A DNA stretch of 64,000 bases from Deferrisomatales bacterium. GTDB lineage: Bacteria > Desulfobacterota > Deferrisomatia > Deferrisomatales > JACRMM01. The notes below the pieces were generated by a model. The model was not told the DNA's origin and did no database searches. It worked only from the letters and a program-made list of their open reading frames with translations. The stretch spans positions 1,078 through 65,077 of the forward strand of contig JAWSUI010000018.1 of the NCBI GenBank assembly GCA_033551855.1. Reading direction: 5' to 3'. The position numbers and the translations under genes are program-made. How positions within the stretch are numbered: the stretch's first letter is position 1; each line of letters begins with the position of its first letter. Positions 1 to 64,000 of this stretch are shown in pieces.

Positions 1-1
1 G

Positions 2-1396
2 ATCGAGTCGACCAACCCCTGCGGCGAGCAGCCGTTGCTGCCCTACGAGTCGTGCAACCTGGGCAGCATCAACCTTGCCGGCATGGCCCGGGACGGGGAG
101 GTGGACTGGGACCGCCTGGGGCGCGTCGTGCAGCGGGCCGTGCACTTTCTCGACAACGTGGTCGATATCAATCGCTATCCCCTTCCCGAGATCGGGGCCG
201 TGACCCGCGGCAACCGCAAGATCGGCCTCGGCGTCATGGGGTGGGCGGACCTGCTCTTCCGCCTGGGGGTCCCCTATGGCTCCGCCGAATCCCTCGAGCT
301 GGCGAAGAAGCTCATGGGCTTCGTGGACCGCGCTGCGGCCGAGGCCTCCGAGGGCCTGGCCGCCGTCCGCGGCCCCTTCCCCCACTTCTCGGGCTCCACC
401 TACGACCGGCCCGGGGCTCGCCCCGTACGCAACGCCACCCGCACCACCATCGCCCCCACCGGGACGATCTCGATCCTCGCAGGGTGCTCCTCCGGGATCG
501 AGCCCCTCTTCTCTCTCGCGTTCGTTCGCCGGGTGATGGACGGCACCGAGATGCTCGAAGTGAACCCGGTCTTCGAGGAAGTGGCCCGCGAACGCGGCTT
601 CTACACCGAGGGGCTTCTGCGCCGGGTCGCCCGAGGGGAATCGATCCGCGGGATGTCGGAGGTTCCCGAGGACGTGCAGCGGGTCTTCGTCACCGCCCAC
701 GACATCACCCCCGAAGACCACATTCGGATGCAGGCCGCCTACCAGACGCACACGAACAACGCCGTCTCGAAGACGGTGAACTTCCCCCGTTCCGCTACCC
801 GCCAGGAGGTCGCCGAGGTCTTCTGGCTGGCCCACCGGCTCGGCTGCAAGGGGGTGACCATCTATCGGGACGGCAGCCGTGAGGGACAGGTGCTCTCGAG
901 CCCGGCCCACCCGTCGTCCAAGGCCCATCCCCCCACCCCGCCGGAACGCCGGAAGCGGGAGCGCCCCCGCGCTCTGGCGGGCACGACCTACCAGATGCAG
1001 ACCGGCTGCGGCCCCCTCTACGTGACGATCAACGAGGACGACCAGGGGCTGTTCGAGGTCTTCACCACCATGGGCAAGGCCGGCGGGTGTGCGGCGAGCC
1101 AGTGCGAGGCCATCGGCCGGCTGGTCTCCCTGGCGTGGCGCTCCGGGGTGGATCCGCTGCCGGTCATGCGGCAGCTCCGGGGGATCTCCTGCCACAAACC
1201 GTCGGGCTTCGGTCCCCACCGGGTTCTGTCCTGCGCGGACGCCCTGGGTATCGCGGTGCACACCCACCTCAACCCGGGGGCAGAAGCGGAGAAGCACGTG
1301 GTCCTGGGCGGGGCGTGCCCCGAGTGCGGGGATGCCGTCGAGCACGAGGAGGGGTGCGTGCTGTGCCGGAGCTGCGGGTATTCGGAGTGCGGGTAG
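2..1396 (+). CDS. nrdJ: Class II (adenosylcobalamin-dependent) ribonucleotide reductase, C-terminal part; the 5' end lies outside the window
   Basis: The frame is open to the left edge. Motifs: YESCNLGSINL, NRKIGLGVMGWADLL, TIAPTGTISILAGCSSGIEP, NAVSKTVNFP, GCKGVTIYRDGSR, and a C-terminal Cys-rich zinc ribbon (CPECG...CRSCGYSEC). Confidence 0.9.
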   Translation: MESTNPCGEQPLLPYESCNLGSINLAGMARDGEVDWDRLGRVVQRAVHFLDNVVDINRYPLPEIGAVTRGNRKIGLGVMGWADLLFRLGVPYGSAESLELAKKLMGFVDRAAAEASEGLAAVRGPFPHFSGSTYDRPGARPVRNATRTTIAPTGTISILAGCSSGIEPLFSLAFVRRVMDGTEMLEVNPVFEEVARERGFYTEGLLRRVARGESIRGMSEVPEDVQRVFVTAHDITPEDHIRMQAAYQTHTNNAVSKTVNFPRSATRQEVAEVFWLAHRLGCKGVTIYRDGSREGQVLSSPAHPSSKAHPPTPPERRKRERPRALAGTTYQMQTGCGPLYVTINEDDQGLFEVFTTMGKAGGCAASQCEAIGRLVSLAWRSGVDPLPVMRQLRGISCHKPSGFGPHRVLSCADALGIAVHTHLNPGAEAEKHVVLGGACPECGDAVEHEEGCVLCRSCGYSECG

Positions 1397-1411
1397 GGGC
1401 GGCGCGGCAAC

Positions 1412-1461
1412 GTAGGGGCGACGCCGCGGCAATGCAGGGGCGACGCATGCGTCGCCCCTAC
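1412..1461. terminator. Palindromic hairpin between convergent nrdJ and the SNF2 gene; a likely bidirectional terminator
   Basis: Perfect 24-nt palindrome AGGGGCGACGCATGCGTCGCCCCT (1436-1459). An upstream direct copy GTAGGGGCGACGC (1412-1424) can also pair with GCGTCGCCCCTAC (1449-1461). The structure overlaps the SNF2 stop codon (1458-1460). There is no U-tract. Confidence 0.5.
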
Positions 1462-4400
1462 GGGGCGAACAGGGCCTCCACGTCTGCCTCGGTCAGGGTC
1501 CCCCCCCACGCCCGTTCGGACCGGACGAGGTCGTCGGTGAGGCGGCGCTTCCTCTCCTGGAGGGCGAGCACCTTCTCTTCCACGCTGCCCTTGGTGATGA
1601 GCTTGTAGGCGAAGACCTTCCTCGTTTGCCCGATACGGTGGGCTCGGTCGGCGGCCTGGATCTCGACGGCCGGGTTCCACCAGGGGTCCGCCAGGATCAC
1701 GTAGTCCGCCCCGGTGAGGTTGAGCCCCGTTCCGCCCGCCTTGAGGCTCACCAGGAACGCCTTGACCGAGGGGTCTTCCTGGAACCGGCGGACCCTCTCC
1801 TCCCGATCCCGGGTGTGGCCGTCCATGTAGAGGTGCGAGATCCCCGCCTCCTCGAACCACCGCCGCAGGAATCCGAGCACCTTCACGAACTGGCTGAACA
1901 CGAGCAGCCGGTGCCCCTCTTCCACCACTTCGGCCACGAATCCCCGAAGCAGGTCGAACTTGGCCGAGGGCACACCCTCACCTACGCCCCCCGGCAGGGT
2001 GCTGGGGAAACTGCAGGCCTGGCGGAGCCGCAGCAGGGCTTCCAGGATGGAGAACCTCGCCCTGTCCAGGCCTCTCTCCCTGACCTCCCCCAGAACCCGC
2101 TCGCGGCTTGCACGCAGGAGCTCCCGGTAGAGGCGCTCCTGTTCCTCGCCCATCTCGCACCAGAGGACGTGCTCCACTTTCTCCGGAAGCTCTCGGGCCA
2201 CCTCGGACTTGAGTCGCCGGAGAAGGAAGGGGCGGATGCGTTGGCGCAGGGTGTCCCGTGCCGACTCGTCGCCCTGGAGGATCGGTTGGGTGAAGGTGCG
2301 GGTGAAGCCCCTCTCGGTACCCAGGAGGCCGGGGGCGAGGAACTGGAAGTGGCTCCAGAGCTCCCCCAGATGGTTTTCCAGAGGCGTGCCCGTCAGGGCG
2401 AGCCGACACCGACCCCCCAGCCGGGCTGCGGCGCGGGCTGTCTGGGTCGCCGCGTTCTTGATGGCCTGGGCTTCGTCCAGAATCACGTAGTTCCAGGCCA
2501 CGGCCGCCAGAAGGGTCACGTCCCGCCGGAGCACGGCGTAACTCGTCACCACCAGGTCGCTGTCCTCCAGCAGCTCAGCCCGTTCCTTGCGCTCCGCCCC
2601 GGTGTAGCGAACGACCCGCAGACCCGGGGCGAAGCGGGCGGCCTCGGCCTCCCAGTTGGGCACCACCGAGGTGGGCGCCACGACGAGGTTCGGGCCACGC
2701 CCCTCGTCTGTCTCGGCCAGGAGCACCGCCAGCGCCTGGACCGTCTTTCCCAAGCCCATGTCATCGGCGAGCACACAGCCCAGCCCCAGGCGGCCCAGGC
2801 GTCTCATCCATCGGTACCCGTCCACCTGGTACGGCCGCAGGGTGCCGCGAAACCCGGGCGGAGGCGGGAGCTCGGCGTCGGGGGCCTCGGTCGGGACGGC
2901 CCCCGGCCAGAGCGCCGCCGTCAGCCGCTCCCACGCGGGCCGTCCCTCCACCTCCCAACCGTCCGCGGCCTCCAGGGCCTGCCGCACCAGTGGGGCCAGG
3001 TGCAGGGGAAGCCGCCGGCCCCGGGGGTCGAGCCCCTCGAGCGCACCCCCCAGCCGCTCCGCCCACTCCCGGGGCAGGACGGCATGCCCCCCGTCCCCCA
3101 GGCGCACGTAGCCACCCCCGCGCCGCAGGGCCCGGAAGAGCTCCCGGCTCGGGATGGGCTCCCCGTCCGCCTCCGCCTCCAGCTCCAGCTCCAGCCAATC
3201 CTCCGCCGCGAAGAGCCGCACCCGCAGTCCCTGGGCGGCCCGCGTCACCCGGTGCCGCCGAAGGGCGTCCCGGCCGAAGACCTGCCACTCCCGGCTGAGG
3301 GCCTCCAGATCCCCACGGACGAAGTCCAGTGCCGTCTCCCCCTCGATCTCGAACCGGCCCGCGTCGGCGACCCGGAACCCCAACTTCCGCAGGCGCAGTG
3401 CGCAGTGGAACTCTGCCTCCAGGTCCCGCCGCAGCAGGGTGCGCTGGGCCCCTGCCCCTACCGGCACAACGGGATCGGGGTTCTCCGCGGGAACCTCCAC
3501 GTCGCCGTATGCGAACCGCAGGACGGCCACCAGGGCGCCCTTCTCCTCGGTGAGGTAGAGTCGGGGACAGGCGGTCTCCCGGACCAGCAGCGGGCGGCCC
3601 CCCACGTCCCCCGCCTCCACCCCGATGCCGCGGCCCTCGAGCTCCGCCACGAAGGAACCGAGAAACGCGGGCACATCCTCCTCGGGAACCAACGGCGGGT
3701 GCTCTGCCAGCCAGCCCAGGGCCTCCGGGTCGTCGGGGCCGAGCACGGGCCGCAGCTCCCCCGCGTCTTCCACCCACGGAGGCCGAGACGAGACGACGCG
3801 CGCGGCGGTCGGCTCCCAGGGGGAGCCGTCCATCTCGCGCCAGCCCGGGGCGAGCTCGAGGCCGCCGGCCCGGTGCTCCAGCCCCACGGTGAGCCCCACG
3901 GGGCGCACCGAAACGCTCGCCGGCGCCCGATCCGAGGCCCAGTGGACCTCCCTTGCGCGGGCCAAGGCCCGCAACACCCCATCCGCCCGGGCCTCCCCGA
4001 TCTCCACCGCGCCACCGCCGGCCGGACGGGGCACGGTCTCCGCAGGGGCGACGGCGGCCACGACCCGTTCGTCCTCCCGCGTCAGGCAAGGGGGAGGGGT
4101 CTGCCGCAGGCTCTGGTAGGTGAGGATCCTCCCCCGCCCGAGACCCCGGGTCGTGACCCGGTGCAGGCGCCAGGACAGGACCAGGCTCCAGGAGGCCCTC
4201 TCTCCGCGGCGGAGCTCGACCCAGTGGGCCACGACCTCCTGACCCGGCACCGCCACGGGGTGGGAGCGAGGGGGTGCGAGAGCACGGAGGAGGGACCGCC
4301 AGTCGCCGGGCCGGGAACCGGACGGCCGGTCCTCGTCGGCCCACTGCCGCACCACCGCCAGCACGTGCCGACAGGGCCAGGAAAGGCTCGGGCAGTCGCA

Positions 4401-4634
4401 GCGGGCGTCGAGACGGGTTGGCAGGATGGTAGCCACCACCCGGTGGGGGGAACCCTCTGCCTTGCGCCGTCCCACCAGACCCTGGAGGACGAGGCGCCCC
4501 GGCAGCGCCCGCTCCTCCGTGACCCGCACCGCGCCCTCCCGACAGAGCGAGACCCCCAGGAAGCGTTCCTCCCGAAGGGCAGCGCGTTCGAAGGCGGCAA
4601 GGATCTGTCGGGGCTGGGTCCAGTCGAGCTTCAT
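1458..4634 (-). CDS. SNF2-family helicase/ATPase with an N-terminal SWIM zinc finger
   Basis: I chose the ATG at 4634 (MKLDWTQPRQ) because the track start at 4823 lies in Arg/Pro-rich text. SWIM motif: CDCPSLSWPCRHVLAV. Helicase motifs: LADDMGLGKT, ILDEAQAIKN, LTGTPLEN, and SLKAGGTGLNLTGADYVILADPWWNPAVEIQAADRAHRIGQ. Confidence 0.9.
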   Translation of the reverse strand: MKLDWTQPRQILAAFERAALREERFLGVSLCREGAVRVTEERALPGRLVLQGLVGRRKAEGSPHRVVATILPTRLDARCDCPSLSWPCRHVLAVVRQWADEDRPSGSRPGDWRSLLRALAPPRSHPVAVPGQEVVAHWVELRRGERASWSLVLSWRLHRVTTRGLGRGRILTYQSLRQTPPPCLTREDERVVAAVAPAETVPRPAGGGAVEIGEARADGVLRALARAREVHWASDRAPASVSVRPVGLTVGLEHRAGGLELAPGWREMDGSPWEPTAARVVSSRPPWVEDAGELRPVLGPDDPEALGWLAEHPPLVPEEDVPAFLGSFVAELEGRGIGVEAGDVGGRPLLVRETACPRLYLTEEKGALVAVLRFAYGDVEVPAENPDPVVPVGAGAQRTLLRRDLEAEFHCALRLRKLGFRVADAGRFEIEGETALDFVRGDLEALSREWQVFGRDALRRHRVTRAAQGLRVRLFAAEDWLELELEAEADGEPIPSRELFRALRRGGGYVRLGDGGHAVLPREWAERLGGALEGLDPRGRRLPLHLAPLVRQALEAADGWEVEGRPAWERLTAALWPGAVPTEAPDAELPPPPGFRGTLRPYQVDGYRWMRRLGRLGLGCVLADDMGLGKTVQALAVLLAETDEGRGPNLVVAPTSVVPNWEAEAARFAPGLRVVRYTGAERKERAELLEDSDLVVTSYAVLRRDVTLLAAVAWNYVILDEAQAIKNAATQTARAAARLGGRCRLALTGTPLENHLGELWSHFQFLAPGLLGTERGFTRTFTQPILQGDESARDTLRQRIRPFLLRRLKSEVARELPEKVEHVLWCEMGEEQERLYRELLRASRERVLGEVRERGLDRARFSILEALLRLRQACSFPSTLPGGVGEGVPSAKFDLLRGFVAEVVEEGHRLLVFSQFVKVLGFLRRWFEEAGISHLYMDGHTRDREERVRRFQEDPSVKAFLVSLKAGGTGLNLTGADYVILADPWWNPAVEIQAADRAHRIGQTRKVFAYKLITKGSVEEKVLALQERKRRLTDDLVRSERAWGGTLTEADVEALFAP

Positions 4635-5269
4635 GGCGTCCGAGGGGGGAACCGGGAAAGAGGCCAGTCCGTGATGATAGGCCAGGCAACCCCCGGACGC
4701 CAAGCCGCCGACGCTTGGTTTTCCCGCCCGTGAATCGTACTGGGACGAGAGTCGCGTCAAAGTCGGGGGCGGGGCCTTCCTGGAGAGCGGGCAAGCGGCC
4801 TTGGAACGAGGCCGTGGGCGCACCGAAGGGCCGCAGGGCCGCTCGAAACCGCCTCGCGATCACTGCGCGCCGGGGTCCTGCCCGCCGGAGGGAAGGTTTC
4901 GCGCCGAACGCACGCGGAGAACCGATCGCTCGCGGCAGAAATCGGTCGCCGTCCGGAATGCCCCTCCGACCCGCCCGGCTTCCTTCGGGGCCGGTGTTTC
5001 ACCTTCCGGAAGAAGCTCCTTTCCGTCTCATCCGGGAAACGGTCGGGTGGCTCCGCCCACTCCGGCAGAAGCTCCCGGGCAATCCCGGCCGCGCCCCCCC
5101 CACCCCGTTGCGGGTGGCGGCAGGGAAGAGGCAGCCCCCGAGGACCCCCGTCGTCGAACGACCGTGCGCCTGTGGGGTCGAGGCCGCCCGGCCGTCCGTG
5201 TACGCGAGGACCCGGTCGTTCCCCGGAAGAACCTCTTTTCACGCACACCCGGTCCGGTAGAATGGCCTC

Positions 5270-6142
5270 ATGCTCGTGCCCACCCTCCGCCCGCTGCTGT
5301 GGCTCCTGCTGGCGTGCCTGCCCTGCACCGCGGGGTGCGCTCGTCTCGTGGACGGGTTCCTCTACTCCCCGGAGCGCATGCTCACAGGGGCGCCCGGCGC
5401 GGTGGGTCTGCCGTACGAGGAACTGCGCTTCGCCGCGGAAGACGGCCCGGACCTGCACGGGTGGTGGATACCCGGGCGCAGGCCCGGTCCCGCCGTCGTC
5501 TTCTTCCACGGGAACGCCGGCAACGTCTCCCGCCGCCTCGACATCCTCCGGCGCCTTCACGACCGCGTGGGCCTGGGCGTCCTCATCTTCGACTACCGGG
5601 GGTACGGAAAGAGCTCCGGGTCACCGTCGGAGGAAGGTCTGTACGCCGACGTCCGGGCGGCCCGTGCCCTGGCCCGGACCCGGGGATGGGACGGGGGGGG
5701 ATTGGTCCTCTACGGCCGCAGCCTCGGGGCCGCCGTGGCCCTGCGTTCCGCCGTGGAGTCCCCTCCCCTGGGGTGCGTGCTGGAAGCCGCCTTCACCTCC
5801 CTGGAGGACCTGGCCCGGCTCCACTACCCCGTGCTCTCCCACCTGCTGATGCCCTGGGTGCGAGGCCAGTACCCGAACCTCGCGGCGGTCCGGGGGCTCT
5901 CGAGCCCCGTGCTCTTCCTCCACGGCGACCGGGACACGATCGCACCCATCGGCATGGGCTGGCGCCTGTTCGACGCCGCCCCGGGGGAGAAGCGGTTTCG
6001 CACCCTGCTGGGCGCGGGCCACGACGACGCGCCCTTCGTGGGGGGAGACGCCTACTGGGAAGCGTGGGAGGATTTCCTGGAGCTCCTCGCCGGGGAGCGG
6101 GCGGCGCAGGGGCAGGCCACCCCCGCACGGTACGGGCTCTGA
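5270..6142 (+). CDS. Alpha/beta-fold hydrolase, probable lipoprotein
   Basis: Motifs: FFHGNAGN block, nucleophile elbow GRSLG, LHGDRD, GAGHDD. The hydrophobic N-terminus ends in the lipobox-like TAGC. Confidence 0.8.
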   Translation: MLVPTLRPLLWLLLACLPCTAGCARLVDGFLYSPERMLTGAPGAVGLPYEELRFAAEDGPDLHGWWIPGRRPGPAVVFFHGNAGNVSRRLDILRRLHDRVGLGVLIFDYRGYGKSSGSPSEEGLYADVRAARALARTRGWDGGGLVLYGRSLGAAVALRSAVESPPLGCVLEAAFTSLEDLARLHYPVLSHLLMPWVRGQYPNLAAVRGLSSPVLFLHGDRDTIAPIGMGWRLFDAAPGEKRFRTLLGAGHDDAPFVGGDAYWEAWEDFLELLAGERAAQGQATPARYGL

Positions 6143-6310
6143 CCCGCGCCGCGGCCCGGGCAGGGGGACGGGCGGGCCTGCTCGAACGTTTGCCGGATGA
6201 GCCCGAAAGGAAAGGTCTTCCGGGGAAGGGCGGGTGGCGTACCCGAGGACGGCCGGGTGGCTCCGGCGGTTTCCCGGATCAGCCGAAAGGAGGGGGCACG
6301 GGGCGCAGGG

Positions 6311-6682
6311 TCAGTGGGACTCCGCCAGAAACCGACCGATGAGCTCCGCGGAGTCCCGCTCCAGGTTCAGGAAGTAGACCGCCAGGCGGTACTCGCTGAC
6401 CCCGGCCATCTCGGCCTGCGGCTCCACCCGCACGACCACCCCGTCGCACTCCACCCGCACCGCATCGCGGGTGGCGAAGGGAAGCTCCACGGTGACCTTC
6501 AGCTTGGCGAAGGCCGGCACGTAACGCGGGCTTCTGCAGTACAGGCCCCTCGTGGAGATGTTGATCGACTCGGCCTTGACGCCGTCGGCGCCGTCGTGCA
6601 CCACCCGCAGGGGCACCGTGCGCTCGTAGCGCGGTTCGCGGCGCCTTTCGTGGTCCTTCGAGTCCCCTCCCTGCTTGTCCAT
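6311..6682 (-). CDS. PilZ-domain protein (c-di-GMP-binding type)
   Basis: RxxxR (RREPR) followed by NISTRG, which fits (D/N)xSxxG. The protein is 123 aa. A GGAGG Shine-Dalgarno sequence sits upstream of the ATG at 6682. Confidence 0.75.
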   Translation of the reverse strand: MDKQGGDSKDHERRREPRYERTVPLRVVHDGADGVKAESINISTRGLYCRSPRYVPAFAKLKVTVELPFATRDAVRVECDGVVVRVEPQAEMAGVSEYRLAVYFLNLERDSAELIGRFLAESH

Positions 6683-6713
6683 CGCTCCCCTCCTTCGAAA
6701 CGAACCCCCTCTC

Positions 6714-7844
6714 CTAGCCTGCTGCGGAAGGCGCTTCCCGCACCGCCGCGAAGTCCCGGATCAGCCGGTAGGTGGTGTCCCTCTGGGCCGGGCGGAAGCC
6801 GGCATCTGCGATCAACTCCACGATCCGCCCCTGCTCGAGCCGAAATCGGACCCCGGCCGCCGCCACCACGTTCTCCTCGAGCATGGTGGACCCCAGGTCG
6901 TTGGCCCCGAAGCGCAGAGCCACCTGGGCGACTTTCTCCCCCTGGGTCACCCAGGATGCCTGCACATTGGCCACGTTGTCGAGTACCAACCGTGAGACGG
7001 CCAGAACCCGCAGGTACCGGACCGCCCCCGCGGGCCGCGCGCCCGTGGCCCGGCCGAGCTCCGTGTGGGTCGGCTGGAAGGTCCACGGGATGAAGGCCGT
7101 GAAGCCTCCCGTGCGGCCCTGGAGCTCTCGGACCCGCAGCAGGTGGTCCACGATGTCCTCGTCGGTCTCCGTGGACCCGAACATCAGGGTGGCCGTGGTG
7201 GGCATCCCCAGCCGATGCGCGGCCTCCATGACCGCCGCCCACTCCCGCCACCCGATCTTGTTGGGGCTGATCTCCCGCCGCACCCGGTCCACCAGCACCT
7301 CGGCCCCCCCCCCGGGGATCGAGTCGAGGCCCGGCCGGTGCAGCCGCTCCAGGACACCCTCGACGGAGAGCCCGGAGAGACGGGTCAGGTGGACGACCTC
7401 CGCCGGCGACAGGCTGTGGTTCTGGAGTCCGGGGAAGGATCTCTTCATCTCCCGGAAGAGCTCCTCGAACCACTCCAGCGGAAGGTCGGGGTGCAGCCCC
7501 CCCTGCATCAGCACCTGGGTTCCCCCGAGCTCCACGAGCTCCCGGACCTTGGCCAGGATCTCCCCGTGGCCGAGCACGTAGCCCTCCGGATCCCCCGGCG
7601 GGCGGTAGAAGGCGCAGAAGCGGCACTGGCACGTGCACACGTTCGTGTAGTTCACGTTCCGGTCCACCACGAAGGTGACGATCCCCTCCGGGTGCAGGCG
7701 CTCCCGCACCGCGTCCGCCCGGCGCCCCAGGGCCAGGAACTCCTCGTCCCGCAGGAGCCCCAGGGCTTCCTCGCGGCCGACCCGGCCGACAACCCCGTGA
7801 AGGGACGCCCCGGCCCCCGTCACCGAGCCCCCCTCGCGCACCAC
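6714..7844 (-). CDS. mqnC: Radical SAM cyclic dehypoxanthine futalosine synthase (futalosine menaquinone pathway)
   Basis: CxxxCxxC cluster in VDRNVNYTNVCTCQCRFCAF. Other blocks: GGTQVLMQGG, GGGAE, and the MqnC-like GSTMLEENVVAAAG. Starts at GTG, 3 nt after the stop of the upstream mqnE. Confidence 0.75.
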   Translation of the reverse strand: MVREGGSVTGAGASLHGVVGRVGREEALGLLRDEEFLALGRRADAVRERLHPEGIVTFVVDRNVNYTNVCTCQCRFCAFYRPPGDPEGYVLGHGEILAKVRELVELGGTQVLMQGGLHPDLPLEWFEELFREMKRSFPGLQNHSLSPAEVVHLTRLSGLSVEGVLERLHRPGLDSIPGGGAEVLVDRVRREISPNKIGWREWAAVMEAAHRLGMPTTATLMFGSTETDEDIVDHLLRVRELQGRTGGFTAFIPWTFQPTHTELGRATGARPAGAVRYLRVLAVSRLVLDNVANVQASWVTQGEKVAQVALRFGANDLGSTMLEENVVAAAGVRFRLEQGRIVELIADAGFRPAQRDTTYRLIRDFAAVREAPSAAG

Positions 7845-7847
7845 CCC

Positions 7848-8987
7848 TCAGCCCTCTCCATCACGCCCCTTCGTCCCCCTCCCCCGACCCCCGTCCCGCC
7901 CCCCGTCCCGCGTCACCGCCCGATACAGCGTATCCCGCTCCACGGCCACCTTGCCCGCCTCATGAATGAGCGCCACCAGGTCGTCCCGGCCCATGGCGCC
8001 CCGGCTCGTGGCCCCGGCGTCGTGGGCGATCCTCTCCTCCACGACCGTGCCGTCGAGGTCATCGACCCCGAAGTGGAGGCTCACCTGGGCGATCTTCTCC
8101 CCGAGCATGACCCAGTAGGCCTTCACGTGGTCGAAGTTGTCCAGGTACAGCCGAGCGGTTGCCAGCGTCCGGAGGTCGTCGAACCCGGTGGTCGCGGCAC
8201 CCGTGGCCAGGTCCGAGTTCCGGGGCTGGAACGCCAGGGGGATGAAGGCCTGGAAGCCCCCGGTGCGATCCTGCAGGTCCCGGAGCAGGCGCAGGTGCTC
8301 CACCCGATCCTCCAGGCTCTCCACGTGGCCGTAGAGCATCGTCGCGTTGGCACGAAGCCCCAGGCCGTGGGCCGTCTCCATCACCTCGAGCCAGCGCCGA
8401 CCGGAGCTCTTCTCGGGACAGATCCGCTGCCGGGTCTCCTCGCCCAGGATCTCCGCTCCTCCCCCGGGAAGGCTCCCCAGCCCGGCCTCGGCCAGGGTCT
8501 CGAGCACCTGGCGCACCGGCCGGCCCGAGAGGCGGGCCAGGTGATCGATCTCCACGGCGGTGAACCCCTTGACGTGGAGGGCCGGGTGGCGCTGCCGGAT
8601 CTCCCGCAGCACGTCGGCATACCACTCCAGGGGGAGGTCCGGGTGGAGCCCCCCCACCATGTGCACCTCGGTCGCCCCGGCCGCTTCCGCTTCGGCCGCC
8701 CGGTCCAGCACCTCCTCCCGAGTCAGGGTGTAGGCGCCGTCCTCGCCCGGGCTGCGGCTGAAGGCGCAGAAACGGCAACGGTTGACGCAGACGTTGGTCG
8801 GGTTGATGTGCCGGTTGACGTTGTAGAAGACCCGGTCGCCGTTCCTGCGTCGATTGGCGAGGTTCGCAAGCTCCCCCACGGCCAGGAGGTCGTCGGCGCT
8901 CCAGAGCGCCAGGGCGTCGGCCTCCGAAAGGCGCTCGCCCGCCGCCACCTTGCGGCCGACGGCGCCGAGGGGGGGCAGCCCGGTCAC
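7848..8987 (-). CDS. mqnE: Radical SAM aminofutalosine synthase (futalosine menaquinone pathway)
   Basis: The GTG at 8987 overlaps the stop of the upstream prenyltransferase gene (GTGA). Motifs: GERLSEADALALW, NVNRHINPTNVCVNRCRFCAF, GGGAEI, DGTVVEERIAHDAG, which fit the MqnE pattern as I recall it. The track ORF extending to 9368 is out-of-frame read-through. Confidence 0.75.
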   Translation of the reverse strand: MTGLPPLGAVGRKVAAGERLSEADALALWSADDLLAVGELANLANRRRNGDRVFYNVNRHINPTNVCVNRCRFCAFSRSPGEDGAYTLTREEVLDRAAEAEAAGATEVHMVGGLHPDLPLEWYADVLREIRQRHPALHVKGFTAVEIDHLARLSGRPVRQVLETLAEAGLGSLPGGGAEILGEETRQRICPEKSSGRRWLEVMETAHGLGLRANATMLYGHVESLEDRVEHLRLLRDLQDRTGGFQAFIPLAFQPRNSDLATGAATTGFDDLRTLATARLYLDNFDHVKAYWVMLGEKIAQVSLHFGVDDLDGTVVEERIAHDAGATSRGAMGRDDLVALIHEAGKVAVERDTLYRAVTRDGGRDGGRGRGTKGRDGEG

Positions 8988-9847
8988 AGGCCCACGTCCA
9001 CCAGGGTGGCGACGAACACCACCACGCTGATCACCCCGTTCATCGAGAAGAAGGCCGCATCGAGCCGCGAGAGGTCCCGGGGGGTGAGGAGGGCGTGCTC
9101 GTACAGGAGAAGGGCTGCGACCGCCGCCACCCCGAGGGCGTACCACAGGCCCAGCCCGAAGAGGGGAATCTGCAGGGCGAGCAGCACCACCACCGCGGCG
9201 TGGAGGCGGCCGGCCAGCTTCAGGGCGCGGCCGCGGCCCCACCGCTGCGGCACGCTGTGAAGCCCCGCCCGCCGGTCGAAGTCCTCGTCCTGGAGGGCGT
9301 ACAGGACGTCGAACCCGGCCACCCACAGGAGCACCGCGAGCCCCAGGGGCACGATGCGCCAGCTCCACTCACCCGTCACCGCGATCCAGGCGCCCAGGGG
9401 CGCCGCAGCCAGCGCAAGCCCCAGCAGGTAGTGGCACAGGGTCGTGAACCGCTTCGCATAGGGGTAGAGGAAGAGCACGGCCAGGGCCAGGGGGGAGAGC
9501 GCCAGGCACAGCGGGTTCAGCGCCCAGGCCGCCAGCACCAGGAGCGCTGCCCCTCCCAGCGCCAGAACCCAGGCCTCCGCGGGCCGCACCGTCCCGGCCG
9601 GGAGGTGCCGATCGGCGGTCCGGGGGTTTGCGGCGTCGATCCGGGCGTCGGCGATCCGGTTCCAAGCCATCGCCGCCGTGCGCGCCCCCACCATCGCGGC
9701 CACGATCCAGAACAGGGTCCAGAGCCCCGGAATGCCCCCGGCCGCCAGCACCATCCCCGTCAGGGCGAAGGGAAGGGCAAAGACCGTGTGGCTGAACTTG
9801 ATCATCTCCAGCAGGGTCCCCACCCTGCCCCAAGCTGCCTCCCTCAT
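8984..9847 (-). CDS. UbiA-family polyprenyltransferase; the context suggests the menaquinone prenyltransferase of the futalosine pathway (MqnP-like)
   Basis: Motifs: NRIADARIDAANPRTADR (NxxxDxxxD) and YALQDEDFDRRAGLHS. The sequence is multi-pass hydrophobic and is translationally coupled to mqnE. Confidence 0.85.
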   Translation of the reverse strand: MREAAWGRVGTLLEMIKFSHTVFALPFALTGMVLAAGGIPGLWTLFWIVAAMVGARTAAMAWNRIADARIDAANPRTADRHLPAGTVRPAEAWVLALGGAALLVLAAWALNPLCLALSPLALAVLFLYPYAKRFTTLCHYLLGLALAAAPLGAWIAVTGEWSWRIVPLGLAVLLWVAGFDVLYALQDEDFDRRAGLHSVPQRWGRGRALKLAGRLHAAVVVLLALQIPLFGLGLWYALGVAAVAALLLYEHALLTPRDLSRLDAAFFSMNGVISVVVFVATLVDVGL

Positions 9848-9964
9848 GCGCCGTGCCTCGTCTCCCCCAAAAACCCCGCCTGCCGAAAGACCGGTGCTCT
9901 TGCGCTCTGTGCGGGCGGCACCCGCCTCCTCTTTGCTCCTCCCCCCTCAAGAAGGAGGAGGTCG

Positions 9965-10005
9965 CGACAACCCATCCCCACCCTCGCCCTCCCCTGGGAG
10001 GAAAG
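9965..10005. repeat. REP-like element (CGACAACCCATCCCCACCCTCGCCCTCCCCT...)
   Basis: The same 40-45-nt sequence recurs at 43538-43585 (+) and 49566-49610 (-). Confidence 0.8.
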
Positions 10006-10366
10006 AAGGTTCATCCGGTAAACGACCGGGTGGGCCCGCCCCCTCCGGCGGACGATGCCGGACCGCACGGTAGGTGCGCTCCCGCGCCGTATCCGGAATC
10101 CTCGCGGTATCGCCGCTGCCGAAACGGCTGCTCCCGTCGAGCGGCCGTCCGCCTGCGTGGCCGGGCCCACCCGGTCATTTCCCGGAGGAACCGGAAAGAA
10201 GAACCTGGGGCCGCGTGCACCGCGGAGGTCTCACGCGGCGCCCGGCCGTCGGGTCGCCGGCAAGGGATCCGCGGGAGGGGGGAACCCACACGATCCGGAC
10301 CAGAGCCGAAAAACCGCACCGAGTATACGACGACGGCCGAGGTTCGTGAAAGAACCTCCGCACCCT

Positions 10367-10449
10367 GGATCCACCGGCTGGTCGGCGATCGGAGTCCGGG
10401 AGCCCCTGCGTTCCGCCCCGCAATCCGCGGTATTTCGAAGAAGTGCCCC
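10367..10449 (-). repeat. Intergenic repeat module R4 (about 84 nt)
   Basis: Its reverse complement aligns at roughly 85% with 16131-16214 (GGGGACACCTCTTCG...GGCTCCCGGACTCCGCTTGCCGACCAGCCGGTGATTCC). A partial copy lies at 20461-20498. Confidence 0.8.
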
Positions 10450-10754
10450 ACCAGTCCCCGGGGCATGGGCGACGCTCCCGTGCAACATCGTTCCGGCCTG
10501 ACGCCCACGGAACCCGCCTGGGGTTCTCTCACAGGCGCACACACCGCGCCGGAATTCCGGGTCAACCCCCAAACGGCCCACGACCTCGCCCGCAGCCGGC
10601 CGATCACCCGGGTGGAGCCGCTACCGCCGTCGGATGAGAAGCCTGGGGCGCGCAACCGCGGCACCCAGAGCGGAGCCGGATCGGGGGTTCTCTCTCCACC
10701 CTCCGGGCCAACGAGCCGGGCACCAGACGACGAGGAAAGAGCGAAATACGCCTG

Positions 10755-11531
10755 CTAGGCGACACAGGCGGTGGCGACATCATCCGGGATCGGCTCGTAG
10801 ATGTCCCCAGAGAAGGGCTTGAAACCTGCCGGCCAGAGGGAAGTCAGGTTGCAGAGCAACCGAAGCTGGAGCGGGGCTGGCGCAGGGTTCACCCGCTCCA
10901 CGGCGACCGACAGGGTGCTCCCCGCCTTCTCCCAGATCCCGTGAAGGTCCTCGGCAAGGTAACGAGGACAGTAACCCACCGGGTAGACGTCCCGCTCGCC
11001 ACGATCACCCGTTCGAAGCAATAGCGCCTTAGGGTCCTTGGGGTTTTGCAGGTCGTGCATCAGGAAGAGGCGCTCCCCCGGCTCTAACCGCTCGACCCTC
11101 TCGATGGACGCCTCCGGCAGGTGCCGAAGGCCGTGGACCACGAAATGAATGTGATACCTCGCCTCCTCATCGGGTTCGGGGCACGGATACACCTCGAGGC
11201 TGTCCGTGGCGCGCCGGCCGCCGCTTCGCGCCAACAAGACAATGGGGTCGTCTTCGTCGTCCGGCACGTTCAGCCATCGGACGAACTCGCCATACTCTGG
11301 CCGACTTCGAGGAGGAAGCCGGTTCGTGAAGAGGGGAAAAAGGTTTGCCGCCTCGTACACTCGATCGAAGGAAGGGAACCCGGCCAGCCGATCGAACCCG
11401 GCCTGTTTTTCCGCCCTCAGTGCGCCGACCAAGTAGACAAACTGGTAGACCCCAGCTTCCCGCGTCAGCCGCCCCACCGGGAACCAAGCGCGATTCGCCG
11501 GATCCTGCCAGGCGACAAATAGGGTGTTCAT
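10755..11531 (-). CDS. HipS-like (HipA N-subdomain-like) plus HIRAN domain protein; putative antitoxin or sensor partner of the upstream Hip kinase
   Basis: The ATG at 11531 overlaps the restored kinase stop (ATGA). The N-terminal part resembles HipA-N/HipS: LFVAWQD..WFPVGRL..YQFVY and LFPLFTNRLPPRSR. The central part fits the HIRAN pattern: HFVVHGLRH, LEPGERLFLMHDLQNPKDPKALLLR, PVGYCPRYLAEDL. Confidence 0.7.
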   Translation of the reverse strand: MNTLFVAWQDPANRAWFPVGRLTREAGVYQFVYLVGALRAEKQAGFDRLAGFPSFDRVYEAANLFPLFTNRLPPRSRPEYGEFVRWLNVPDDEDDPIVLLARSGGRRATDSLEVYPCPEPDEEARYHIHFVVHGLRHLPEASIERVERLEPGERLFLMHDLQNPKDPKALLLRTGDRGERDVYPVGYCPRYLAEDLHGIWEKAGSTLSVAVERVNPAPAPLQLRLLCNLTSLWPAGFKPFSGDIYEPIPDDVATACVA

Positions 11532-12507
11532 CGGTAACCCTCGCCAATCTTCGCAATGCGTTCACGGCTTGCCCGAAGCATCTCCAGCGCGAACTCGACA
11601 CCCACCTGCGAGATGCGATCACCAGGGATGCGATCCAAAATACCACGAATTTCCACAAGAGAGGCTGTTCGGATACCGTGCGCGCCCAATAGGAACAGGC
11701 TGCCGGGTGCTCGCGGGCAGCCTCCCGGAAGGCGTCAAGGGTGCTCAAAGGCTTCCGGTCCGTCTCCCGGAGAAAGAGGGCCGATGACGCCTTTGACGCG
11801 TAGCCGGCAACCGAGAAGCGCTCATCGCGCGTGGTCAGGCGCGCCTTCCGTCGCTCGTCGGACTCGTTTCTCCCGAGGCTGGAGGCGTGGTCGAACGTCG
11901 GTGCCAGATGTAACCCAAAGCGCGGAAGGTCTTCCTCCTCCTTCACCACCAGGAGACCCCAGTTCTCGTGATGGCGATCCGTGTTCCCGATCCACGCGTC
12001 CAGCGCGAGGTAGCCCAGAAAGACATCCACGGCACTCACCACGCCGGAGGGGCGCTCCCAGCCAAAGGGCGGCCGGAGCCTGGGAGCGGAGAGAATCCGG
12101 AGCACGCGCTCCACGGTATGCTGCGGCACTCGGCATAAGGCACGGGAGCCTGGAGCGGGTTCTGGATAGCCCTCGACGAGGAGCCCCGAGAGCTCATTGC
12201 CATGCACGAGGCTTCCCTTCTCGGGGACGAAGCGAGGCGTCACCACCCCCCGCTTTCCGGCCCACGTGGCCAGTTCATAGCGGGCGTGTGGCAGCCCCAC
12301 CAAGGCGCAGCGCTCGGCGGCCACTTTCTCGGCCCAGTCTTCTCCGGTCCCCTCTCGTACCGCCTTGAACAAGCACTTTCCCAGCCCCGGATGCCAAAAC
12401 CAGAACTTCTCCTTGCTGCCCATCTGTTCCAGGCTGAGGGGGGCGTCCGCGGGGACTTCGACGACCGGGAAGGGCTCAGTCACCCTTGCCCCTGATGGCG
12501 AATTCAA
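11528..12507 (-). pseudogene. HipA-family Ser/Thr kinase (core kinase only, HipT-like size) with a one-base frame break near the 3' end
   Basis: Motifs: MGSKEKFWF, GNTDRHHENWG, LAPTFDHASSLG. The N-terminal frame runs on to 11167 across the next gene. The -1 frame gives a sensible C-terminus (...LVEIRGILDRIPGDRISQVGVEFALEMLRASRERIAKIGEGYR) that stops at 11528. The span is 980 nt (3n+2). The start is TTG at 12507 or GTG at 12483. Confidence 0.75.
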
Positions 12508-12635
12508 CGGTCACCACTTCACACCTCCACCACCGTCTCCACCGCGCCCGGCCGCCACCACGTTCAGTCGGGCAAGGATCATGTCCTTCGCGAACGGGGC
12601 GGGGAACACTCTATATGCCTCTGGTCAGGCGGAAA

Positions 12636-12657
12636 ATTCTGCTGTGATTCTGCTGTG
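12636..12657. repeat. Tandem 11-mer ATTCTGCTGTG x2 in the AT-richer tract upstream of the Hip operon
   Basis: Two exact adjacent copies lie about 130-150 nt upstream of the kinase start, next to TATATG/TATAGA-like sequence. This is a candidate operator or promoter region. Confidence 0.4.
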
Positions 12658-13003
12658 ATTACGGGTTGTCTGGAATCCGCCTGTCTTGCCGGCGCAGGAT
12701 GACCTCCGCGGCACGGGGTTGCCAGCGGGTCGGCAATCCGCGCCTTCGACGAACTCGGCCCCTGATCGTGATCGTCGCCTCGACGTCCTCCGCCCGCGTG
12801 CGGCACGGCCGAGTCCATTACGCCTCAGCTAGGCGGCCGGGTTCGGTGGGGCCCAGGATGGTCTCCCTTCGGGGCCTGTGTCGACAGGTTGCGTCGCGGG
12901 CGGTCCCCGGGCCGGTGCCTCGCTACCCGCACCGCGACGGTTCGGGATTCCCCGGGGCATGGGCGACGGTGCACCGGCGTGCCCTCGTGCCGACACCTGA
13001 CGC

Positions 13004-13159
13004 GGGAGCTTCCGGGTTTTCTGTGGGTGCAAGAAACGTCGGGTTCTCGCGCAGTGGCGCAGAGGCGCCGGGAACGACAAAGAACTCCTCCGCGTCGCAG
13101 CGGCTCTGCGCGAGATCGTTCTTGCCTTTGATGGACCCACTGAGTTTCCGGAAGGGCCC
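13004..13159 (+). repeat. MITE-like intergenic element, copy A (modules R3+R2, about 156 bp)
   Basis: Aligns along its length with 43843-44001 (+), 15758-15918 (-) and 62500-62648 (-). It has imperfect terminal inverted repeats around CTTCCGG...GTGGGT and an internal inverted repeat GTTCTCGCGCAG / CTGCGCGAGA. Confidence 0.8.
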
Positions 13160-13242
13160 TGGCGCGGTCCGGTCGTCGAGCGTCGCACAGCCCTTGAAAC
13201 GTCGAACATCGAACACCGCACGGCCCTTCCACCCCCGTCCCC

Positions 13243-14007
13243 TCACAGATACCCCAGCAACCGGTACCCGGCATACCCGAGGTACTCGTGCACCGCGAGG
13301 GTGGAGAGCTGCAGGGCCCACACCTGGGGCACGTAGTCGAGGGGGGTCCGGCGCAGGGGGGTAGCCCGGTAGTCCACCGGGTAGGGGATGGGCTCCAAGC
13401 CGGCCTTGCGGAAGCATCCCACGGCCCGGGGCAGGTGGAAGGCGCTCGTGACGAGGAAGAACCGTCCGATGCCCCTCTCCCGCAGGAGAGCGGCCGTGAG
13501 CTCGGCATCCTCGTGGGTGGTGCGGCTCTCCTCCTGGAGGAGGATCACCCCGGGATCCACCCCCATCTGCCGGGCAAAAGCACCCAGGAGCTCCGCCTCC
13601 GAGGCGCCGGGCAGGGAGGGGTCACCGCTGCCCCCCGAGATCACGAGCCACCGGGCGCGCCCCTCCAGCACCAGGCGGGCGCCCTCGATGATGCGCTCGG
13701 GACGGTCGTGGAACTCCACCCGCTCCAGGCTCGAGCGGGCCAGGTCCACGGTGCCGGCCAGCACCACCGCCGCCTCGGCACGGCTGTCCCGGGCCGGCAC
13801 GGGGAAGGCCCGCTCGAGGGGGACCACGAGCCGCTGCGCCACGGCCCCGCTGCCCAGGGCGGCCAGCAGTCCCAGGGCCAGGAGGAGGAAGAAGCGGGAG
13901 GTCCAGGGGGCCCTCCAGGAAAGGAGGAACCCCAGAACCAGCAACCAGCAAGCGACCGCCAGGGGCATGCCCACGGCGGTCAGCAGCTTGATCACTTCGA
14001 AGGGCAC
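13243..14007 (-). CDS. YdcF/ElyC (DUF218) family protein with an N-terminal membrane anchor
   Basis: Blocks: AAVVLAG, WLVISGG, ESRTTHEDA, FFLVTSAFHLPRA. Starts at GTG with an AGGT Shine-Dalgarno, 13 nt after the fba stop. Confidence 0.75.
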   Translation of the reverse strand: MPFEVIKLLTAVGMPLAVACWLLVLGFLLSWRAPWTSRFFLLLALGLLAALGSGAVAQRLVVPLERAFPVPARDSRAEAAVVLAGTVDLARSSLERVEFHDRPERIIEGARLVLEGRARWLVISGGSGDPSLPGASEAELLGAFARQMGVDPGVILLQEESRTTHEDAELTAALLRERGIGRFFLVTSAFHLPRAVGCFRKAGLEPIPYPVDYRATPLRRTPLDYVPQVWALQLSTLAVHEYLGYAGYRLLGYL

Positions 14008-14020
14008 GGGACCTCGCCCC

Positions 14021-14995
14021 TCAGGCCCGCCCGGCGCTGCCCAGCACCTTCTCGTTCTTGTGCTTGAGCAGCTTCACGAGCTCGGAGCGGGCGGCGCCCA
14101 GGTACTTGCGGGGGTCGAACTCCCGCGGGTTCTCGGCCAGGTACTCCCGGATCTTGGCGGTAATGGCGAGCCGACCGTCCGAGTCGATGTTGATCTTGCA
14201 CACGGCGCTGGCGGCGGCGCGGCGCAACTGCTCCTCGGGGACCCCCACCGCCCCGGACAGGTCGCCGCCGTGGGCGTTGATGAGGTCCACGTACTCGGGC
14301 ACCACGCTGGAGGCCCCGTGGAGCACGATCGGAAAACCGGGGATCCGCCTCTCCACCTCCTCCAGGATGTCGAAGCGAAGGGGCGGCACCTCCTCCCGGC
14401 TCTTGAGCTTGAACTTGTACGCGCCGTGGCTCGTGCCGATGGAGATGGCCAGGCTGTCGACCCCGGTACGGCCCACGAACTCCTCCACCTCCTCGGGCTT
14501 GGTGTAGTGGCTCACCTCGGAGCTCACGTCGTCCTCGATGCCGGCCAGCACCCCCAGCTCCCCTTCCACGGTGACGTCCCTCTCGTGGGCGTAGGCCACG
14601 ACCTGCTTCGTCAGCGCCACGTTCTCCTCGAACGGGTGGTGGGAGCCGTCGATCATGACCGAGGAGAACCCGCTCTCGATGCAGGACACGCACAGCTCGA
14701 ACGTGTCGCCGTGATCCAGGTGCAGGCAGATGGGAATTGGGCTCCCCAGGTCGCAGGCCATGGCCACCGCGCCCTGGGCCAGATAGCGCAGGAGCGTGGC
14801 GTTGGCGTACTTGCGCGCCCCGCTCGAGACCTGCAGGATCACGGGGCTGCGGGTCTCGGCGCAGGCCTGCACGATGGCCTGGAGCTGCTCCATGTTGTTG
14901 AAGTTGTACGCGGGGATCGCGTACTTCCCTTCCATGGCTCCGCGAAACATCTCCCGGGTGTTGACCAGTCCGAGCTCTCTGTAGTGGACCGCCAT
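14021..14995 (-). CDS. fba: Class II fructose-1,6-bisphosphate aldolase
   Basis: The ATG at 14995 (MAVHYRELGLV) is preceded by GGAAGGAGG. Motifs: AIPAYNFNNMEQ, SPVILQVSSGARKY, LHLDHGD, MIDGSH, LVLHGASS. Confidence 0.9.
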   Translation of the reverse strand: MAVHYRELGLVNTREMFRGAMEGKYAIPAYNFNNMEQLQAIVQACAETRSPVILQVSSGARKYANATLLRYLAQGAVAMACDLGSPIPICLHLDHGDTFELCVSCIESGFSSVMIDGSHHPFEENVALTKQVVAYAHERDVTVEGELGVLAGIEDDVSSEVSHYTKPEEVEEFVGRTGVDSLAISIGTSHGAYKFKLKSREEVPPLRFDILEEVERRIPGFPIVLHGASSVVPEYVDLINAHGGDLSGAVGVPEEQLRRAAASAVCKINIDSDGRLAITAKIREYLAENPREFDPRKYLGAARSELVKLLKHKNEKVLGSAGRA

Positions 14996-15242
14996 CGTGC
15001 CCTCCTTCCCAGAGGTGAAATGGGGCGCTTCCGGGCAATGACGGATTCCGGTACCCGAGGACGGCCGGGGGGGTCCGACGGCGCAGGCGGACGGCCGCTC
15101 GATGAACCGGTCCCGGTCGGGGTCCGTAATCCTTTCGGGTGTTCCGGAGCACCCGAGGGCTCGCAAGCGTCGGGTCGCCCGGCACCGGCCCATCCTAGCG
15201 GATCGGACGGGCCGTTCCAACCTCGCGCCGCGGCTGCGGGCG

Positions 15243-15668
15243 TCACTCCGTCCAGAGGGGGAGCCCGGTGGCTTCGTCGTGGCCCCGGTGGAGCTCCTCC
15301 CCGTCCAGGACCTCGACCGCGAACTCGCACGCGAAGACCCGCGTGCCCGGGGCCAGGTGCCCGCCGAACGCCCGCCCCTGGGCGTCCCCCAGGGTCACGT
15401 GGGCGTGGACCATAGGCTCCCCGTCCCGCAGGGAGACGTTCCCCAGCAGGGCGAGGATCTCCAGGTCGGTGTCGAACTCCAGGTAACGGTACTCGAAAGC
15501 TCCCTGGTCGTAGTACCCGACCCGGGCCCTCTCCACGGCCCCCAGGGCCTCCACCCGCCCCAGCCGCACCCCCTCGCGCCTCACGAAGGCGGTCAGGCAC
15601 TCCAGCAGGTCGTCTCCCCTGCGAAGCCTTCCCATGAGAACCTCCCGGACGCGCAGCCTTCGGACCAT
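15243..15668 (-). CDS. PPC (DUF296) domain protein
   Basis: The ATG at 15668 has a GGAGGGAG Shine-Dalgarno. The protein is 141 aa. Sequence: LECLTAFVRREGVRLGRVEALGAVERARVGYYD...ILALLGNVSLRDGEPMVHAHVTL. Confidence 0.65.
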   Translation of the reverse strand: MVRRLRVREVLMGRLRRGDDLLECLTAFVRREGVRLGRVEALGAVERARVGYYDQGAFEYRYLEFDTDLEILALLGNVSLRDGEPMVHAHVTLGDAQGRAFGGHLAPGTRVFACEFAVEVLDGEELHRGHDEATGLPLWTE

Positions 15669-15757
15669 CGTCTCCCTCCTGTCGTGAAGAGGTTGATCGG
15701 AGCGGGAACCTACCACTGCCGGCCCGCGGACACAAAGGCCCCCGGCCGCCGGAACCC

Positions 15758-15918
15758 GGCCCTTCCGGAAACTCAGCGGGGCAATCCAGGGCAAGAACGA
15801 TCTCGCGCAGAGCCGCAGGGGCGCGGAGGAGTTCTCCGTCTTTCCCGGCGCCTCTGCGCCACTGCACGAGAACACGACGGTTCCTCGCCCCCACGAAGAA
15901 CCCGGAAGCACCCGGTCC
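15758..15918 (-). repeat. MITE-like intergenic element, copy C
   Basis: Reverse-complement alignment to 13004-13159 and 43843-44001. Confidence 0.8.
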
Positions 15919-16130
15919 CCCGCTGGGCACCGTTTCGAACGGCAGCGGATTGCGGAGCGAAACGCAAGGCCCCCCGACTGCGCTTTCCCGGGGGATCGAG
16001 ACCCCGGGCCCAGAATCCACCACCACAGTGTGAGGCGGAGTCCGGGAGCCCAGGAGTGCAGCCCCGCACCGCATCCACCGAATCGACGAGGCCGGGGCAA
16101 ACGGGTGAAGGCCGGCGCACCGGCGACTGC

Positions 16131-16214
16131 GGGGACACCTCTTCGTATGACCGCGGATGGCGGGGCGAAACGCAGGGGCTCCCGGACTCCGCTTGCCGAC
16201 CAGCCGGTGATTCC
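16131..16214 (+). repeat. Intergenic repeat module R4
   Basis: Matches the reverse complement of 10367-10449. Confidence 0.8.
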
Positions 16215-16297
16215 AGGGGGCCGGGCCGCCCCCTGTTGCACGCCCTCGGGGATACGGTACTCTCTGCGACCGGGGACCAACCCCTCCAGGAGGAGAG

Positions 16298-17656
16298 ATG
16301 GACCTGAGAACCGATACCGCGCTGTGCACCGACCTGTACGAGCTGACAATGGCGGCCGCCTACTTCCGGCGGCGGATGTTCGGGCCGGCCACCTTCAGCC
16401 TGTTCATCCGGGAATACCCCCCGAACCGGGGTTTCCTGGTGAGCGCCGGGCTGGAGGACGTGATCGACTACCTGGAGCGGTTCCGCTACTCCCAGACGGA
16501 CCTGGAGTACCTGGACAGCCTCCGACTCTTCCCGCAGGATTTCCTGCGCTACCTGGAGGGGATGCGGTTCACCGGCGACATGGTCGCCCTGCAGGAGGGA
16601 CGGCTCTTCTTTCGCGACGAGCCGATCCTGGAGGTCACGGCCCCCATCATCGAGGCCCAGGTGGTGGAGACCTTCATCCTCAACGCCGTCAACCTCCAGA
16701 CTTCCATCGCGACCAAGGCCGCGCGCTGCGTTCACGCGGCCCAGGGCCGTCGGCTCGTGGACTTCTCCCTCCGGCGCACCCACGGCCCGGAGGCGGGCCT
16801 GAAGGTGGCCCGGGCGAGCTTCCTCGCCGGGTTCCACGGCACGAGCAACGTCCTCGCCGGCAAACGCTACGGCATCCCGGTGGCGGGAACGATGGCCCAT
16901 TCCTTCGTCACCAGCTTCGAGGACGAGACGGAGGCCTTCCGGGCCTTCGCCGAGGCGTTCCCGGGCAACACGGTCCTGCTCATCGACACGTACGACACGG
17001 TCGCGGGCGCGCGCAAGGCCGCCGTCGTGGGGCGGGAGATGGCGGCCCGGGGAGAGAGCCTGCGGGGGGTCCGCCTCGACAGCGGGGACATGGCGGCCCT
17101 GAGCCGCGAGGTCCGGGGCATCCTCCGGGAGGCCGGCCTGGACGGGGCTTCCATCTTCGCGAGCGGGGGGTTCGACGAGGGGAAGATCGCCCGGGCCCTC
17201 GCGGCGGGCGGCGAGATCGACGCCTTCGGCGTGGGGACGAAGATGGGGGTCTCGGCCGACGCGCCCTACACCGACATCGCCTACAAGCTCGTCCAGTACG
17301 ACGGTCGGCCCGTCCTCAAACTGAGCGCGGGCAAGAAGACCCTCGCCGGAGCGAAGCAGGTGTTCCGGGCCGCCGAGCGGGGAGCGCTCCGCGGCGACAC
17401 CATCGCCCTGCGGGGGGAGGAGCTCCCGGGGGAGGCCCTCCTGCGCACGGTGATGCGGGGCGGGCAGCGGCTGGGTCCGCCGGACGCCCTGACCGACGTC
17501 CGGGAGCGCTTCCGGGAGGAATTTTCCCGCCTTCCCGAGCCTCACAAGCGCCTCGAGGCCCCGGCGGAGCTCCCGGTCCACCTCAGTGCGGCTCTCCGGG
17601 AGTCCCAGGAGAAGGTGATCCACGACGTCCGGGAAAAGGAGCTCGGGGAGAGCTGA
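16298..17656 (+). CDS. pncB: Nicotinate phosphoribosyltransferase
   Basis: Sequence blocks: LCTDLYELTMAAAYF, FSLRRTHG, GTSNVLAG, GTMAHSFV, LIDTYDT, VRLDSGD. The protein is 452 aa. Confidence 0.85.
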   Translation: MDLRTDTALCTDLYELTMAAAYFRRRMFGPATFSLFIREYPPNRGFLVSAGLEDVIDYLERFRYSQTDLEYLDSLRLFPQDFLRYLEGMRFTGDMVALQEGRLFFRDEPILEVTAPIIEAQVVETFILNAVNLQTSIATKAARCVHAAQGRRLVDFSLRRTHGPEAGLKVARASFLAGFHGTSNVLAGKRYGIPVAGTMAHSFVTSFEDETEAFRAFAEAFPGNTVLLIDTYDTVAGARKAAVVGREMAARGESLRGVRLDSGDMAALSREVRGILREAGLDGASIFASGGFDEGKIARALAAGGEIDAFGVGTKMGVSADAPYTDIAYKLVQYDGRPVLKLSAGKKTLAGAKQVFRAAERGALRGDTIALRGEELPGEALLRTVMRGGQRLGPPDALTDVRERFREEFSRLPEPHKRLEAPAELPVHLSAALRESQEKVIHDVREKELGES

Positions 17657-17686
17657 CCCGACCACGACCGCCGATCAGGAGCCCCC

Positions 17687-18577
17687 GTGAGCGAATACCC
17701 CCGTGAGCTCGCCCCTGGCCTCTGGGCCCTAGGCGACCGCTACACCAACCTCTACCTGGTCCGGGGCCGCCGCTCCTGTGCCCTTCTCGAAGCCGGCATC
17801 TCCGCCGGAGTGGACGCAGCCATCCGGCAACTGGAAGGGCTCTCGGCCTCGCCGGACGTCCTTGTGGTGCCCCACCCCCACCCGGACCACGTCACCGGCC
17901 TTCCCGGCCTGCGTGCCCGCTACCCGCGCGCCGAGGTGCTGGCGGGCCCGGGGGCGCAGCGGTTCCTGGAGCACCCCCGCACCGCCCGGGCCGCCCTCGA
18001 GGACGACCGGCACCTGTGGGACTTCTACCGCCGCGCGGGGCTCACCCCCGGACGGCCGCCCCTGGAGACGCCCCCCTCCCTGCAGGGTGCCCGGGTCGTC
18101 CCTGACGGCGAGGAGCGCGACCTCGGAGGGCTGACCCTGCGGTTCCTCGCCATCAGCGGCCACGCCCCCGGGCAGCTCGCGGTCCACGTCCCGGAGGTGG
18201 GCGCCCTCGCAGTCTCCGACGCCCTGGGGTTCCGGTTCCCCGAGCGCGGATTCCTTCCCGTGTACTTCACCTCCTACGCCGGTCATCTGGCGGCGCTGGA
18301 CCGCCTCGAGGCCCTGGGACCCCGGATCGTGTGCCCGGCGCACCTGGGGCCCTTGGTGGGGGAGGCGGCGCGCAGGGTATTCCCAGAGGCCCGGGAAGCC
18401 GCCCGGGGCCTGGCGCAGCGGATCCGGCAGAACCGCGCCCGCCTCGACGAGCTTGCCGAAGAGCTGTTTCGGGAGGTGTACGCCGACGAGTTCCTCATGT
18501 ACACCGAGGCAAACATCCGCACCTGCGTCGCTCTGCTCATCCGGCGAAGTCTCGAGGAGCCGCGGCCCCCCCCCTGA
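17687..18577 (+). CDS. MBL-fold metallo-hydrolase
   Basis: HxHxDH motif (HPHPDHVTG). Beta-lactamase-fold N-terminus (LYLVRGRRSCALLEAG). A later GHAPGQ block. Confidence 0.75.
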   Translation: MSEYPRELAPGLWALGDRYTNLYLVRGRRSCALLEAGISAGVDAAIRQLEGLSASPDVLVVPHPHPDHVTGLPGLRARYPRAEVLAGPGAQRFLEHPRTARAALEDDRHLWDFYRRAGLTPGRPPLETPPSLQGARVVPDGEERDLGGLTLRFLAISGHAPGQLAVHVPEVGALAVSDALGFRFPERGFLPVYFTSYAGHLAALDRLEALGPRIVCPAHLGPLVGEAARRVFPEAREAARGLAQRIRQNRARLDELAEELFREVYADEFLMYTEANIRTCVALLIRRSLEEPRPPP

Positions 18578-18607
18578 AACCGGCTCCCCCAAGAGGCGTG
18601 ACCCGCC

Positions 18608-20269
18608 ATGTGGGTGACGATCGGCACGCTGGCCGGCGGCTTGGGGCTCTTCCTCCTCGCCGTCGCGATGATCACCGACGGCCTCAAGCTCGCCGCGGGC
18701 AGCGCCCTGCGCGACATCCTGGCCCGCTACACCAGCACCCCGATGCGCGGGGTCGCCTCCGGGGCCCTGGTGACCGGCCTCGTGCAATCCTCGAGCGCCG
18801 TGACGGTGGCCACGATCGGCTTCGTCAACGCCGGTCTCCTGGAGCTCGGGCAGGCCCTGGGGGTCCTCTACGGCGCCGCCATCGGCACCACCGCGACCGG
18901 GTGGCTGGTCGCAGCGGTCGGCTTCCAGCTCCAGATCAGCACCCTCGCCTACCCCCTCGTGGGGGCGGGCATGCTGGCGCGACTGCTGGGGCCCTCCACC
19001 CGGGCGGGGGCCATCGGGGAGGCCGCTGCCGGTTTCGGGCTCTTCTTCCTGGGGATCGACGTGCTGCGCGCCGCCTTCGGCGACGTCGCCGGTCCCCTGG
19101 ACTTCGCCAGCCTGTCCCCGAAGGGCCCCTTGGGCCTTGCCGGCTTCCTGGGCGTCGGGTTCCTGATGACCCTCTTCACGCAGTCCTCCAGCGCCGCCGT
19201 CGCCCTCACCCTCACCGCGGCCACCACGGGGATCGTGGACTTGACCGGCGGCGGAGCCATGATCATCGGTGCCACGGTGGCGACCACCTCCACCTCGGCG
19301 CTGGCGGCGATCGGAGCCACCCCCAACGCCCGTCGTGTCGCCGCGGCCCACGTGGGGATCAACAGCGCCAACGCCGCCACGGGATTTGTGCTCCTCCCCT
19401 CTTTTCTGTGGCTGCTCTCTGTCACCGGAGACCCGCTCGGGCTCCGGCAGTCGCCGGCCCTCGCACTGGCCGGGTTCCACACCGCCTTCACCGTCGCGGG
19501 CGTCCTGCTCCAGTGGCCGGCGAACCGGCGGATGACCCGTTTCCTCTCCCGGCGCTTCCTCACGCCGGGGGAGCAGCTCGGCCGGCCCCAGTACCTGGAC
19601 GCCAACGTCCTGTTCTCGCCGGTCCTGGCCGTCGACGCCTTCGCCCTGGAACTGCGGCGTATGGCCGAGCTCGCCGGGAGCCACGTGCGGGCCACCCTCG
19701 GCGCCGAGGCCGCCTCCCGCCGCACGCTGACCGAGCAGCGCGAGGGGCTGCTGCGGCTCGTCCGGGCGGTGGAGCGCTTCGTGGGGCAGCTCGAGGCGGA
19801 ACGGATCACCCAGGCGGTGGCCAAGCAACTGCCGCTGGTCCTGCGCATCTCGAACTACCTGGCGGAGGTGGCCGACCTGGCACGGGAGATTCAGGAGGGA
19901 AGCGCCGACGTGGAGGCCCTCCGGGAGACGCCGCTGCGAACCGAGATCGACGCCTACCGGGGGGCCGTGCTGGCCTTCCTCCTCCGCTGCGACCCCGGGG
20001 CTCCCGGCTTCCGCTCCGAGGAGGTCCAGGCCGACTACGAGGGCTTGCGGAAGGGCTGGAGAAACCTGAAGACCGCGCTCCTGGAGGCAGGGGTCCGCCG
20101 GCTGGTCCCGGTGGGCCGGCTCACCCCCGCCTTCGACGCGCTGCGCGCCATGCTGCGCATCGCGGAGCGTTCCGCCAGGGTGGCCTCCCGCATGGCAGAG
20201 CTGAAAGGCGCCCTGCCGGGGGCGGAAGCCGAGGCCGCTCCCCCGCAGACGGCCGACGGGGCGAGCTGA
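18608..20269 (+). CDS. Na+/phosphate cotransporter family protein (NptA-like with a PhoU-like C-terminal region)
   Basis: Duplicated QSSSA motifs (GLVQSSSAVTVAT and LFTQSSSAAVALT). Multiple hydrophobic helices, then a soluble helical C-terminus. Confidence 0.85.
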   Translation: MWVTIGTLAGGLGLFLLAVAMITDGLKLAAGSALRDILARYTSTPMRGVASGALVTGLVQSSSAVTVATIGFVNAGLLELGQALGVLYGAAIGTTATGWLVAAVGFQLQISTLAYPLVGAGMLARLLGPSTRAGAIGEAAAGFGLFFLGIDVLRAAFGDVAGPLDFASLSPKGPLGLAGFLGVGFLMTLFTQSSSAAVALTLTAATTGIVDLTGGGAMIIGATVATTSTSALAAIGATPNARRVAAAHVGINSANAATGFVLLPSFLWLLSVTGDPLGLRQSPALALAGFHTAFTVAGVLLQWPANRRMTRFLSRRFLTPGEQLGRPQYLDANVLFSPVLAVDAFALELRRMAELAGSHVRATLGAEAASRRTLTEQREGLLRLVRAVERFVGQLEAERITQAVAKQLPLVLRISNYLAEVADLAREIQEGSADVEALRETPLRTEIDAYRGAVLAFLLRCDPGAPGFRSEEVQADYEGLRKGWRNLKTALLEAGVRRLVPVGRLTPAFDALRAMLRIAERSARVASRMAELKGALPGAEAEAAPPQTADGAS

Positions 20270-20271
20270 GT

Positions 20272-20433
20272 GGTTGCGGTGGGCGGTGCCCACCCTACGG
20301 GTCCATCGCCGAGATCGGGGGCCCGATGGAAACCCACACAGATCGAAACAGAACCAGAATTCCTCCACGTCTCGGCGCCTCTGCGCGAGATCGTTCTTGC
20401 CCTGGATTGACCCACTGGGTTTCCGGAAGGGCC
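20272..20433 (+). repeat. Composite intergenic repeat: module R1 (about 85 nt) fused to module R2, followed by a partial R4 (20461-20498)
   Basis: R1 (TGGTTGCGGTGGGCGGTGCCCACCCTACGGGTCCATCGCCGAGATCGGGGGCCCGATGGAAACCCACACAGATCGAAAC) recurs at 31729 and 51877. The R2 part matches 13085-13159. Confidence 0.8.
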
Positions 20434-20616
20434 TCCCGGCAGAGGCAGCGCCCCGGTGTGTGGCTCCCGGACTCCGCTCGCCGACCAGCCGATGGATCTA
20501 GGGAAATCGTACGACTTGACGCCGTCCTCGGCCCTCTGATAGCGTCGCGCGGTTTTCCGGATGCGACCTGCAGCCGGTTTTCCCCGCTCCTCGCCCTCAC
20601 CGCCGGAGGACTTGCC

Positions 20617-21765
20617 GTGAAGAAGACGACGCTCCTCGCCCCAGGCCCCACGCCTGTGCCCCCTGACACCCTGCTGGCCATGGCCCGGCCGATCATCCAC
20701 CACCGGGAGCCGGAGTTCAAACCCGTGTTCTCGGCGTGCCGGGAGGGTCTGCGCTACCTCTACCAGACGGAGCGGGACGTGGTGATCCTGGCGGCGTCGG
20801 GGACGGGCGCCATGGAGGCCGCCGTCACCAACTTCCTCCGGAAGGGCGACAAGGCCCTGTACGTCAACGGCGGCAAGTTCGGGGAGCGGTGGGGGAAGAT
20901 CCTCAAGGCCTACGGCTGCCGGGGCGTGGAGCTCAAGGTGGAGTGGGGCTCGGCGGTGGACCCGGAAGACGTGCGCCGGGCCCTCGACGCCGACCCGGCC
21001 ATCCGGGCCGTCTACGTGCAGGCGAGCGAGACCAGCACGGCGGTGGAGCACCCGGTGGGGGCCCTCGCCGCCATCACCCGGGACCGACCCGACGTGCTCC
21101 TGGTGGTCGATGGCATCACCGCCGTGGGCGTCTTCGCCCTTCCCATGGACGCCACCGGCATCGACGTCCTCGTCACCGGCAGCCAGAAGGCCCTCATGCT
21201 CCCCCCGGGCCTCGCGTTCATCGCCTGGAGCGAGAAGGCCGAGGCCTTCCTGGGCACGTCGGACCTCCCGCGGTTCTACTTCGACCTGCAGGCCGAGCGG
21301 AAGAAGCAGCAGGAGAGCCAAACCGCCTGGACCCCGGCGGTCAGCCTCGTGGTGGGCCTGGCCGACGTGCTCCGGCAGATCCGCGAGGAGACCCTCGAGG
21401 GCGTGTTCTCCCGCACGGCCCGGCTGGCCGATGCCACCCGGGCGGCGGCGCTGGCCCTGGGCCTCGAGCTGTACGCGCCCGACAGCCCCAGCGACGCCTG
21501 CACCGCCGTGAAGATGCCCCCGGCAGTGGACGGGCAGGCCCTCAAGAAGGCCCTCCGCGAGCGGTTCGGGATCACCGTCGCCGGCGGGCAGGATCAGGCC
21601 AAGGGCAAGATCATACGGATCGCCCACCTCGGGTACGCCGACACCTTCGACGTCGTCACGGCCGTGTCGGCCCTGGAGATGGCCCTCCTCGGTCTCGGCC
21701 ACCCGGTGGAGCTCGGCACGGGGGTGCGGGCCGCCCTCCAGGTTCTGGGGGGGGATGCGCGATGA
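20617..21765 (+). CDS. Class V aminotransferase (serine-glyoxylate/phosphoserine aminotransferase type); likely the SerC function given its coupling to serA
   Basis: GTG at 20617 (VKKTTLLAPGPTPVP). A SQKALMLPPGL Lys-containing block. The ATGA overlap with serA is at 21762-21765. Only the last 383 codons of the 1144-aa track ORF are credible. Confidence 0.8.
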   Translation: MKKTTLLAPGPTPVPPDTLLAMARPIIHHREPEFKPVFSACREGLRYLYQTERDVVILAASGTGAMEAAVTNFLRKGDKALYVNGGKFGERWGKILKAYGCRGVELKVEWGSAVDPEDVRRALDADPAIRAVYVQASETSTAVEHPVGALAAITRDRPDVLLVVDGITAVGVFALPMDATGIDVLVTGSQKALMLPPGLAFIAWSEKAEAFLGTSDLPRFYFDLQAERKKQQESQTAWTPAVSLVVGLADVLRQIREETLEGVFSRTARLADATRAAALALGLELYAPDSPSDACTAVKMPPAVDGQALKKALRERFGITVAGGQDQAKGKIIRIAHLGYADTFDVVTAVSALEMALLGLGHPVELGTGVRAALQVLGGDAR

Positions 21766-23345
21766 AGCGGGTCCTGGTCAGCGACAGCCTCTCGCCCCGG
21801 GGCATCGAGATCCTCCGGGCGGCTCCCGAGCTCCAGGTCGATGTCCAGACGGGCCTCAAGCCCGACGAGCTCAAGGCCGTCATCGGCAACTACGACGCCC
21901 TGGTGGTGCGCAGCGCCACCAAGGTGACCGAAGAGATCCTCGAGGCCGCCGGCAACCTCAAGGTCGTCGGCCGCGCGGGAATCGGCGTGGACAACGTGGA
22001 CGTGCCCGCGGCCACCAAGCGGGGCGTCGTGGTCATGAACACACCGGGCGGGAACACCGTGACCACCGCCGAGCACGCCCTGGCGCTCATGATGAGCCTG
22101 GTGCGGTACATCCCCCAGGCCACCATCAGCATGAAGGCCGGCGTGTGGGAGAAGAAGAAGTTCGAGGGCCACGAGCTGTGCGGCAAGACCCTGGGCGTGG
22201 TGGGGCTGGGCAATATCGGTTCCATCGTCGCCGACCGCGCCCTGGGCCTCAAGATGAAGGTCCTGGCCTATGACCCGTTCATCAGCCAGGACCGCGCCGC
22301 GGAACTCGGCGTGGAGCTGACGGACCTCGACGGGCTCTTCCGGCGGGCCGACATCGTCACCGTCCACGTGCCGCTCCTCGAGGAGACCCGAAACCTGATC
22401 GCGGCAGAGGCCTTCGAGAAGATGAAGGACGGCGTGTACCTGGTGTGCGCCGCCCGGGGCGGGATCGTCGATGAGGCCGCGCTCCTCGCGGCCCTGGAGA
22501 GCGGCAAGGTGGCGGGGGCTGCCTTGGACGTCTTCCAGAAGGAGCCGCCGGGGCTGACCTCCCTCGTGGCCCACGAGCGGGTGATCTGCACCCCCCACCT
22601 GGGCGCCAGCACGGTGGAGGCCCAGGAGGCGGTCTCGCTGCAGGTGGCGGACCAGATCGTCGATTACCTCGTCACCGGCACGATCCGCAACGCCATCAAC
22701 GTGCCGAGCGTCCCCTCGGAGATGCTCGAACAGATGCGCCCCTACCTGGAGATGGCCCGGAACCTGGGCCGCCTGCAGGCCCAGCTCGGCGCCGCCGCGC
22801 TGAGGTCGGTGGAGCTCGAGTACTCGGGCAAGACCGCGGAGGGCCGAACCGGGCTCTACACCGCCGCGGCGCTCGAGGGCCTCCTGGCCGCGAGCCTGGG
22901 GGGGAGGGTGAACCTGGTCAACGCCCCGGTGGTCGCCCGGGAGCGGGGCATCCGGGTGGTGGAGACCCTGGCCCGCGCCGGGGAGGACTACTCGGCCCTG
23001 ATCCGCCTGGGGGTGGAGACGGACTCCGGCACCTCCATCCTCGCGGGAGCCATCTTCGGGAAGCGGGAGCCCCGGGTGGTGGAGATCGACGGCATCGGCA
23101 TCGAGGCCATCCCCCAGGGCCACCTCCTGGTCTTCTGGAACTACGACCGCCCGGGACTGGTAGGCAGCATCGGCACCACCCTGGGCAAGCACGCCATCAA
23201 CATCGGCCAGCTGGCGTTCGGCCGGGAAACCGTGGGCGGCCGGGCGGTCACCGTGGTGAACATCGACAGCCCCGCGGAGGAAGCCGTCCTGCAGGAGCTG
23301 CGCGGCCTGCCCAACGTGATCAGCGTCACCCAGGCCTTCCTGTGA
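21762..23345 (+). CDS. serA: D-3-phosphoglycerate dehydrogenase (long form with a C-terminal ACT domain)
   Basis: Sequence: MKRVLVSDSL; NAD site GVVGLGNIGS; catalytic CARGGIVDE...TPHLGAST; ACT-like tail ending LPNVISVTQAFL. Confidence 0.9.
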   Translation: MKRVLVSDSLSPRGIEILRAAPELQVDVQTGLKPDELKAVIGNYDALVVRSATKVTEEILEAAGNLKVVGRAGIGVDNVDVPAATKRGVVVMNTPGGNTVTTAEHALALMMSLVRYIPQATISMKAGVWEKKKFEGHELCGKTLGVVGLGNIGSIVADRALGLKMKVLAYDPFISQDRAAELGVELTDLDGLFRRADIVTVHVPLLEETRNLIAAEAFEKMKDGVYLVCAARGGIVDEAALLAALESGKVAGAALDVFQKEPPGLTSLVAHERVICTPHLGASTVEAQEAVSLQVADQIVDYLVTGTIRNAINVPSVPSEMLEQMRPYLEMARNLGRLQAQLGAAALRSVELEYSGKTAEGRTGLYTAAALEGLLAASLGGRVNLVNAPVVARERGIRVVETLARAGEDYSALIRLGVETDSGTSILAGAIFGKREPRVVEIDGIGIEAIPQGHLLVFWNYDRPGLVGSIGTTLGKHAINIGQLAFGRETVGGRAVTVVNIDSPAEEAVLQELRGLPNVISVTQAFL

Positions 23346-23370
23346 GGGCCGGGGCGCTCGGGACACCGGC

Positions 23371-25990
<2,620 letters not shown>

Positions 25991-26034
25991 GATTTCTCTG
26001 GGGCCTCCGCGCCCATCTCGGGGCATCCCCCGCC

Positions 26035-26064
26035 TTGACGGTGCGAAAAACGCCGCGGTATAAG
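26035..26064 (+). promoter_or_regulatory. Sigma70-type promoter for tRNA-Lys
   Basis: TTGACG (26035-26040), an 18-nt spacer, then TATAAG (26059-26064). This puts a start site about 10 nt before the tRNA 5' end. Confidence 0.55.
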
Positions 26065-26081
26065 TTCCCCCTGGAATCCGT

Positions 26082-26157
26082 GGGCCGTTAGCTCAGTTGG
26101 TAGAGCACCTGACTTTTAATCAGGTGGTCGCAGGTTCGATCCCTGCACGGCTCACCA
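26082..26157 (+). tRNA. tRNA-Lys (anticodon UUU), CCA encoded
   Basis: Folded by hand. Acceptor stem GGGCCGT/ACGGCTC, anticodon stem CCTGA/TCAGG with loop CTTTTAA, T-arm GCAGGTTCGATCCCTGC, discriminator A plus CCA. Confidence 0.9.
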
Positions 26158-26199
26158 GAAAGAACAAGGGTCTGGGCGATGCGCCTAGACCCTTTCTTC
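26158..26199 (+). terminator. Hairpin immediately after tRNA-Lys
   Basis: AAGGGTCT (26166-26173) pairs with AGACCCTT (26187-26194), flanked by GAAAGA/TCTTC. The T-tract is weak. Confidence 0.35.
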
Positions 26200-26419
26200 G
26201 TCCAAGAAGCCCTTTGGGTAGCACTTTGGGTAGCAGCTGGGTGGGTCCACCTTGCTGTCTGGGCTCCTGCTACCCGCCCCCTCCGAGCCAGAGAGAGAAG
26301 TGCGTTGTGGAAACGGTCGCGTCCAACACGGCGGGCCTCCTCTCGTGTGTTCGCCGCCGGAGCGGGGGAGTGGACCGGTCGTTGGGTGGAGTCGCTGTCG
26401 GAGCAGTCTGGGGGGGTCT

Positions 26420-26743
26420 CTACAGGCTCGGGCTCGGCCCGAGCGGCCCGAGCCCTTTCCATGGCCGCGCGATACCGACGCCCGCTCCTACGCTCCGCAG
26501 TGTGAATGTCCGACCGTGTCGACAACCCTGCACCTCCCGTGCGGTGCGCCCGTAGAAGAGGACCGCGGCAGGGCGGTACGGAAACAGCCTTTTCGGGCTG
26601 CAGACCTTAGCCGCGGAAGTCGAGGGCGCGTGGGGAGAGGCCAGGAGCACCACCTCCTCCAGCTGCCACAGGCGAGCGGGTGCCGAGCCCTCCCGGTAGG
26701 CGGCAGAGAACAGAACGTTGGCGTCCAGGAAGACGCGGTCCAC
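26420..26743 (-). pseudogene. PIN-domain toxin, N-terminal part only
   Basis: Starts at GTG. The opening VDRVFLDANVLFSAAYREGSAPARLWQLEEVVLLASP is PIN-like. After about 40 aa the frame degenerates into Pro/Arg/Gly text. Confidence 0.55.
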
Positions 26744-26746
26744 GGA

Positions 26747-26905
26747 CTACGGCCGATCGTGGGGGATCGCGGCGGGGTCCAGGCCCATCCGGCGCACCTC
26801 GGCCACCGCCTCCTCGTAGTCCTCGTCGTCCGCGGCGTTCTGAAGCAGGAACTCTGCCTTGCGCTCTGGGGTATAGCCATCCGCTCCCCGCCTTCCCCAG
26901 GATCT
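26747..26905 (-). pseudogene. Antitoxin C-terminal fragment with no start codon
   Basis: The frame reads ...YTPERKAEFLLQNAADDEDYEEAVAEVRRMGLDPAAIPHDRP and stops 3 nt before the PIN start. It is open only from an in-frame TGA at 26906-26908, with no ATG, GTG or TTG. Confidence 0.5.
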
Positions 26906-26929
26906 TCATGCACGAGGCAGGAGACGGTC

Positions 26930-27222
26930 GGTGCTGGTTTCCGGGCCCGCTTCGCGTTCCGCTTCGTTGCCCCGGCGTCTACGTTCTTCTCCAGCTCCTT
27001 GACCGCAGAGGCGTGTTCCAGGTGTGCGTCGGCGAGCCCGGTCGCGGGGTAGGTGTCGAACTGCATCCGTTTGGGCTTGCCGTCGAAACGATACACGAAG
27101 ACCCAGGTCTTCCTCCCCGTGGGAGCCACGCGGAGCCCGAACCCTGGCCGCCCATCCTCCCGGACTTCATAGCGGGTCGCCTTGGGATGGAGGGATCGGA
27201 CCACCTTGTCGGTAAACACCAT
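26930..27222 (-). pseudogene. Tyrosine integrase, N-terminal arm-type DNA-binding domain only (DUF4102-like)
   Basis: The sequence MVFTDKVVRSLHPKATRYEVREDGRPGFGLRVAPTGRKTWVFVYRFDGKPKRMQFDTYPATGLADA is typical of P4-type integrase N-termini. No core-binding or catalytic domain follows. Confidence 0.6.
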
Positions 27223-27256
27223 GACCGCGTCCTCCGTCTCGAGTGCTACCCATCCG

Positions 27257-28009
27257 CTACCCAGTTTGGCCGAGATCGTCGAAGGTGCGGATGTCGAACC
27301 GGCGAAGGGCCGTCTTCCGGACCTGCCACTCGATCCGCCAGACGTCGCTCTCTCGGCGCCGAAGGACGAAGAACCAGACCTTGTGGCTCTTTTCGGCGAT
27401 CTCCGCAACCTTGTCGTAGACGCGAAGGACGACGTTTCCCTTGCCGAAGGTGAACGTCTGGACCTTGCCGTTCTCCCGGTGCTGGCTGTCCTTGGTCGCG
27501 CGGGTCGTGAAGGCGTCCTCGTCGAAGTCGACGACGGGCAGGAGGTAGTCGAAGCAGAAATCCACCCGCGAGAGCCCCTCGCGCTGGTCACGCTCGAAGC
27601 CGACGCTTCGGGCCCAGGCGAGAAACTTCGCGTGCAGGAGATAGCCGGACTCTCGCCAGAGGGCTTGGCTTCGGAAGGTGACGAAGAAGTTCGGGCGGTT
27701 GTGGGGCCCGCACTCGATGGTGAAGTCGCCGTTGCTCAGAACGTAGGGGTAACCGGACTTCGAGCCGCCGGCCTGGACGAGAAACTCCCCCTTGCCGCAC
27801 GCTACCGCCACGGCTTCCCGCCCCCTCCCCTGCGCCGCTCGTTCCTTGCCCAGGGACACCGCGTCGAAGAAGTCGGCGTCCGGCCGGCCGGTCGGCTGCA
27901 GGTAGTAGGCGCACTGGACCGTGTCCAGCCGGTCGTTTACCGGAAGAACCCCGTTCTCGAGGATATCGTCGCGGGGAGAAGGGGCCGGGCGCTGCGGCTG
28001 TGGGGACAC
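27257..28009 (-). CDS. Rep_trans-like replication initiation protein, probably truncated at both ends
   Basis: Blocks: LSRVDFCFDY, TFTFGKGNVVLRVYDKVAEI, WRIEWQVRKTAL. These fit the rolling-circle/phage Rep_trans pattern. At 250 aa it is short for the family. Confidence 0.5.
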   Translation of the reverse strand: MSPQPQRPAPSPRDDILENGVLPVNDRLDTVQCAYYLQPTGRPDADFFDAVSLGKERAAQGRGREAVAVACGKGEFLVQAGGSKSGYPYVLSNGDFTIECGPHNRPNFFVTFRSQALWRESGYLLHAKFLAWARSVGFERDQREGLSRVDFCFDYLLPVVDFDEDAFTTRATKDSQHRENGKVQTFTFGKGNVVLRVYDKVAEIAEKSHKVWFFVLRRRESDVWRIEWQVRKTALRRFDIRTFDDLGQTG

Positions 28010-28221
28010 TTCTCCTGCAGGCCCGCGAAGTCGACTTCGCCCCCTGCTCCGACTTCTTCCTCGACACCTTCGAGACCTTCCGGACCCAGGGACGCGGAGC
28101 CCTGAGCTTCACCGACGCCGCCATCGTCACCGCGGCTCGGCGCCACGCCCCCGGCTATGTCGCCGCCTTCGACGCCGATTTTCGCGAAGTAGGGGGAGTC
28201 AACGTCGTGCCGAGCCCGTGA
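28000..28221 (+). pseudogene. PIN-domain toxin, C-terminal half only
   Basis: GALSFTDAAIVTAARRHAPGYVAAFDADFREV is a typical VapC C-terminal block. The N-terminal acidic residues are absent, and the 5' end overlaps the Rep gene. Confidence 0.5.
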
Positions 28222-28435
28222 CTCCGGGGGAAGCCGCAGGGGGGCGACCGGGGGTGCCGGACCGTGTCCACCAGAGACCCTCATCCCTCACGGGGACCCC
28301 TTGCGAACGGTTGCGGGCCGCCCGGGGCGGGATCGCTCCTGGTCCGTTCCCCGTGCGCGAGGCAAGGCCGGCGCTGGGGTTGCGGCGTTCCCTGGAGCGT
28401 CGCAGTCGCAGGAGGCCGTACCCGTACGATACGGG

Positions 28436-29887
28436 CTACAGGGGCCTCTCTCCCGGAGGGGAAGGTGAGCCTTTGGGGGCCGGGCCGGCGGGGTGGATCC
28501 TGTCGTCCTCCTCGAAGACGGTCTCGAGAGCCCGGGAGAGCTCCTCGGAGGCCCCCTCCGGGTCCTGGCCTTTACGGACCCGCTCGAAGCACGCCTCGAA
28601 GCGCCTCCGGGCCTCTTCGGAGAGCGGCGGGAGCAGCCGCCCCAGGTCGTCGCGGCAGTTCAGGTCGTCGCGGCGGGCGTGGGCGCGGTTGGACACGAGG
28701 AGCCGGTGGAGGCGGGCCCTCCCCAGGGCCACGTGGGGAAAGTTCCGGTTCCGGGTGGGACCGGCCACTAGCTTCTTCCCCCCGAGGGGGATGGCGGCGA
28801 TGGTGACCTCCACCAGCCGGTTCGCGCCGAGCCAGCCCACCGCCGCCCCGATGCCGGCCCCCACCAGGGTGCCGAGCAGGAGCGAGGCGCCCCCGAGGGC
28901 CGCGTCCAGGGTGCCGCCGATCACTGCGCCCCCCCCGGCCCCCAGAGTCGCGAGCTGCGCGCGCTTCAACCCGAACCGGAGCCACGTCTCCTCGGAGAAG
29001 AGGTCCTCCTCCAGCAGGTCCAGGGGATCCTCCACCCGCGGGACGCGCACGTGCTCGTACACCCCTTCCACCCGGTCCCGGCACCGCCGTTCCAGGTCTC
29101 GCAGCGCGTCCCGGTACCGTTTCTCGAGGGCCGGCTTCTCGGGCTCCGCGTCCGCATCGGCCGAGAGCGTCTTCGTCACGGTGAGAGTGAGCATCTCGGT
29201 GAGCGTCCCGCCCACCAGGCGGGCCGCCCGGGCCCGGCGCTTCCCCCGCTCCCGCCCGAGGACCGCCGCAGCGTGCTCCAGCGGCTCGCGCCACTCCTCG
29301 TGGAGGTGGCCGAAGGTGCGCAAGAGCTCGACCTGCTTGTCGAACTCGGCCGTGACCGCGTCGAACACCCGCACCACGTGGAAGTACTGCCCCAGCGCCT
29401 GCCGCCACTCCTCCACGTGGTCGGCCCGCCCGATGGGGTTGATCAGTGCCATCCGGGGCCGCCCGGTCCAGCGCAGGATCTCCATCTCGGGCTCGTACTC
29501 CGGGCCGTAGGGCACCGAGCCGTCGACGACGTACAGGATGCCCGCGCCCTCGACCACCGGCGCGAGGAGCTCCCTCTCGTCGGGGAACTGCCCGGTGGCT
29601 TCGTGGGTCCGGACGAAATCCCCGACGACCTCCGCCCGCCGGGCCGCCGTGGTCTCCTGCCGGCGCATCCAGTCCAGGGCCCCCCGGGCCCGCTGGAAGC
29701 CGGGGGTGTCCACCAGGGTGTAGAGCACGGTGCCGTCCACCTTCATGGGGAACGAGCGGCACTTGACCGTGGTGCCCGGGACGGGCCCGATAGCGACCGA
29801 GTCGTCGTGGGCGAGGGTCGCCACGATGCTGGACTTGCCCTTGTTCGGGTGCCCGAGCACGGCGAAAACGGGGGCCGAGGCGGTCAC
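28436..29887 (-). CDS. P-loop GTPase with a DUF3482-like membrane-associated C-terminal region
   Basis: The GTG at 29887 overlaps the upstream stop (GTGA). G1 is GHPNKGKSS, G2 is PGTT, G3 is DTPG. A glycine-zipper hydrophobic segment reads LGAGGGAVIGGTLDAALGGASLLLGTLVGAGIGAAVGWLGA. The upstream half of the 1017-aa track ORF is out of frame. Confidence 0.75.
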   Translation of the reverse strand: MTASAPVFAVLGHPNKGKSSIVATLAHDDSVAIGPVPGTTVKCRSFPMKVDGTVLYTLVDTPGFQRARGALDWMRRQETTAARRAEVVGDFVRTHEATGQFPDERELLAPVVEGAGILYVVDGSVPYGPEYEPEMEILRWTGRPRMALINPIGRADHVEEWRQALGQYFHVVRVFDAVTAEFDKQVELLRTFGHLHEEWREPLEHAAAVLGRERGKRRARAARLVGGTLTEMLTLTVTKTLSADADAEPEKPALEKRYRDALRDLERRCRDRVEGVYEHVRVPRVEDPLDLLEEDLFSEETWLRFGLKRAQLATLGAGGGAVIGGTLDAALGGASLLLGTLVGAGIGAAVGWLGANRLVEVTIAAIPLGGKKLVAGPTRNRNFPHVALGRARLHRLLVSNRAHARRDDLNCRDDLGRLLPPLSEEARRRFEACFERVRKGQDPEGASEELSRALETVFEEDDRIHPAGPAPKGSPSPPGERPL

Positions 29888-31407
29888 GGGCCCCCACCCA
29901 GGGGACGAACGGAGAGCCAGGGGTCCCCGACGGCACGCACCCGGGTGCGCCACTGGGCCACGTCCGCTTCCAACGGCGCGGACAGGCCGCCTGCGTCGCC
30001 CCGCCCGACGGGGGCGACCACGATGGGCCGGCCCTCGCCCAGGAGCCGGCGAAGGTCCTGGAGAAAGTCGAGAAACTCCAGGAGGGCCGGCTCCCAGGCC
30101 TTGACGACGATGGCCACGGCGCCCCCCCCCCGCGGCGCCGCGATCTCGTCCGCGACCCGCCGGTCGTCCTCCAGGGAACCGGACCCGCCCGCGTGGCGGG
30201 CCGCCTCCGCCCGCAGGCCCAGCTCCCGCAGGAGAAGCTCGCCCAGAACCGGGTCCGGGGCATCCACCTGCCCCCAGTTGACGAGGGTGCAGGGGCGCTC
30301 CACCCGGGGCGGGGTCTCCTCCCCGGCGCCCCAGGGGGGCGCGAGGGGCTCCGCGCGCCCGGCCTCGGGCTCCTCCGCCTGGGTCCGCACGAGCTCGCTC
30401 CCCAGGCGGTCCCGCACGTCCTGCGCGTCCGGGACACCGAACAGGGCGGCGTCCACGGCGCAGGCGTAGCGCCACCGGGCCACGGCCCAGAGGGCGACCC
30501 GGAGCCCCAACCCGTAGAACGCCAGGGAACCCAGGAGGAAGGGCCACCAGCCCCCCAGGACGGCGGGGTCCCCGCCCCCGGGCCCGGCGTGGGGGAGGAC
30601 CCCCTCCTTGAACCGGAAATAGCGCGTCGCATCGATCAGCTCGAGGGACGGCCTGCCCTGGGGGAAGAGCCACGCCCACGGGGCCGAGAGCGCCGTGGTC
30701 AGCCGGTGCAGGTAGCCGGCGTCGAACGCTAGGGTGGTGCTCCAGGAGAAGGCGAGGTCCGAGAAGACGATCAGGTAGAGGCACGCTGCCAGCGCCCCCG
30801 CGTTGAACGCCACGGCAAAGCCCTGGGCGGCGAAGACGACGGCCCACTTCTGGACCCGGCCGAACAGTTTCCGGTGGGCCGCCGCTCGACCCAGGGCGGC
30901 CTGGGCTGCCTGCCGGTACTCGGCGGGGAGGAAACGGTCCGTCAGCCTCAGGAGTTGGCCGGGGCTCAGGAGGGGCAGGGCCTCCTGGAGAGCCCTCGCC
31001 CCCGGCAGCAGGCGCAGGACCACCGGCGGCAGGAGCGCCAGCCCCAGGGCCAGGGCCAGGGCGAGCTGGAGCCCGACGAACACGGCCAGCACGCCGATGA
31101 CGTTCACGGGCTCGGTGCCGTCGTACCGCAGCAGGACCCGGAGCGCCCCGGCCCCCAGCACGAAGCCCGCCGCGGCGAGGAGGACCTGGGCGGCCCGCTG
31201 GACCGCCGCCGCCCGGCGCCCGATTTCGGGGGGCTTCCGGACCTCGTCGAGCCACGCCAGGAGCTGGGCGCGGGCACTCAGCCCCCGGGGGGCGAGCCGG
31301 CGTCCGATTGCCCGGTCCCGGCGGCGCAGCTCCACCTCGTCGCGGTCCGCGTCGCGCCGCAACTGCACCAGGAAGTCGATCAGGTGGTCGAGGCGGGGCT
31401 TCTCCAT
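29884..31407 (-). CDS. DUF2868-like polytopic membrane protein
   Basis: ATG at 31407 (MEKPRLDHLIDFLVQL). Several hydrophobic helices: VLLAAAGFVLGAGAL, VIGVLAVFVGLQLALALALGLALL, WAVVFAAQGFAVAFNAGALAACLYLIVF, WWPFLLGSLAFYGLGL. A soluble C-terminal domain follows. The family name comes from my recall of the conserved pairing with DUF3482 GTPases. Confidence 0.6.
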   Translation of the reverse strand: MEKPRLDHLIDFLVQLRRDADRDEVELRRRDRAIGRRLAPRGLSARAQLLAWLDEVRKPPEIGRRAAAVQRAAQVLLAAAGFVLGAGALRVLLRYDGTEPVNVIGVLAVFVGLQLALALALGLALLPPVVLRLLPGARALQEALPLLSPGQLLRLTDRFLPAEYRQAAQAALGRAAAHRKLFGRVQKWAVVFAAQGFAVAFNAGALAACLYLIVFSDLAFSWSTTLAFDAGYLHRLTTALSAPWAWLFPQGRPSLELIDATRYFRFKEGVLPHAGPGGGDPAVLGGWWPFLLGSLAFYGLGLRVALWAVARWRYACAVDAALFGVPDAQDVRDRLGSELVRTQAEEPEAGRAEPLAPPWGAGEETPPRVERPCTLVNWGQVDAPDPVLGELLLRELGLRAEAARHAGGSGSLEDDRRVADEIAAPRGGGAVAIVVKAWEPALLEFLDFLQDLRRLLGEGRPIVVAPVGRGDAGGLSAPLEADVAQWRTRVRAVGDPWLSVRPLGGGP

Positions 31408-31616
31408 CCGTCTCCCTCGCCGAGCCTCGGCAACGCCGGCGGGGGCGCCCGCGCCGCGGCCCGGGGGGAAGCATAGGGACCCGAGGCACCCCGGGTCAAT
31501 GGCGCCCCGGGCAAGGACGGCGGCGTGGGGTCTGGGACGGGGCGGTCGACGGCGGGGCGGGGAGCAGGGATTCTGGATCCTCCCCGCGCCCCGTAAGCGC
31601 CCAATCAATCCTCTGG

Positions 31617-31632
31617 GGGTGAATATTCACCC
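31617..31632. promoter_or_regulatory. Perfect 16-bp palindrome GGGTGAATATTCACCC; candidate operator in a divergent intergenic region
   Basis: Verified base by base. It has an AT-rich centre in a GC-rich context and lies between the DUF2868 operon (start 31407, -) and ettA (start 32012, +). Confidence 0.4.
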
Positions 31633-31646
31633 GCCCAGTTGCGGAT

Positions 31647-31728
31647 AGAGGGGGGGACGTAAGTGAAATCGTGCGTTTCCCCCAGGACCAGAGGGGGGGA
31701 CGTAAGTGAAATCGTGCGTTTCCCCCAG
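31647..31728 (+). repeat. Two identical 39-nt direct repeats separated by 4 nt
   Basis: AGAGGGGGGGACGTAAGTGAAATCGTGCGTTTCCCCCAG occurs at 31647-31685 and 31690-31728. Each copy can fold, with a G-run pairing a C-run around an 18-nt loop. Confidence 0.9.
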
Positions 31729-31895
31729 CGGTTGCGGTGGGCGGTGCCCACCCTACGGGCCCATCGCGGAGGTCGGGGGCCCGATGGGAACCCACACAGA
31801 TCGAAACAGAACCATCCTTTGTCTTTCCCGGCGCCTCTGCGGCTCTGCGCGAGAACGCAATGGTCCTCGCACGCACAGAACGCCCGGAAGCTTCT
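31729..31895 (+). repeat. Composite intergenic repeat: module R1 fused to inverted module R3
   Basis: The R1 part matches 20272-20355 and 51877-51958. The distal part is the reverse complement of the R3 half of the MITE-like element. Confidence 0.8.
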
Positions 31896-32011
31896 GTCGA
31901 CGGCCCCCGCGGCTTGCATGCCGGCCCCCCGCAGGGTATAAGCCTTGACCCCCCGCGCGCTTTTCACCGGGCCGGGGCCGCACGAGAACCGCTCACCCCC
32001 AGGAGGTACCC

Positions 32012-33688
32012 GTGGCGCACCAGTACATTTACGTGATGAAGGGCCTGTCCAAAGTCTACCCGCCCAACCGGGAGGTCCTCAAGGACATCTGGCTCTCCTT
32101 CTTCCCCGGCGCGAAGATCGGCGTCCTGGGCCTGAACGGGTCCGGGAAGTCCACCCTGCTCCGGGTCATGGCCGGGATCGAGACGGACTTCCACGGGGAG
32201 GCCTGGCCGGCGGAAGGCACGCGGGTCGGCTTCCTCCCCCAGGAGCCCGAGCTGGACCCCGGCAAGACGGTGGCGGAGGTGGTGGACGAGGGGGTGGCCG
32301 AGACCCGGGCGCTGCTGCGCCAGTTCGACGAGATCAACGCCCGGTTCGCCGAGCCGATGGAGCCGGACGAGATGGAGAAGCTCCTCGCCGAGCAGGGCCG
32401 GGTGCAGGACGCCATCGACGCCGCCGGGGCCTGGGACCTGGACCGGACCCTCGAGATCGCCATGGACGCCCTGCGCCTGCCCCCCGCCGAGGCCGGCGTG
32501 GCCAACCTCTCGGGCGGCGAGCGCCGGCGGGTGGCCCTGTGCCGGCTGCTCCTCCAGCAGCCGGACCTCCTGCTCCTGGACGAGCCCACCAACCACCTGG
32601 ATGCCGAGTCGGTGGCGTGGCTCGAGCACCACCTGGCCCAGTACCCGGGGACCGTCGTGGCGGTCACCCACGACCGCTACTTCCTGGACAACGTCGCAGG
32701 GTGGATCCTGGAGCTCGACCGGGGCCGGGGCATCCCCTGGGAGGGCAACTACTCGTCCTGGCTGGAGCAGAAGGAGAAGCGCCTGGCCCAGGAGGAGAAG
32801 CAGTCCTCCGCCCGCCAGAAGACCCTGGAGCGGGAGCTGGAGTGGATCCGCATGGCCCCCCGGGCCCGCCACGCCAAGGGCCAGGCCCGCCTCAACGCCT
32901 ACGAGAAGCTCCTCCAGGCCGACACCCAGGGCAAGGTGGAGGCCGGGGCCATCGTGATCCCCCCGGGCCCCCGTCTGGGGGACCTGGTGGTGGAGGCCGA
33001 GAAGGTGAGCAAGGCCTACGGCGACCGGCTCCTCTTCGAGGACCTGAGCTTCCGGCTCCCCAAGGGCGGCATCGTCGGCCTGATCGGGCCGAACGGGGCC
33101 GGCAAGACCACGCTCCTGCGGCTGCTGACCGCCCAGGAGACCCCCGACGGGGGGGTGCTGCGCATCGGGGACACCGTGGCGATGGCCTACGTGGACCAGA
33201 GCCGCGACGCCCTCGCCGGCGAGCGCACCGTCTGGGAGGAGATCACGGACAAGGCCGACTTCATCGAGCTCGGCAAGCGCAAGGTGCCCTCCCGGGCCTA
33301 CGTGGCGGCGTTCAACTTCAAGGGCGCCGACCAGCAGAAGCGCGTCAAGGACCTCTCCGGGGGCGAGCGCAACCGGGTGCACCTGGCCAAGCTCCTCAAG
33401 AGCGGGGCCAATCTCATCCTCCTCGACGAGCCCACCAACGACCTGGACGTCGACACCCTGCGGTCCCTCGAGGAGGGGCTGCTGGAGTTCGCCGGCTGCG
33501 CGGTGGTGGTCTCCCACGACCGCTGGTTCCTGGACCGGATCGCGACCCACATCCTGGCCTTCGAGGGCGAGAGCCGCGCCGTCTGGTTCGAGGGGAACTA
33601 CCAGGAGTACGAGGCGGACCGGAAGCGGCGGCTCGGGGCCGAGGCCGACCAGCCCCACCGGATCCACTACAAGAAGCTCGTGCGCTGA
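32012..33688 (+). CDS. ettA: Energy-dependent translational throttle protein (ABC-F ATPase)
   Basis: Opens with [48 protein letters not shown]. Two Walker A/signature/Walker B sets ([22 protein letters not shown]; [23 protein letters not shown]). Confidence 0.95.
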
Positions 33689-33699
33689 CGCCCCCCGCC

Positions 33700-33750
33700 C
33701 CGGAGCTTCCGGGTCTTCTGTGTGCGCGAGGAACCATCGTGTTCTCGCGC
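33700..33750 (+). repeat. Partial copy of module R3
   Basis: CCGGAGCTTCCGGGTCTTCTGTGTGCGCGAGGAACCATCGTGTTCTCGCGC matches the 5' half of 13004-13159. It lies just after the ettA stop. Confidence 0.7.
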
Positions 33751-33848
33751 CCCCCTTCTTCTCGCACTTGCAGCAATTCGGGACTATGCTGCTCCCGGTT
33801 CGGGTGGGTTGAGATCGCCCGCCCCCGGGAGCCCCACGAGGTGACGCC

Positions 33849-35579
33849 ATGACCGGCAGCTACGAGTTCGAGAGCACCAGAAACATCGACCGCCTCGCCC
33901 ACGCCTGGGTCGGGCGGGCCACCCTTGGCCTCTCCCCCGCCTCCCTGCTCCTGGCCTACGCCGACTGGGCACTCCACTTCGGCTTCAACCCTGGCAAGCA
34001 GGCGGAGCTCTGGCGCAACGCGGCAGAGAAGTCGTTCCGCTTCGCCCTGTACGCCGCCCAGGCGGCCGGCAACCCGGAGACCCCCCCCTTCATCGAGCCC
34101 CTGCCCCAGGACCGGCGCTTCCACGACCCCGGCTGGAAGACCTGGCCGTTCAACGCCCTCCAGCAGGGCTTCCTGCTGAGCGAGCAGTGGTGGCACTACG
34201 CCACCACCGGCGTGCGGGGCCTGTCGCGGCGCCACGAGAACATCGTCTCCTTCGCCGCGCGCCAGGTGCTGGACATGTGTGCCCCGTCCAACTTCCCGTG
34301 GACGAACCCGGAGGTGCTGCGCACGGCCTGGCAGACAGGCGGGGGCAGCCTGGCCCAGGGGTTCGAGAACTGGGTGGAGGACGAGTGCCGGGCCCTGGCC
34401 GGGGAGCCCCCCGTCGGCGCGGAGGTGTACGAGGTGGGCCGCAACCTTGCGGTCACCCCGGGAAAGGTCGTGTACCGCAACCGCCTCATCGAGCTCCTCC
34501 AGTACGAGCCCGCGACCGACGAAGTACAGGCCGAGCCGGTGCTCGTCGTGCCCGCCTGGATCATGAAGTACTACATCCTGGACCTCTCGCCGGAGAACTC
34601 CCTGATCAAGTACCTGGTGGGCCGCGGCCACACGGTCTTCACCATCTCCTGGAAGAACCCCGGGCCCGAGGATCGCGACCTCGGCCTGGAGGACTACCGG
34701 ACCCTGGGGATCGGGGCCGCCCTGGAGGCGGTGGGGCGCATCGCTCCGGACCGGAAGGTCCACGGGGTGGGCTACTGCCTGGGCGGCACCCTGCTGGCAA
34801 TCGCCGCGGCCGCCATGGCGCGGGACGGGGTCGACCGGCTGCGCTCCCTCACCATGCTGGCCGCCCAGACCGACTTCACCGAGGCCGGCGAGATCATGCT
34901 CTTCATCGACGAGAGCCAGATCACCTTCCTCGAAGATGTCATGTGGGAGAAGGGGTACCTCGACAACCGGCAGATGGCCGGGGCGTTCCAGGCCCTGCGC
35001 TCCAAGGACCTCATCTGGTCCCGCGTGGTGCACGACTACCTGCTCGGCGGCCGCACCTCCATGAACGACCTCATGGCGTGGAACGCCGACGCCACCCGCA
35101 TGCCGTACCGGATGCACGCGGAGTACCTGCGCAAGCTCTTCCTGAACAACGACCTCTTCGAGGGGCGCTACCGGGTGGGGGACCGCCCCGTGGCCCTGAG
35201 CGACATCCGGGTCCCCATCTTCCTCGTGGGCACCGAGACGGACCACGTTGCGCCCTGGCGCTCCACCTACAAGCTCCACATGCCGGCGGACACCGACGTG
35301 ACGTTCGTGCTGACCAGCGGCGGGCACAACGCGGGGATCGTGAGCGAGCCCGGCCACCGCGGCCGGTCGTTCCGAATCGCCACCCGGCGGGAGGGGGACC
35401 CCTACATCGACCCGGAGACGTGGCGCGAACGAACCCCGGTGCAGGAAGGGTCCTGGTGGCCCGGCTGGGCCGAGTGGCTGGCGGAGCACTCCACCGGCCC
35501 CGTCCCGCCGCCCCCCCTGGGCCTTCCGGGGTCGCCGCTCCTGGGGGACGCGCCCGGGACGTACGTGCTGGTGAAGTGA
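33849..35579 (+). CDS. phaC: Class I poly(R)-hydroxyalkanoate synthase
   Basis: Lipase-box variant GYCLGG with the catalytic Cys. Also a PhaC N-terminal region (DPGWKTWPFNALQQGFLL) and conserved DHVAPW and GHNAGIV blocks. The protein is 576 aa. Confidence 0.9.
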   Translation: MTGSYEFESTRNIDRLAHAWVGRATLGLSPASLLLAYADWALHFGFNPGKQAELWRNAAEKSFRFALYAAQAAGNPETPPFIEPLPQDRRFHDPGWKTWPFNALQQGFLLSEQWWHYATTGVRGLSRRHENIVSFAARQVLDMCAPSNFPWTNPEVLRTAWQTGGGSLAQGFENWVEDECRALAGEPPVGAEVYEVGRNLAVTPGKVVYRNRLIELLQYEPATDEVQAEPVLVVPAWIMKYYILDLSPENSLIKYLVGRGHTVFTISWKNPGPEDRDLGLEDYRTLGIGAALEAVGRIAPDRKVHGVGYCLGGTLLAIAAAAMARDGVDRLRSLTMLAAQTDFTEAGEIMLFIDESQITFLEDVMWEKGYLDNRQMAGAFQALRSKDLIWSRVVHDYLLGGRTSMNDLMAWNADATRMPYRMHAEYLRKLFLNNDLFEGRYRVGDRPVALSDIRVPIFLVGTETDHVAPWRSTYKLHMPADTDVTFVLTSGGHNAGIVSEPGHRGRSFRIATRREGDPYIDPETWRERTPVQEGSWWPGWAEWLAEHSTGPVPPPPLGLPGSPLLGDAPGTYVLVK

Positions 35580-35628
35580 AGCCGCGCCGGCGCGGCGGGC
35601 GTGCAGGGGGGGAAGGGGCCTGCGCGGG

Positions 35629-35922
35629 CTAGCGGAGCTCCAGGTGCTCCCGGACCAGGCGGGGGAGCACTTCGGCTCCGGTGATCCGGTACAGGCCCTG
35701 GCGGAGCTGGTCCACGATCACCCCGACCACGTCCTCGCGGATGTCGGGGGCCTGCAGGGCCAGGGCGCGGGCCCGCTGCACCTCGAAGCTCTGCCCGGAG
35801 AAGGCCACCTGGTCGGCCGGGCCCGCGGCCGGGGACGGCCCCTGCGCCGCAGCAGCTCCCTCCCGGCGCCGCGGGCCTTCCACCGCGGTGACCGGCTTCG
35901 TGTAGACGTCGGAAATCCTCAC
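35629..35922 (-). CDS. flgM: Anti-sigma-28 factor FlgM family protein
   Basis: The protein is 97 aa with a disordered N-terminus. The C-terminal helix region is APDIREDVVGVIVDQLRQGLYRITGAEVLPRLV, and FlgM typically shows ...G.Y.vd...iA..l. There are no flagellar neighbours in the window. Confidence 0.55.
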   Translation of the reverse strand: MRISDVYTKPVTAVEGPRRREGAAAAQGPSPAAGPADQVAFSGQSFEVQRARALALQAPDIREDVVGVIVDQLRQGLYRITGAEVLPRLVREHLELR

Positions 35923-36054
35923 CGTCTCCCCTGTCGTCGAGGTGACCGAAGCCCTGCGGTTTCAGCCCTCGGCGTGATCGAAGGGCGTGGGCAGCTCACG
36001 CAAGACACGATAGACCAGGCGCGGGCGTCCGTCGAGGGGATTCACGGTGCGCGC

Positions 36055-36873
36055 TCAGCCCGGACGCGGGGCGGGGCCCCCGTCCAGGGCCGCCCGCATG
36101 TCCCGCAAGAAGAGCCCGGCGGCGTGCGCGGCCGGCTCCCGCCGTTCCCCTCCCAGGGTCTCCAGGAGCGCGCTGCCCACGATGACGCCGTCGGCAGCGG
36201 CCGCCAGGGCTCGGGCCGCGTCCGGCCCCGAGACCCCGAAGCCCACCAGGGCCGGCAAGTCCGTGTGCCGCCGCACCCGCTCCACCAAGCCCGCCACCGC
36301 CTCGGCGGCGGGCCGCTTCTCCCCCGTCACACCGGTCACCGCGACGCAGTAGACGAACCCGCGGCACACGGCGGCGATCTTCGGGATACGGGCTTCCGGC
36401 GTGGTGGGGGCGACCAGGAAGACCGTGTCCAGCCCCTGGGCCCGCGCCGCGGGGACGAGCTCCGCCGACTCCTCGGGCGGGAGGTCCACGACCAGCACCC
36501 CGTCGGCGCCCGCCGCCCGGGCCTCCCGGGCGAAGGCCTCCGGACCGAAGGCGAGCACCGGGTTGAAGTAGGTCATGAAGAGCACCGGCACCGAGAGCCC
36601 CCGTGACCGGGCCCAGGCCAGGTCCTCCAGGAGGCGGCGCACCGACGCCCCGCCCGCCAGGGCGGCCGCGGACGCCTGCTGGATCACCGGCCCGTCCGCG
36701 GCGGGGTCGGAGAAGGGGATGCCCACCTCCAGGGCATCGGCGCCCGCCGCCTGGGCCTCCAGGAGCAGCAGCCGGAACGTGCCGCGGTCGGGGTACTCCC
36801 CCGTGAAGAAGGGGACCAGCAGCTTCCGGCCCCGGTCGCGGGCTGCCCGCAGGGTCTCCTCGAGGCGGCTCAC
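36055..36873 (-). CDS. trpA: Tryptophan synthase alpha chain
   Basis: The GTG at 36873 overlaps the trpB stop (GTGA). Motifs: [35 protein letters not shown]. Confidence 0.9.
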
Positions 36874-38090
36874 GCGTCCCCCCCCTGCATCCGGCCCAAC
36901 ACCGTCGCCAGGTCCTTGTCCCCGCGACCCGAGAGGCTCACCACCACCGCCCCGTCCTCCGGCAGGGCCCGGGCCACCTCCCCCACCCGGGCCAGGGCGT
37001 GGGCGCTCTCCAGGGCCGGCAGGATCCCCTCGGTCCGGGCCAGGCGGTGGAAGGCGGCCAGGGCCTCCTCGTCCGTCGCCGAGAGCACCCGCACCCGCCC
37101 CGAGCGGGCCAGCCACGCCACCTCCGGGCCGACCCCGGGGTAGTCCAGGCCCGCCGAGATCGAGTGGGCCTCCGTGACCTGGCCGTCGTCGTCCTGGAGG
37201 AGGTAGGACTTCTGGCCGTGGAGCACGCCGACCCGCCCGCCCAGGATGGCCGCCGCGTGGCGGCCGCTGCCCACCCCCTCCCCGGCCGCCTCCACGGCGA
37301 CGAGGTCCACCGGGTCGTCCCGAAAGGCGGTGAAGATCCCCAGGGCGTTCGAGCCGCCCCCGATGCACGCCACCACGGCGTCCGGGAGCCGCCCGAGGGC
37401 GGCCAGGCACTGCTCCCGGGCCTCCTCGCCGATCACCCGCTGCAGCTCCCGCACCATCAGGGGGTACGGGTGGGGCCCGGCCACGGAGCCGATGACGTAG
37501 AAGGTGTCCGCCACGTGGGTCACCCAGTGGCGGATCGCCTCGTTCATCGCGTCCTTGAGGGTGCGGCTCCCCGACCTCACGGACACCACGCGGGCCCCCA
37601 GCAGCCGCATCCGCTCCACGTTGGGCGCCTGGCGCCGCACGTCCTCCTCCCCCATGAACACGGCGCACTCCAGGCCGAAGAGCGCCGCCGCGGTGGCGGT
37701 GGCCACCCCGTGCTGGCCGGCCCCGGTCTCGGCGATGACCCGCCGCTTGCCCATGCGCCGGGCCAGGAGGACCTGCCCGAGGGTGTTGTTGATCTTGTGG
37801 GCCCCCGTGTGACACAGATCCTCCCGCTTGAGGAAGACGTGCGCGCCCCCGAGCTCGGCCGTGAGCCGGCGGGCCGGGGTCAGGGGCGTGGGCCGCCCCA
37901 CGTAGTCTCCCAGGAGGCGCCGGAGCTCCCCCCGGAAGCCCGGGTCGGCCTGCGCCTCCGCCAAGGCCTCCGCGAGCTCCTCCAGAGCGGGCATCAAGGT
38001 CTCGGCCACGTACCGCCCGCCGAAGGGACCGAAGTGCCCCCGGTCGTCCGGGTACGGGTACGGGTACGGGTACGGCTGCACGCTGCTCAT
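36870..38090 (-). CDS. trpB: Tryptophan synthase beta chain
   Basis: ATG at 38090 with a GGAGGT Shine-Dalgarno. Motifs: [41 protein letters not shown]. An N-terminal PYPYPYPYP tract is encoded by (GGGTAC)x4. Confidence 0.95.
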
Positions 38091-38109
38091 GGCACCTCCG
38101 AACGGCAAG

Positions 38110-38270
38110 GGCGTTCCGGGTGAAGGGCGGTTCGATGTGAAGGGCTGTTCGATGTGAAAGGCGGTTCAAGGTTAAGCTGTTCTGGGTTCAACATCGAACG
38201 TCGAACAGATTCCAACGTCGCACAGGTTCTAACATCGAACATCGAACGGTTGTTCTGCCCTCCCCCAGCC
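38110..38270. repeat. Intercistronic word-repeat hairpin (GTTCGATGT / ACATCGAAC arms) between trpF and trpB
   Basis: GGTTCGATGTGAAGGGCTGTTCGATGTGAAAGG (left arm) faces AACATCGAACGTCGAACAG...AACATCGAACATCGAACGG (right arm). It shares CGAACrGTTGTTCTGCC with 54505-54521. Confidence 0.85.
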
Positions 38271-38274
38271 CCCG

Positions 38275-38892
38275 TCAACCCCCCTTCGCCCTCCGGATGA
38301 ACTGCCGCACCCTCTCCGGGTCCTTGACGCCCGGGGACTCCTCCGTGCCGGAGCAGCAGTCCACCGCCCAGGGGCCCACGCGGCGCACCGCCTCCGCCAC
38401 GTTCTCCGGGGTGAGCCCGCCCGCCAGGACCACGCGGCGAGAGCGGCACGCCTCCACCGCCCAGGCCCAGTCGAACGTCCGGCCCGTACCGCCCTCACCG
38501 GTGTCGAGGAGCACGGTGCGGACACCCGGGTACCGCTCCAGGAGTGCCAGGTCCTCCGCCCGGTTCAGGCTCACCGCCTTGAGGAAGGGCACCTCGAGCT
38601 GCCGCAGGTAGGAGAGGTCTTCCCCCCCGTGGAGCTGGGCGAGCCCGAGCCCGCACTCCCGGACCAGGCGCCGCACCTCCGCCGGGGGCTGGTCGCGGAA
38701 CACCCCCACCGCCGTCACGAAGGGGGGAAGCTCTTCCACGGCGCGGGCCGCGACCTCGGGGTCGGCCCGCCGGCGGCTCCCGGGGGCGAAGACGAAGCCC
38801 AGGGCGTCGGCCCCCAGCTCGGCCGCCCGGAGGGCGTCGTCCCGCCGGGTCAGGCCGCAGATCTTCACGCGCACGGAGGCGGGGCGGCTCAC
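38275..38892 (-). CDS. trpF: N-(5'-phosphoribosyl)anthranilate isomerase
   Basis: The GTG at 38892 overlaps the trpC stop (GTGA). Motifs: VKICGLTR, ADALGFVF, QLHGGE, LLDTGEGGTGRTFDW, VLAGGLTPENV. Confidence 0.9.
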   Translation of the reverse strand: MSRPASVRVKICGLTRRDDALRAAELGADALGFVFAPGSRRRADPEVAARAVEELPPFVTAVGVFRDQPPAEVRRLVRECGLGLAQLHGGEDLSYLRQLEVPFLKAVSLNRAEDLALLERYPGVRTVLLDTGEGGTGRTFDWAWAVEACRSRRVVLAGGLTPENVAEAVRRVGPWAVDCCSGTEESPGVKDPERVRQFIRRAKGG

Positions 38893-39683
38893 CGCTCCGG
38901 ACTCTTCCGCACGAAGCGGCGCAGGGCCGCCCCCGGGTCGGGCTCCCGCACCAGAGCCTCCCCGATGAGGAACGCCCGGGCGCCGAACCGGGCGAGCTCG
39001 TCCAGGTCCTCCGGCCGGCCCAGGCCGCTCTCCGCCACGGCCAGGGTGCCGGGCGGGCACCGGGGCAACAGGTCCCGGCTCACCTGCAGGTCCACCCGGA
39101 AGGTGCGCAGGTCCCGGTTGTTGACCCCGATGAGGCGCGCACCGCATCCGGCCGCCAGCCCCAGGTCCGCGGCGTCGTGCACCTCCACCAAGGGCGCGAG
39201 GCCGGCCTCCCGGGCCAGCTCGACGTACCGGGGGGTCTCGTCCCCCAGGAGCGCCGCGATCAGGAGCACCAGGTCCGCCCCCGCCGCCCGCGCCTCCCAG
39301 ACCTGGTAGGGGTCGAGCACGAAGTCCTTGTACAGCAGCGGCAGCGAGACCGCGGCCCGCACCGCCTCCAGGTCCGCGACGCTCCCGCCGAAGTGGTCCG
39401 GCTCGGTCAGGACCGAGACGGCCAGGGCGCCGGCCTCCTCGTACTGCCGGGCCAGGGAACTCGGGTCCAGCTCCGGCCGCAGCGGCCCCTTCGAGGGGCT
39501 GCGGCGTTTGATCTCGGCGATCACCGGCCGGCGGGCGGGCGGCAGGGCCGCCAGGGCGGCGACCGGGTCCCGGGCCGGGGCTCGCGCCAGGGCCCGCTCC
39601 CGCAGGGCCTCCAGGGGCTCCCGGGCCCGCGACTCCTCCACCCGCCGCCTGCGGGTCCGGGCGATCTCGTCCAGAACGGTCAT
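38889..39683 (-). CDS. trpC: Indole-3-glycerol phosphate synthase
   Basis: The ATG at 39683 overlaps the trpD stop (ATGA). Motifs: [53 protein letters not shown]. Confidence 0.9.
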
Positions 39684-40741
39684 CGGTTCGTCAGCTCCGC
39701 CAGGCGCCGCAGCTTCTCCCGGGCCCGGCCGTCGTCCACGGCCTCCGCGGCCAGGCGCACCCCCTCGGCCAAGCCCGGCGCGACCCCCGCGACCGTCAGG
39801 GCCGCCGCCGCGTTCAGGAGCACCACGTCCCGCCGAGGCCCCGCCTCCCCGGCGAGGACTTCCCGCACGAGGGCCGCGTTCTCTTTGGCGTCCCCGCCCC
39901 GGATCGACTCCGCCGGGGCCGCGGCGAGCCCCAAGTCCTCGGGCCGCACCTCGTACTCCGTCACCGCCCCGTCCCGGAGCTCGGCCACGTGGGTGGGCCC
40001 CGTGATCGTCAGCTCGTCCAGTCCGTCCTCGCCGTGGACCACGAAGGCCCGCCGGCTCCCCAGGCGGCCCAGGACCGCGGCCAGCATCCCGGTGAGCTCC
40101 CGCCGGTAGACCCCCAGCACCTGGCACGAGGCGCCCGCAGGGTTCGTCAGCGGCCCCAGGATGTTGAAGATCGTGCGGATCCCGATCTCCCGGCGCACCG
40201 GAGCCACGTGCTTCATGGCCGAGTGCAGGAGCGGCGCGTAGAGGAAGCCGATGCCGATGGTCTCGATGCACTCCTGCACCCGCTCCGGCGTCACGTCCAG
40301 GTTCACCCCCAACGCCTCGAGGACGTCGGCGCTCCCGCAGCGGCTCGAGACCGCCCGGTTGCCGTGCTTGGCGACGCGGACTCCGGCGCCCGCCAGCACG
40401 AAGGCCGTGGTGGTGGAGATGTTGAAGGTCTGGGTGGCGTCTCCCCCCGTGCCGCAGGTGTCGACAATGGTCTCGAGGTCCACGTTGATCTCGTCCCGGT
40501 CGATGGAGACCACCGGGGCGGACCGCGGTCCCACCCGGATCGGCGTGGCCCGCTCCCGCATGACCCGGGCGGCACCGGTGATCTCCTCCACCGTCTCCCC
40601 CTTCATCCGGAGCGCCGTCAGGAAGGCCGCCATCTGGGCCGGTGTGGCCTCGCCGCCCATGATCGCCTCCATGGCGTCGATCATCTCCCCCTCGGTCAGA
40701 TCACGCCGCTCCACCAGCTTGTGGATCATGTCTTTCAGCAA
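39680..40741 (-). CDS. trpD: Anthranilate phosphoribosyltransferase
   Basis: Starts at TTG 40741; the N-terminal length matches homologues as I recall them. Motifs: [39 protein letters not shown]. Confidence 0.9.
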
Positions 40742-40759
40742 GGCAGCTCTCCGTTGGCC

Positions 40760-41035
40760 AGTGAGTGGTGACCGTCGTCTGTCTTCCGTCCTCGGTCTTC
40801 CGTCCGCCGTTGTCCGTCCCTGTCGTGGGCCGGGGTCCGGTTGATTCGTTTGATTCTACTTCGTGTGATGAGTTGGGTTCGTTAGATCCGGCGTACCGCT
40901 CCAAGCCATCGACCCAACTGCCGAACCGCTAAACCGGTCCGACCAGCTTCTCAACCAATCAACCCAATGAAACCAGATTTTCCTTGCCCCCAAGACCTCG
41001 AACCTCGAACAGCTTCCAACCTCGAACACAGGGTT
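40760..41035. repeat. Intercistronic word-repeat element between trpG and trpD
   Basis: On the + strand it reads CCGTCC-type words (40785-40825), a GGTTGATTCGTTTGATTC arm, AACCAATCAACCCAATGAAACC (40953-40974), then CCTCGAAC words (40994-41029). Confidence 0.85.
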
Positions 41036-41608
41036 TCACACCGGCACCTCCAGGAAGTTGCGCAGGATGTCCATCCCGGCCGCGGTCAGGATCGACTCGG
41101 GGTGGTACTGGAGGCCGTAGAGCCGGGCGTCGTCGGCGGCGATCCCCATGATCTCGTCGTCCTCGACCGTCCAGGCCGTGCGGCGGAAACGGGCCGGCAG
41201 GGTGCCGGGCCGGATCACCAGGGAGTGGTAGCGCGTCGCCTCGAAGGGGTTGGGGATGCCCCGGTACAGCCCGGTGCCGTCGTGGTGAACGGCCGAGACC
41301 TTGCCGTGCATGATCCGCTTGGCCCTCACGATCTCCGCCCCGAAGGCGTAGCCCATGGCCTGGTGGCCCAGGCACACCCCCAGCAGCGGCACCCGCCCGT
41401 CGAGCCGCCGGATGAGCTCCACGCTCACCCCTGCCCCCGAGGGTTCGCCGGGGCCCGGGGAGACGACCACCCTCTCCGGCCGCAGGCGCTCGACCTCCGC
41501 AGCGGTGATCTTGTCGTTGCGGAACACCGTCACCTCCTCCCCCAGAATCCCGAAGTACTGGACCAGGTTGTAGGTGAAGGAGTCGTAATTGTCGATCATC
41601 AGCAGCAT
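41036..41608 (-). CDS. trpG: Anthranilate synthase component II (glutamine amidotransferase)
   Basis: Sequence: MLLMIDNYDSFTYNLVQY, catalytic GVCLGHQ, and an HPES His-Glu block. Confidence 0.9.
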   Translation of the reverse strand: MLLMIDNYDSFTYNLVQYFGILGEEVTVFRNDKITAAEVERLRPERVVVSPGPGEPSGAGVSVELIRRLDGRVPLLGVCLGHQAMGYAFGAEIVRAKRIMHGKVSAVHHDGTGLYRGIPNPFEATRYHSLVIRPGTLPARFRRTAWTVEDDEIMGIAADDARLYGLQYHPESILTAAGMDILRNFLEVPV

Positions 41609-41858
41609 TGTAGATCCAAGTTTACGGTTAAAAACTGATGGATGCCAAATGGTTGCTTGGTATTATTTGGTTTATTTGTTTAATTGGTTTGATTGGGTTG
41701 ATTGGTTTTACAGCTGGTTCGATTGTTTTGACAGGTACCTGAAACTAGTCAGTTCAGTCATCAAACGAATCAAATTAGACAAACCAATTAAGTTAAACCA
41801 ATTGAACCAATCAACCCAATCAAACGCCTCCGTCCTCCGTCCTCCGGACAGTCCCCCG
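41609..41858. repeat. AT-richer intercistronic word-repeat hairpin between trpE and trpG
   Basis: A perfect 21-bp stem: GTTTGATTGGGTTGATTGGTT (41690-41710) pairs with AACCAATCAACCCAATCAAAC (41805-41825). It is flanked by (CCGTCCT)n at 41826-41847. Confidence 0.9.
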
Positions 41859-43325
41859 TCACCCCCCCTCCAGCCCGGCGGCGGCCACGCGCAGGGCGCG
41901 CCGCAGGGCTTCGGCCTTGTGCAGGGTCTCCTCGTACTCCCGCGCGGGGTCCGAGTCGGCGACGATGCCCGCGCCGGCCTGCAGGTAGACCCTGCCGCCG
42001 TGGAAGACCATGGTCCGGATCGTGATGCACGTGTCCACGTTCCCGTCGAACCCCAGGTAGCCCACGGCGCCGGCATACGCCCCGCGCTCCCGGGGCTCGA
42101 GCTCGGAGATGAGCTCCATGGCCCGGACCTTGGGCGCCCCCGAGACCGTGCCTGCCGGAAAGGCGGCACCGAGGGCCTCGAGGCCGTCCACCCCTTCCCG
42201 CAGCTCCGCCGAGACCGTGGACACCAGGTGCATCACGTGGGAGTAACGCTCCACGGCGAAGGACTCCTCGAGCCGAACCGCCCCCGGCCTGGCCACCCGC
42301 CCCAGGTCGTTCCGCCCCAGGTCCACCAGCATCACGTGCTCGGCCCGCTCCTTGGCGTCGGCCAGCAGCTCCGCCTCCAGGGACGCGTCCTCGGCGGCGG
42401 TCGCCCCCCGGGGCCGGGTGCCCGCGATGGGGCGGACCACCGCCCGGTTCCCCTCCACCCGCACCATCACCTCCGGGCTCGCCCCCACCAGGGTCTCCTC
42501 CCCCATGGCCAGGTGGAAGAGGTAGGGGCTCGGGTTGAGGGCGCGCAGCGCCCGGTACGCGGTGAAGGGGTCGACCGCGCAGGGCCCCTCGAAGCCCTGG
42601 GAGAGGACCACCTGGATCGCCTCGCCGGCGTGGACGACCTCCCGCGCCCGGAGCACCATGGCCTCGAAGAGCTGCCGCGGGATCACCGGCAGGACCTCCG
42701 GGGGCGGCCGGCGCGGCGGGAACACCGCCCCCTCGGGCAGGGGTCGGCGCAGGCGCGCCAGCACCCCGTCGATCGCCTCGCGGGCCCGGTCGTAGCCTCG
42801 CCGCCCTTCACGGGAATCGACGAGCACGAGGACGTCGAGGGTCTTCCGCACGTTGTCGAAGGCCAGGAGCTTGCGGGGGGCGAAGAGACGCAGGTCCGGG
42901 AGCCCCGCGGGGTGCTCGGGCAGCCGCGGGATCTCCTCGAAGAGCCGGGCCGCACCGTACCCCAGGTAGCCCACCAGCCCCCCCGCCAGCCGGGGGAGCC
43001 CGGGCAGCCGCGGGAGCCGGTGCTGGGCCAGGAGCCCGCGCAGGGCCGCCAGGGGGGCGCCGGACCGCTCCAGGTCCTCCCCCCGCCGGACCCACGTCTC
43101 GTTGCCCCGTGCCTCCACGGTCAGGAAGGGGTCGAACCCCACCAGAGAATAGCGGCCCCACTGGGTACCCCCCTCCACGCTCTCCAGCAGGAAGGACCAG
43201 GGACCGGCAGCGGCCTTGAGGTACGTGCTCACCGGGGTCTCCGTGTCCGCCGGGACGCGCCGCACCACCGGCACCAGGGGGTAGCCCCGCGCCAGCTCCT
43301 CGAAGGTGCTCCGATCGGTCGTCAT
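41859..43325 (-). CDS. trpE: Anthranilate synthase component I
   Basis: ATG at 43325 (MTTDRSTFEELARGYPLVPV). Motifs: LLESVEGG, IAGTRPRG, HVMLVDLGRND, GAYAGAVGY. The 73 upstream codons of the track ORF cross REP sequence. Confidence 0.9.
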   Translation of the reverse strand: MTTDRSTFEELARGYPLVPVVRRVPADTETPVSTYLKAAAGPWSFLLESVEGGTQWGRYSLVGFDPFLTVEARGNETWVRRGEDLERSGAPLAALRGLLAQHRLPRLPGLPRLAGGLVGYLGYGAARLFEEIPRLPEHPAGLPDLRLFAPRKLLAFDNVRKTLDVLVLVDSREGRRGYDRAREAIDGVLARLRRPLPEGAVFPPRRPPPEVLPVIPRQLFEAMVLRAREVVHAGEAIQVVLSQGFEGPCAVDPFTAYRALRALNPSPYLFHLAMGEETLVGASPEVMVRVEGNRAVVRPIAGTRPRGATAAEDASLEAELLADAKERAEHVMLVDLGRNDLGRVARPGAVRLEESFAVERYSHVMHLVSTVSAELREGVDGLEALGAAFPAGTVSGAPKVRAMELISELEPRERGAYAGAVGYLGFDGNVDTCITIRTMVFHGGRVYLQAGAGIVADSDPAREYEETLHKAEALRRALRVAAAGLEGG

Positions 43326-43454
43326 GGGTCCTTCCCGTGGGCAGAAGACGTGGCTCGGTCGCGATCTGGGCGGGCAAGCGGGCGTGGGCGGCACCCGCCC
43401 CGTTTGCTCCTCCCCCTTCCACGGCATGGGCGCCAACTTTGCGGAACAGCCCAG

Positions 43455-43585
43455 CCCCGAAAGCGCCCTCTCCCTCAGGGAGAGGGCTGGGGTGAGGGTG
43501 GGGTGGGGCCCGTAACCACCTGACATCGAGCGCGACGTTGACAACCCATCCCCACCCTTGCCCTCCCCTTGAAGGGGAGGGAACC
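43455..43585. repeat. Two REP-like palindromic elements upstream of trpE
   Basis: GCCCTCTCCCTCAGGGAGAGGGCTGGGGTGAGGGTG at about 43468-43503. TTGACAACCCATCCCCACCCTTGCCCTCCCCTTGAAGGGGAGGGAACC at 43538-43585, which contains the palindrome CCCTCCCCTT/AAGGGGAGGG. Confidence 0.8.
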
Positions 43586-43842
43586 GTCGGCTCCGCCCCC
43601 AAGAGGCAAAGCACGCAACAACGTCAGGGGGCCGCGGTTCGGTTCCCGCGGCCCCCTGCCCTCAGACAGAAAAACCGCGGACGGTGTGTGGGCCGTCCGC
43701 GGCTCGTTGCTCTCGACACGACACGCCGGCGGTCAGCCCCTCCTCACGGGCCACCGCCACCACCAACCGGTCTGCAGGCTCGGTTCACGACGCATGGCCG
43801 GTACGCTACCAGAAGCCCCCGGGGCGGGTCAACGCCCTTCCC

Positions 43843-44001
43843 GGGAGCTTCCGTGGCTTCTGTGGGTGCGAGGAAACACCGTGTTCTCGCGCAGGGGCGC
43901 ACCAGAGGCGCCGGGAAAGACATCGAATTCCTCCGCGTCCCAGCGGCTCTGCGCGAGATCGTTCTTGCCCTTGATGGACCCACTGGGTTTCCGAAAGGGC
44001 C
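43843..44001 (+). repeat. MITE-like intergenic element, copy B
   Basis: Aligns with 13004-13159 over its full length. Confidence 0.8.
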
Positions 44002-44053
44002 ACTTCCCGAGCCCGAACCCGCCGCCCCCTGCCGGGCAGGGCCCGGGAGCCCG

Positions 44054-46609
44054 TCAGCTCCACGCCACGAGCCCCAGGTCCCAGGGTCCCGCCAGGTTGG
44101 GGTGGTGGGGCAACACCCGCACCGCGTACCCCACCTTCCCGCTGCGCTCGCAGGGGACCTCGCCCAGGAAGTCGTGGGTGCCGTCCTCCTGCACCGCGTC
44201 GTAACGCAGGGTGCGACGCGACGCCTCCCCGAGCCCCCCAAAGGGGTCCAGGCGCCCGTAGTAGAGCTCGAGGAGGACGTCCTGGGGATCCAGGCCGTTC
44301 AGCGCCACCGTGCACCGCACGGCAAACTCCTCGCCCACGTGCATCTCCCGCTGGTCGTCCGCCTCCACCGACACCACCCGCACCCCCGGCCAGGCCGCGC
44401 GCACGCGCTCCTTCCAGCGGGCCAGCGCCCGGGCCGCCTGGAAGCCGCTGCGGCTCAGGCGGCTCCAGTGCTGGAGCGCCGGCAGGTAGAAGTGCTCCGC
44501 GTACTCCCGGATCATCCGGTTGGTGTTGTAGACCGGCGTGAGGCGCCCCATGGAGTGCTTCATCCGGCTGATCCAGCCCCGGGAGAGGCCGTCGTCCCCC
44601 CGCTGGTAGAACAGGGGCACCACCTCCTCCTCCAGCAGGTCGTACAGCGCCCGGCTCTCCACTTCGTCCTGGGCCGCCGGGTCGTCGTACTCCTCGCCGC
44701 GGCCGATCGCCCAGCCGACCTCGCCGTCGTAGGCCTCGTCCCACCACCCGTCGAGCACGCTCAGGTTCAGCCCGCCGTTGGCCGGCACCTTCATGCCGCT
44801 GGTGCCGCAGGCCTCCAGGGGCCGGCGGGGCGTGTTCAGCCAGACGTCGGCGCCCTGCACCAGGTAGCGGCCGATGTTCACGTCGTAGTCCTCCAGGAAC
44901 ACCACCCGCTTGCGGAGCTCCTTCTTGCGGCACTGGTGGATGATCTCCTGGATGAACCGCTTCCCCTCGTTGTCCGCAGGGTGGGCCTTGCCGGCGAAGA
45001 TGATCTGCACGGGCCGCTCCGGGTCGTTGAGGATCCGGGCCAGGCGCTCGGGGTCCCGGAAGAGGAGGTTCGCCCGCTTGTAGGTCGCGAACCGCCGGGC
45101 GAAGCCGATGGTGAGCGCCTCGGGGTCCAGCACCTCCTCGGCGTGCTGGAGCTCCTGGGCCGGGGCGCCGCGGCGGTGGAACTGCTCCGTGAGGCGCCGC
45201 CGCACGAACCCCACCAGCCGCTCCCGCAGCCGCTCCTTGGCCCGCCACAGCTCGTTGTCCGGGATCTGCCGCACCCGGCCCCACATCTCCTGGTCCAGCG
45301 GCTCGTCCACCCACTGGGGCCCCAGGTAGCGCCCGAAGAGCCGGGCCATCTCGTCGGAGAGCCACGAGCGCACGTGCACGCCGTTCGTCACGTGGCCGAT
45401 GGGCACCTCCGCCACCGGGATGCCGGGCCACACGCCGGCCCACATCTTCCGCGAGACCTCCCCGTGGAGGCGGCTCACGCCGTTGCGGTGGGCACTGAGG
45501 CGGATGGCCAGCACCGCCATGGACAGGGGCTCCCGCGGGTCCGCCGGGTTCTGGCGCCCCAGGCCCAGCAGGTCCTGCGTCCCGATCCCGAGGGAGCGCA
45601 CGTAGTCCCCCAGGTACGACTCGACCATCTCGGGGGGGAACAGGTCGATGCCGGCGGGCACCGGGGTGTGGGTGGTGAAGACCGTTCCGGCACACACCGC
45701 CTCGAGGGCCTCCCAGAAGCCGAACCCCGTACGCTCCATGAGCAGGCGGATGCGCTCCAGCCCCAGGAACGCGGCGTGGCCCTCGTTCATGTGGCAAACC
45801 GACGGGTCGATGCCCAAGGCGTGGAGCATCCGCACACCGCCGATGCCCAGCACCAGCTCCTGCCGGATGCGCAGCTCCAGCCCCGGCCCGTAGAGCTGGT
45901 AGGTGATCGCGCGCTCCGCGGGCCCGTTCTCCTCGAGGTTCGTGTCGAGCAGGTACAGGGGCACCCGGCCCACCTGGAGCTTCCACGCCTGCACGAGGAT
46001 CCGGCGGCCGTGGATGGAGAGCTCCACCCGGGCCCGCCGGCCCTCGGCGTCCAGCACCGGCCGCACCGGCATGTTGTGGAAGTCGTTCTCCGGGTACACC
46101 TCCTGCTGCCACCCGTCGTGGGTGAGGTACTGGTGGAAGTACCCCTGGCGGTACATCAGCCCCACCCCCACCATCGGCAGCCCCAGCTCGCTCGTGCTCT
46201 TGAAGTGGTCGCCGGCCAGGACGCCCAGGCCGCCGGAGTAGATCGGCAGGCACTCGTGCAGCCCGAACTCCATGGAGAAGTAGGCCACCTGATGCCCCTG
46301 GAGCTCCGGGTGGGCCCTCTGGGCCCAGGTGGGCATGGCCAGGTAGCGCCCCAGGGACTGGGCCACGTGGTCCAGGTGGGCCAGGAAGACGTCGTCGCCC
46401 TCCAGCGCCTTCAGGCGCTCCTGCTCGATCAGGCCCAGCATTTGGACCGGGTTGTGGTACGTGGCGGACCACAGGTCGTGATCCATCCTGCGGAAGAGAT
46501 CCACGGCGTCGGGGTTCCAGGTCCACCAGAGGTTGTTCGCGATCTCCTGCAGCGGCTGCAGCCGTTCGGGAAGGCTGGGCACGACGGTGAAGGTGCGAAG
46601 GTGGCTCAT
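44054..46609 (-). CDS. glgP: Alpha-glucan phosphorylase (GlgP family, DUF3417-type N-terminus)
   Basis: ATG at 46609 ([32 protein letters not shown]). Blocks: [16 protein letters not shown], and the PLP-site region EACGTSGMK. Confidence 0.9.
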
Positions 46610-46698
46610 GGGCCAGGCTCCTGTGCGGGAGGGGGCTTCCGGACCGTCCCTACCTACCACCCCCGCCCCGGAATCGCAACGGCCGGTGAAAACCGAGG

Positions 46699-46746
46699 AC
46701 GGAAGACGGAGGACGGAGGACCGGTCCTCCGTCCTCCGTCCTCCGT
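46699..46746. repeat. 48-nt near-perfect palindrome built from GGACGGA heptamers
   Basis: The arms at 46705-46722 and 46723-46740 pair perfectly (18 bp). With one mismatch the pairing extends to 24 bp per arm, centred on CCGG at 46721-46724. It lies between divergent glgP and the NUDIX gene. Confidence 0.9.
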
Positions 46747-46845
46747 GGTAGGATGGTGCCTCCCGGGACGCCCGGCCCCGGGGGGAGACGTCGATCGTGC
46801 CGGGTCGAGACGGCGGGCTGCGGCGCCCGCCGGGGAGAGGCGTCG

Positions 46846-47418
46846 ATGCCCCGCCACTGGCCCCTGACCGATAGCGTCGTGGAGGGGGACTTCCGGATCT
46901 TCCGGCTCCGGCGCGACCGGGCCGTGAGCCCCCGCACGGGGGCCCCCCACGACTTCTACGTCCTCGAGACGCGCGACTGGATCAACATCATCCCGGTCAC
47001 CGACAGCGGTGACGTGGTCATGGTGCGCCAGTACCGCCACGGCGTCCGAGAGGTCACCCTGGAGATCCCCGGCGGCATCCTCGACCACGCCGGGGAGGAC
47101 CCCCAGGAGGCCGCGGCCCGGGAGCTCCTCGAGGAGACCGGCTACCGCCCCCGTCAGATCGTCCCGCTCGGGGCGCTCCAGGCCCAGCCCGCCATGCAGG
47201 ACAACCTGCTCCACACCTACCTGGCCCTGGGCTGCGAACGGGTTCGGGAGCCCGACCCGGACGCCGGCGAAGACCTGCGGGTCGTCACCTTCCCCCTCCG
47301 GGAGGTCCGCAGCCGCATCGCCGCCGGCGAGATCCGCCACAGCCTCGTCGTGGCGGCCTTCTACCGCTTCGAGGCCTGGCGGGGCTTCCGGGAAGACGAC
47401 CTCGGCGGCGAACGGTGA
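46846..47418 (+). CDS. NUDIX hydrolase (ADP-ribose pyrophosphatase-like)
   Basis: ATG at 46846. Nudix box: GGILDHAGEDPQEAAARELLEETGY. Confidence 0.8.
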   Translation: MPRHWPLTDSVVEGDFRIFRLRRDRAVSPRTGAPHDFYVLETRDWINIIPVTDSGDVVMVRQYRHGVREVTLEIPGGILDHAGEDPQEAAARELLEETGYRPRQIVPLGALQAQPAMQDNLLHTYLALGCERVREPDPDAGEDLRVVTFPLREVRSRIAAGEIRHSLVVAAFYRFEAWRGFREDDLGGER

Positions 47419-47924
47419 AGCTCCTGGTGCCCTGGTACAGCCGCACGGGGACCACCGGCCGCGTGGTCCGGGAGACCCGGGCCGTCCTCGAGCGCCTCGG
47501 TCACACCGTCACCGACGTCGCCATCGTCCCGCGCCGGCGCCTTCCCTACCCCCTCTGGCTCCTGCTCTCCTTCCTGCCCGGCTCCCGGGTGCCGGTGGCC
47601 GGGGGCTCCCCGGACCCCGCGGCCTTCGACGGGTGCCTTCTCGCGCTGCCCAAGTGGACCTTCTCGTGCCCTCCGGTGAACGCCTACCTGGCCGCCTGGG
47701 GCGCCCGCCTTCCCCCGACCGCCGTCGTGGTCACCTGCGGCGGCTGGGACCAGGACCGCTACCTGCGGGCGCTGCAGCGCCACCTCGAGGGGGGGGGAAC
47801 CCTCGTTCGCGGGGGCTGTGCGGTCCGTCGTCGCCACGTGGAGGACGGGTCCTTCGCGGAACCCCTGGCGGAGTTCCTCGGCCGCGTCTTTTCGGCTCTT
47901 CCGGGGAATGACGGGTCGCCGTGA
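47415..47924 (+). CDS. Flavodoxin-like fold protein
   Basis: The GTG at 47415 overlaps the NUDIX stop (GTGA). MKLLVPWYSRTGTTGRV is a flavodoxin-type phosphate-binding N-terminus. Confidence 0.5.
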   Translation: MKLLVPWYSRTGTTGRVVRETRAVLERLGHTVTDVAIVPRRRLPYPLWLLLSFLPGSRVPVAGGSPDPAAFDGCLLALPKWTFSCPPVNAYLAAWGARLPPTAVVVTCGGWDQDRYLRALQRHLEGGGTLVRGGCAVRRRHVEDGSFAEPLAEFLGRVFSALPGNDGSP

Positions 47925-48108
47925 CCGCGGCCGGCCGCGGCCGGCTCTTCCGCGCTCCGAGCCGTTGCCGCGTGAAGCCTCCCACCCGCCAACGCGATCC
48001 GCGGACCGCGACGGGGCACCGCCGGCGGGCGACGGTCAGGACCGAGTTGCCCGTGACCATCGGGGCACCCCGGGGATGAAACGCCGACCGGCCGCGGGCC
48101 GGTCGCCC

Positions 48109-48624
48109 TCACCCCAGGCCCCTCCTCTTCGGTCTCCACTCTTGCGCCAGCTTCCTCGCCTGCTCCATCTGGGTCGGTGTCAACGCTCGGGACAGCAAGC
48201 GGCAAGCCCTGAGCGCCTTCGCCCTTTCCTCGCCGCTCATACGAGAGGCCGCAAGGTCGTACCACTCGTGGGCCTGCACATAATCCTGCGGCACTCCCTC
48301 GCCTGTGGCGTACATGTACCCAACGTTCCGCTGGGACGGCGCGTGCCCTTGTTCCGCGGCGTCCCGGTACCAGTTGAGAGCCTCGGTGTCATCGTGAGGC
48401 GTACCCTCCCCCGCGGCAAACATGCTGCCAAAAAGGTATTGCGCTTCCGGGAGACCCCGTTGGGCAGCCCCGTGCAGACACCGAACCGCAGCCGTCAGCG
48501 GGTCTGGCCGCTTCGGGCGTTTGACGCCCCTGGTTGGTCCACGTTCCTCAACCCGCGTCACCGGCTGGCCCCGAGTATGGGGGGCTCCCGTCCGCACGTC
48601 CGGATCGTCGTGCAGTGAACGCAT
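48109..48624 (-). CDS. Sel1/TPR-like repeat protein
   Basis: Two to three Sel1 units: AQYLFGSMFAAGEGTPHDDTEALNWYRDAAEQGHAPSQRNVGYMYATGEGVPQDYVQAHEWY. The start is uncertain (ATG at 48624 or 48642). The rest of the 328-aa track ORF overlaps other genes out of frame. Confidence 0.6.
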   Translation of the reverse strand: MRSLHDDPDVRTGAPHTRGQPVTRVEERGPTRGVKRPKRPDPLTAAVRCLHGAAQRGLPEAQYLFGSMFAAGEGTPHDDTEALNWYRDAAEQGHAPSQRNVGYMYATGEGVPQDYVQAHEWYDLAASRMSGEERAKALRACRLLSRALTPTQMEQARKLAQEWRPKRRGLG

Positions 48625-48713
48625 TTCCCCCCGGCCGAGCATCCGGCGCGAGATCCCTCGCCCACCCTTTCGGGGAAAGGCGCAAGACTCCCCGGGCACG
48701 GGTGACGTTCGGT

Positions 48714-48926
48714 TCAGCGGCGCAGAAGCCAGACAAGGAGCGAGAGGAGAACGGAGAGGGCTAGGCAGGTCCCCAGGGGAAGGTACAGGGAGAACCCGGG
48801 GCGTCGGATCACCATGTCCCCGGGGAGTCGGCCCGGAAACGGCAGCCTCTCCCCGAAGAGCACGAGCACCCCCGCCAGCGCGACGGCCAGCCCCAGGACG
48901 ATGAGGAGCTTGCCGGCAGGGATCAC
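48714..48926 (-). CDS. DUF2905 family small membrane protein
   Basis: The GTG at 48926 overlaps the queH stop (GTGA). The protein is 70 aa, with GRLPGDMVIRRPGFSLYLPLGTCLALSVLLSLL. Confidence 0.7.
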   Translation of the reverse strand: MIPAGKLLIVLGLAVALAGVLVLFGERLPFPGRLPGDMVIRRPGFSLYLPLGTCLALSVLLSLLVWLLRR

Positions 48927-49471
48927 GGGATCTCGCGGGGCCTGGGGGGGGCGTAGCGCTCCGCCTCGCTGTACAGGCACCCGCAGTAGGTCTGGCGGTA
49001 GAGGCCGAGCTCCTTGGACGCCTCGATCCCCTCGACCCAGCCGTCCCGCCAGTCGCGGTAGAGGAAGGGCACCCCCGCCTCCGCGCCTGCGGCATCCCCG
49101 ATCTCCCGGATCAGGTCGTGCTTCTGCCGCCGGCTGTACAGCAGCGTGGTGCTGAACGCCTCGAACCGCCCCCGGCGCGCCAGCAGGGCCACCCGCCGGA
49201 GCCGTAGGTGGATGCACACCCGGCAGCGCTCCCCCTCCCGGAAGGCCACGCCCCGCAGCCACTCCCGGGGGTCGTACCCCGGGTGGGGCAACAGCCGCAG
49301 GTGCTGCTCCCCGGCGAGCTCCTCCAGCGCCCCCCGGCGGCGGTCCCACTCGGTGTACGGGTGGATGTTGGGGTTCTCGTAGACCCCGAGGACCTCCCGC
49401 CCCTCGGCCCGGAGCCTGCGCAGGGGCACGATGGTGCACGGCCCGCAGCAGGTGTGGAGCAGGGTCTTCAC
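48923..49471 (-). CDS. queH: Epoxyqueuosine reductase QueH (DUF208)
   Basis: Motifs: LLHTCCGPCT, NPNIHPYTEW, ERCRVCIHLRL, FSTTLLYSRRQ, LYRQTYCGCLYSE. Confidence 0.85.
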   Translation of the reverse strand: MKTLLHTCCGPCTIVPLRRLRAEGREVLGVYENPNIHPYTEWDRRRGALEELAGEQHLRLLPHPGYDPREWLRGVAFREGERCRVCIHLRLRRVALLARRGRFEAFSTTLLYSRRQKHDLIREIGDAAGAEAGVPFLYRDWRDGWVEGIEASKELGLYRQTYCGCLYSEAERYAPPRPREIP

Positions 49472-49565
49472 GGGGCGCCTCCCTCACGGATCGCACCCGG
49501 ACCACCAGACCCGCCGCCCCCCACCTGTGGGAGCGGTCTCCCGGCCGCGACCTCGGCCCCCCGGC

Positions 49566-49610
49566 TTCCCTCCCCTTCAAGGGGAGGGCGAGGGTGGGGA
49601 TGGGTTGTCA
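49566..49610 (-). repeat. REP-like element (inverted copy of 43538-43585)
   Basis: TTCCCTCCCCTTCAAGGGGAGGGCGAGGGTGGGGATGGGTTGTCA. Confidence 0.8.
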
Positions 49611-49682
49611 TACAGGGGGAGGAGCAGAGCGGGGGCGGGTGCGGCCCGCATGGATCGCAACGGAGCCCCGCCGCCTCGCGCC

Positions 49683-50210
49683 TCACGGCGACAGGGTCTC
49701 GGCGGCCCGGCGCAGCCCCGGGTGCCCCGACCGCCGCAGGATCTCCCGGCTGAGCTCCCCGACCCGCGCCTCCTCGGCGGACCGGTGCTCCTCCGGTGCG
49801 TGGTAGGGGTGCTCCAGCCGGCAGAAGCGCACCAGGTGCACGTACTCGTGGGTCAGCACGGAGACCAGGACGTCCGAGAGCTCCACGTCTTCCCGGCGGC
49901 GGGCCAGGTGCAGGATGTTGTGGTCCTGGAGGCAGATGCGGTAGTGCGGGCACAGGCGCTCGCAGCGCAGCAGGCGGCCTGCGCCCTCCGGCTCCACCCG
50001 GAACACCCGTCGGATCTCGGCCAGGCGCCCGTCGGTCAGCAGCTCCGCGTCGCGCAGGTCCCGCCGGCTGAGGATCCGGTGCGCGGTGCGCCGAAACCAA
50101 TCGTCCGCCAGGGCGAACCGCTCGCCGGTGAGCTCCTGGGCCAGGGGAACCGCCTCCGCCAGGAGCCGCAGCTCTCGGGGGTCGAAAGCGTCAGGGTGCC
50201 TCACGGGCAT
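49683..50210 (-). CDS. Hypothetical protein with an HExxH motif
   Basis: The protein is 175 aa and contains LTHEYVHLVRF. Its start overlaps the 3' end of the histidine kinase gene by 20 nt; a GTG at 50204 is an alternative start. I did not recognise a family. Confidence 0.45.
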   Translation of the reverse strand: MPVRHPDAFDPRELRLLAEAVPLAQELTGERFALADDWFRRTAHRILSRRDLRDAELLTDGRLAEIRRVFRVEPEGAGRLLRCERLCPHYRICLQDHNILHLARRREDVELSDVLVSVLTHEYVHLVRFCRLEHPYHAPEEHRSAEEARVGELSREILRRSGHPGLRRAAETLSP

Positions 50211-51810
50211 CCTCCGAAGCGACCGGGTCGGCCACGAGCCGATGCAGCGTCCGCACCAGCTCCTTCCGGTCCAGGGGTTTGACCAGGAACGCGTCGGCCC
50301 CCGCCCGCAGGCCCCGCTCCCGGCTGTCCAGGCACGAGACGATGGCCACCGGGATGTTGCGGGTGGCGGGGTCGGCCTTGAGCTCCCGGAGGACCTTCCA
50401 GCCGTCCATCCCCGGCAGGAGCAGGTCCAGGGTGATCGCCGCGGGCCGGGTTTCCCGGGCCAGCCGCAGGCCCTCCTCTCCTCGCGGGGTGAGCACGGAC
50501 GTCATCCCTCCCGCTTCCAGCACCTTCTCGATCAGCTCCAGGGCGGAGGGGTCGTCCTCGATGACCAGGACCCGGGGCCGTGCCCCCGAGATTTCCGCCG
50601 GGCGGGCTCCGTCCATCGGGAGCTCCGGGATCCATAAGCGGAAGCGGCTTCCGGAGCCCGGCTCGCTCTCCACGCCCAGCTCCCCGCCCAGGAGCTCGAT
50701 CAGCATGTGGCACAGGGGCAGCCCCAGCCCCGTCCCCCGGTACTCCCGGGCGTGGGAGGGGTCCGCCTGGAAGAACTTGCTGAAGATGCGCCGCCGGTCC
50801 TCCGGGGAGATGCCGATGCCCGTGTCGGCGACCTCCACCGAGAGACGCCCGGGTTCCTGGCGCACCGAGCACACCACCTTGCCCTCGTCGGTGAACTTGA
50901 CCGCGTTGGCCAGCAGGTTGATGAGGATCTGCTTGACCTTCTCCCGGTCCGACACGAAGGCCCCCACCCCGGCGGCCAGCTCGGTGGAGAGCTCCAACTG
51001 CTTGCGGTAGGCCAGGGGGTTGACCGTGTCCATGGCCTCCGCCACGAGCGCCGCCACGTCGAAGGGCTGTGCCTCCACCTCCATCCGGCCGGCCTCGATG
51101 CGGGTCATGTCCAGGATGTTGTTGATGAGCTTCAGCAGGTAGCGCGACGCCGCCAGGATCCGCTGGAGGTCCTTCTCCTGCTCCCCGGAAACCGTCCCGT
51201 CCACCCCGTCCAGCAGGAGCTCGGTGTACCCGATGATCGAGTTCAGGGGGCTGCGCAGCTCGTGGCTCATGTTGGCGAAGAACTGGCTCTTGAACATCGC
51301 CGCTTCCGCCACCTCGTCGTACTGGCTGCGCAGGCGCCGGTGGGCTTCGGCCAGCTCCATCGAGGTGCGCCGGATCTCCTTCAGGTGGAGGTCCTGGTAG
51401 GTGTCGCTGAACCGGTTGATCGCCTCGTCCACGGTCCGGTCCACGATCTGGAGGGCCTCGACGAGCTCCTCCCCCTCGAAGGCGCCGGCGACGAGGGGGT
51501 GGGTGATCTCCCGGAAGACGGCGAACGCCCGCTGCACCTCGGAGAGGGGAAACTGCAGTGGAAAGCGCTTCTGGGCGATCTCCTGGACGAAGGCCGCCAT
51601 GGGCCCCCAGTCGCCGCTCCCGAGGACGGCCAGGTAGGAGGCCACGGCGCCCTCCGTGGTGGCCTCGAGCTCCTCCGTGGTCCGGGCCTTGTAGTGGGGC
51701 CCCACGTTCTCCCGGAGGATCTCGACAAACTGCCGCCCCAGGTCCTCGCGCACGTCCCGCAGGATCTCGAAGAGCCTCCTCGAGACCGGGGAGACCGGTT
51801 TCCTCACCAT
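50191..51810 (-). CDS. Hybrid sensor histidine kinase/response regulator
   Basis: HisKA H-box: HELRSPLNSIIGY. HATPase N/G boxes: LANAVKFT, DTGIGI, GTGLGL. C-terminal receiver: VLVIEDD...DLLLPGMDG...K. Confidence 0.9.
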   Translation of the reverse strand: MVRKPVSPVSRRLFEILRDVREDLGRQFVEILRENVGPHYKARTTEELEATTEGAVASYLAVLGSGDWGPMAAFVQEIAQKRFPLQFPLSEVQRAFAVFREITHPLVAGAFEGEELVEALQIVDRTVDEAINRFSDTYQDLHLKEIRRTSMELAEAHRRLRSQYDEVAEAAMFKSQFFANMSHELRSPLNSIIGYTELLLDGVDGTVSGEQEKDLQRILAASRYLLKLINNILDMTRIEAGRMEVEAQPFDVAALVAEAMDTVNPLAYRKQLELSTELAAGVGAFVSDREKVKQILINLLANAVKFTDEGKVVCSVRQEPGRLSVEVADTGIGISPEDRRRIFSKFFQADPSHAREYRGTGLGLPLCHMLIELLGGELGVESEPGSGSRFRLWIPELPMDGARPAEISGARPRVLVIEDDPSALELIEKVLEAGGMTSVLTPRGEEGLRLARETRPAAITLDLLLPGMDGWKVLRELKADPATRNIPVAIVSCLDSRERGLRAGADAFLVKPLDRKELVRTLHRLVADPVASEDAREAP

Positions 51811-51876
51811 GGCGTCCCGCCCTCCCGGCCCCCCCGCGACTCCCGTTCCATAGCACGCCGCCGCCCCGCCGTCGAG

Positions 51877-52044
51877 TGGTTGCGGTGGGCGGTGCCCACC
51901 CTACGGGTCCATCGCCGAGATCGGGGGCCCGATGGAAGCCCACACAGATCGAAACGGCACCACTCTTTGTCTTTCCCAGCGCCTCCGCGCCTCTGCGCGA
52001 GAACGCGATGGCTCCTCCCACCCACAGAATACCCGGAAGCTCCC
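51877..52044 (+). repeat. Composite intergenic repeat: module R1 fused to inverted module R3
   Basis: Same organisation as 31729-31895. Confidence 0.8.
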
Positions 52045-52080
52045 GTGCCGTCCCCCCGGGGCAACCCGAGGGCACGCGGC

Positions 52081-53295
52081 TCACTCCCGGTGGTCCGCCT
52101 CCACCGCGGCCCGGACCTCGTCGTAGATCCCCGGCATCGCGGCCTCCACCCGGTTCCAGTTGGGGATCGAGGGGGCCCCCAGGGGATTCTCCAGGAAGTC
52201 GTCCCCCGCCCGCTCCAGGGCGCGGCCGAACCCCTCGGCCAGGGTGTCCTCCCCGTGGCGGTCGTAGGCCAGCCCGTTCAGGGCCGAGAGGTCGGAGAAG
52301 CGCCCGATCGCGTCCTGGGCGCAGCGCAGGTACGCCGCCCGCAGGCTCAGGAAGAAGGAGGTGGAGAGCGTCAACCCCTCGCTCGCCAGGGCCTGGAACA
52401 GGGTGGAGGCGATCTCCCGGCCCATGCGCATCAGACCCGCGGGCTTCGGCGCGTCGAGGCCGGGGTCCTGGTGCTTGTGCTCGTAGTCGATGCCCAGGTC
52501 CGCCTGGCACACCCGGCGGGTGGCGTAGTTTCGGTACACCTCGGCCAGGGTCCCGACCTCCAGCCCCCAGTTCGACGGGATGCGGTTCACCCGGGCCACG
52601 TCCGCGTCCATGCAGAACTCCCCGGCCAAGGGGTACCGGAAGCTGTCCAGGTAGGTCAGGAAGGGGGTGTGGCCCAGCATCTTCCCCAGGGCCCGGAGCA
52701 GGGGCGTGACGAAGATCCGCGTGACCCGGCCGTGGAGCCGGTCCGTCACCCGGGCGTAGTACCCCTTGCAGAACTTGTAGTCCAGCGTCGGGGCCACGAT
52801 CGGGTAGGCGAGGCGCGCCAGCAGCACCCGGTCGTAGGTGAGGATGTCGCAGTCGTGGAGCGCGATCGCCCGCACCGCCTCGTCCCCCAGCACGTACCCG
52901 TACGCCAGCCACGCGGAGAGCCCCTTGCCCGGCTGCCCGAGGTACAGGTTGTTCTCCCGCATGCGGGTCTTGAGCTCCGTCAGCCGCGGGCCATCGACCC
53001 ACAGGATGCGGACCTTCTGGGGCAGCCGCGCGAAGAACTCCCGGGCGTGGGCGAACTCCGCCGGCCCCGCGTCCCCGAGGCTGACCACCACCTCCCGCAG
53101 GTAGGGGATGTGCTGCAGGTGATCCAGGATCGCCGGGAGCGCCTGTCCCTGGAGCTCCGAGTACAGGGACGGGAGCACCAGAGCGAGGGGCCGGTCCTCG
53201 ACGAACCGTACGAGCTCGGCCTCCATCCGGGGCACGTCCCGCGGCCCGAGCTCCTGCAGGGTCGTGATCACGCCGTTCTGAAAGAAATCCGCCAT
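52081..53295 (-). CDS. Glucosyl-3-phosphoglycerate synthase-like glycosyltransferase (compatible-solute synthesis)
   Basis: ATG at 53295 with an AAGGAG Shine-Dalgarno. The MADFFQNGVITTLQEL N-terminus and the HDCDI block fit the GpgS/MpgS-type family as I recall it. It is paired with an MPGP-family phosphatase gene. Confidence 0.65.
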   Translation of the reverse strand: MADFFQNGVITTLQELGPRDVPRMEAELVRFVEDRPLALVLPSLYSELQGQALPAILDHLQHIPYLREVVVSLGDAGPAEFAHAREFFARLPQKVRILWVDGPRLTELKTRMRENNLYLGQPGKGLSAWLAYGYVLGDEAVRAIALHDCDILTYDRVLLARLAYPIVAPTLDYKFCKGYYARVTDRLHGRVTRIFVTPLLRALGKMLGHTPFLTYLDSFRYPLAGEFCMDADVARVNRIPSNWGLEVGTLAEVYRNYATRRVCQADLGIDYEHKHQDPGLDAPKPAGLMRMGREIASTLFQALASEGLTLSTSFFLSLRAAYLRCAQDAIGRFSDLSALNGLAYDRHGEDTLAEGFGRALERAGDDFLENPLGAPSIPNWNRVEAAMPGIYDEVRAAVEADHRE

Positions 53296-53452
53296 CCCAT
53301 CACTCCTTGTCCTCGTCAAAGGCTGTGCGATGTTAAAGGCTGTGCGATGTTTTACGTTAGAAGCGGTTCGACGTTCTCACCCGTCACAACCTTCCCATCC
53401 TCCCGCCAAGGCTCTTCACGTCGAACATCGCACATCGAACGTCGTACGGATC
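53296..53452. repeat. Intercistronic word-repeat hairpin (TGTGCGATGTT / AACATCGCACA arms)
   Basis: GGCTGTGCGATGTTAAAGGCTGTGCGATGTT (53322-53352) faces CGAACATCGCACATCGAACG (about 53421-53440). It lies between the phosphatase and synthase genes. Confidence 0.85.
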
Positions 53453-54295
53453 TCAACATCGAACCGACTCCAACCACTCCAGCACCGCCCGGCACCAGCC
53501 CCGGGGCCCCACCCCCTCCACCGTGCGGACCCCGGGGGGCCGGGGGGTCAGGTGCCCGCCCCCCGGGCGCTCCACGAGCACGCCGTCGCCCGCCTCCCGG
53601 AGCATGGGCAGATCGTTCTCGCTGTCCCCCAGGGCGAGGGAGGCGATCTCACGCCCCCACGTGCGGGCGGCGGCGTCCAGCAGCCACCGCACCGCCCTGC
53701 CCTTGTCCGACGGGCCCACCAGGTGCCAGAACCGGCCGCCCCGGGTGAGGCCCAGGCCCCGCCCGGCGAGCCAAGACCGCGCCTCCTCCACGGAACGAGG
53801 TGCCGGCTCCGGCTCCCAGAGGAACGGCTCGTCGAAGTCCCGCTGCCGGGCCAGCCGGGCCTGCCGCAGGGGAAGGCCGGTGCAGCTCGAAACCTCTGCG
53901 TCGTCCATGTCCCCGAAACCGCGCAGGCCCTGCCCGTACCGGCCCCGGAGCTCCCCCAGGGCCTCCCGGAGCTCGCCGTACGCCGCGCCGAACACCCGGG
54001 CGGGAAGCCCCGCGAAGCGCTCGGGGAAGACCGGTTCCAAGGGCCCGCCGCCCGTGAGGAGCACGGCCCCCCCGTTCTCGGGGATGAAGGGGCCCGTCAG
54101 CCCCAGCCGTCGCTGGAGCCCGAGGATCTCCCCGCGGGTCTTCGACGAGCACAGCACCAGGGGGACGGCCGCCTCCCCCAGCGCGTCCAGCGCCGGCCGC
54201 GCCGGCTCGTAGTCGTAGGTCTCGTGGTCGAGGAGCGTGCCGTCCAGGTCGGTGAACACCAGCCCGGCGGGCCCCCCGGGAATTTGCGGGCACAC
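53453..54295 (-). CDS. HAD-IIB phosphatase of the mannosyl/glucosyl-3-phosphoglycerate phosphatase family
   Basis: GTG at 54295 with a GGAGG Shine-Dalgarno. Motifs: FTDLDGTLLD, LCSSKTR, GDSENDLPML. Confidence 0.75.
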   Translation of the reverse strand: MCPQIPGGPAGLVFTDLDGTLLDHETYDYEPARPALDALGEAAVPLVLCSSKTRGEILGLQRRLGLTGPFIPENGGAVLLTGGGPLEPVFPERFAGLPARVFGAAYGELREALGELRGRYGQGLRGFGDMDDAEVSSCTGLPLRQARLARQRDFDEPFLWEPEPAPRSVEEARSWLAGRGLGLTRGGRFWHLVGPSDKGRAVRWLLDAAARTWGREIASLALGDSENDLPMLREAGDGVLVERPGGGHLTPRPPGVRTVEGVGPRGWCRAVLEWLESVRC

Positions 54296-54473
54296 GGATC
54301 GCCTTCCTCCCCTTCGGGTGCGTCCCTCTATAGCAGTCGTCCCCGCCCCCCGCAAGCCGACCCGGCCCGGCACCCCCCGTCTCACCCCGCTCGGGCCTGA
54401 AGCTGGAAGCCAAGAGCGGGAAGCCGGAAGCGGGGGACAGGCCCCAACTCCCGCCTCCGTTGTCGGGGTTTCA

Positions 54474-54577
54474 CCCCGAACCCCGAACCCCGAACCCCGA
54501 ACATCGAACAGTTGTTCTGCCGTCCTCTATCCTCTGTCCTCCGTCCTCCGTCCTCCGTCTTCCGTCTTCTGTCCTCG
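54474..54577 (+). repeat. Two adjacent heptamer arrays: (CCCCGAA)x4-5 and (GTCCTCC)x8
   Basis: 54474-54501 holds four exact CCCCGAA units. CATCGAACAGTTGTTCTGCC follows. 54522-54577 holds eight GTCCTCC-type units (gtcctct atcctct gtcctcc x3 gtcttcc gtcttct gtcctcg). Confidence 0.9.
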
Positions 54578-54660
54578 GGGCCGTCCTCCGCCCTTTGCTC
54601 CCCGCAGTCGGTGGCGTATCCTCTCCCCCGGGGAACGTCCCGTCCGCCTGCGAGGATCCC

Positions 54661-55773
54661 GTGCGCCCGACCCGAGCCCTCGTCGATCTGACCGCCGTCG
54701 CCCGAAACGTCCGCGCGCTCCGGGGGCTTACCGCCGCGGGTGTGCGCCAGATGGCGGTCGTCAAGGCGGACGCCTACGGCCACGGCGCGGTGCCCGTGGC
54801 CCGGGCGGCCCTCGGCGCGGGCGCCGAGTGGCTGGGGGTCGCTCTCGTGGAGGAGGGGGCGGACTTGCGGCGCGCGGGCATCGAGGCGCCGATCCTGCTG
54901 CTCGGGGCCGCCTTCCCGGAGGAGGCCGCCGACGCGGTGGGCGCCGGGCTCACGGTGGCCGTGTGCGGGCGCGAGACCGCCCTGGCCCTGGACCGGGCGG
55001 GCGCGGCCCAGGGCCGCACCGCGGCGGTGCACGTCAAGGTGGACACCGGCATGGGGCGGCTCGGGGTGCCCCCCGCCGAGGCCGCGGCTTACACGGAGTG
55101 GCTCTCGGGCCTCCCCCACCTCCGCGTCGAGGGGCTGTTCTCCCACTTCTCCGCCGCCGACGAGGCCGACCTCTCCTTCAGCCGCGCCCAGCTCGAGGAG
55201 CTCTTGGGGGTCCGGCAGGCCTTGGCCGCCCGCGGGCTGCGCCCCCCCCTCTGCCACATCGCGAACACCGCGGCCGTCATGGCCCTGCCCGAGAGCCACC
55301 TGGACCTGGTCCGGACGGGGATCGGTATCTACGGGCTCCACCCCTCCCCCGAGACCCCCCGCACCGCCGACCTGGAACCGGCCTTGCGCCTGACCACGCG
55401 CGTCGCCCACGTGAAGGACGTCCCCGCCGGCACCCCCCTCTCTTACGGCCGCACCTTCGTCGCCCGGCAGCCCAGCCGCATCGCCACCCTGCCGGTGGGC
55501 TACGGCGACGGGTACCCGCGCCTGCTCTCCAACCGGGGACAGGTCCTCATCGGCGGCCGCGCGGTCCCCATCGTCGGCCGCGTCTGCATGGACCTGATCC
55601 TCGCGGACGCGACCTCCGTTCCGGAAGCCCGCGTGGGCGACGAGGCCGTGCTGATCGGCCCCCAGGGCGACGCCTCCATCGGCGCGGACGAACTGGCCCG
55701 CCTCGTCGGCACCATCCACTACGAGATCACCTGCAACATCGGCAAGCGCGTGCCAAGGGAGTACAGAGGTTAG
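54661..55773 (+). CDS. alr: Alanine racemase
   Basis: GTG at 54661. PLP-Lys motif: AVVKADAYGHG. The GYGDGYPR block is present. The protein is 370 aa; the upstream part of the 437-aa track ORF crosses the heptamer arrays. Confidence 0.9.
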   Translation: MRPTRALVDLTAVARNVRALRGLTAAGVRQMAVVKADAYGHGAVPVARAALGAGAEWLGVALVEEGADLRRAGIEAPILLLGAAFPEEAADAVGAGLTVAVCGRETALALDRAGAAQGRTAAVHVKVDTGMGRLGVPPAEAAAYTEWLSGLPHLRVEGLFSHFSAADEADLSFSRAQLEELLGVRQALAARGLRPPLCHIANTAAVMALPESHLDLVRTGIGIYGLHPSPETPRTADLEPALRLTTRVAHVKDVPAGTPLSYGRTFVARQPSRIATLPVGYGDGYPRLLSNRGQVLIGGRAVPIVGRVCMDLILADATSVPEARVGDEAVLIGPQGDASIGADELARLVGTIHYEITCNIGKRVPREYRG

Positions 55774-55906
55774 GAGCTGTTCGAGGTTATTGGGTCCTCC
55801 GGACCGCGCGCTTGCGTCCGCACGCACATCGTCCTATCATCCGCCGGCCGCGGGTGACCGGGGATTTCCCCCCTCTTCCCCACCTGCACAGCAACGGAGG
55901 GTTCCC

Positions 55907-57073
55907 ATGCGAAGCGCACGGCTGGCCGCACTGTCCTTCGTCCTCGCCCTGGGGCTCGCCGGGCCTGCCCTGGCCCAGGACGTCATCAAGATCGGCTTCG
56001 TGATCCCCCTCACCGGAGACATCCCCAAGGTAGGCGAGGCCTCCAAGTTCGCGGCCGAGATGCTCCGGGAGGACGTCAACGGCCAGGGAGGCCTCGAGGT
56101 CGGGGGCAAGAAGTACCGCCTGGACTTCCTCTACCAGGACAACGAGTCCAAGGCCGAGTCGGCGGTCACGACCGCCCTGAAGCTGATCGAGCAGGACCGG
56201 GTTCTGGCGCTCGTCGGCCCCCAGTCCTCCAAGCAGGCCGTCCCCGCGGGCCAGGTGGCCGACGACAACGAGACGCCGATGATCTCCCCCTGGTCCACGA
56301 ACCCCGACACCACCGCGGACCGACCCTGGGTCTTCCGGGCGGCCTTCCTCGACCCCTTCCAGGGGCCGGTGGCCGTGGACTTCGCCACCAAGACCTTCGG
56401 GGCCAAGAAGGCCGCGGTGCTCTTCGACCTCTCCAACGACTACTCCAAGGGGCTCGCAGAGATCTTCAAGGCCGACTTCGAGAAGAAGCAAGGCGCGGGG
56501 TCCGTGGTCGCGTTCGAGACCCACGGCACCAAGGACCAGGACTTCAGCGCCCAGCTCACCAAGATCATCGCGGCCCGGCCCGACTTCCTCTTCGTCCCCA
56601 ACAACTACAACCAGGTGGCCCTCATCGTCCCCCAGGCGCGCAACCTCGGGTACCAGGGTCCGTTCATGGGCTCCGACGCCTGGGGCTCCGCCGAGCTCAT
56701 GACCCTGTGCGGCGACGCCTGCAAGGGCCAGTACTTCTCCACCCACTACGCGGCGGCGGGGGCCACCGGGGCGACCAAGGATTTCATCGAACGGTACCGC
56801 ACCAAGTACGGCTACGTGCCGGACGACGTGGCGGCGCTCACCTGGGACGCCACCCGCTTGGTGCTCCAGGCGATCCAGGAGACCAAGGGCCTCACGGGCA
56901 ACCTGAAGCGCGACCGCAAGGCCGTCCGCGACGCCATGGCGGGGATCGCGGAATTCGACGGGATCACGGGCAAGATGCGCTTCGACGCCGAGGGCGACCC
57001 CATCAAGTGCGCGGTGGTGGTGAGGATCACCGACACCGGCGAGTTCGCCTTCACCGAGTCGGTCTGTCCGTAG
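55907..57073 (+). CDS. Branched-chain amino acid ABC transporter substrate-binding protein (LivJ/K-like)
   Basis: ATG at 55907 with a GGAGGG Shine-Dalgarno. Signal peptide: MRSARLAALSFVLALGLAGPALA. Type I periplasmic binding fold start: IKIGFVIPLTGD. Confidence 0.85.
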   Translation: MRSARLAALSFVLALGLAGPALAQDVIKIGFVIPLTGDIPKVGEASKFAAEMLREDVNGQGGLEVGGKKYRLDFLYQDNESKAESAVTTALKLIEQDRVLALVGPQSSKQAVPAGQVADDNETPMISPWSTNPDTTADRPWVFRAAFLDPFQGPVAVDFATKTFGAKKAAVLFDLSNDYSKGLAEIFKADFEKKQGAGSVVAFETHGTKDQDFSAQLTKIIAARPDFLFVPNNYNQVALIVPQARNLGYQGPFMGSDAWGSAELMTLCGDACKGQYFSTHYAAAGATGATKDFIERYRTKYGYVPDDVAALTWDATRLVLQAIQETKGLTGNLKRDRKAVRDAMAGIAEFDGITGKMRFDAEGDPIKCAVVVRITDTGEFAFTESVCP

Positions 57074-57220
57074 GCCCGGGAACGGACCGCAGAGGAACAA
57101 AGGCGTGGAGACGCCCCCACGACGGCTGTCGGGCGGGTGTCTCCGCGTCCTCCGCGCCCTCCGCGTCTCCGCGGTTCCATCGTCCCGTCGACGCCGCGCC
57201 GCACCGAAGGGAAACGGCCC

Positions 57221-58144
57221 GTGTTCGAGCTCCTGATCCAGAACCTCCTGAACGCCCTCCAGTGGGGCAGCTTCTACGCCCTCATCGCCCTGGGCTACAG
57301 CCTGGTGTACGGGGTGCTGCTGCTCATCAACTTCGCCCACGGCGACGTCTTCATGGTGGGCGCCTACATCGCGTTCTTCGTGGCCACCTTCTTCCTGGGC
57401 TCCTTCGGGGTCATCCCGGGGCTGCCCGGCTGGGCTGTGCTCGCCGCGACGATCCCCCTCACCATGGTCCTCACGGCCTGCGTCGGGGTCTCCCTGGAGC
57501 GGATCGCCTACCGGCCCCTGCGGCGCAAGGGGGCCAACCGGCTCTACGTCGTCATCACGGCCCTCATGTGCGGGCTGATCCTCGAAAACGGCAACCTCGC
57601 CCTCCTGGGCGCGAGCCGCCGGCGCTTCCCGCCACTGGTCGAGGAGACCGTCTACACGGTGGGCGGGGTCAGCTTCACCAACCTGCGCCTCGCGGTCATC
57701 GTGGCGGCGATAGCGGTCTTCGCGCTCCTGCACACCGTCGTCACCCGGACCAAGATCGGCATGGCCATGCGGGCCATCTCCTACGACAAGTTCGCCGTGC
57801 CGCTCATGGGCATCCCCATCGATACCGTCATCGTGTTCACCTTCGTGCTGGGGTCCTCCATGGCCGGCCTGGCGGGCATCCTGTTCGCCATGTCCTACCC
57901 GGTGCTCGACCCGTACATGGGGGCGCTGATCGGCTGGAAGGCCTTCATCGCCGCGGTGGTCGGCGGCATCGGCGACATCCGCGGGGCCTTCCTCGGCGGC
58001 TTCCTCCTGGGGGCCGTGGAGATCATGGTGGTGGCCTTCTTCCCCTCCACCTTCCGGGACCTGCTGGCCTTCACCATCCTGCTCGCCATCCTCTCCATCA
58101 AGCCCACCGGCCTCTTCGGCGTGGCGAAGACGACGAAGATCTGA
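57221..58144 (+). CDS. livH: Branched-chain amino acid ABC transporter permease (LivH-type)
   Basis: GTG at 57221. Sequence: LLNALQWGSFYALIALGYSLVYGVLLLINFAHGDVFMVGAY. Confidence 0.85.
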   Translation: MFELLIQNLLNALQWGSFYALIALGYSLVYGVLLLINFAHGDVFMVGAYIAFFVATFFLGSFGVIPGLPGWAVLAATIPLTMVLTACVGVSLERIAYRPLRRKGANRLYVVITALMCGLILENGNLALLGASRRRFPPLVEETVYTVGGVSFTNLRLAVIVAAIAVFALLHTVVTRTKIGMAMRAISYDKFAVPLMGIPIDTVIVFTFVLGSSMAGLAGILFAMSYPVLDPYMGALIGWKAFIAAVVGGIGDIRGAFLGGFLLGAVEIMVVAFFPSTFRDLLAFTILLAILSIKPTGLFGVAKTTKI

Positions 58145-58398
58145 GGACGGGGGACGGGGGACGGGGGGAGAATGCGTTTGATTGGTTCCATTGGTCCCAT
58201 TGGTCCTATTGGTCCTATTGGTCCTATTGGTCCCATGGGCCCGGCAGTCGGCCCGATGGGTGAGACCGGTTCGCCGCATCAAACCAATCAACCCAATCAA
58301 ACGAATTGAACCAATATAACGAAACCCCCCACACCGAACACCGAACATCGAACAGGTTCTCAAACATCGAACAGGTCCTAAAACGTCGAACAGCCCCT
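58145..58398. repeat. Intercistronic word-repeat hairpin between livH and livM
   Basis: In order: (GACGGGG)x3, CGTTTGATTGG plus (yATTGGTCC)x6, a GC-rich loop, AAACCAATCAACCCAATCAAACG (58281-58303), then CCGAACA/TCGAACA words running up to the livM ATG. Confidence 0.9.
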
Positions 58399-59412
58399 AT
58401 GAAACACCTCTCCACCCCCGCCGCCCTGGCCGCGATCCTCGCGGTGCTGGTCTTCCTCGCCCACACCGGCGCGATGGACCAGTACACCCAGACCGTGCTC
58501 ATGTTCATGGGGGTGAACATCATCCTGGCGGCGAGCCTCAACCTCGTGAACGGCTACATGGGCGAGTTCTCCTGCGGCCACGGGGGCTTCATGGCGGTGG
58601 GGGCCTACGTCTCCTCCGTGCTCACGGTGCTGCTCTTCACCTCCGACCGGGTCTTCGGCGCGCCGCTCCTGCCCCCGGGCTGGGCCTTGTTCGGCTTTCC
58701 GCTGGTCCTGCTCGTCGGCGGCGCCGCGGCCGCGGTGGCCGGGCTGGTGGTGGCGATCCCGTCGTTTCGCACCCGGGGCGACTACCTGGCCATCATCACT
58801 CTCGCGGCCAACTACATCTTCATCAGCGCCATCGAGAACATGGACACCATCGGGGGTCCCCGGGGCTTCATGGGCATGCGGCGGGTGGTCAATACCATGG
58901 GAGAGACCCTGGGGCTCCCGTGGATGCTCATCTGGGTCTTCGTCTTCACGGTAGGCACGATCTGGGTGCTGCGGCGCTTCGTCTACTCCACCTACGGGCG
59001 GGGGGTCTCGGCCGTCGCCCAGGACGAAGTGGCGGCCGAGATCATGAGCGTCAACACCAACAAGATGAAGATGATCGCCTTCATGCTCTCCTCCGGGCTG
59101 GCCGGCATCGCCGGGGGGCTCTTCGGCCACATCGTGGGCTACGTCAACCCGGGCTCCTTCACCATCCTCAAGTCCACCGAGGTCCTCGTGATGGTGTACC
59201 TGGGGGGCATGGGCTCCCTGAGCGGCTCGGTGATGTCCGCCATCCTCTTCACCCTGCTCCTCGAGGCCCTGCGGCCCCTGCAGATCATCAAGTGGATCGT
59301 GGTCCCCCTGCTCCTGATCGTGCTCATGCAGTTCCGGCCCGAGGGGATCCTGGGCAACCGCGAGTTCTCCGACGTCTTCCCGCGCCTGCGGCGCCTGTAC
59401 AGCTTCAAGTAG
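58399..59412 (+). CDS. livM: Branched-chain amino acid ABC transporter permease (LivM-type)
   Basis: ATG at 58399. Sequence: GVNIILAASLNLVNGYMGEFSCGHGGFMAVGAY and GDYLAIITLA. Confidence 0.85.
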   Translation: MKHLSTPAALAAILAVLVFLAHTGAMDQYTQTVLMFMGVNIILAASLNLVNGYMGEFSCGHGGFMAVGAYVSSVLTVLLFTSDRVFGAPLLPPGWALFGFPLVLLVGGAAAAVAGLVVAIPSFRTRGDYLAIITLAANYIFISAIENMDTIGGPRGFMGMRRVVNTMGETLGLPWMLIWVFVFTVGTIWVLRRFVYSTYGRGVSAVAQDEVAAEIMSVNTNKMKMIAFMLSSGLAGIAGGLFGHIVGYVNPGSFTILKSTEVLVMVYLGGMGSLSGSVMSAILFTLLLEALRPLQIIKWIVVPLLLIVLMQFRPEGILGNREFSDVFPRLRRLYSFK

Positions 59413-59599
59413 CGCGCGGAAGAGGCGTGGGACGGGATGCCAGGATGGACGGGATGAACAGGATCGGCAGGATGGGGGAACGCCCGTCGGAACCCCCCCC
59501 GCGGATCGAGGCGCGCGCCGGGGCGGCTTCCGGACCACCCCGTGAAGGGGGTCATCCCGTCCATCCCGTCATCCCGTCCAAGACCCCCTGAACGAGCCC
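59413..59599. repeat. Intercistronic word-repeat hairpin (GGGACGGGATG / CATCCCGTCC arms) between livM and livG
   Basis: GGGACGGGATGCCAGGATGGACGGGATGAACAGGATCGGCAGGATGG (59431-59477) faces GGTCATCCCGTCCATCCCGTCATCCCGTCC (59550-59579). Confidence 0.9.
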
Positions 59600-60367
59600 A
59601 TGCCCACCCTCGAGATCCGTGGCCTCACCCACTACTTCGGCGGCCTGTGCGCGCTCTCGAACCTCGACCTCGCGGTGGAGGAGGGGCAGCTCTTCGGGCT
59701 CATCGGCCCCAACGGCGCCGGCAAGACAACCGTCTTCAACCTGGTGAGCGGGTTCTACCGCCCCACCCAAGGCGAGGTGCTCTTCCAGGGCCGGAGCACG
59801 GCGGGCCTCAAGCCCCACCAGGTCACCGCCCTCGGCATCGCCCGCACCTTCCAGAACATCCGGCTCTGGAAGGACATGACGGTGCTCGACAACATCCGCA
59901 TCTCCCAGCACCACCGGCTCGGGTACGGGCTCCTCGACACCCTGCTGCGCACCCGCCGCTACGACCGCCGGGAGCGGGAGCTCGAGGAGTACGCCCGGGG
60001 GCTCCTCGAGGTGATGAAGCTCTCCGCCGTCGCCGCCGAGCTCCCCAAGAACCTCCCCTACGGGCTCCAGCGCAAGGTGGAGCTGGCCCGGGCCCTCTCG
60101 GTCCAGCCCCGGCTCCTCCTCCTGGACGAGCCCGCCGCCGGCCTCAACAGCTCCGACGTCGAGGAGCTCATCCGCCTGGTCCAGTGGATCCGCAAGGAGT
60201 TCGACGTCACCATCTGGATGATCGAGCACCACATGGACGTCGTCATGGAGCTGTGCTCCCGCATCACGGTCATCGACTTCGGGCAGACCATCGCCGAGGG
60301 GACCCCGGAGGAGATCCAGAGCAACCCGGCCGTCATCGAGGCCTATCTCGGGAACGCAGAGATCTGA
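59600..60367 (+). CDS. livG: Branched-chain amino acid ABC transporter ATP-binding protein (LivG-type)
   Basis: Walker A: GPNGAGKTT. Signature variant: LPYGLQRKVELARAL. Walker B: LLLLDEPAAGL. Confidence 0.9.
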   Translation: MPTLEIRGLTHYFGGLCALSNLDLAVEEGQLFGLIGPNGAGKTTVFNLVSGFYRPTQGEVLFQGRSTAGLKPHQVTALGIARTFQNIRLWKDMTVLDNIRISQHHRLGYGLLDTLLRTRRYDRRERELEEYARGLLEVMKLSAVAAELPKNLPYGLQRKVELARALSVQPRLLLLDEPAAGLNSSDVEELIRLVQWIRKEFDVTIWMIEHHMDVVMELCSRITVIDFGQTIAEGTPEEIQSNPAVIEAYLGNAEI

Positions 60368-61092
60368 TGCTCTCCGTCGAGAACCTGCGGGTAAGATACG
60401 GGGCGGTCGAAGCCCTCCACGGCATCTCCTTCCACGTGGAGGAGGGGGAGATCGTCACCCTCATCGGCGCCAACGGCGCGGGCAAGAGCACCACGCTCCT
60501 GAGCATCTGCCGCATCCCGCCCCCCGACGGCCCCCGGGTGGTCGAGGGCGAGATCCGGCTGCGGGGCAAGAGCCTCCTGCGCACCGAGGCCCACCGGGTC
60601 GCGGCCGAGCACAAGACCGCCCTCGTGCCCGAGGGGCGCCGGATCTTCGGCAACCTCACCGTGCGGGAGAACCTCGAGTTGGCCACCTACGCCCGGAGGG
60701 GGGACCCCCGGGTGCCCCGGGACTACGAGCGGGTCTTCGAGCTCTTCCCCCGGCTCGCGGAGCGCGCCAGGCAGCGCAGCGAGTCCCTGAGCGGGGGCGA
60801 GCAGCAGATGCTCGCCGTGGGCCGGGCGCTCATGTCCGGGTGCACCTTCCTGCTCCTCGACGAGCCCTCCATGGGCCTGTCGCCGCTGCTCAAGTACGAG
60901 CTCTTCCGCAACCTGAAGCGCCTGAACCGGGAGGACGGGATGACGATCCTCCTCGTGGAGCAGAACGCCAACCTGGCGCTGCACCTGGCTCACCGCGGCT
61001 ACGTCCTCGACACCGGCGACATCGTCGCCCAAGGCACGAGCGAAGACCTCCTGGGCAACCCGGAGGTCAAGAAGGCGTATCTGGGGGGGTAG
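60367..61092 (+). CDS. livF: Branched-chain amino acid ABC transporter ATP-binding protein (LivF-type)
   Basis: The ATG at 60367 overlaps the livG stop (TGATG). Motifs: GANGAGKST, LSGGEQQMLAVGRAL, LLLDEPSMGL. Confidence 0.9.
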   Translation: MLSVENLRVRYGAVEALHGISFHVEEGEIVTLIGANGAGKSTTLLSICRIPPPDGPRVVEGEIRLRGKSLLRTEAHRVAAEHKTALVPEGRRIFGNLTVRENLELATYARRGDPRVPRDYERVFELFPRLAERARQRSESLSGGEQQMLAVGRALMSGCTFLLLDEPSMGLSPLLKYELFRNLKRLNREDGMTILLVEQNANLALHLAHRGYVLDTGDIVAQGTSEDLLGNPEVKKAYLGG

Positions 61093-62347
61093 GGCGGAGG
61101 AGGTCCGGCTCGAAGCACAGGGTGGCGAAGTGGTCCTCCACCGTCTCGGCGCGGCGGATGCGCTCCACCGAGCCGTCGGGCCGCAGCAGGAGCTCCTGGG
61201 GGCGCAGGCGCCCGTTGTAGGTGAACCCCATGGCGTGGCCGTGGGCGCCGGTGTCGTGGATCACCACCAGGTCCCCCTCGTCGATCCGGGGCAGCGGCCG
61301 CTGCACCGCGAACTTGTCGTTGTTCTCGCACAGGCTCCCCACCACGTCCACCACCGTGTCGGCGGGCGCGCCCTCCTTGCCGTGCACGGTCACGTGGTGG
61401 TAGGCGCCGTACATCCCCGGCCGCATCAGCGCCGACATGCACGCGTCCACCCCCACGTACTCCCTGTAGATGTGCTTGTGATTGATGGCCCGGGTCACGA
61501 GCACCCCGTGGGGGCCGGTCATGAACCGGCCGCTCTCCATGAAGAGCCGGGGCACGTAGCCCTCCTCCGCCTCGAACTGCACCAGGAGCGACGCGACCTC
61601 CCGGCCCATCCACTCCAGGCTCAGGGGGCTCTGGTCCGGGCGGTAGGGGATCCCCAGCCCTCCCCCCATGTTGAGGAAATCGAACCGAAAACCAAGGGCA
61701 CCGGTCACCAGGCGCGCCACCGAGAGCAGCATGAGCACCGTGTCCACCATGTACTCGGCGTTGAGCTCGTTCGAGCACACCATGGTGTGCAGCCCGAAGC
61801 GCACGGCGCCCCGGTCCCGGGCCTGCCGGTACGCGTCCACGATCTGGTCGTGGGCCACCCCGTACTTCGACTCCTCCGGGTGGCCGATGATGCGGTTCCC
61901 CGTGCGCCGCGGGCCGGGGTTGTACCGGAAGCTCACGAGCTCGGGCATCCGGGGCACTTTGGCGACGAAGCTGATGTCGTCGAGGTTCAGGATCGAGCCC
62001 CCGTCGGCCAGGGCCGCCTCGAACTCCTCCCGGGTCGTGTCGTTCGAGGTGAACATGATCTCCTCGCCCCGGGCGCCCACCCGGCGGCTGAGGAGCAGCT
62101 CCGGGATCGAGCTGCAGTCGAACCCGAACCCCATGTCGCGCATGACGGCCAGGATCGCGGGGTTGGGCAGGGCCTTGACCGCGTAGAACTCCTGGAAGCC
62201 CTTCACGCCGGCGAACGCCCGGCGCAGCTCCGCGCCGGTGCGGCGGATGCCGACCTCGTCGTAGAGGTGGAACGGCGTGCCGAAGTGCTCGGCCGCGGCT
62301 CGCAGCACCGGGGCCGCGCGGTCCTGGAAGTCGCGGGACATGGGCAT
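61067..62347 (-). CDS. PLP-dependent group IV decarboxylase (diaminopimelate decarboxylase family)
   Basis: The ATG at 62347 follows GAGGTG. PLP-Lys region: FYAVKALPN. Also GFDCSS, GGGLGIPY, and VVGSLCENNDKF. The 3' end overlaps convergent livF by 26 nt. Confidence 0.75.
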   Translation of the reverse strand: MPMSRDFQDRAAPVLRAAAEHFGTPFHLYDEVGIRRTGAELRRAFAGVKGFQEFYAVKALPNPAILAVMRDMGFGFDCSSIPELLLSRRVGARGEEIMFTSNDTTREEFEAALADGGSILNLDDISFVAKVPRMPELVSFRYNPGPRRTGNRIIGHPEESKYGVAHDQIVDAYRQARDRGAVRFGLHTMVCSNELNAEYMVDTVLMLLSVARLVTGALGFRFDFLNMGGGLGIPYRPDQSPLSLEWMGREVASLLVQFEAEEGYVPRLFMESGRFMTGPHGVLVTRAINHKHIYREYVGVDACMSALMRPGMYGAYHHVTVHGKEGAPADTVVDVVGSLCENNDKFAVQRPLPRIDEGDLVVIHDTGAHGHAMGFTYNGRLRPQELLLRPDGSVERIRRAETVEDHFATLCFEPDLLRPTPPDTPS

Positions 62348-62499
62348 CGGGTCCACCTCTGTTGGGGTGTGGCGCAGGGGCGCGGCGGTGGAGGATAAAA
62401 CAGCCCTTGCCGGCCGCGCAAAGAAAAGCCGCGAGCCGGGGCCGCCTCTCGGCCGGGGAGGCGCCCGGTCGGGCGCTCGTCAGTCCGGGGTTTCCGGGG

Positions 62500-62648
62500 G
62501 GCCCTTCCGGAAACTCAGTGGGTCAACCAAGGGCAAGAACGATCTCGCGCCGAGCCGCTGGGGCGTGGAGCAGTTCTTTGTCGTTCCCGGCGCCTCCGCG
62601 GCTCCGCGCGAGAACCCGATGGTCCCTCGCGCCCACGGTACCGGAGGA
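62500..62648 (-). repeat. MITE-like intergenic element, copy D
   Basis: Reverse-complement alignment to 13004-13159. One end is slightly shortened. Confidence 0.75.
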
Positions 62649-62652
62649 CCAA

Positions 62653-62694
62653 ACCTCGAACCTCGAACCTCGAACCTCGCACATCGAACCGAAC
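62653..62694 (+). repeat. Heptamer array (ACCTCGA)x3 plus variants, abutting the tyrA stop
   Basis: The units read acctcga acctcga acctcga acctcgc acatcga accgaac. This is the same CGAAC word family as 40994-41029 and 54474-54510. Confidence 0.85.
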
Positions 62695-63813
62695 CTAAAA
62701 CCTCTCCACCAGCTTCTCGATCAGGTAGCTCGACTCCCGCATCGCCTGGTCGCCGAAGGGGCCGAACCACGAGGCCACCCGCCGGAACTCCGCGCAGAAC
62801 CCCTCCTTGTCCCCGGCCTCCACCATCGCCAGGTTCTGCGCCACGCTCTCCAGGTAGCCGCGCAGCAGCTCGCGGCGCTCCGGGGTCGCGAAGAGGATCT
62901 CCGCGTACAGGGCCGGGTCCTGGGCGAAGAGCCGCCCCACCATCCCCAGCTCCAGCCGGTAGATGGGGCTCGAGAACTCCAGGGTCCGGGCCAGGGGCAC
63001 CCCCTGGCGGCACAGGAACTGCCCGAAGGCGAAGGTGGCGAAGTGCCGAAGGGCCTGCACCACCCCCATCACCTCGTCGTGCTCCTCGGCCGTGGCCTCC
63101 ACCAGCACCGCCCCCCAGGCGGCGAGCTGGTCGAGCACCCACCGGCACGCCGGCTCGTCCCGCCCCGGGGTCACCACCACGATCTGCTGGTCCATGGTGG
63201 CGGTGGTCGGCCCGAACATGGGGTGCAGGCCCACCACCGGCCCCGGGTGGGCCCGGAGCATCGCGTCCAGGGGGGCCGCCTTCACGCTCGTGATGTCGGC
63301 CAGCACGCACTCCGGCGGCAGGTGCGGACCCAGGCGGGCCGCGGCGTCGGCCGTGGCGTCGATGGGCACCGCGAGCACCGCCAGGTCCGCCCCCGCGGCG
63401 AGCTCCGCCACGCGGTCCCAGTCCTCCCGCTCCAGCACCCGCACCTCGTAGCCCGCGGTGCGAAACCACCCGTGGAGCCCCCGGCCCATGCTCCCCCCGC
63501 CCCCCACCAGGAGCACCACGGCCCCGGGCCGGACCCCGCGCACCGCCAAAGACCGGGACTGGGCCACCCGCGAAGACCGCAGGAGGCGCCGGAACACGTC
63601 CTCCACCAGGTCCGGGTCGAGGCCCGCCCGGCGCCCCTGCTCCCGGCGGCGAGAGATCAGGTCCTCCTCCCGGGCCGGGTGGTACAGGGGCAGACCCCGG
63701 GCGCCCTTGAGCTCCGCCACCTGGGCCACCAGGTCCCTCCGCGCGGCCAACAGCTCCACCAGCCGCGCGTCCACCGCGTCGATCCGCCCCCGCAGCCCCT
63801 CCAGCTCGTCCAT
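62695..63813 (-). CDS. tyrA: Bifunctional chorismate mutase / prephenate dehydrogenase
   Basis: ATG at 63813. CM_2-type N-terminus: LRGRIDAVDARLVELLAARRDLVAQVAELK. Rossmann motif: VLLVGGGGSMG. The prephenate dehydrogenase body follows: HPMFGP, VVTPGR. Confidence 0.85.
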   Translation of the reverse strand: MDELEGLRGRIDAVDARLVELLAARRDLVAQVAELKGARGLPLYHPAREEDLISRRREQGRRAGLDPDLVEDVFRRLLRSSRVAQSRSLAVRGVRPGAVVLLVGGGGSMGRGLHGWFRTAGYEVRVLEREDWDRVAELAAGADLAVLAVPIDATADAAARLGPHLPPECVLADITSVKAAPLDAMLRAHPGPVVGLHPMFGPTTATMDQQIVVVTPGRDEPACRWVLDQLAAWGAVLVEATAEEHDEVMGVVQALRHFATFAFGQFLCRQGVPLARTLEFSSPIYRLELGMVGRLFAQDPALYAEILFATPERRELLRGYLESVAQNLAMVEAGDKEGFCAEFRRVASWFGPFGDQAMRESSYLIEKLVERF

Positions 63814-64000
63814 GGCGCCCACCCGTCCCCCCTCGCAACCGCCCCCGCCCCGAACCCAGAGCATACCGCATCGCGCCGCCGGCAGGAAAACACGAGGGGA
63901 CGTCCTTACCTTGTTACCTTTTTTCGGGGGCCGGCAGGGCTCGCACATGCCCTTCCCGGGTTGACGAGTACCACTGTTTGTGGCTTACAGGCAATACTGT

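Follow-up and report, generated by a model that had tools for sequence, protein, structure and literature searches.

Inverted short-word repeat arrays in the trpE–trpG spacer and at other gene junctions of a Deferrisomatales bacterium

The trpE–trpG spacer and its hairpin

The stretch of DNA analyzed here (64 kb, hereafter called the window) carries trp and liv genes, among which the identities of trpE, trpG, trpD, trpC, livH, and livM were confirmed. As had been proposed in a preliminary description of this DNA, the trp operon is tightly packed at its remaining junctions, which are 4-nt overlaps (ATGA at trpD/trpC, and GTGA at both trpC/trpF and trpB/trpA). The same cannot be said of the liv operon, since livK–livH and livM–livG have gaps too. 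The view that the large spacers have been added to an operon whose genes otherwise overlap was upheld, with trpE and trpG only 59 to 86 nt apart in close relatives.

The spacer between trpE and trpG (element A; Table 1) belongs to the only strongly AT-rich stretch of the window (positions 41564–41841), whose GC content is 39% versus 70.9% overall (the genome has 71% GC), in agreement with the AT-richness initially noted for this spacer. A perfect 21-nt inverted repeat (GTTTGATTGGGTTGATTGGTT/AACCAATCAACCCAATCAAAC) had been reported and is indeed present, with 21 of 21 arm positions complementary; its left arm, however, lies at 41687–41707 rather than 41690–41710, and the segment enclosed by the arms measures 97 nt rather than 94 nt. 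The (CCGTCCT)n flank described at 41826–41847 was recovered by TRF as 2.9 copies of CCTCCGT at 41827–41846, and TRF also detects arrays of period 8 to 9 at 41657–41708. The arms can slide in several registers, and the interior forms additional imperfect pairings, again in several registers (inverted pairs I2 and I7).

When the RNA fold was computed, as had been suggested, the hairpin core of element A proved very stable, with an energy of −51.3 kcal/mol (z = −6.6) that was matched by 0 of 200 shuffled sequences. Past the 3′ arm comes CAAUUAAAC, and no terminator-like site, meaning a GC-rich stem followed by a U-run, was found at the hairpin on either strand. Rfam searches at the gathering score gave no match in the spacers. 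At E ≤ 1, the liv spacer again had no match, and the trp region had two subthreshold matches, neither of them credible: one to a plant microRNA model, covering the hairpin (E = 0.68), and one to an L19 leader model, within trpG (E = 0.9). Sigma-70-like hexamers in the tail of the element end ~10 nt before the trpG start codon. Both trpG and livM lack a Shine–Dalgarno sequence and are preceded by A/C-rich, G-poor tails.

Note that element A itself is seen in one assembly, with no independent copy. An assembly artefact is nevertheless unlikely because two independent assemblies also contain element B and the core and because the trpE and trpG ends that meet element A are intact.

Table 1. Word-array elements in the window and their component features. 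Sequences of elements A and C are given in the trp sense.
Feature	Position	Strand	Description	Basis or remark
Element A	41609–41858	−	Whole trpE–trpG spacer, 250 nt	~39% GC
A, borders	41859–41861; 41606–41608	−	trpE stop codon; trpG ATG	
A, GGAGGAC words	41827–41846	−	~3 copies, immediately past the trpE stop	TRF
A, 5′ arm	41805–41825	−	GTTTGATTGGGTTGATTGGTT, two 9-nt words	
A, interior	41708–41804	−	97 nt of degenerate TTGATTGG/CCAATCAA words	
A, 3′ arm	41687–41707	−	AACCAATCAACCCAATCAAAC	
A, 3′ arm and tail	41666–41708	−	44 nt ~86% identical to liv 58281–58324	Same sense orientation
A, sigma-70-like hexamers	41619–41648	−	TTGGCA-18-TAAACT in AT-rich tail	Consensus match only
Element B	58145–58398	+	livH–livM spacer, 254 nt	
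B, GGACGGG words	58145–58167	+	(GGACGGG)3	
B, arms	58171–58195; 58283–58307	+	25 nt, 84%	Pair I12
B, 9-nt words	58181–58236	+	(ATTGGTCCY)6	
B, core	58282–58302	+	Exact copy	
B, CGAACA words	58331–58393	+		
Element C	40742–41035	−	trpG–trpD spacer, 294 nt: GTTCGAGG words, CATTGGGTTGATTGG arm, GC-rich interior, degenerate GAATCAAAC arm, GGACGG words	
C, core	40953–40973	−	Copy within the CATTGGGTTGATTGG arm	1 mismatch
Element D	38109–38274	−	trpF–trpB spacer; hairpin whose arms consist of TGTTCGATG/CATCGAACA words	TRF, pair I17
Element E	59413–59599	+	livM–livG spacer	TRF, pair I5
E, arms	59430–59457; 59552–59579	+	GGACGGGAT/ATCCCGTCC words, 28 nt	93%
Element F	53290–53480	−	Hairpin built of GTGCGATGTT/AACATCGCAC words; lies upstream of the unnamed gene 52081–53376	Pair I20
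Element G	46692–46746	.	(GAGGACG)4 directly followed by (GTCCTCC)3; near-perfect palindrome (28 nt, 96%)	I4, I14
Element H	62648–62704	−	(AACCTCG)5.6, sense GTTCGAGG, past chorismate mutase/prephenate dehydrogenase gene	TRF
Element I	54395–54576	.	Divergent region upstream of alr: (GGAAGCN)5, (ACCCCGA)4, CATCGAACAG, then (CCGTCCT)8	TRF

Word arrays in the window, the species, and its relatives

The 21-nt core of element A recurs in the window much as first described, exactly in element B (1 nt away from the position originally given) and with one mismatch in element C. Allowing up to three mismatches yields five matches in the window, compared with 0 in 100 shuffles. Similarity reaches beyond the core, over 44 nt between A and B and over ~75 nt between B and C, where positions 40850–40923 of element C are ~70% similar to 58242–58314 of element B. 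The sense order that had been recognized as common to the trp and liv spacers was confirmed: stop codon, GGAGGAC or GGACGGG words, GATTGG arm, loop, CCAATC arm, and start codon. Element A is much more AT-rich than its sister copies, and the liv copy (element B) folds with a z value of −3.1. A family within the species is thus evident from the three window copies and a further CCAATCAAC array in a sister strain. To call element A its archetype, however, is too strong because the GATTGG hairpin represents one of many kinds of word array and because the core occurs in no other searched genome.

Within the species, our survey of these arrays covers 64 kb of the genome plus ~9 kb from two sister strains. 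Between 36 and 63 kb, at least nine spacers are mosaics of a few 7- to 9-nt words (GGAGGAC, CATCGAACA, TTGATTGG, and ATTGGTCCC), the arrays often being inverted such that hairpins form; six have strong inverted arms, and inverted array pairs in the window comprise I4, I5, I12, I13, I17, and I20. The nine spacers have the word families GGAGGAC, CGAACA, and TTGATTGG in common, and seven of the nine elements lie between co-directional genes of operons that otherwise overlap at their junctions. TRF reports periods of 7, 8, and 9 with 2.9 to 8 copies (at 41827, 41657–41708, 58145, 58181, 54520, 46695, and other positions), and units of 7, 8, 9, and 17 to 19 nt are combined as mosaics. The junction motif CATCGAACRGTTGTTCTGCC is common to elements D and I and, together with the A–B and B–C similarities, shows the common descent of modules. 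A layout with G-rich words first and C-rich words second is near-invariant and identical on both strands, and the earlier idea of C-rich, rut-like tracts on the opposite strand is therefore moot. The genome also contains a second, conventional repeat family of ~125 nt in six copies.

Sister strains L310 and L311 are 99.5 to 99.6% identical to the window strain. Across these three strains, GGACGGG is present in two, three, or four copies, and thus changes in whole-word steps. In the 6.5 kb compared, which lie outside the trp spacers, 20 or 21 of the 32 variant columns fall within ~120 nt of arrays, such that arrays change ~80-fold faster than the surrounding DNA. This variation between strains looks unconstrained. 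In addition, L310 has a 245-nt array spacer, including (CCAATCAAC)5. The window strain lacks this spacer and has an altered LysA C terminus; this polymorphism is better read as a deletion. Exact look-ups of the window TrpG, TrpD, and TrpC proteins matched no other contig.

Among related Deferrisomatales, the trpE–trpG spacer measures 59, 86, 215, 308, or 332 nt and the livH–livM spacer 56, 103, or 240 nt. The short trpE–trpG spacers, found in L081 and L175, have no hairpin. Comparison of the same junctions, which had been recommended as a check, revealed that arrays are kept there, at livH–livM in four lineages and at trpE–trpG in most, but that the words are not: each lineage has its own, reused at many loci of its genome. 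The relatives' words often lack GGA (GCGTGAC, GGTGATC, and GCCTTCCA). One relative, L173, has an inverted array pair at 20310–20410, and some array spacers of relatives are without an inverted partner. Sharing of 11-mers between the window spacers and the relatives' loci was not above chance. Junctions therefore retain arrays while exchanging words. Large spacers lie on both sides of trpG in the window and in two Deferrisoma genomes. In cultured Deferrisoma, trpE–trpG, trpG–trpD, and livH–livM all carry arrays particular to that lineage.

Searches for the core beyond the species gave no credible relative. The exact 21-mer has 0 matches in 185,579 species genomes, and among the matches listed for a 16-mer in species genomes (at least 120) there are chance singles, none with a hairpin partner. 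A degenerate 21-mer has eight matches in JGI metagenomes, all of them (CCAATCAAA)n microsatellites on unrelated contigs of 38 to 58% GC. Comparison of element A by blastn gave no match in plasmids and, in phages, nothing beyond chance similarity over 43 nt to Prevotella Lak phages.

Origin of the arrays and competing explanations

We consider it probable that the arrays are hypervariable short-tandem-repeat elements, formed by slippage and strand switching and tolerated at non-overlapping junctions; of the four hypotheses in the preliminary description, 'selfish hairpin or microsatellite elements' fits best. Element A is an inverted pair of short tandem-repeat arrays, of the 9-nt word TTGATTGGN and its complement, and one member of a species-specific vocabulary of 7- to 9-nt words that fills non-overlapping gene junctions of this genome. 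Its structure and family, together with the hypervariability and missing conservation of the arrays, are demonstrated by the data above. In the generating mechanism that we infer, whole words are most likely gained and lost by replication slippage, and the complementary arms are most likely created and homogenized by intrastrand template switching or conversion. Arrays would persist wherever insertion is tolerated and would be dispensable for trp and liv function. Because element A is transcribed within the trp mRNA, an RNA stem of ~21 to 23 bp is predicted, a length at which RNase III could act and 3′ exonucleases could be blocked, and the element may separate trpG translation from that of trpE. 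We regard such mRNA effects as by-products and not as the reason for the element's existence, the hairpin itself being most likely a tolerated passenger. Several observations count against this account: arrays recur at the same junctions in several lineages with differing words, which could reflect a word-independent function there; the vocabulary common to the whole genome could be the mark of a trans-acting reader; pure neutral slippage does not predict the near-invariant order of G-rich and C-rich words; and element A differs in AT content from its sister copies.

Selection may instead have acted on the hairpins as intercistronic processing or stability signals, or as hypermutable 'tuning knobs', which would set the expression ratio of neighboring cistrons through word number and its effect on stem strength or spacing. 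We judge this unlikely, although the intra-operon position of most elements, the persistence of arrays at the liv and trp junctions despite differing words, and the tails preceding trpG and livM agree with it, as do the perfect or near-perfect 21- to 28-bp stems of elements A, E, and G, which have the length of RNase III substrates. STRR hairpins have likewise been proposed to stabilize transcripts or couple translation (PMC2670836). Nevertheless, folding energies reveal no consistent strand advantage (four elements fold better in the sense and four in the antisense orientation), close relatives manage with short, hairpin-free spacers, one array spacer was lost from the window strain, and the strain variation seems free of constraint. 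It is rather improbable that a dedicated trans-acting system, either a protein that binds particular words in nucleic acid or an enzyme by which arrays are written or homogenized, maintains the vocabulary of each Deferrisomatales genome; the G-first, C-second arrays, as hypermutable tuning knobs, would then determine cistron stoichiometry, protect the RNA between cistrons from Rho, or do both. A TRAP site comprises 9 to 11 (G/U)AG triplets spaced by 2 to 3 nt near trp genes, and CsrA-target or sequestering RNAs have multiple GGA motifs in loops that are conserved among relatives. A TRAP site was rejected for element A, as there are just ~3 GGAGGAC words at 7-nt spacing, the same words also adjoin unrelated genes (glgP, alr, and liv genes), and the operon has a classical Trp-codon leader peptide (MRREPSLQTGWWWRWPVRRG) and terminator. 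A CsrA RNA was rejected as well, the GGA words lying outside the hairpin loop and the equivalent arrays of relatives being without GGA; the TRAP- or CsrA-type logic originally suggested was thus abandoned. More broadly, we find it very unlikely that the arrays are periodic binding sites for an RNA-binding oligomer or for a DNA-bending global regulator of the IHF/HU type. The regular words with 7- to 9-nt periodicity, and a vocabulary common to the loci of one genome and not between genomes, are what a coevolving reader would give, and IHF/HU binding has been proposed for Geobacter metallireducens repeat sites (PMC2700814); yet word copy number drifts between strains, and inspection by eye revealed no exact IHF consensus.

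A nonautonomous mobile element of the MITE or REP/BIME-like kind, copied by a hairpin-recognizing transposase or RAYT-type enzyme, could explain the core at three loci (one with a mismatch) and the further array in L310, flanks shared past the core, a foreign-looking composition of 39% GC, and module mosaics as in BIMEs, in a genome that the ~125-nt family shows to tolerate dispersed repeats. However, neither target-site duplications nor discrete ends were found when sought in the flanks of elements A, B, and C, where similarity fades into other arrays, and a MITE of the Correia/ERIC type was rejected on these grounds even though terminal inverted repeats are present. The scanned window proteins include no transposase or Y1/RAYT domain, just a truncated integrase by tRNA-Lys. 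With the core found in no searched species genome, metagenome matches confined to unrelated low-GC microsatellites, plasmids without a match, phage matches due to chance, a strain polymorphism better read as deletion, and change in whole-word steps, we think mobility distinctly unlikely. Equally doubtful is that the AT-rich tail of element A serves as an internal promoter, giving a leaderless or near-leaderless trpG transcript from which TrpG, possibly also acting as PabA, would be made while the operon is attenuated; such a promoter would be compatible with a passenger hairpin. Its hexamers are the sole sigma-70-like match in 1.4 kb (0.1 matches in shuffles), trpG has no Shine–Dalgarno sequence, 'aminodeoxychorismate/anthranilate synthase component II' is among the leading NCBIfam names for TrpG, and trpG lies between large spacers in the window as in the two Deferrisoma genomes. 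However, the hexamers agree at 9 of 12 positions with a consensus of the E. coli type, which may not be that of this lineage, and L081 and L175 have short spacers. That the words encode small proteins is exceedingly improbable. The candidates are a 34-aa hydrophobic peptide on the + strand at 41638–41742 (MDAKWLLGIIWFICLIGLIGLIGF...) and, in the liv spacer, a 45-aa peptide of Gly-Pro-Ile repeats. Open frames exist, 9-nt words preserve frame, and the liv ORF is open in all three strains; but stop-free 9-nt repeats necessarily stay open, no Pfam match exceeded threshold, codon composition is unlike that of the genome (GC3 is ~90% in real genes), strain differences mostly change amino acids, and both ORFs are opposite in strand to their host operons.

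Relation to known repeat systems and significance

The best reading of the Deferrisomatales arrays is that they belong to the STRR/Geobacter paired-repeat class of short tandem-repeat intergenic elements, since they have 7- to 9-nt tandem units, lineage-specific reuse (nine window spacers), and inverted, hairpin-forming pairs. Their words are not identical to the published STRR1-3 heptamers or Geobacter words, and only TCTCCGTS, a Geobacter word, resembles the Deferrisomatales CCTCCGTC. Members of the class need not have the same words, as those already published also differ from each other.

REP elements have a conserved GTAG-type head, which the Deferrisomatales elements lack; moreover, the arms of element A are tandem words and not a fixed 20- to 40-nt palindrome of the kind that REP/BIME systems have in hundreds of copies, and the 64-kb window has no RAYT. 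MIRU copy number varies between strains, and MIRU units, which are 46 to 100 bp with coupled small ORFs, are far longer than the 7- to 9-nt words. REP/BIME elements with RAYT are nonetheless similar in being intergenic, often intra-operonic, palindromic, mosaic, species-specific, and able to stabilize upstream mRNA (PMC3479197), and mycobacterial MIRU/VNTR and Beggiatoaceae TAACTGA repeats are similar as tandem repeats at operon gene junctions or just upstream of starts (PMC4679880). The TAACTGA heptamer is a single, direct word that points toward the start codon and is rarely inverted (PMC4679880). Correia (CREE) elements of Neisseria, which bind RNase III and are cleaved or protected by it, and ERIC-type MITEs share with element A terminal inverted repeats that form long hairpins when cotranscribed (PMC2649163, PMC2229807). 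Those elements, however, end discretely, come with target duplications, and share a conserved core, and element A is without all three.

Within the class itself, the G. metallireducens account (Aklujkar et al. 2009, PMC2700814) describes multicopy, species-specific sequences with paired tandem octa- or heptanucleotide sites on opposite strands (GTTGCTYN, TCTCCGTS, MTYCTGA, TWGTTGAY) and GGGACCG x4 elements at 49 places. The two systems resemble each other in their Thermodesulfobacteriota neighborhood, in arrays of 7- to 8-nt words that often form opposite-strand pairs with variable spacing (in effect, inverted repeats with arms made of words), and in many intergenic loci with words unique to one species; the Deferrisomatales arrays differ in lying mainly within operons, in having an AT-rich word of 9 nt against a genomic GC content of 71%, in reaching perfect 21- to 28-bp stems, and in being variable between strains. 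Direct repeats of 6 to 42 nt also occur in intergenic regions of G. bemidjiensis (PMC2996986). Cyanobacterial STRR, which include a hairpin between hupS and hupL, are similarly arrays of lineage-specific, ~7-nt units dispersed between genes, with intercistronic operon hairpins (PMC2670836). They differ in phylum and in words, and the Deferrisomatales units, of 7, 8, 9, and 17 to 19 nt, are joined into mosaics; no sequence homology is expected.

Species-specific intergenic arrays of short repeats have been recorded for decades (STRR, Geobacter) without an agreed origin or function, and the Deferrisomatales are a new lineage for them. The within-species rate of change and the between-species exchange of words at retained junctions come with two regularities that any theory must explain, namely the genome-wide vocabulary and the near-invariant layout. 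In practical terms, the arrays break short-read assemblies and could be usable as strain markers. If it is true that they tune operon expression, they would constitute a general, overlooked regulatory layer.

A word-built hairpin and related spacers in the window

The trp and liv genes were assigned by NCBIfam, with trpC on the minus strand and a livK-like gene and the ATPase genes of the liv set on the plus strand. Three large trp spacers, trpE-trpG (element A, 250 nt), trpG-trpD (C, 294 nt) and trpF-trpB (D, 166 nt), are conspicuous because the remaining trp junctions (trpD/trpC, trpC/trpF and trpB/trpA) overlap by 4 nt. The GC content of the window is 70.9%, and a 60-nt scan fell below 45% in only two places, 41564-41841 (39% GC) and two adjacent stretches at 58169-58354. 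The preliminary description of A proved sound as a whole. Its perfect 21-bp inverted repeat is genuine, although the left arm had been placed 3 nt off, and the recurrence of the 21-nt GATTGG-type arm (the core) was confirmed, with an exact copy at 58282-58302, one mismatch at 40953-40973 and no match in shuffled sequence. RNA folding of the 145-nt A core gave -51.3 kcal/mol (z = -6.6), and the liv copy gave z = -3.1.

Features of the window
Feature	Position	Strand	Details
trpE	41859-43325	-	488 aa
trpG	41036-41608	-	ATG 41606-41608
trpD	39680-40741	-	
livH	57137-58144	+	
livM	58399-59412	+	ATG 58399-58401
trp leader and terminator	~43700-43795	-	5' of trpE
A, trpE-trpG	41609-41858	-	arms 41687-41707 / 41805-41825, 21 nt each, 100% complementary, 97 nt between; (CCTCCGT) x2.9 at 41827-41846
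B, livH-livM	58145-58398	+	arms 25 nt, 84%
C, trpG-trpD	40742-41035	-	
D, trpF-trpB	38109-38274		arms 28 nt, 71%
E, livM-livG	59413-59599		arms 28 nt, 93%
F	53290-53480		arms 24 nt, 79%, at 53341 / 53411
G	46692-46746		arms 28 nt, 96%
H	62648-62704		
I	54395-54576		
~125-nt repeat, each copy plus ~50 nt flank on both sides	13043-13072, 15844-15873, 31827-31856, 43880-43912, 51975-52004, 62586-62615	-, +, +, -, +, +	
(CGGGTA)4.5	38049-38075		within trpB 5' end
tRNA-Lys(UUU)	26082-26157	+	
int-alpA RNA match	26549-26617	-	
Partial integrase ORF	26488-27591	-	Arm DNA-binding domain only
43-nt tandem duplication	31647-31728		AGAGGGGGGGACGTAAGTGAAATCGTGCGTTTCCCCCAGGACC x1.9, exact; 5' of ABC-F ATPase gene
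GC-rich inverted repeat	10008-10054 / 10146-10192		47 nt, 85%
GC-rich inverted repeat	16035-16067 / 16160-16192		33 nt, 82%

A and the livH-livM spacer (B) have 44 nt in common at ~86% identity (3' arm and tail) in matching sense orientation, and B and C have ~75 nt in common (interior and arm) at ~70%. These three spacers are a family sharing more than the core, inside a wider habit. When all non-coding stretches were printed, nine or more spacers in the 36-63 kb range proved to be mosaics of a small vocabulary of 7-9-nt tandem words, so that A, earlier called the archetype, is not special in kind. The word families are GGAGGAC / GGACGGG with complement; CATCGAACA(G), CCTCGAA and CCCCGAA with complement; TTGATTGGN; ATTGGTCCY; and GGACGGGAT. 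Strong inverted arms of complementary words are present in six of the nine array spacers, and a word-block joint, CATCGAACRGTTGTTCTGCC, is repeated in both D and I, indicating that modules are inherited together.

G-rich words precede C-rich words, read 5' to 3' on either strand, in A, B, D, E, F, G and I, at L310 5520-5765 (a locus of the same species) and in spacers of the relatives' loci L081, L084, L173, L304, L308 and L177; the opposite order is almost absent among array spacers of the window and the relatives. Because this layout is identical on both strands, it gives no clue to which way transcription runs. One possible reason for the avoidance is that a leading C-rich arm would leave a Rho loading site exposed. 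Like the G-first order, a vocabulary shared across the genome and the extremely AT-rich composition of A call for an explanation.

Other repeats are also present. A conventional dispersed repeat of ~125 nt (six copies, ~75-90% identity, all intergenic) contains TCTCGCGCAGAG / CTCTGCGCGAGA as an internal inverted repeat; no Rfam family matched it. The two GC-rich inverted repeats are not word-built, lie in stretches without coding periodicity and likewise gave no Rfam match. The (CGGGTA)4.5 repeat encodes (Pro-Tyr)4 at the TrpB N-terminus, an instance of a short tandem repeat tolerated within a coding region. The region of tRNA-Lys, the int-alpA match and the partial integrase is probably what is left of an integrated element.

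Differences among strains and relatives

Two further assemblies, L310 (GCA_047921355.1) and L311 (SRR32287246), encode exactly the same LivM protein and share 99.5-99.6% identity with the window over 6.5-8.5 kb. Among the three strains, the livH-livM spacer has 4, 3 and 2 copies of (GGACGGG), and its 9-mer array varies word by word (TTGATTGG-like words in L311 versus ATTGGTCC in the window). The three strains agree fully in the arms, the interior and the words downstream. L311 and the window differ in 32 alignment columns, and 20-21 of these fall inside ~120 nt of arrays, a roughly 80-fold excess per base.

Between the convergent livF and lysA genes, L310 retains a 245-nt spacer (5520-5765) composed of (GGTTCGG)4, (AACATCGAACAGCCCCT)5, CCTCCGTCC words and (CCAATCAAC)5, which provides a fourth site of the core-type word, here with no partner arm. 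The 99.6% identical window lacks this array at 61092-61103. Its LysA C-terminus is altered and longer (...FEPDLLRPTPPDTPS versus ...FEPDVLGRP) and overlaps livF, and that of L310 agrees with an 87% relative. A deletion on the window strain's side is the best reading of this difference.

Orthologous trp and liv junctions of relatives were obtained via protein matches, the best named relatives of TrpE and LivM being Deferrisomatales and Deferrisoma palaeochoriense (72-81% identity). The trpE-trpG and trpG-trpD spacers measure 86 and 55 nt in L081 (83% TrpE identity), 59 and 32 nt in L175, 215 and 45 nt in L176, 308 and 370 nt in D. palaeochoriense (L084), and 332 and 415 nt in L173. The livH-livM spacer, 254 nt in the window, is 240 nt in L304 (93% LivM identity), 56 nt in L307 (87%) and 103 nt in L308. 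GATTGG/CCAATC words were absent from the relatives' trp and liv junctions compared. Most of these are made of different words, and each lineage's own set recurs at many loci: GCCGCCWA, CACGGAGGA, GACCGAA and CGTTAGGA with the complement of the last in D. palaeochoriense; GCCTTCYR, including an inverted pair with 34-nt arms, in L173 and L175; and GCGTGAA / GTCACGC, CCGTCAC and TCCCATAGG in L081, L177, L304 and L307. No word arrays were found in the more distant L176 and L182. Arrays therefore tend to stay at junctions, with neither words nor lengths conserved. At trpE-trpG, close relatives function with no hairpin.

Candidate identities, origin and effects on expression

Neither A nor the liv spacer matched an Rfam family, and the A hairpin has no terminator-like tail. 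No target-site duplication was found, no transposase domain was present among the window proteins scanned (only the truncated integrase by tRNA-Lys), and there was no plasmid similarity and no meaningful phage similarity. The exact core was absent from 185,579 species genomes, and its few metagenome matches were all unrelated microsatellites. Two small ORFs arise from the 9-nt words. One (41638-41742, +) runs antisense to trp and would encode a 34-aa hydrophobic peptide; the other (58174-58311, +) has the liv sense and would encode a 45-aa Gly-Pro-Ile repeat peptide. Neither has family support, and both are probably by-products.

The preliminary description had also proposed a TRAP- or CsrA-type binding array. 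This reading is unsupported because trpE is preceded by a leader peptide containing four Trp codons (MRREPSLQTGWWWRWPVRRG) and then a terminator hairpin (CCGCGGACGG...CCGTCCGCGG plus T-run), identical words lie by unrelated genes, and the relatives' words often lack GGA. The same leader and terminator, those of classical ribosome-mediated attenuation, are present in L081 and L175. A candidate promoter in A may drive an internal, near-leaderless trpG transcript. An E. coli-type match, TTGGCA-18-TAAACT, which is a consensus match only, ends ~10 nt before the trpG ATG. Neither trpG nor livM has a recognizable Shine-Dalgarno sequence, unlike trpD and trpB with their GGAG-type sites, and both starts follow A/C-rich, G-poor word tails.

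The arrays themselves are hypervariable and tandem, change by whole units, are lineage-specific and often complementary, and can disappear without obvious harm. We infer that they are created and resized by slippage. Intra-strand template switching or conversion would create and homogenize the complementary arms and so account for a perfect 21-bp stem bordered by degenerate words. Such elements would build up at junctions without gene overlap. Being part of the trp transcript, A is expected to form, in the mRNA, a stem of ~21-23 bp that would be suitable for RNase III, would block exonucleases and would uncouple trpG from trpE. Array elements showed no consistent sense-strand advantage over antisense in folding energy, and therefore selection at the RNA level cannot be claimed.

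REP/BIME, Correia/ERIC, MIRU and the TAACTGA repeats of Beggiatoaceae have individual traits in common with these arrays, but their defining features are missing here. Among published precedents, Geobacter metallireducens comes closest with its "multicopy nucleotide sequences" (PMC2700814), among which are species-unique paired sites of tandem octa- or heptanucleotides, on opposite strands and variably spaced, and also GGGACCG x4 elements in 49 places. G. bemidjiensis carries 6-42-nt direct repeats across intergenic regions (PMC2996986), and cyanobacterial STRR arrays form intercistronic hairpins at hupS-hupL, with no known function (PMC2670836). The window's arrays belong to a known, poorly understood kind, and the most useful addition to what is known is their dynamics at the strain and species levels.

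Follow-up and report, generated by a model that had tools for sequence, protein, structure and literature searches.

The locus raises the question of why livH and livM, neighbors in an ABC-transporter operon with the order livK-livH-livM-livG-livF by Pfam, are separated by a gap of 254 bp filled with short repeated words, and whether these words serve the translation of livM, as the first-pass annotation had suggested. The window analyzed, meaning the whole stretch of 64 kb, comes from an uncultured hot-spring or volcanic bacterium of a thermophilic lineage, a relative of Deferrisoma, and the closest named homologues of its LivM are from Deferrisoma and Desulfuromonas. The genome has a G+C content of 71%, with GC3 of genes above 0.9, and gene boundaries in the window were defined by GC3. 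There is no 16S gene within the 64 kb. The organism's own genome was covered by this window and its relatives by short pieces, with the comparison between strains spanning 54.5 to 63.9 kb of the window; exact-protein look-ups with TrpG, TrpC, and an 851-amino-acid protein returned no further contigs. The livH-livM spacer recurs in two public assemblies of this species that are independent of each other, and it is therefore not an assembly artefact. Short-read Logan contigs covering 37.5 to 57.5 kb break or are mis-joined at the arrays. A search for RNA sequencing runs that hold the locus returned none.

The repeats, the central palindrome, and the complementary 11-mers described for the spacer in the first-pass annotation were all found where it had placed them. 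On the plus strand, the mosaic begins at the base following the livH stop codon (TGA, 58142..58144). The first module, W1, is a heptamer array (GGACGGG)x3.3 at 58145..58167, detected by TRF with 100% matches and G-rich on the sense strand. It is followed by W2 (58170..58308), a predicted RNA hairpin of approximately 135 nt built on inverted 9-mer arrays. The left arm, AATGCGTTTGATTGGTTCCATTGGT (58171..58195), includes the 11-mer CGTTTGATTGG at 58175-58185, of which the exact complement, CCAATCAAACG, lies at 58293-58303 within the right arm (58283-58307). With up to one mismatch, CGTTTGATTGG had four matches in the window, compared to 0.26 expected from shuffles. The same stretch also holds a G/T-rich 9-mer array, ATTGGTCCY x6.2 (58181..58236; TRF, 93% matches), a central GC-rich palindrome forming the hairpin tip, CCCATGGGCC-CGGCAGTC-GGCCCGATGGG (58232..58260), and a CCAAT 9-mer array, NCCAATCAA x4.2, with an A/T-rich tail (58278..58323; TRF). 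The C/A-rich third module, W3 (58331..58393), consists of CCGAACA/TCGAACA heptamers (x3.4) and then the 19-mer AACATCGAACAGGTYCTMA (x2.6), and its CGAACA words stop 5 nt short of the livM ATG at 58399. The window holds 30 occurrences of the heptamer YCGAACA, where 10.8 were expected.

The W2 hairpin had a minimum free energy of -54.7 kcal/mol (z = -3.68), with 0/200 shuffles as stable, and a comparable fold of -56.6 was obtained for the opposite strand. The whole livH-livM spacer folded unremarkably (z = -0.26), the signal being confined to sub-parts. Downstream of the hairpin comes AAUUGAACC, and no intrinsic terminator (GC-rich stem plus U-tract) was found on the plus strand in a scan of 55700-61200. 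No sigma-70 promoter with -35/-10 hexamers 16 to 18 bp apart was found in the same interval, the scan being limited to promoters of that type. Rfam covariance models gave no match at gathering score in the whole window and none at E <= 1 in 57900-59700. The spacer had no BLAST match among plasmids and one 52-nt simple-repeat match among phages.

The start of livM (58399..59412; 337 amino acids, BPD_transp_2) was borne out at ATG 58399 by homologues of 337 to 343 amino acids that align from residue 1. It was also confirmed that this start has no Shine-Dalgarno (SD) sequence, with no GGAG, GAGG, or AGGA within 20 nt upstream, and that the CGAACA module fills the ribosome-binding region. The 95-nt leader (58304..58398) is SD-less, G-poor (A37 C32 G13 T13), and C-rich, with a C/G ratio of 2.5. 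Among 46 gene starts in the window, the livM region from -80 to +20 was the least structured, at -5.1 kcal/mol compared to a typical value of about -37. Extended by 22 nt into livM (58304-58420), the leader had a folding energy of -5.1 kcal/mol (z = +2.03) and folded worse than 196/200 shuffles, while the unpaired probability of positions -25 to -1 in the full-spacer ensemble was 0.74. SD-less mRNAs are translated where the initiation region lacks structure. The livM region, likewise SD-less and exceptionally open, resembles the leaders invoked in S1 and standby-site models of SD-independent initiation, a resemblance of predicted working mode and not of family membership. A coupling mechanism was also considered, in which the ribosome unmasks a leader paired with the stop-proximal G-rich arm, and was rejected as a general mechanism: masking 15 nt after the stop codon did not open the livM and livG initiation regions and opened that of trpB only slightly.

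Each of the three modules was also found on its own elsewhere in the 64-kb window, in 10 or more further intergenic spacers, of which three lie within the trp operon. W1 arrays were located at 7872, 40772, 41827, 46695, 54520, and 59430; W2 is present in three copies with shared termini; and W3 blocks of 40 to 65 nt recur at 13171, 38191, 40995, 53432, and about 54490, with 17 matches to its 15-mer AACATCGAACAGCCC in the window against 1.06 expected. Every array is extragenic, lying between GC3-defined genes. Lag-7 autocorrelation over all non-coding DNA gave a weak bump only, swamped by unannotated coding sequence.

The second copy that had been reported from the trp operon is real and lies on the minus strand at 41609..41858, between trpE and trpG as identified by Pfam, where W1 and W2 have in common with the liv copy the GGACGG-type heptamers, CGTTTGATTGG, and AACCAATCAACCCAATCAAAC, arranged as in liv when read in the direction of transcription. 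Read on the minus strand, this spacer comprises TGA, CGGGGGAC..(GGAGGAC)x3, CGTTTGATTGG arrays, the loop, CCAAT arrays, an A/T-rich tail, and ATG. Its W2 arms are 21 nt long and 100% complementary (41687-41707 and 41805-41825). A third, more diverged W2 copy lies in the trpG-trpD spacer (40742..41035), in the orientation opposite to the trpE-trpG copy, with CCGTCC and CGAACC/CGAACA words on its flanks. In the trpF-trpB spacer (38091..38274, minus strand), W3 arrays are inverted, such that the sense strand has TGTTCGA-type words after the trpF stop codon and 17-mers CACATCGAACAGCCCTT, followed by GGAGG and the trpB ATG. Inverted W3 arrays also occur at 53296..53452 (minus strand), with two copies of the sense 17-mer AACATCGCACAGCCTTT upstream of AAGGAG and ATG.

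Further arrays were found outside the trp operon. The livM-livG spacer (59430..59580, plus strand) contains inverted arrays GGACGGGATG.. and CATCCCGTC.. that form a hairpin of -86 kcal/mol (z = -2.5). A perfect W1 palindrome, (GAGGACG)x3 / (GTCCTCC)x3, lies between divergent genes at 46695..46746 (-44.1 kcal/mol, z = -5.9), and another spacer between divergent genes (54395..54576) contains, in order, GCCGGAA-type, (CCCGAAC)x4 plus CGAACA, and (CCGTCCT)x8 arrays. An (AACCTCG)x5.6 array at 62648..62704 adjoins the stop codon of a minus-strand chorismate mutase/prephenate dehydrogenase gene and is G-rich on the sense strand of that gene. Order and orientation of the modules varied by locus: W1-W2-W3 in liv, W1-W2 only in trpE-trpG, W1'-W2-W3 in trpG-trpD, and W4-W3-W1'-W2' at the livF 3' end of one strain (L001).

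Strains approximately 99.6% identical to each other were found to differ at these same arrays. The GGACGGG heptamer is present three times in the window, four times in L001, and twice in a second strain (L002), and the 9-mers of W2 are reshuffled among strains, this array being the only part of the spacer with differing units. Of 28 substitutions in L002, 15 sit in just two arrays, which together account for about 2% of the alignment; six of the 28 are in the (CCGTCCT)x8 array of the 54395..54576 spacer. L001 additionally carries, after livF, a composite of the same words, about 250 bp long, with (GGTTCGG)x4, six copies of the 17-mer TAACATCGAACAGCCCC, CCGTCC words, and (CCAATCAAC)x5. This composite is missing from the window, where the 3' ends of livF and a decarboxylase gene overlap at the corresponding position (61067..61092).

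The orthologous spacers of relatives are short or made of other words. The livH-livM spacer measures 25 bp in Desulfuromonas versatilis, 30 bp in a relative with 80% LivM identity, and 56 bp in one with 87% identity; in D. palaeochoriense it is about 103 bp and made of octamers, and in the relative with 93% identity it is 240 bp and made of other words. The W3 module was present at the orthologous spacer in none of the relatives examined, and W2 and W3 were confined to the window species among the loci compared. In the two relatives whose LivM is 93% and 87% identical, the livM-livG spacer is 54 bp and likewise lacks the arrays. A search for exact CCAATCAACCCAATCAAAC in 185,579 species genomes, the source species not included, yielded 10 unrelated single matches, approximately the number expected by chance. 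The 56 matches to CCAATCAACCCAATSAAAC in JGI metagenome contigs were all unrelated simple repeats or chance matches, with the inverted partner missing.

Among the properties of a MITE, terminal inverted repeats were found on W2 (21 nt, 100% in trpE-trpG; 25 nt, 84% in liv; 12 nt, 92% in the third copy). No direct repeat indicative of a target-site duplication flanks any of the three W2 copies, and no empty site was seen in the relatives, whose spacers are rearranged rather than empty. No transposase was found, and no RAYT (Y1 transposase) was present among 25 window open reading frames (ORFs) scanned. The properties of a dispersed intergenic mosaic were all found: recurrence at multiple sites, variable order and orientation, extragenic non-coding location, and species specificity with strain variation.

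Several known repeat systems are comparable. The REP/BIME elements of Escherichia coli are extragenic, often within operons or at 3' ends, classically in the ABC-transporter operons malEFG and hisJQMP, and are mosaics of imperfect palindromes and other short motifs that are transcribed and form hairpins. The liv mosaic is similarly an extragenic, in-operon mosaic of palindromes, but a REP is one palindrome of roughly 35 nt that follows a consensus common to the whole genome and is served by its own RAYT transposase, whereas the elements here are tandem arrays of 7- to 9-nt words. The BOX elements of Streptococcus pneumoniae (boxA-boxB(n)-boxC) are intergenic, non-coding, strain variable, and predicted to fold, with a variable number of middle copies; their 45- to 59-nt modules have a fixed order, whereas here the words are 7 to 9 nt and order and orientation vary. 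Cyanobacterial STRRs are intergenic, dispersed, lineage-specific tandem heptanucleotide arrays, alike in that respect to the window arrays but different in phylum and base composition; to our knowledge, neither inverted pairs on the two sides of a spacer nor a polarity toward stop and start codons has been described for them.

A close likeness is to the "multicopy nucleotide sequences" of Geobacter metallireducens and G. bemidjiensis, which the portions of the genome reports drawn on here describe as species-specific, intergenic palindromes and direct repeats of 6 to 42 nt, including four or five tandem hepta- or octanucleotides with some inverted pairs, often with several families per spacer and also inside ABC-transporter operons, and with no function assigned (PMC2700814, PMC2996986). 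Intergenic site, word length, inverted pairs, and presence in ABC-transporter operons are thus shared between related host lineages. The words themselves, compared by published description and not by sequence, are GGACGGG, TTGATTGGN, and TCGAACA here and GGACCGG, GTTGCTYN, and MTYCTGA in Geobacter. The stop/start polarity and the strain differences in copy number seen here are not reported for the Geobacter repeats in those portions. Judged by these features, the window arrays are best read as the same kind of element as the Geobacter repeats.

Taken together, the livH-livM spacer is very probably a young repeat mosaic, mobile or expandable, and it is not a conserved liv regulator or control element. 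The best explanation overall, which we regard as reasonably probable, is a BIME/BOX-like species-specific intergenic mosaic with a putative function, its orientation filtered to keep leaders C/A-rich and unstructured. The mosaic consists of three modules of a dispersed species-specific family, namely, the G-rich heptamers of W1, the W2 hairpin, and the C/A-rich CGAACA words of W3, which would spread and combine independently in the manner of BIME or BOX motifs. The W2 hairpins have conserved termini of 21 to 25 nt, while the arrays would lengthen and shorten by slippage, and an ancestral short spacer of about 25 to 56 bp would recently have been inflated by these modules. The spacer would most likely be cotranscribed with the operon, with the W2 hairpin forming just 3' of livH. 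Since W3 is almost all C and A and unable to self-pair, it would leave the livM initiation region single-stranded, and LivM would be made by de novo SD-independent initiation on the open leader. The mechanism of open leader and orientation filter is put forward tentatively.

The orientation filter was suggested by a polarity of the arrays with respect to stop and start codons. Stop-proximal arrays had G in excess of C on the sense strand in 17/19 cases, and start-proximal arrays had C in excess of G in 16/18 (Fisher p = 1.7e-6), although these counts are non-independent, both arms of one palindrome being counted. Counted per spacer, the polarity was 9/10 (p = 0.02). It held whether the neighboring genes were in tandem, divergent, or convergent, and it extended from the window species to several relatives (loci L013 and L016, the Deferrisoma-type loci L014/L075, and locus L076). 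Over all genes, with arrays or without, the difference in skew between leaders and trailers was weak (p = 0.05), and the polarity was clear only for the arrays themselves. We read this polarity as purifying selection on orientation, in which survival inside operons needs a non-folding C/A-rich strand beside the start codon. There was no sign of selection on RNA structure itself: antisense palindromes folded as well as sense ones, with no consistent difference between the two strands. In other spacers, the C/A-rich arm was predicted to be paired with the G-rich arm and hence not open, and the trpG leader formed a local hairpin across the AUG (z = -1.8).

A more far-reaching reading of the same polarity, which we consider unlikely, is that it represents a lineage-wide design rule in Deferrisoma-like bacteria. 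Spacers of word arrays would then be under transcript-level selection for G-rich 3' trailers and C/A-rich 5' leaders, the leader arrays would be ribosome standby platforms for SD-independent initiation at 71% G+C, and placing the G-rich arm first would avoid exposing a Rho-loading sequence within operons. If this were true, the repeats would not be junk but a so far unrecognised class of evolvable elements for initiating translation and insulating operons.

It is improbable that the spacer is a REP-type RNA device, with the hairpin acting as a barrier to 3'-5' decay, a processing site, or a partial terminator and the C-rich leader as a site of Rho loading, such that the levels of livKH are set relative to livMGF. 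REPs in the malE-malF and hisJ-hisQ spacers of E. coli do tune expression in ABC-transporter operons, and the composition of an unstructured C-rich untranslated leader is that anticipated for a rut site. The stable hairpins after livH (z -3.7) and livM (z -2.5) and the composition of the livM leader are in keeping with such a device. However, LivH and LivM each contribute half of a single permease, with no known need for unequal amounts, and the U-tract of a terminator is lacking. Folding is no more favorable on the sense strand than on the antisense, the W2 hairpin differs among strains, and the element is missing in close relatives, so that tuning, if any, is not conserved.

The symmetry of folding on both strands is as expected of a feature acting at the DNA level, and the arrays could in principle be binding sites for a nucleoid-associated protein or global regulator, forming a regulatory or architectural site. 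The tandem words repeat at a constant spacing of 7, 8, or 9 bp, contain palindromic 4-bp cores (TCGA, ACGT), and occur as inverted pairs. Similar hepta- and octanucleotide arrays of G. metallireducens were proposed to be putative IHF/HU or global-regulator sites (PMC2700814). No match to the IHF consensus was seen by eye in the W2 words. The words change by species and even by locus at the same spacer, so that a single binding protein would have to coevolve fast, and array copy number is free to vary among strains. The stop/start polarity is a property of the transcript level that a symmetric DNA-binding array does not predict. Binding sites are therefore a quite improbable account of the arrays.

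The proposal of a translational role for the CGAACA words stood in part. Its basis in an SD-less, open leader was upheld, and so was the arrival of the words within 5 nt of the livM ATG; copies in the sense orientation precede the starts of trpB and of the gene at 53295 as well, and related, sense-oriented AACGTCC words lie upstream of livM in D. palaeochoriense. The expected association with start codons failed to hold: about half of the intergenic CGAACA copies are antisense and beside stop codons, the W3 module lying antisense just past the stop at about five loci (13179-13226, 38231, 41001, 53455, and 55774), and the words were not start specific in the window. At trpB and the gene starting at 53295, an ordinary SD (GGAGG or AAGGAG) stands between the words and the ATG. 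The words are missing upstream of livM in relatives at 93%, 87%, 80%, and 76% LivM identity. Because they are not start specific, sit upstream of normal SDs, and are missing in relatives, a translational effect is plausible only as a generic result of a C/A-rich, G-poor leader predicted not to fold. That the CGAACA words are a specific substitute for the ribosome-binding site, or a translational enhancer read by the ribosome for livM, is not plausible and is given a very low probability.

The weakest alternative, that the 9-mer array is coding as part of a 45-codon ORF in the livH frame (58172-58309; collagen-like MRLIGS(IGP)4..; the only ORF in the spacer), has negligible probability and was rejected on codon usage, conservation, and Pfam, since, although its ATG at 58172 is preceded by GGGGGGAGA, the 9-bp period keeps the frame, the three differences between the window and L001 fall at third codon positions, and there is a weak Pfam Collagen match (E = 0.0027), the score of 17.9 falls short of the 27.2 cut-off, third positions are T-rich compared to a genome GC3 of >0.9, unit swaps in L002 replace Pro with Ser and Pro with Leu, the trp copy has no ATG and reaches a stop after 12 codons, and the purine tract abuts the ATG too closely for normal SD spacing.

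Taken singly, then, the livH-livM locus is unexceptional: a repeat mosaic with a chance location inside an operon. Long, odd operon gaps in this uncultured thermophilic lineage are repeat invasions and not missed genes or conserved regulators, and the arrays explain the fragmentation of short-read assemblies at spacers. Differences between strains, whether of copy number or of presence versus absence, are natural markers, and the spacer offers a natural experiment in the tolerance of an operon for an untranslated insert of 200 to 300 nt between genes needed at 1:1. If the polarity holds genome-wide, it would provide a testable handle on gene starts and operon continuity in GC-rich bacteria with many SD-less genes.

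The five liv genes were identified by Pfam on the + strand (livK, 55907-57073; livH, 57221-58144; livM, 58399-59412, encoding 337 aa; livG, 59600-60367; livF, 60364-61092), in a window with a G+C content of 71% and a non-coding share of about 19% by rough gene calls. The livH-livM spacer consists of three modules (W1, W2, and W3), all read on the + strand, rather than a single element. Repeats start at the very next base after the livH stop codon (58142-58144) with W1, a G-rich array of (GGACGGG)x3.3 at 58145-58167. In W2, two 9-mer arrays (TTGATTGGN / NCCAATCAA) form an inverted pair whose termini are conserved: the 11-mer CGTTTGATTGG (58175-58185) heads the array ATTGGTCCY x6.2 (58181-58236), followed by a GC palindrome (58232-58260) and a CCAAT 9-mer array (58278-58323) that includes CCAATCAAACG (58293-58303), the exact complement of CGTTTGATTGG. 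The W2 arms are 25 nt and 84% complementary in the liv copy and 21 nt and 100% complementary in the trpE-trpG copy. W3, a block rich in C and A, has a period of 7 nt and then 19 nt; its CGAACA words (heptamers, then 19-mer x2.6) occupy 58331-58393 and end 5 nt 5' of the ATG at 58399. Reading of 57900-58600 confirmed every spacer element listed by the first-pass annotation. Since the same spacer is carried by two independent public assemblies, it is real sequence.

In the window, the 11-mer CGTTTGATTGG was matched 4 times at ≤1 mismatch (0.26 expected), YCGAACA occurred 30 times (10.8 expected), and the W3 15-mer AACATCGAACAGCCC was matched 17 times at ≤3 mismatches (1.06 expected). The trp operon lies on the minus strand (trpE, 41859-43544; trpG, 41036-41608; trpD, 39680-40741; trpC; trpF, 38275-38892; trpB, 36870-38090; all by Pfam). 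Alignment of the liv, trpE-trpG (minus strand), and trpG-trpD spacers revealed common W2 ends, GACGGGGGAC...CGTTTGATT / AACCAATCAACCCAAT(C/G)AAAC, around unrelated interiors. Because these ends are shared, the earlier claim that the trp operon carries the same composite is valid for W1 and W2, but W3 is a separate dispersed block, with homologous blocks of 38-65 nt at 13171, 38191, 40995, 53432, and 54493. W1-type arrays were found at 7872, 40772, 41827, 46695/46724, 54520, and 59430/59551. The order and orientation of the modules vary between loci, and at least 10 spacers in the 64 kb contain such arrays, 3 of them in the trp operon and 3 in the liv operon.

Other repeats were also observed in the window. 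A second dispersed family, unrelated to the W modules (100-145 nt, 74-92% identity, intergenic, both orientations), has copies at 13014-13158, 15758-15902, 20269-20439, 31727-31892, 43825-44001, 51875-52048, and 62494-62637 and shows that intergenic repeats are generally abundant in the genome. A dispersed palindromic element, GACAACCCATCCCCACCC..CCCCTTGAAGGGGAGGG, is present at 43539-43583, 49566-49610, and 9966-10001, with two of the three copies mutually 98% complementary. Between divergent genes at 46695-46746 lies a perfect heptamer palindrome, (GAGGACG)x3 / (GTCCTCC)x3, with a predicted fold of -44.1 kcal/mol (z = -5.9); the words of one arm resemble the Shine-Dalgarno (SD) sequence and those of the other the anti-SD. 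The CGAACA arrays at 54500-54522 and 38238-38259 terminate in the same GAAC-N4-GTTC palindrome, CGAAC(A/G)GTTGTTCTGCC, which sits in a 65-nt block common to both and shares no more than its form with a Cheo-type LexA box. In a 604-bp divergent intergenic region, AGAGGGGGGGACGTAAGTGAAATCGTGCGTTTCCCCCAGGACC is present as a perfect 43-bp tandem duplication (31647-31728), and a tandem word array also occurs in a coding region, where (CGGGTA)x4.5 within the trpB 5' end (38049-38075) encodes (Tyr-Pro)x4 near the N-terminus. The region 26082-27591 holds a tRNA gene (26082-26154), then an int-alpA RNA match on the minus strand (26549-26617), and, also on the minus strand, an ORF (26488-27591) whose only domain is an integrase Arm-DNA-binding domain; together, these resemble the border or the remains of an integrated element. 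GC skew is negative in nearly all 4-kb bins of 1-64000, placing the window inside one replichore arm, and the + strand is C-rich throughout.

Orthologous spacers differ widely. The livH-livM spacer is 25 bp in Desulfuromonas versatilis (LivM identity, 76%), 30 bp in the relative L076 (80%), 56 bp with (GACGGGT)x3.7 in L013 (87%), and ∼103 bp of AACGTCCN octamers in Deferrisoma palaeochoriense (L014; 77-81%), while in L016-L018 (93%) it is 240 bp of wholly different words (GGTGAYC, CCTCAGC, CTCCATGCT). Among the matches listed, D. palaeochoriense and D. versatilis were the closest named LivM homologues. In D. palaeochoriense and two related MAGs (L014 5561-5660, 6456-6572, and 9898-9981, with equivalents in L075 and L076), octamers serve as the spacer words; arrays of GGACGTTR, each unit containing TAG, start at the stop codon or overlap it and are followed by other, C-rich octamers (CCAGCCTY, GCCGCCTA) and then an SD. 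By BLAST against the relatives' loci compared, W2 and W3 were confined to the window species, and searches for exact patterns in 185,579 species genomes and in JGI metagenomes returned chance matches only. Metagenomes containing the sequence were from volcano, geothermal-soil, and hot-spring samples only. On these habitats and the closest named LivM homologues, the source is an uncultured bacterium related to Deferrisoma.

In two assemblies of the same species (∼99.6% identical), spacer variation is limited to the heptamer number (2, 3, or 4, for a spacer of 247, 254, or 261 bp) and to swapped units in the left 9-mer array. In the assembly L002, 15 of 28 substitutions lie inside two arrays representing ∼2% of the aligned length. 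Judged by these strain differences, the variable orthologous spacers, and the restriction of W2 and W3 to one species, the mosaic is young, species-specific, and unstable; the same sequence comparisons rule out a conserved liv regulator. At the 3' side of livF, before a convergent Orn/DAP decarboxylase gene, the assembly L001 contains a ∼250-bp composite (L001 5519-5760) of (GGTTCGG)x4, six 17-mers TAACATCGAACAGCCCC, CCGTCC words, and (CCAATCAAC)x5, the same vocabulary as the window arrays. The window is without it; there, livF and the decarboxylase gene overlap by 26 bp at their 3' ends (61067-61092), and the decarboxylase is 429 aa versus 420 aa in L001. Because livF is followed by a gap of 94 bp in the relative with 87% LivM identity, whose decarboxylase is 419 aa, the window allele looks like a deletion, which probably removed both gene ends too. 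Short-read contigs of the same species stop or mis-join at arrays (window 37501-57500, run X1; false joins, 41829 to 54536 and 38173 to 54473), and public MAGs of the lineage are therefore fragmented at spacers.

These data show the spacer to be a mosaic of dispersed, unstable modules with a hairpin. All four features tested for a dispersed intergenic repeat mosaic were present, and the locus belongs to this known, poorly understood kind. In behavior, it is also like E. coli BIMEs and pneumococcal BOX elements. The nearest description is of the "multicopy nucleotide sequences" of Geobacter metallireducens and G. bemidjiensis, which are reported as species-specific intergenic palindromes and direct repeats of 6-42 nt, including heptanucleotides or octanucleotides repeated 4-5 times in tandem and partly arranged as inverted pairs, often several per spacer, present within ABC-transporter operons, and of unknown function (PMC2700814, PMC2996986). 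A MITE was rejected, there being no target-site duplication. Membership of REP/REPIN would call for a RAYT gene in the genome; none was found in the window.

The predicted fold of the whole spacer is unremarkable (z = -0.26), and stability is unusually high for the hairpin formed by W2 at 58170-58308 (-54.7 kcal/mol, z = -3.68). The livM-livG spacer is predicted to form a further inverted-array hairpin (-86 kcal/mol, z = -2.5). It is unlikely that the spacer is a REP-like stability or Rho device. Scans of the spacer found neither a promoter-like site nor, on the + strand, an intrinsic terminator, and no Rfam family was matched. Since both strands of the palindromes fold equally well, there is no indication of selection on RNA pairing itself. 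That the arrays are protein-binding sites is slightly less probable again.

The livM start assumed by the first-pass annotation is correct by the alignment of LivM homologues, which among the 120 listed are 330-358 aa, mostly 337-343 aa covering the full query, and whose N-termini start in the same column. As also proposed, livM has no SD, and CGAACA words cover the ribosome-binding region. The leader (A37 C32 G13 T13) is open by prediction: the last 95 nt plus the livM start fold at -5.1 kcal/mol (z = +2.03, centroid unpaired), and none of the 46 gene starts compared has less structure from -80 to +20 than livM, the typical value being ∼-37 kcal/mol. An obvious SD was found at only 22 of the 46 starts, by a crude measure on our own gene calls. 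The premises of a translational role for the words thus stood, but start specificity did not. Intergenic matches to the W3 15-mer in the window comprised 8 in sense orientation upstream of a start (4 loci) and 7 in antisense adjoining a stop (5 loci), and at trpB and the gene with its start at 53295 the words are separated from the ATG by a normal GGAGG or AAGGAG. A word-specific enhancer is accordingly improbable, and the proposed interpretation is correct in part, for a reason more general than the one offered. The spacer would be co-transcribed with the liv operon, the W2 hairpin would form 3' of livH, and LivM synthesis would initiate de novo, independently of an SD, on a C/A-rich leader unable to self-pair; selection would purge copies placing a G/U-rich, foldable, or SD-like strand before a start. 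A coupling model, in which a terminating ribosome frees the leader, was tested and was unsupported for livM and livG. The scarcely credible reading of the 9-mer array as a small collagen-like ORF was ruled out by codon usage, conservation, and the Pfam cut-off.

Arrays were also counted for polarity, each being assigned to the nearest gene end in the window, L001, L013, L014, and L016. On the sense strand of the gene concerned, G exceeded C in 17 of 19 stop-adjoining arrays and C exceeded G in 16 of 18 start-adjoining arrays (stop versus start, Fisher p = 1.7e-6, with arms that are not independent and a small sample). Per tandem spacer, 9 of 10 go from G-rich to C-rich (p = 0.02). The same polarity was seen in the divergent pairs at 46.7 kb and 54.4 kb, in the convergent L001 insert, and in the Deferrisoma octamers, with GGACGTTR at or over the stop and C-rich arrays before the SD; a C-first palindrome, equally possible, was absent among the palindromes counted. 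Given the dependence of the arms and the sample size, this stop/start polarity counts as a lead, not a result, and it is the one feature able to raise the interest of the locus.
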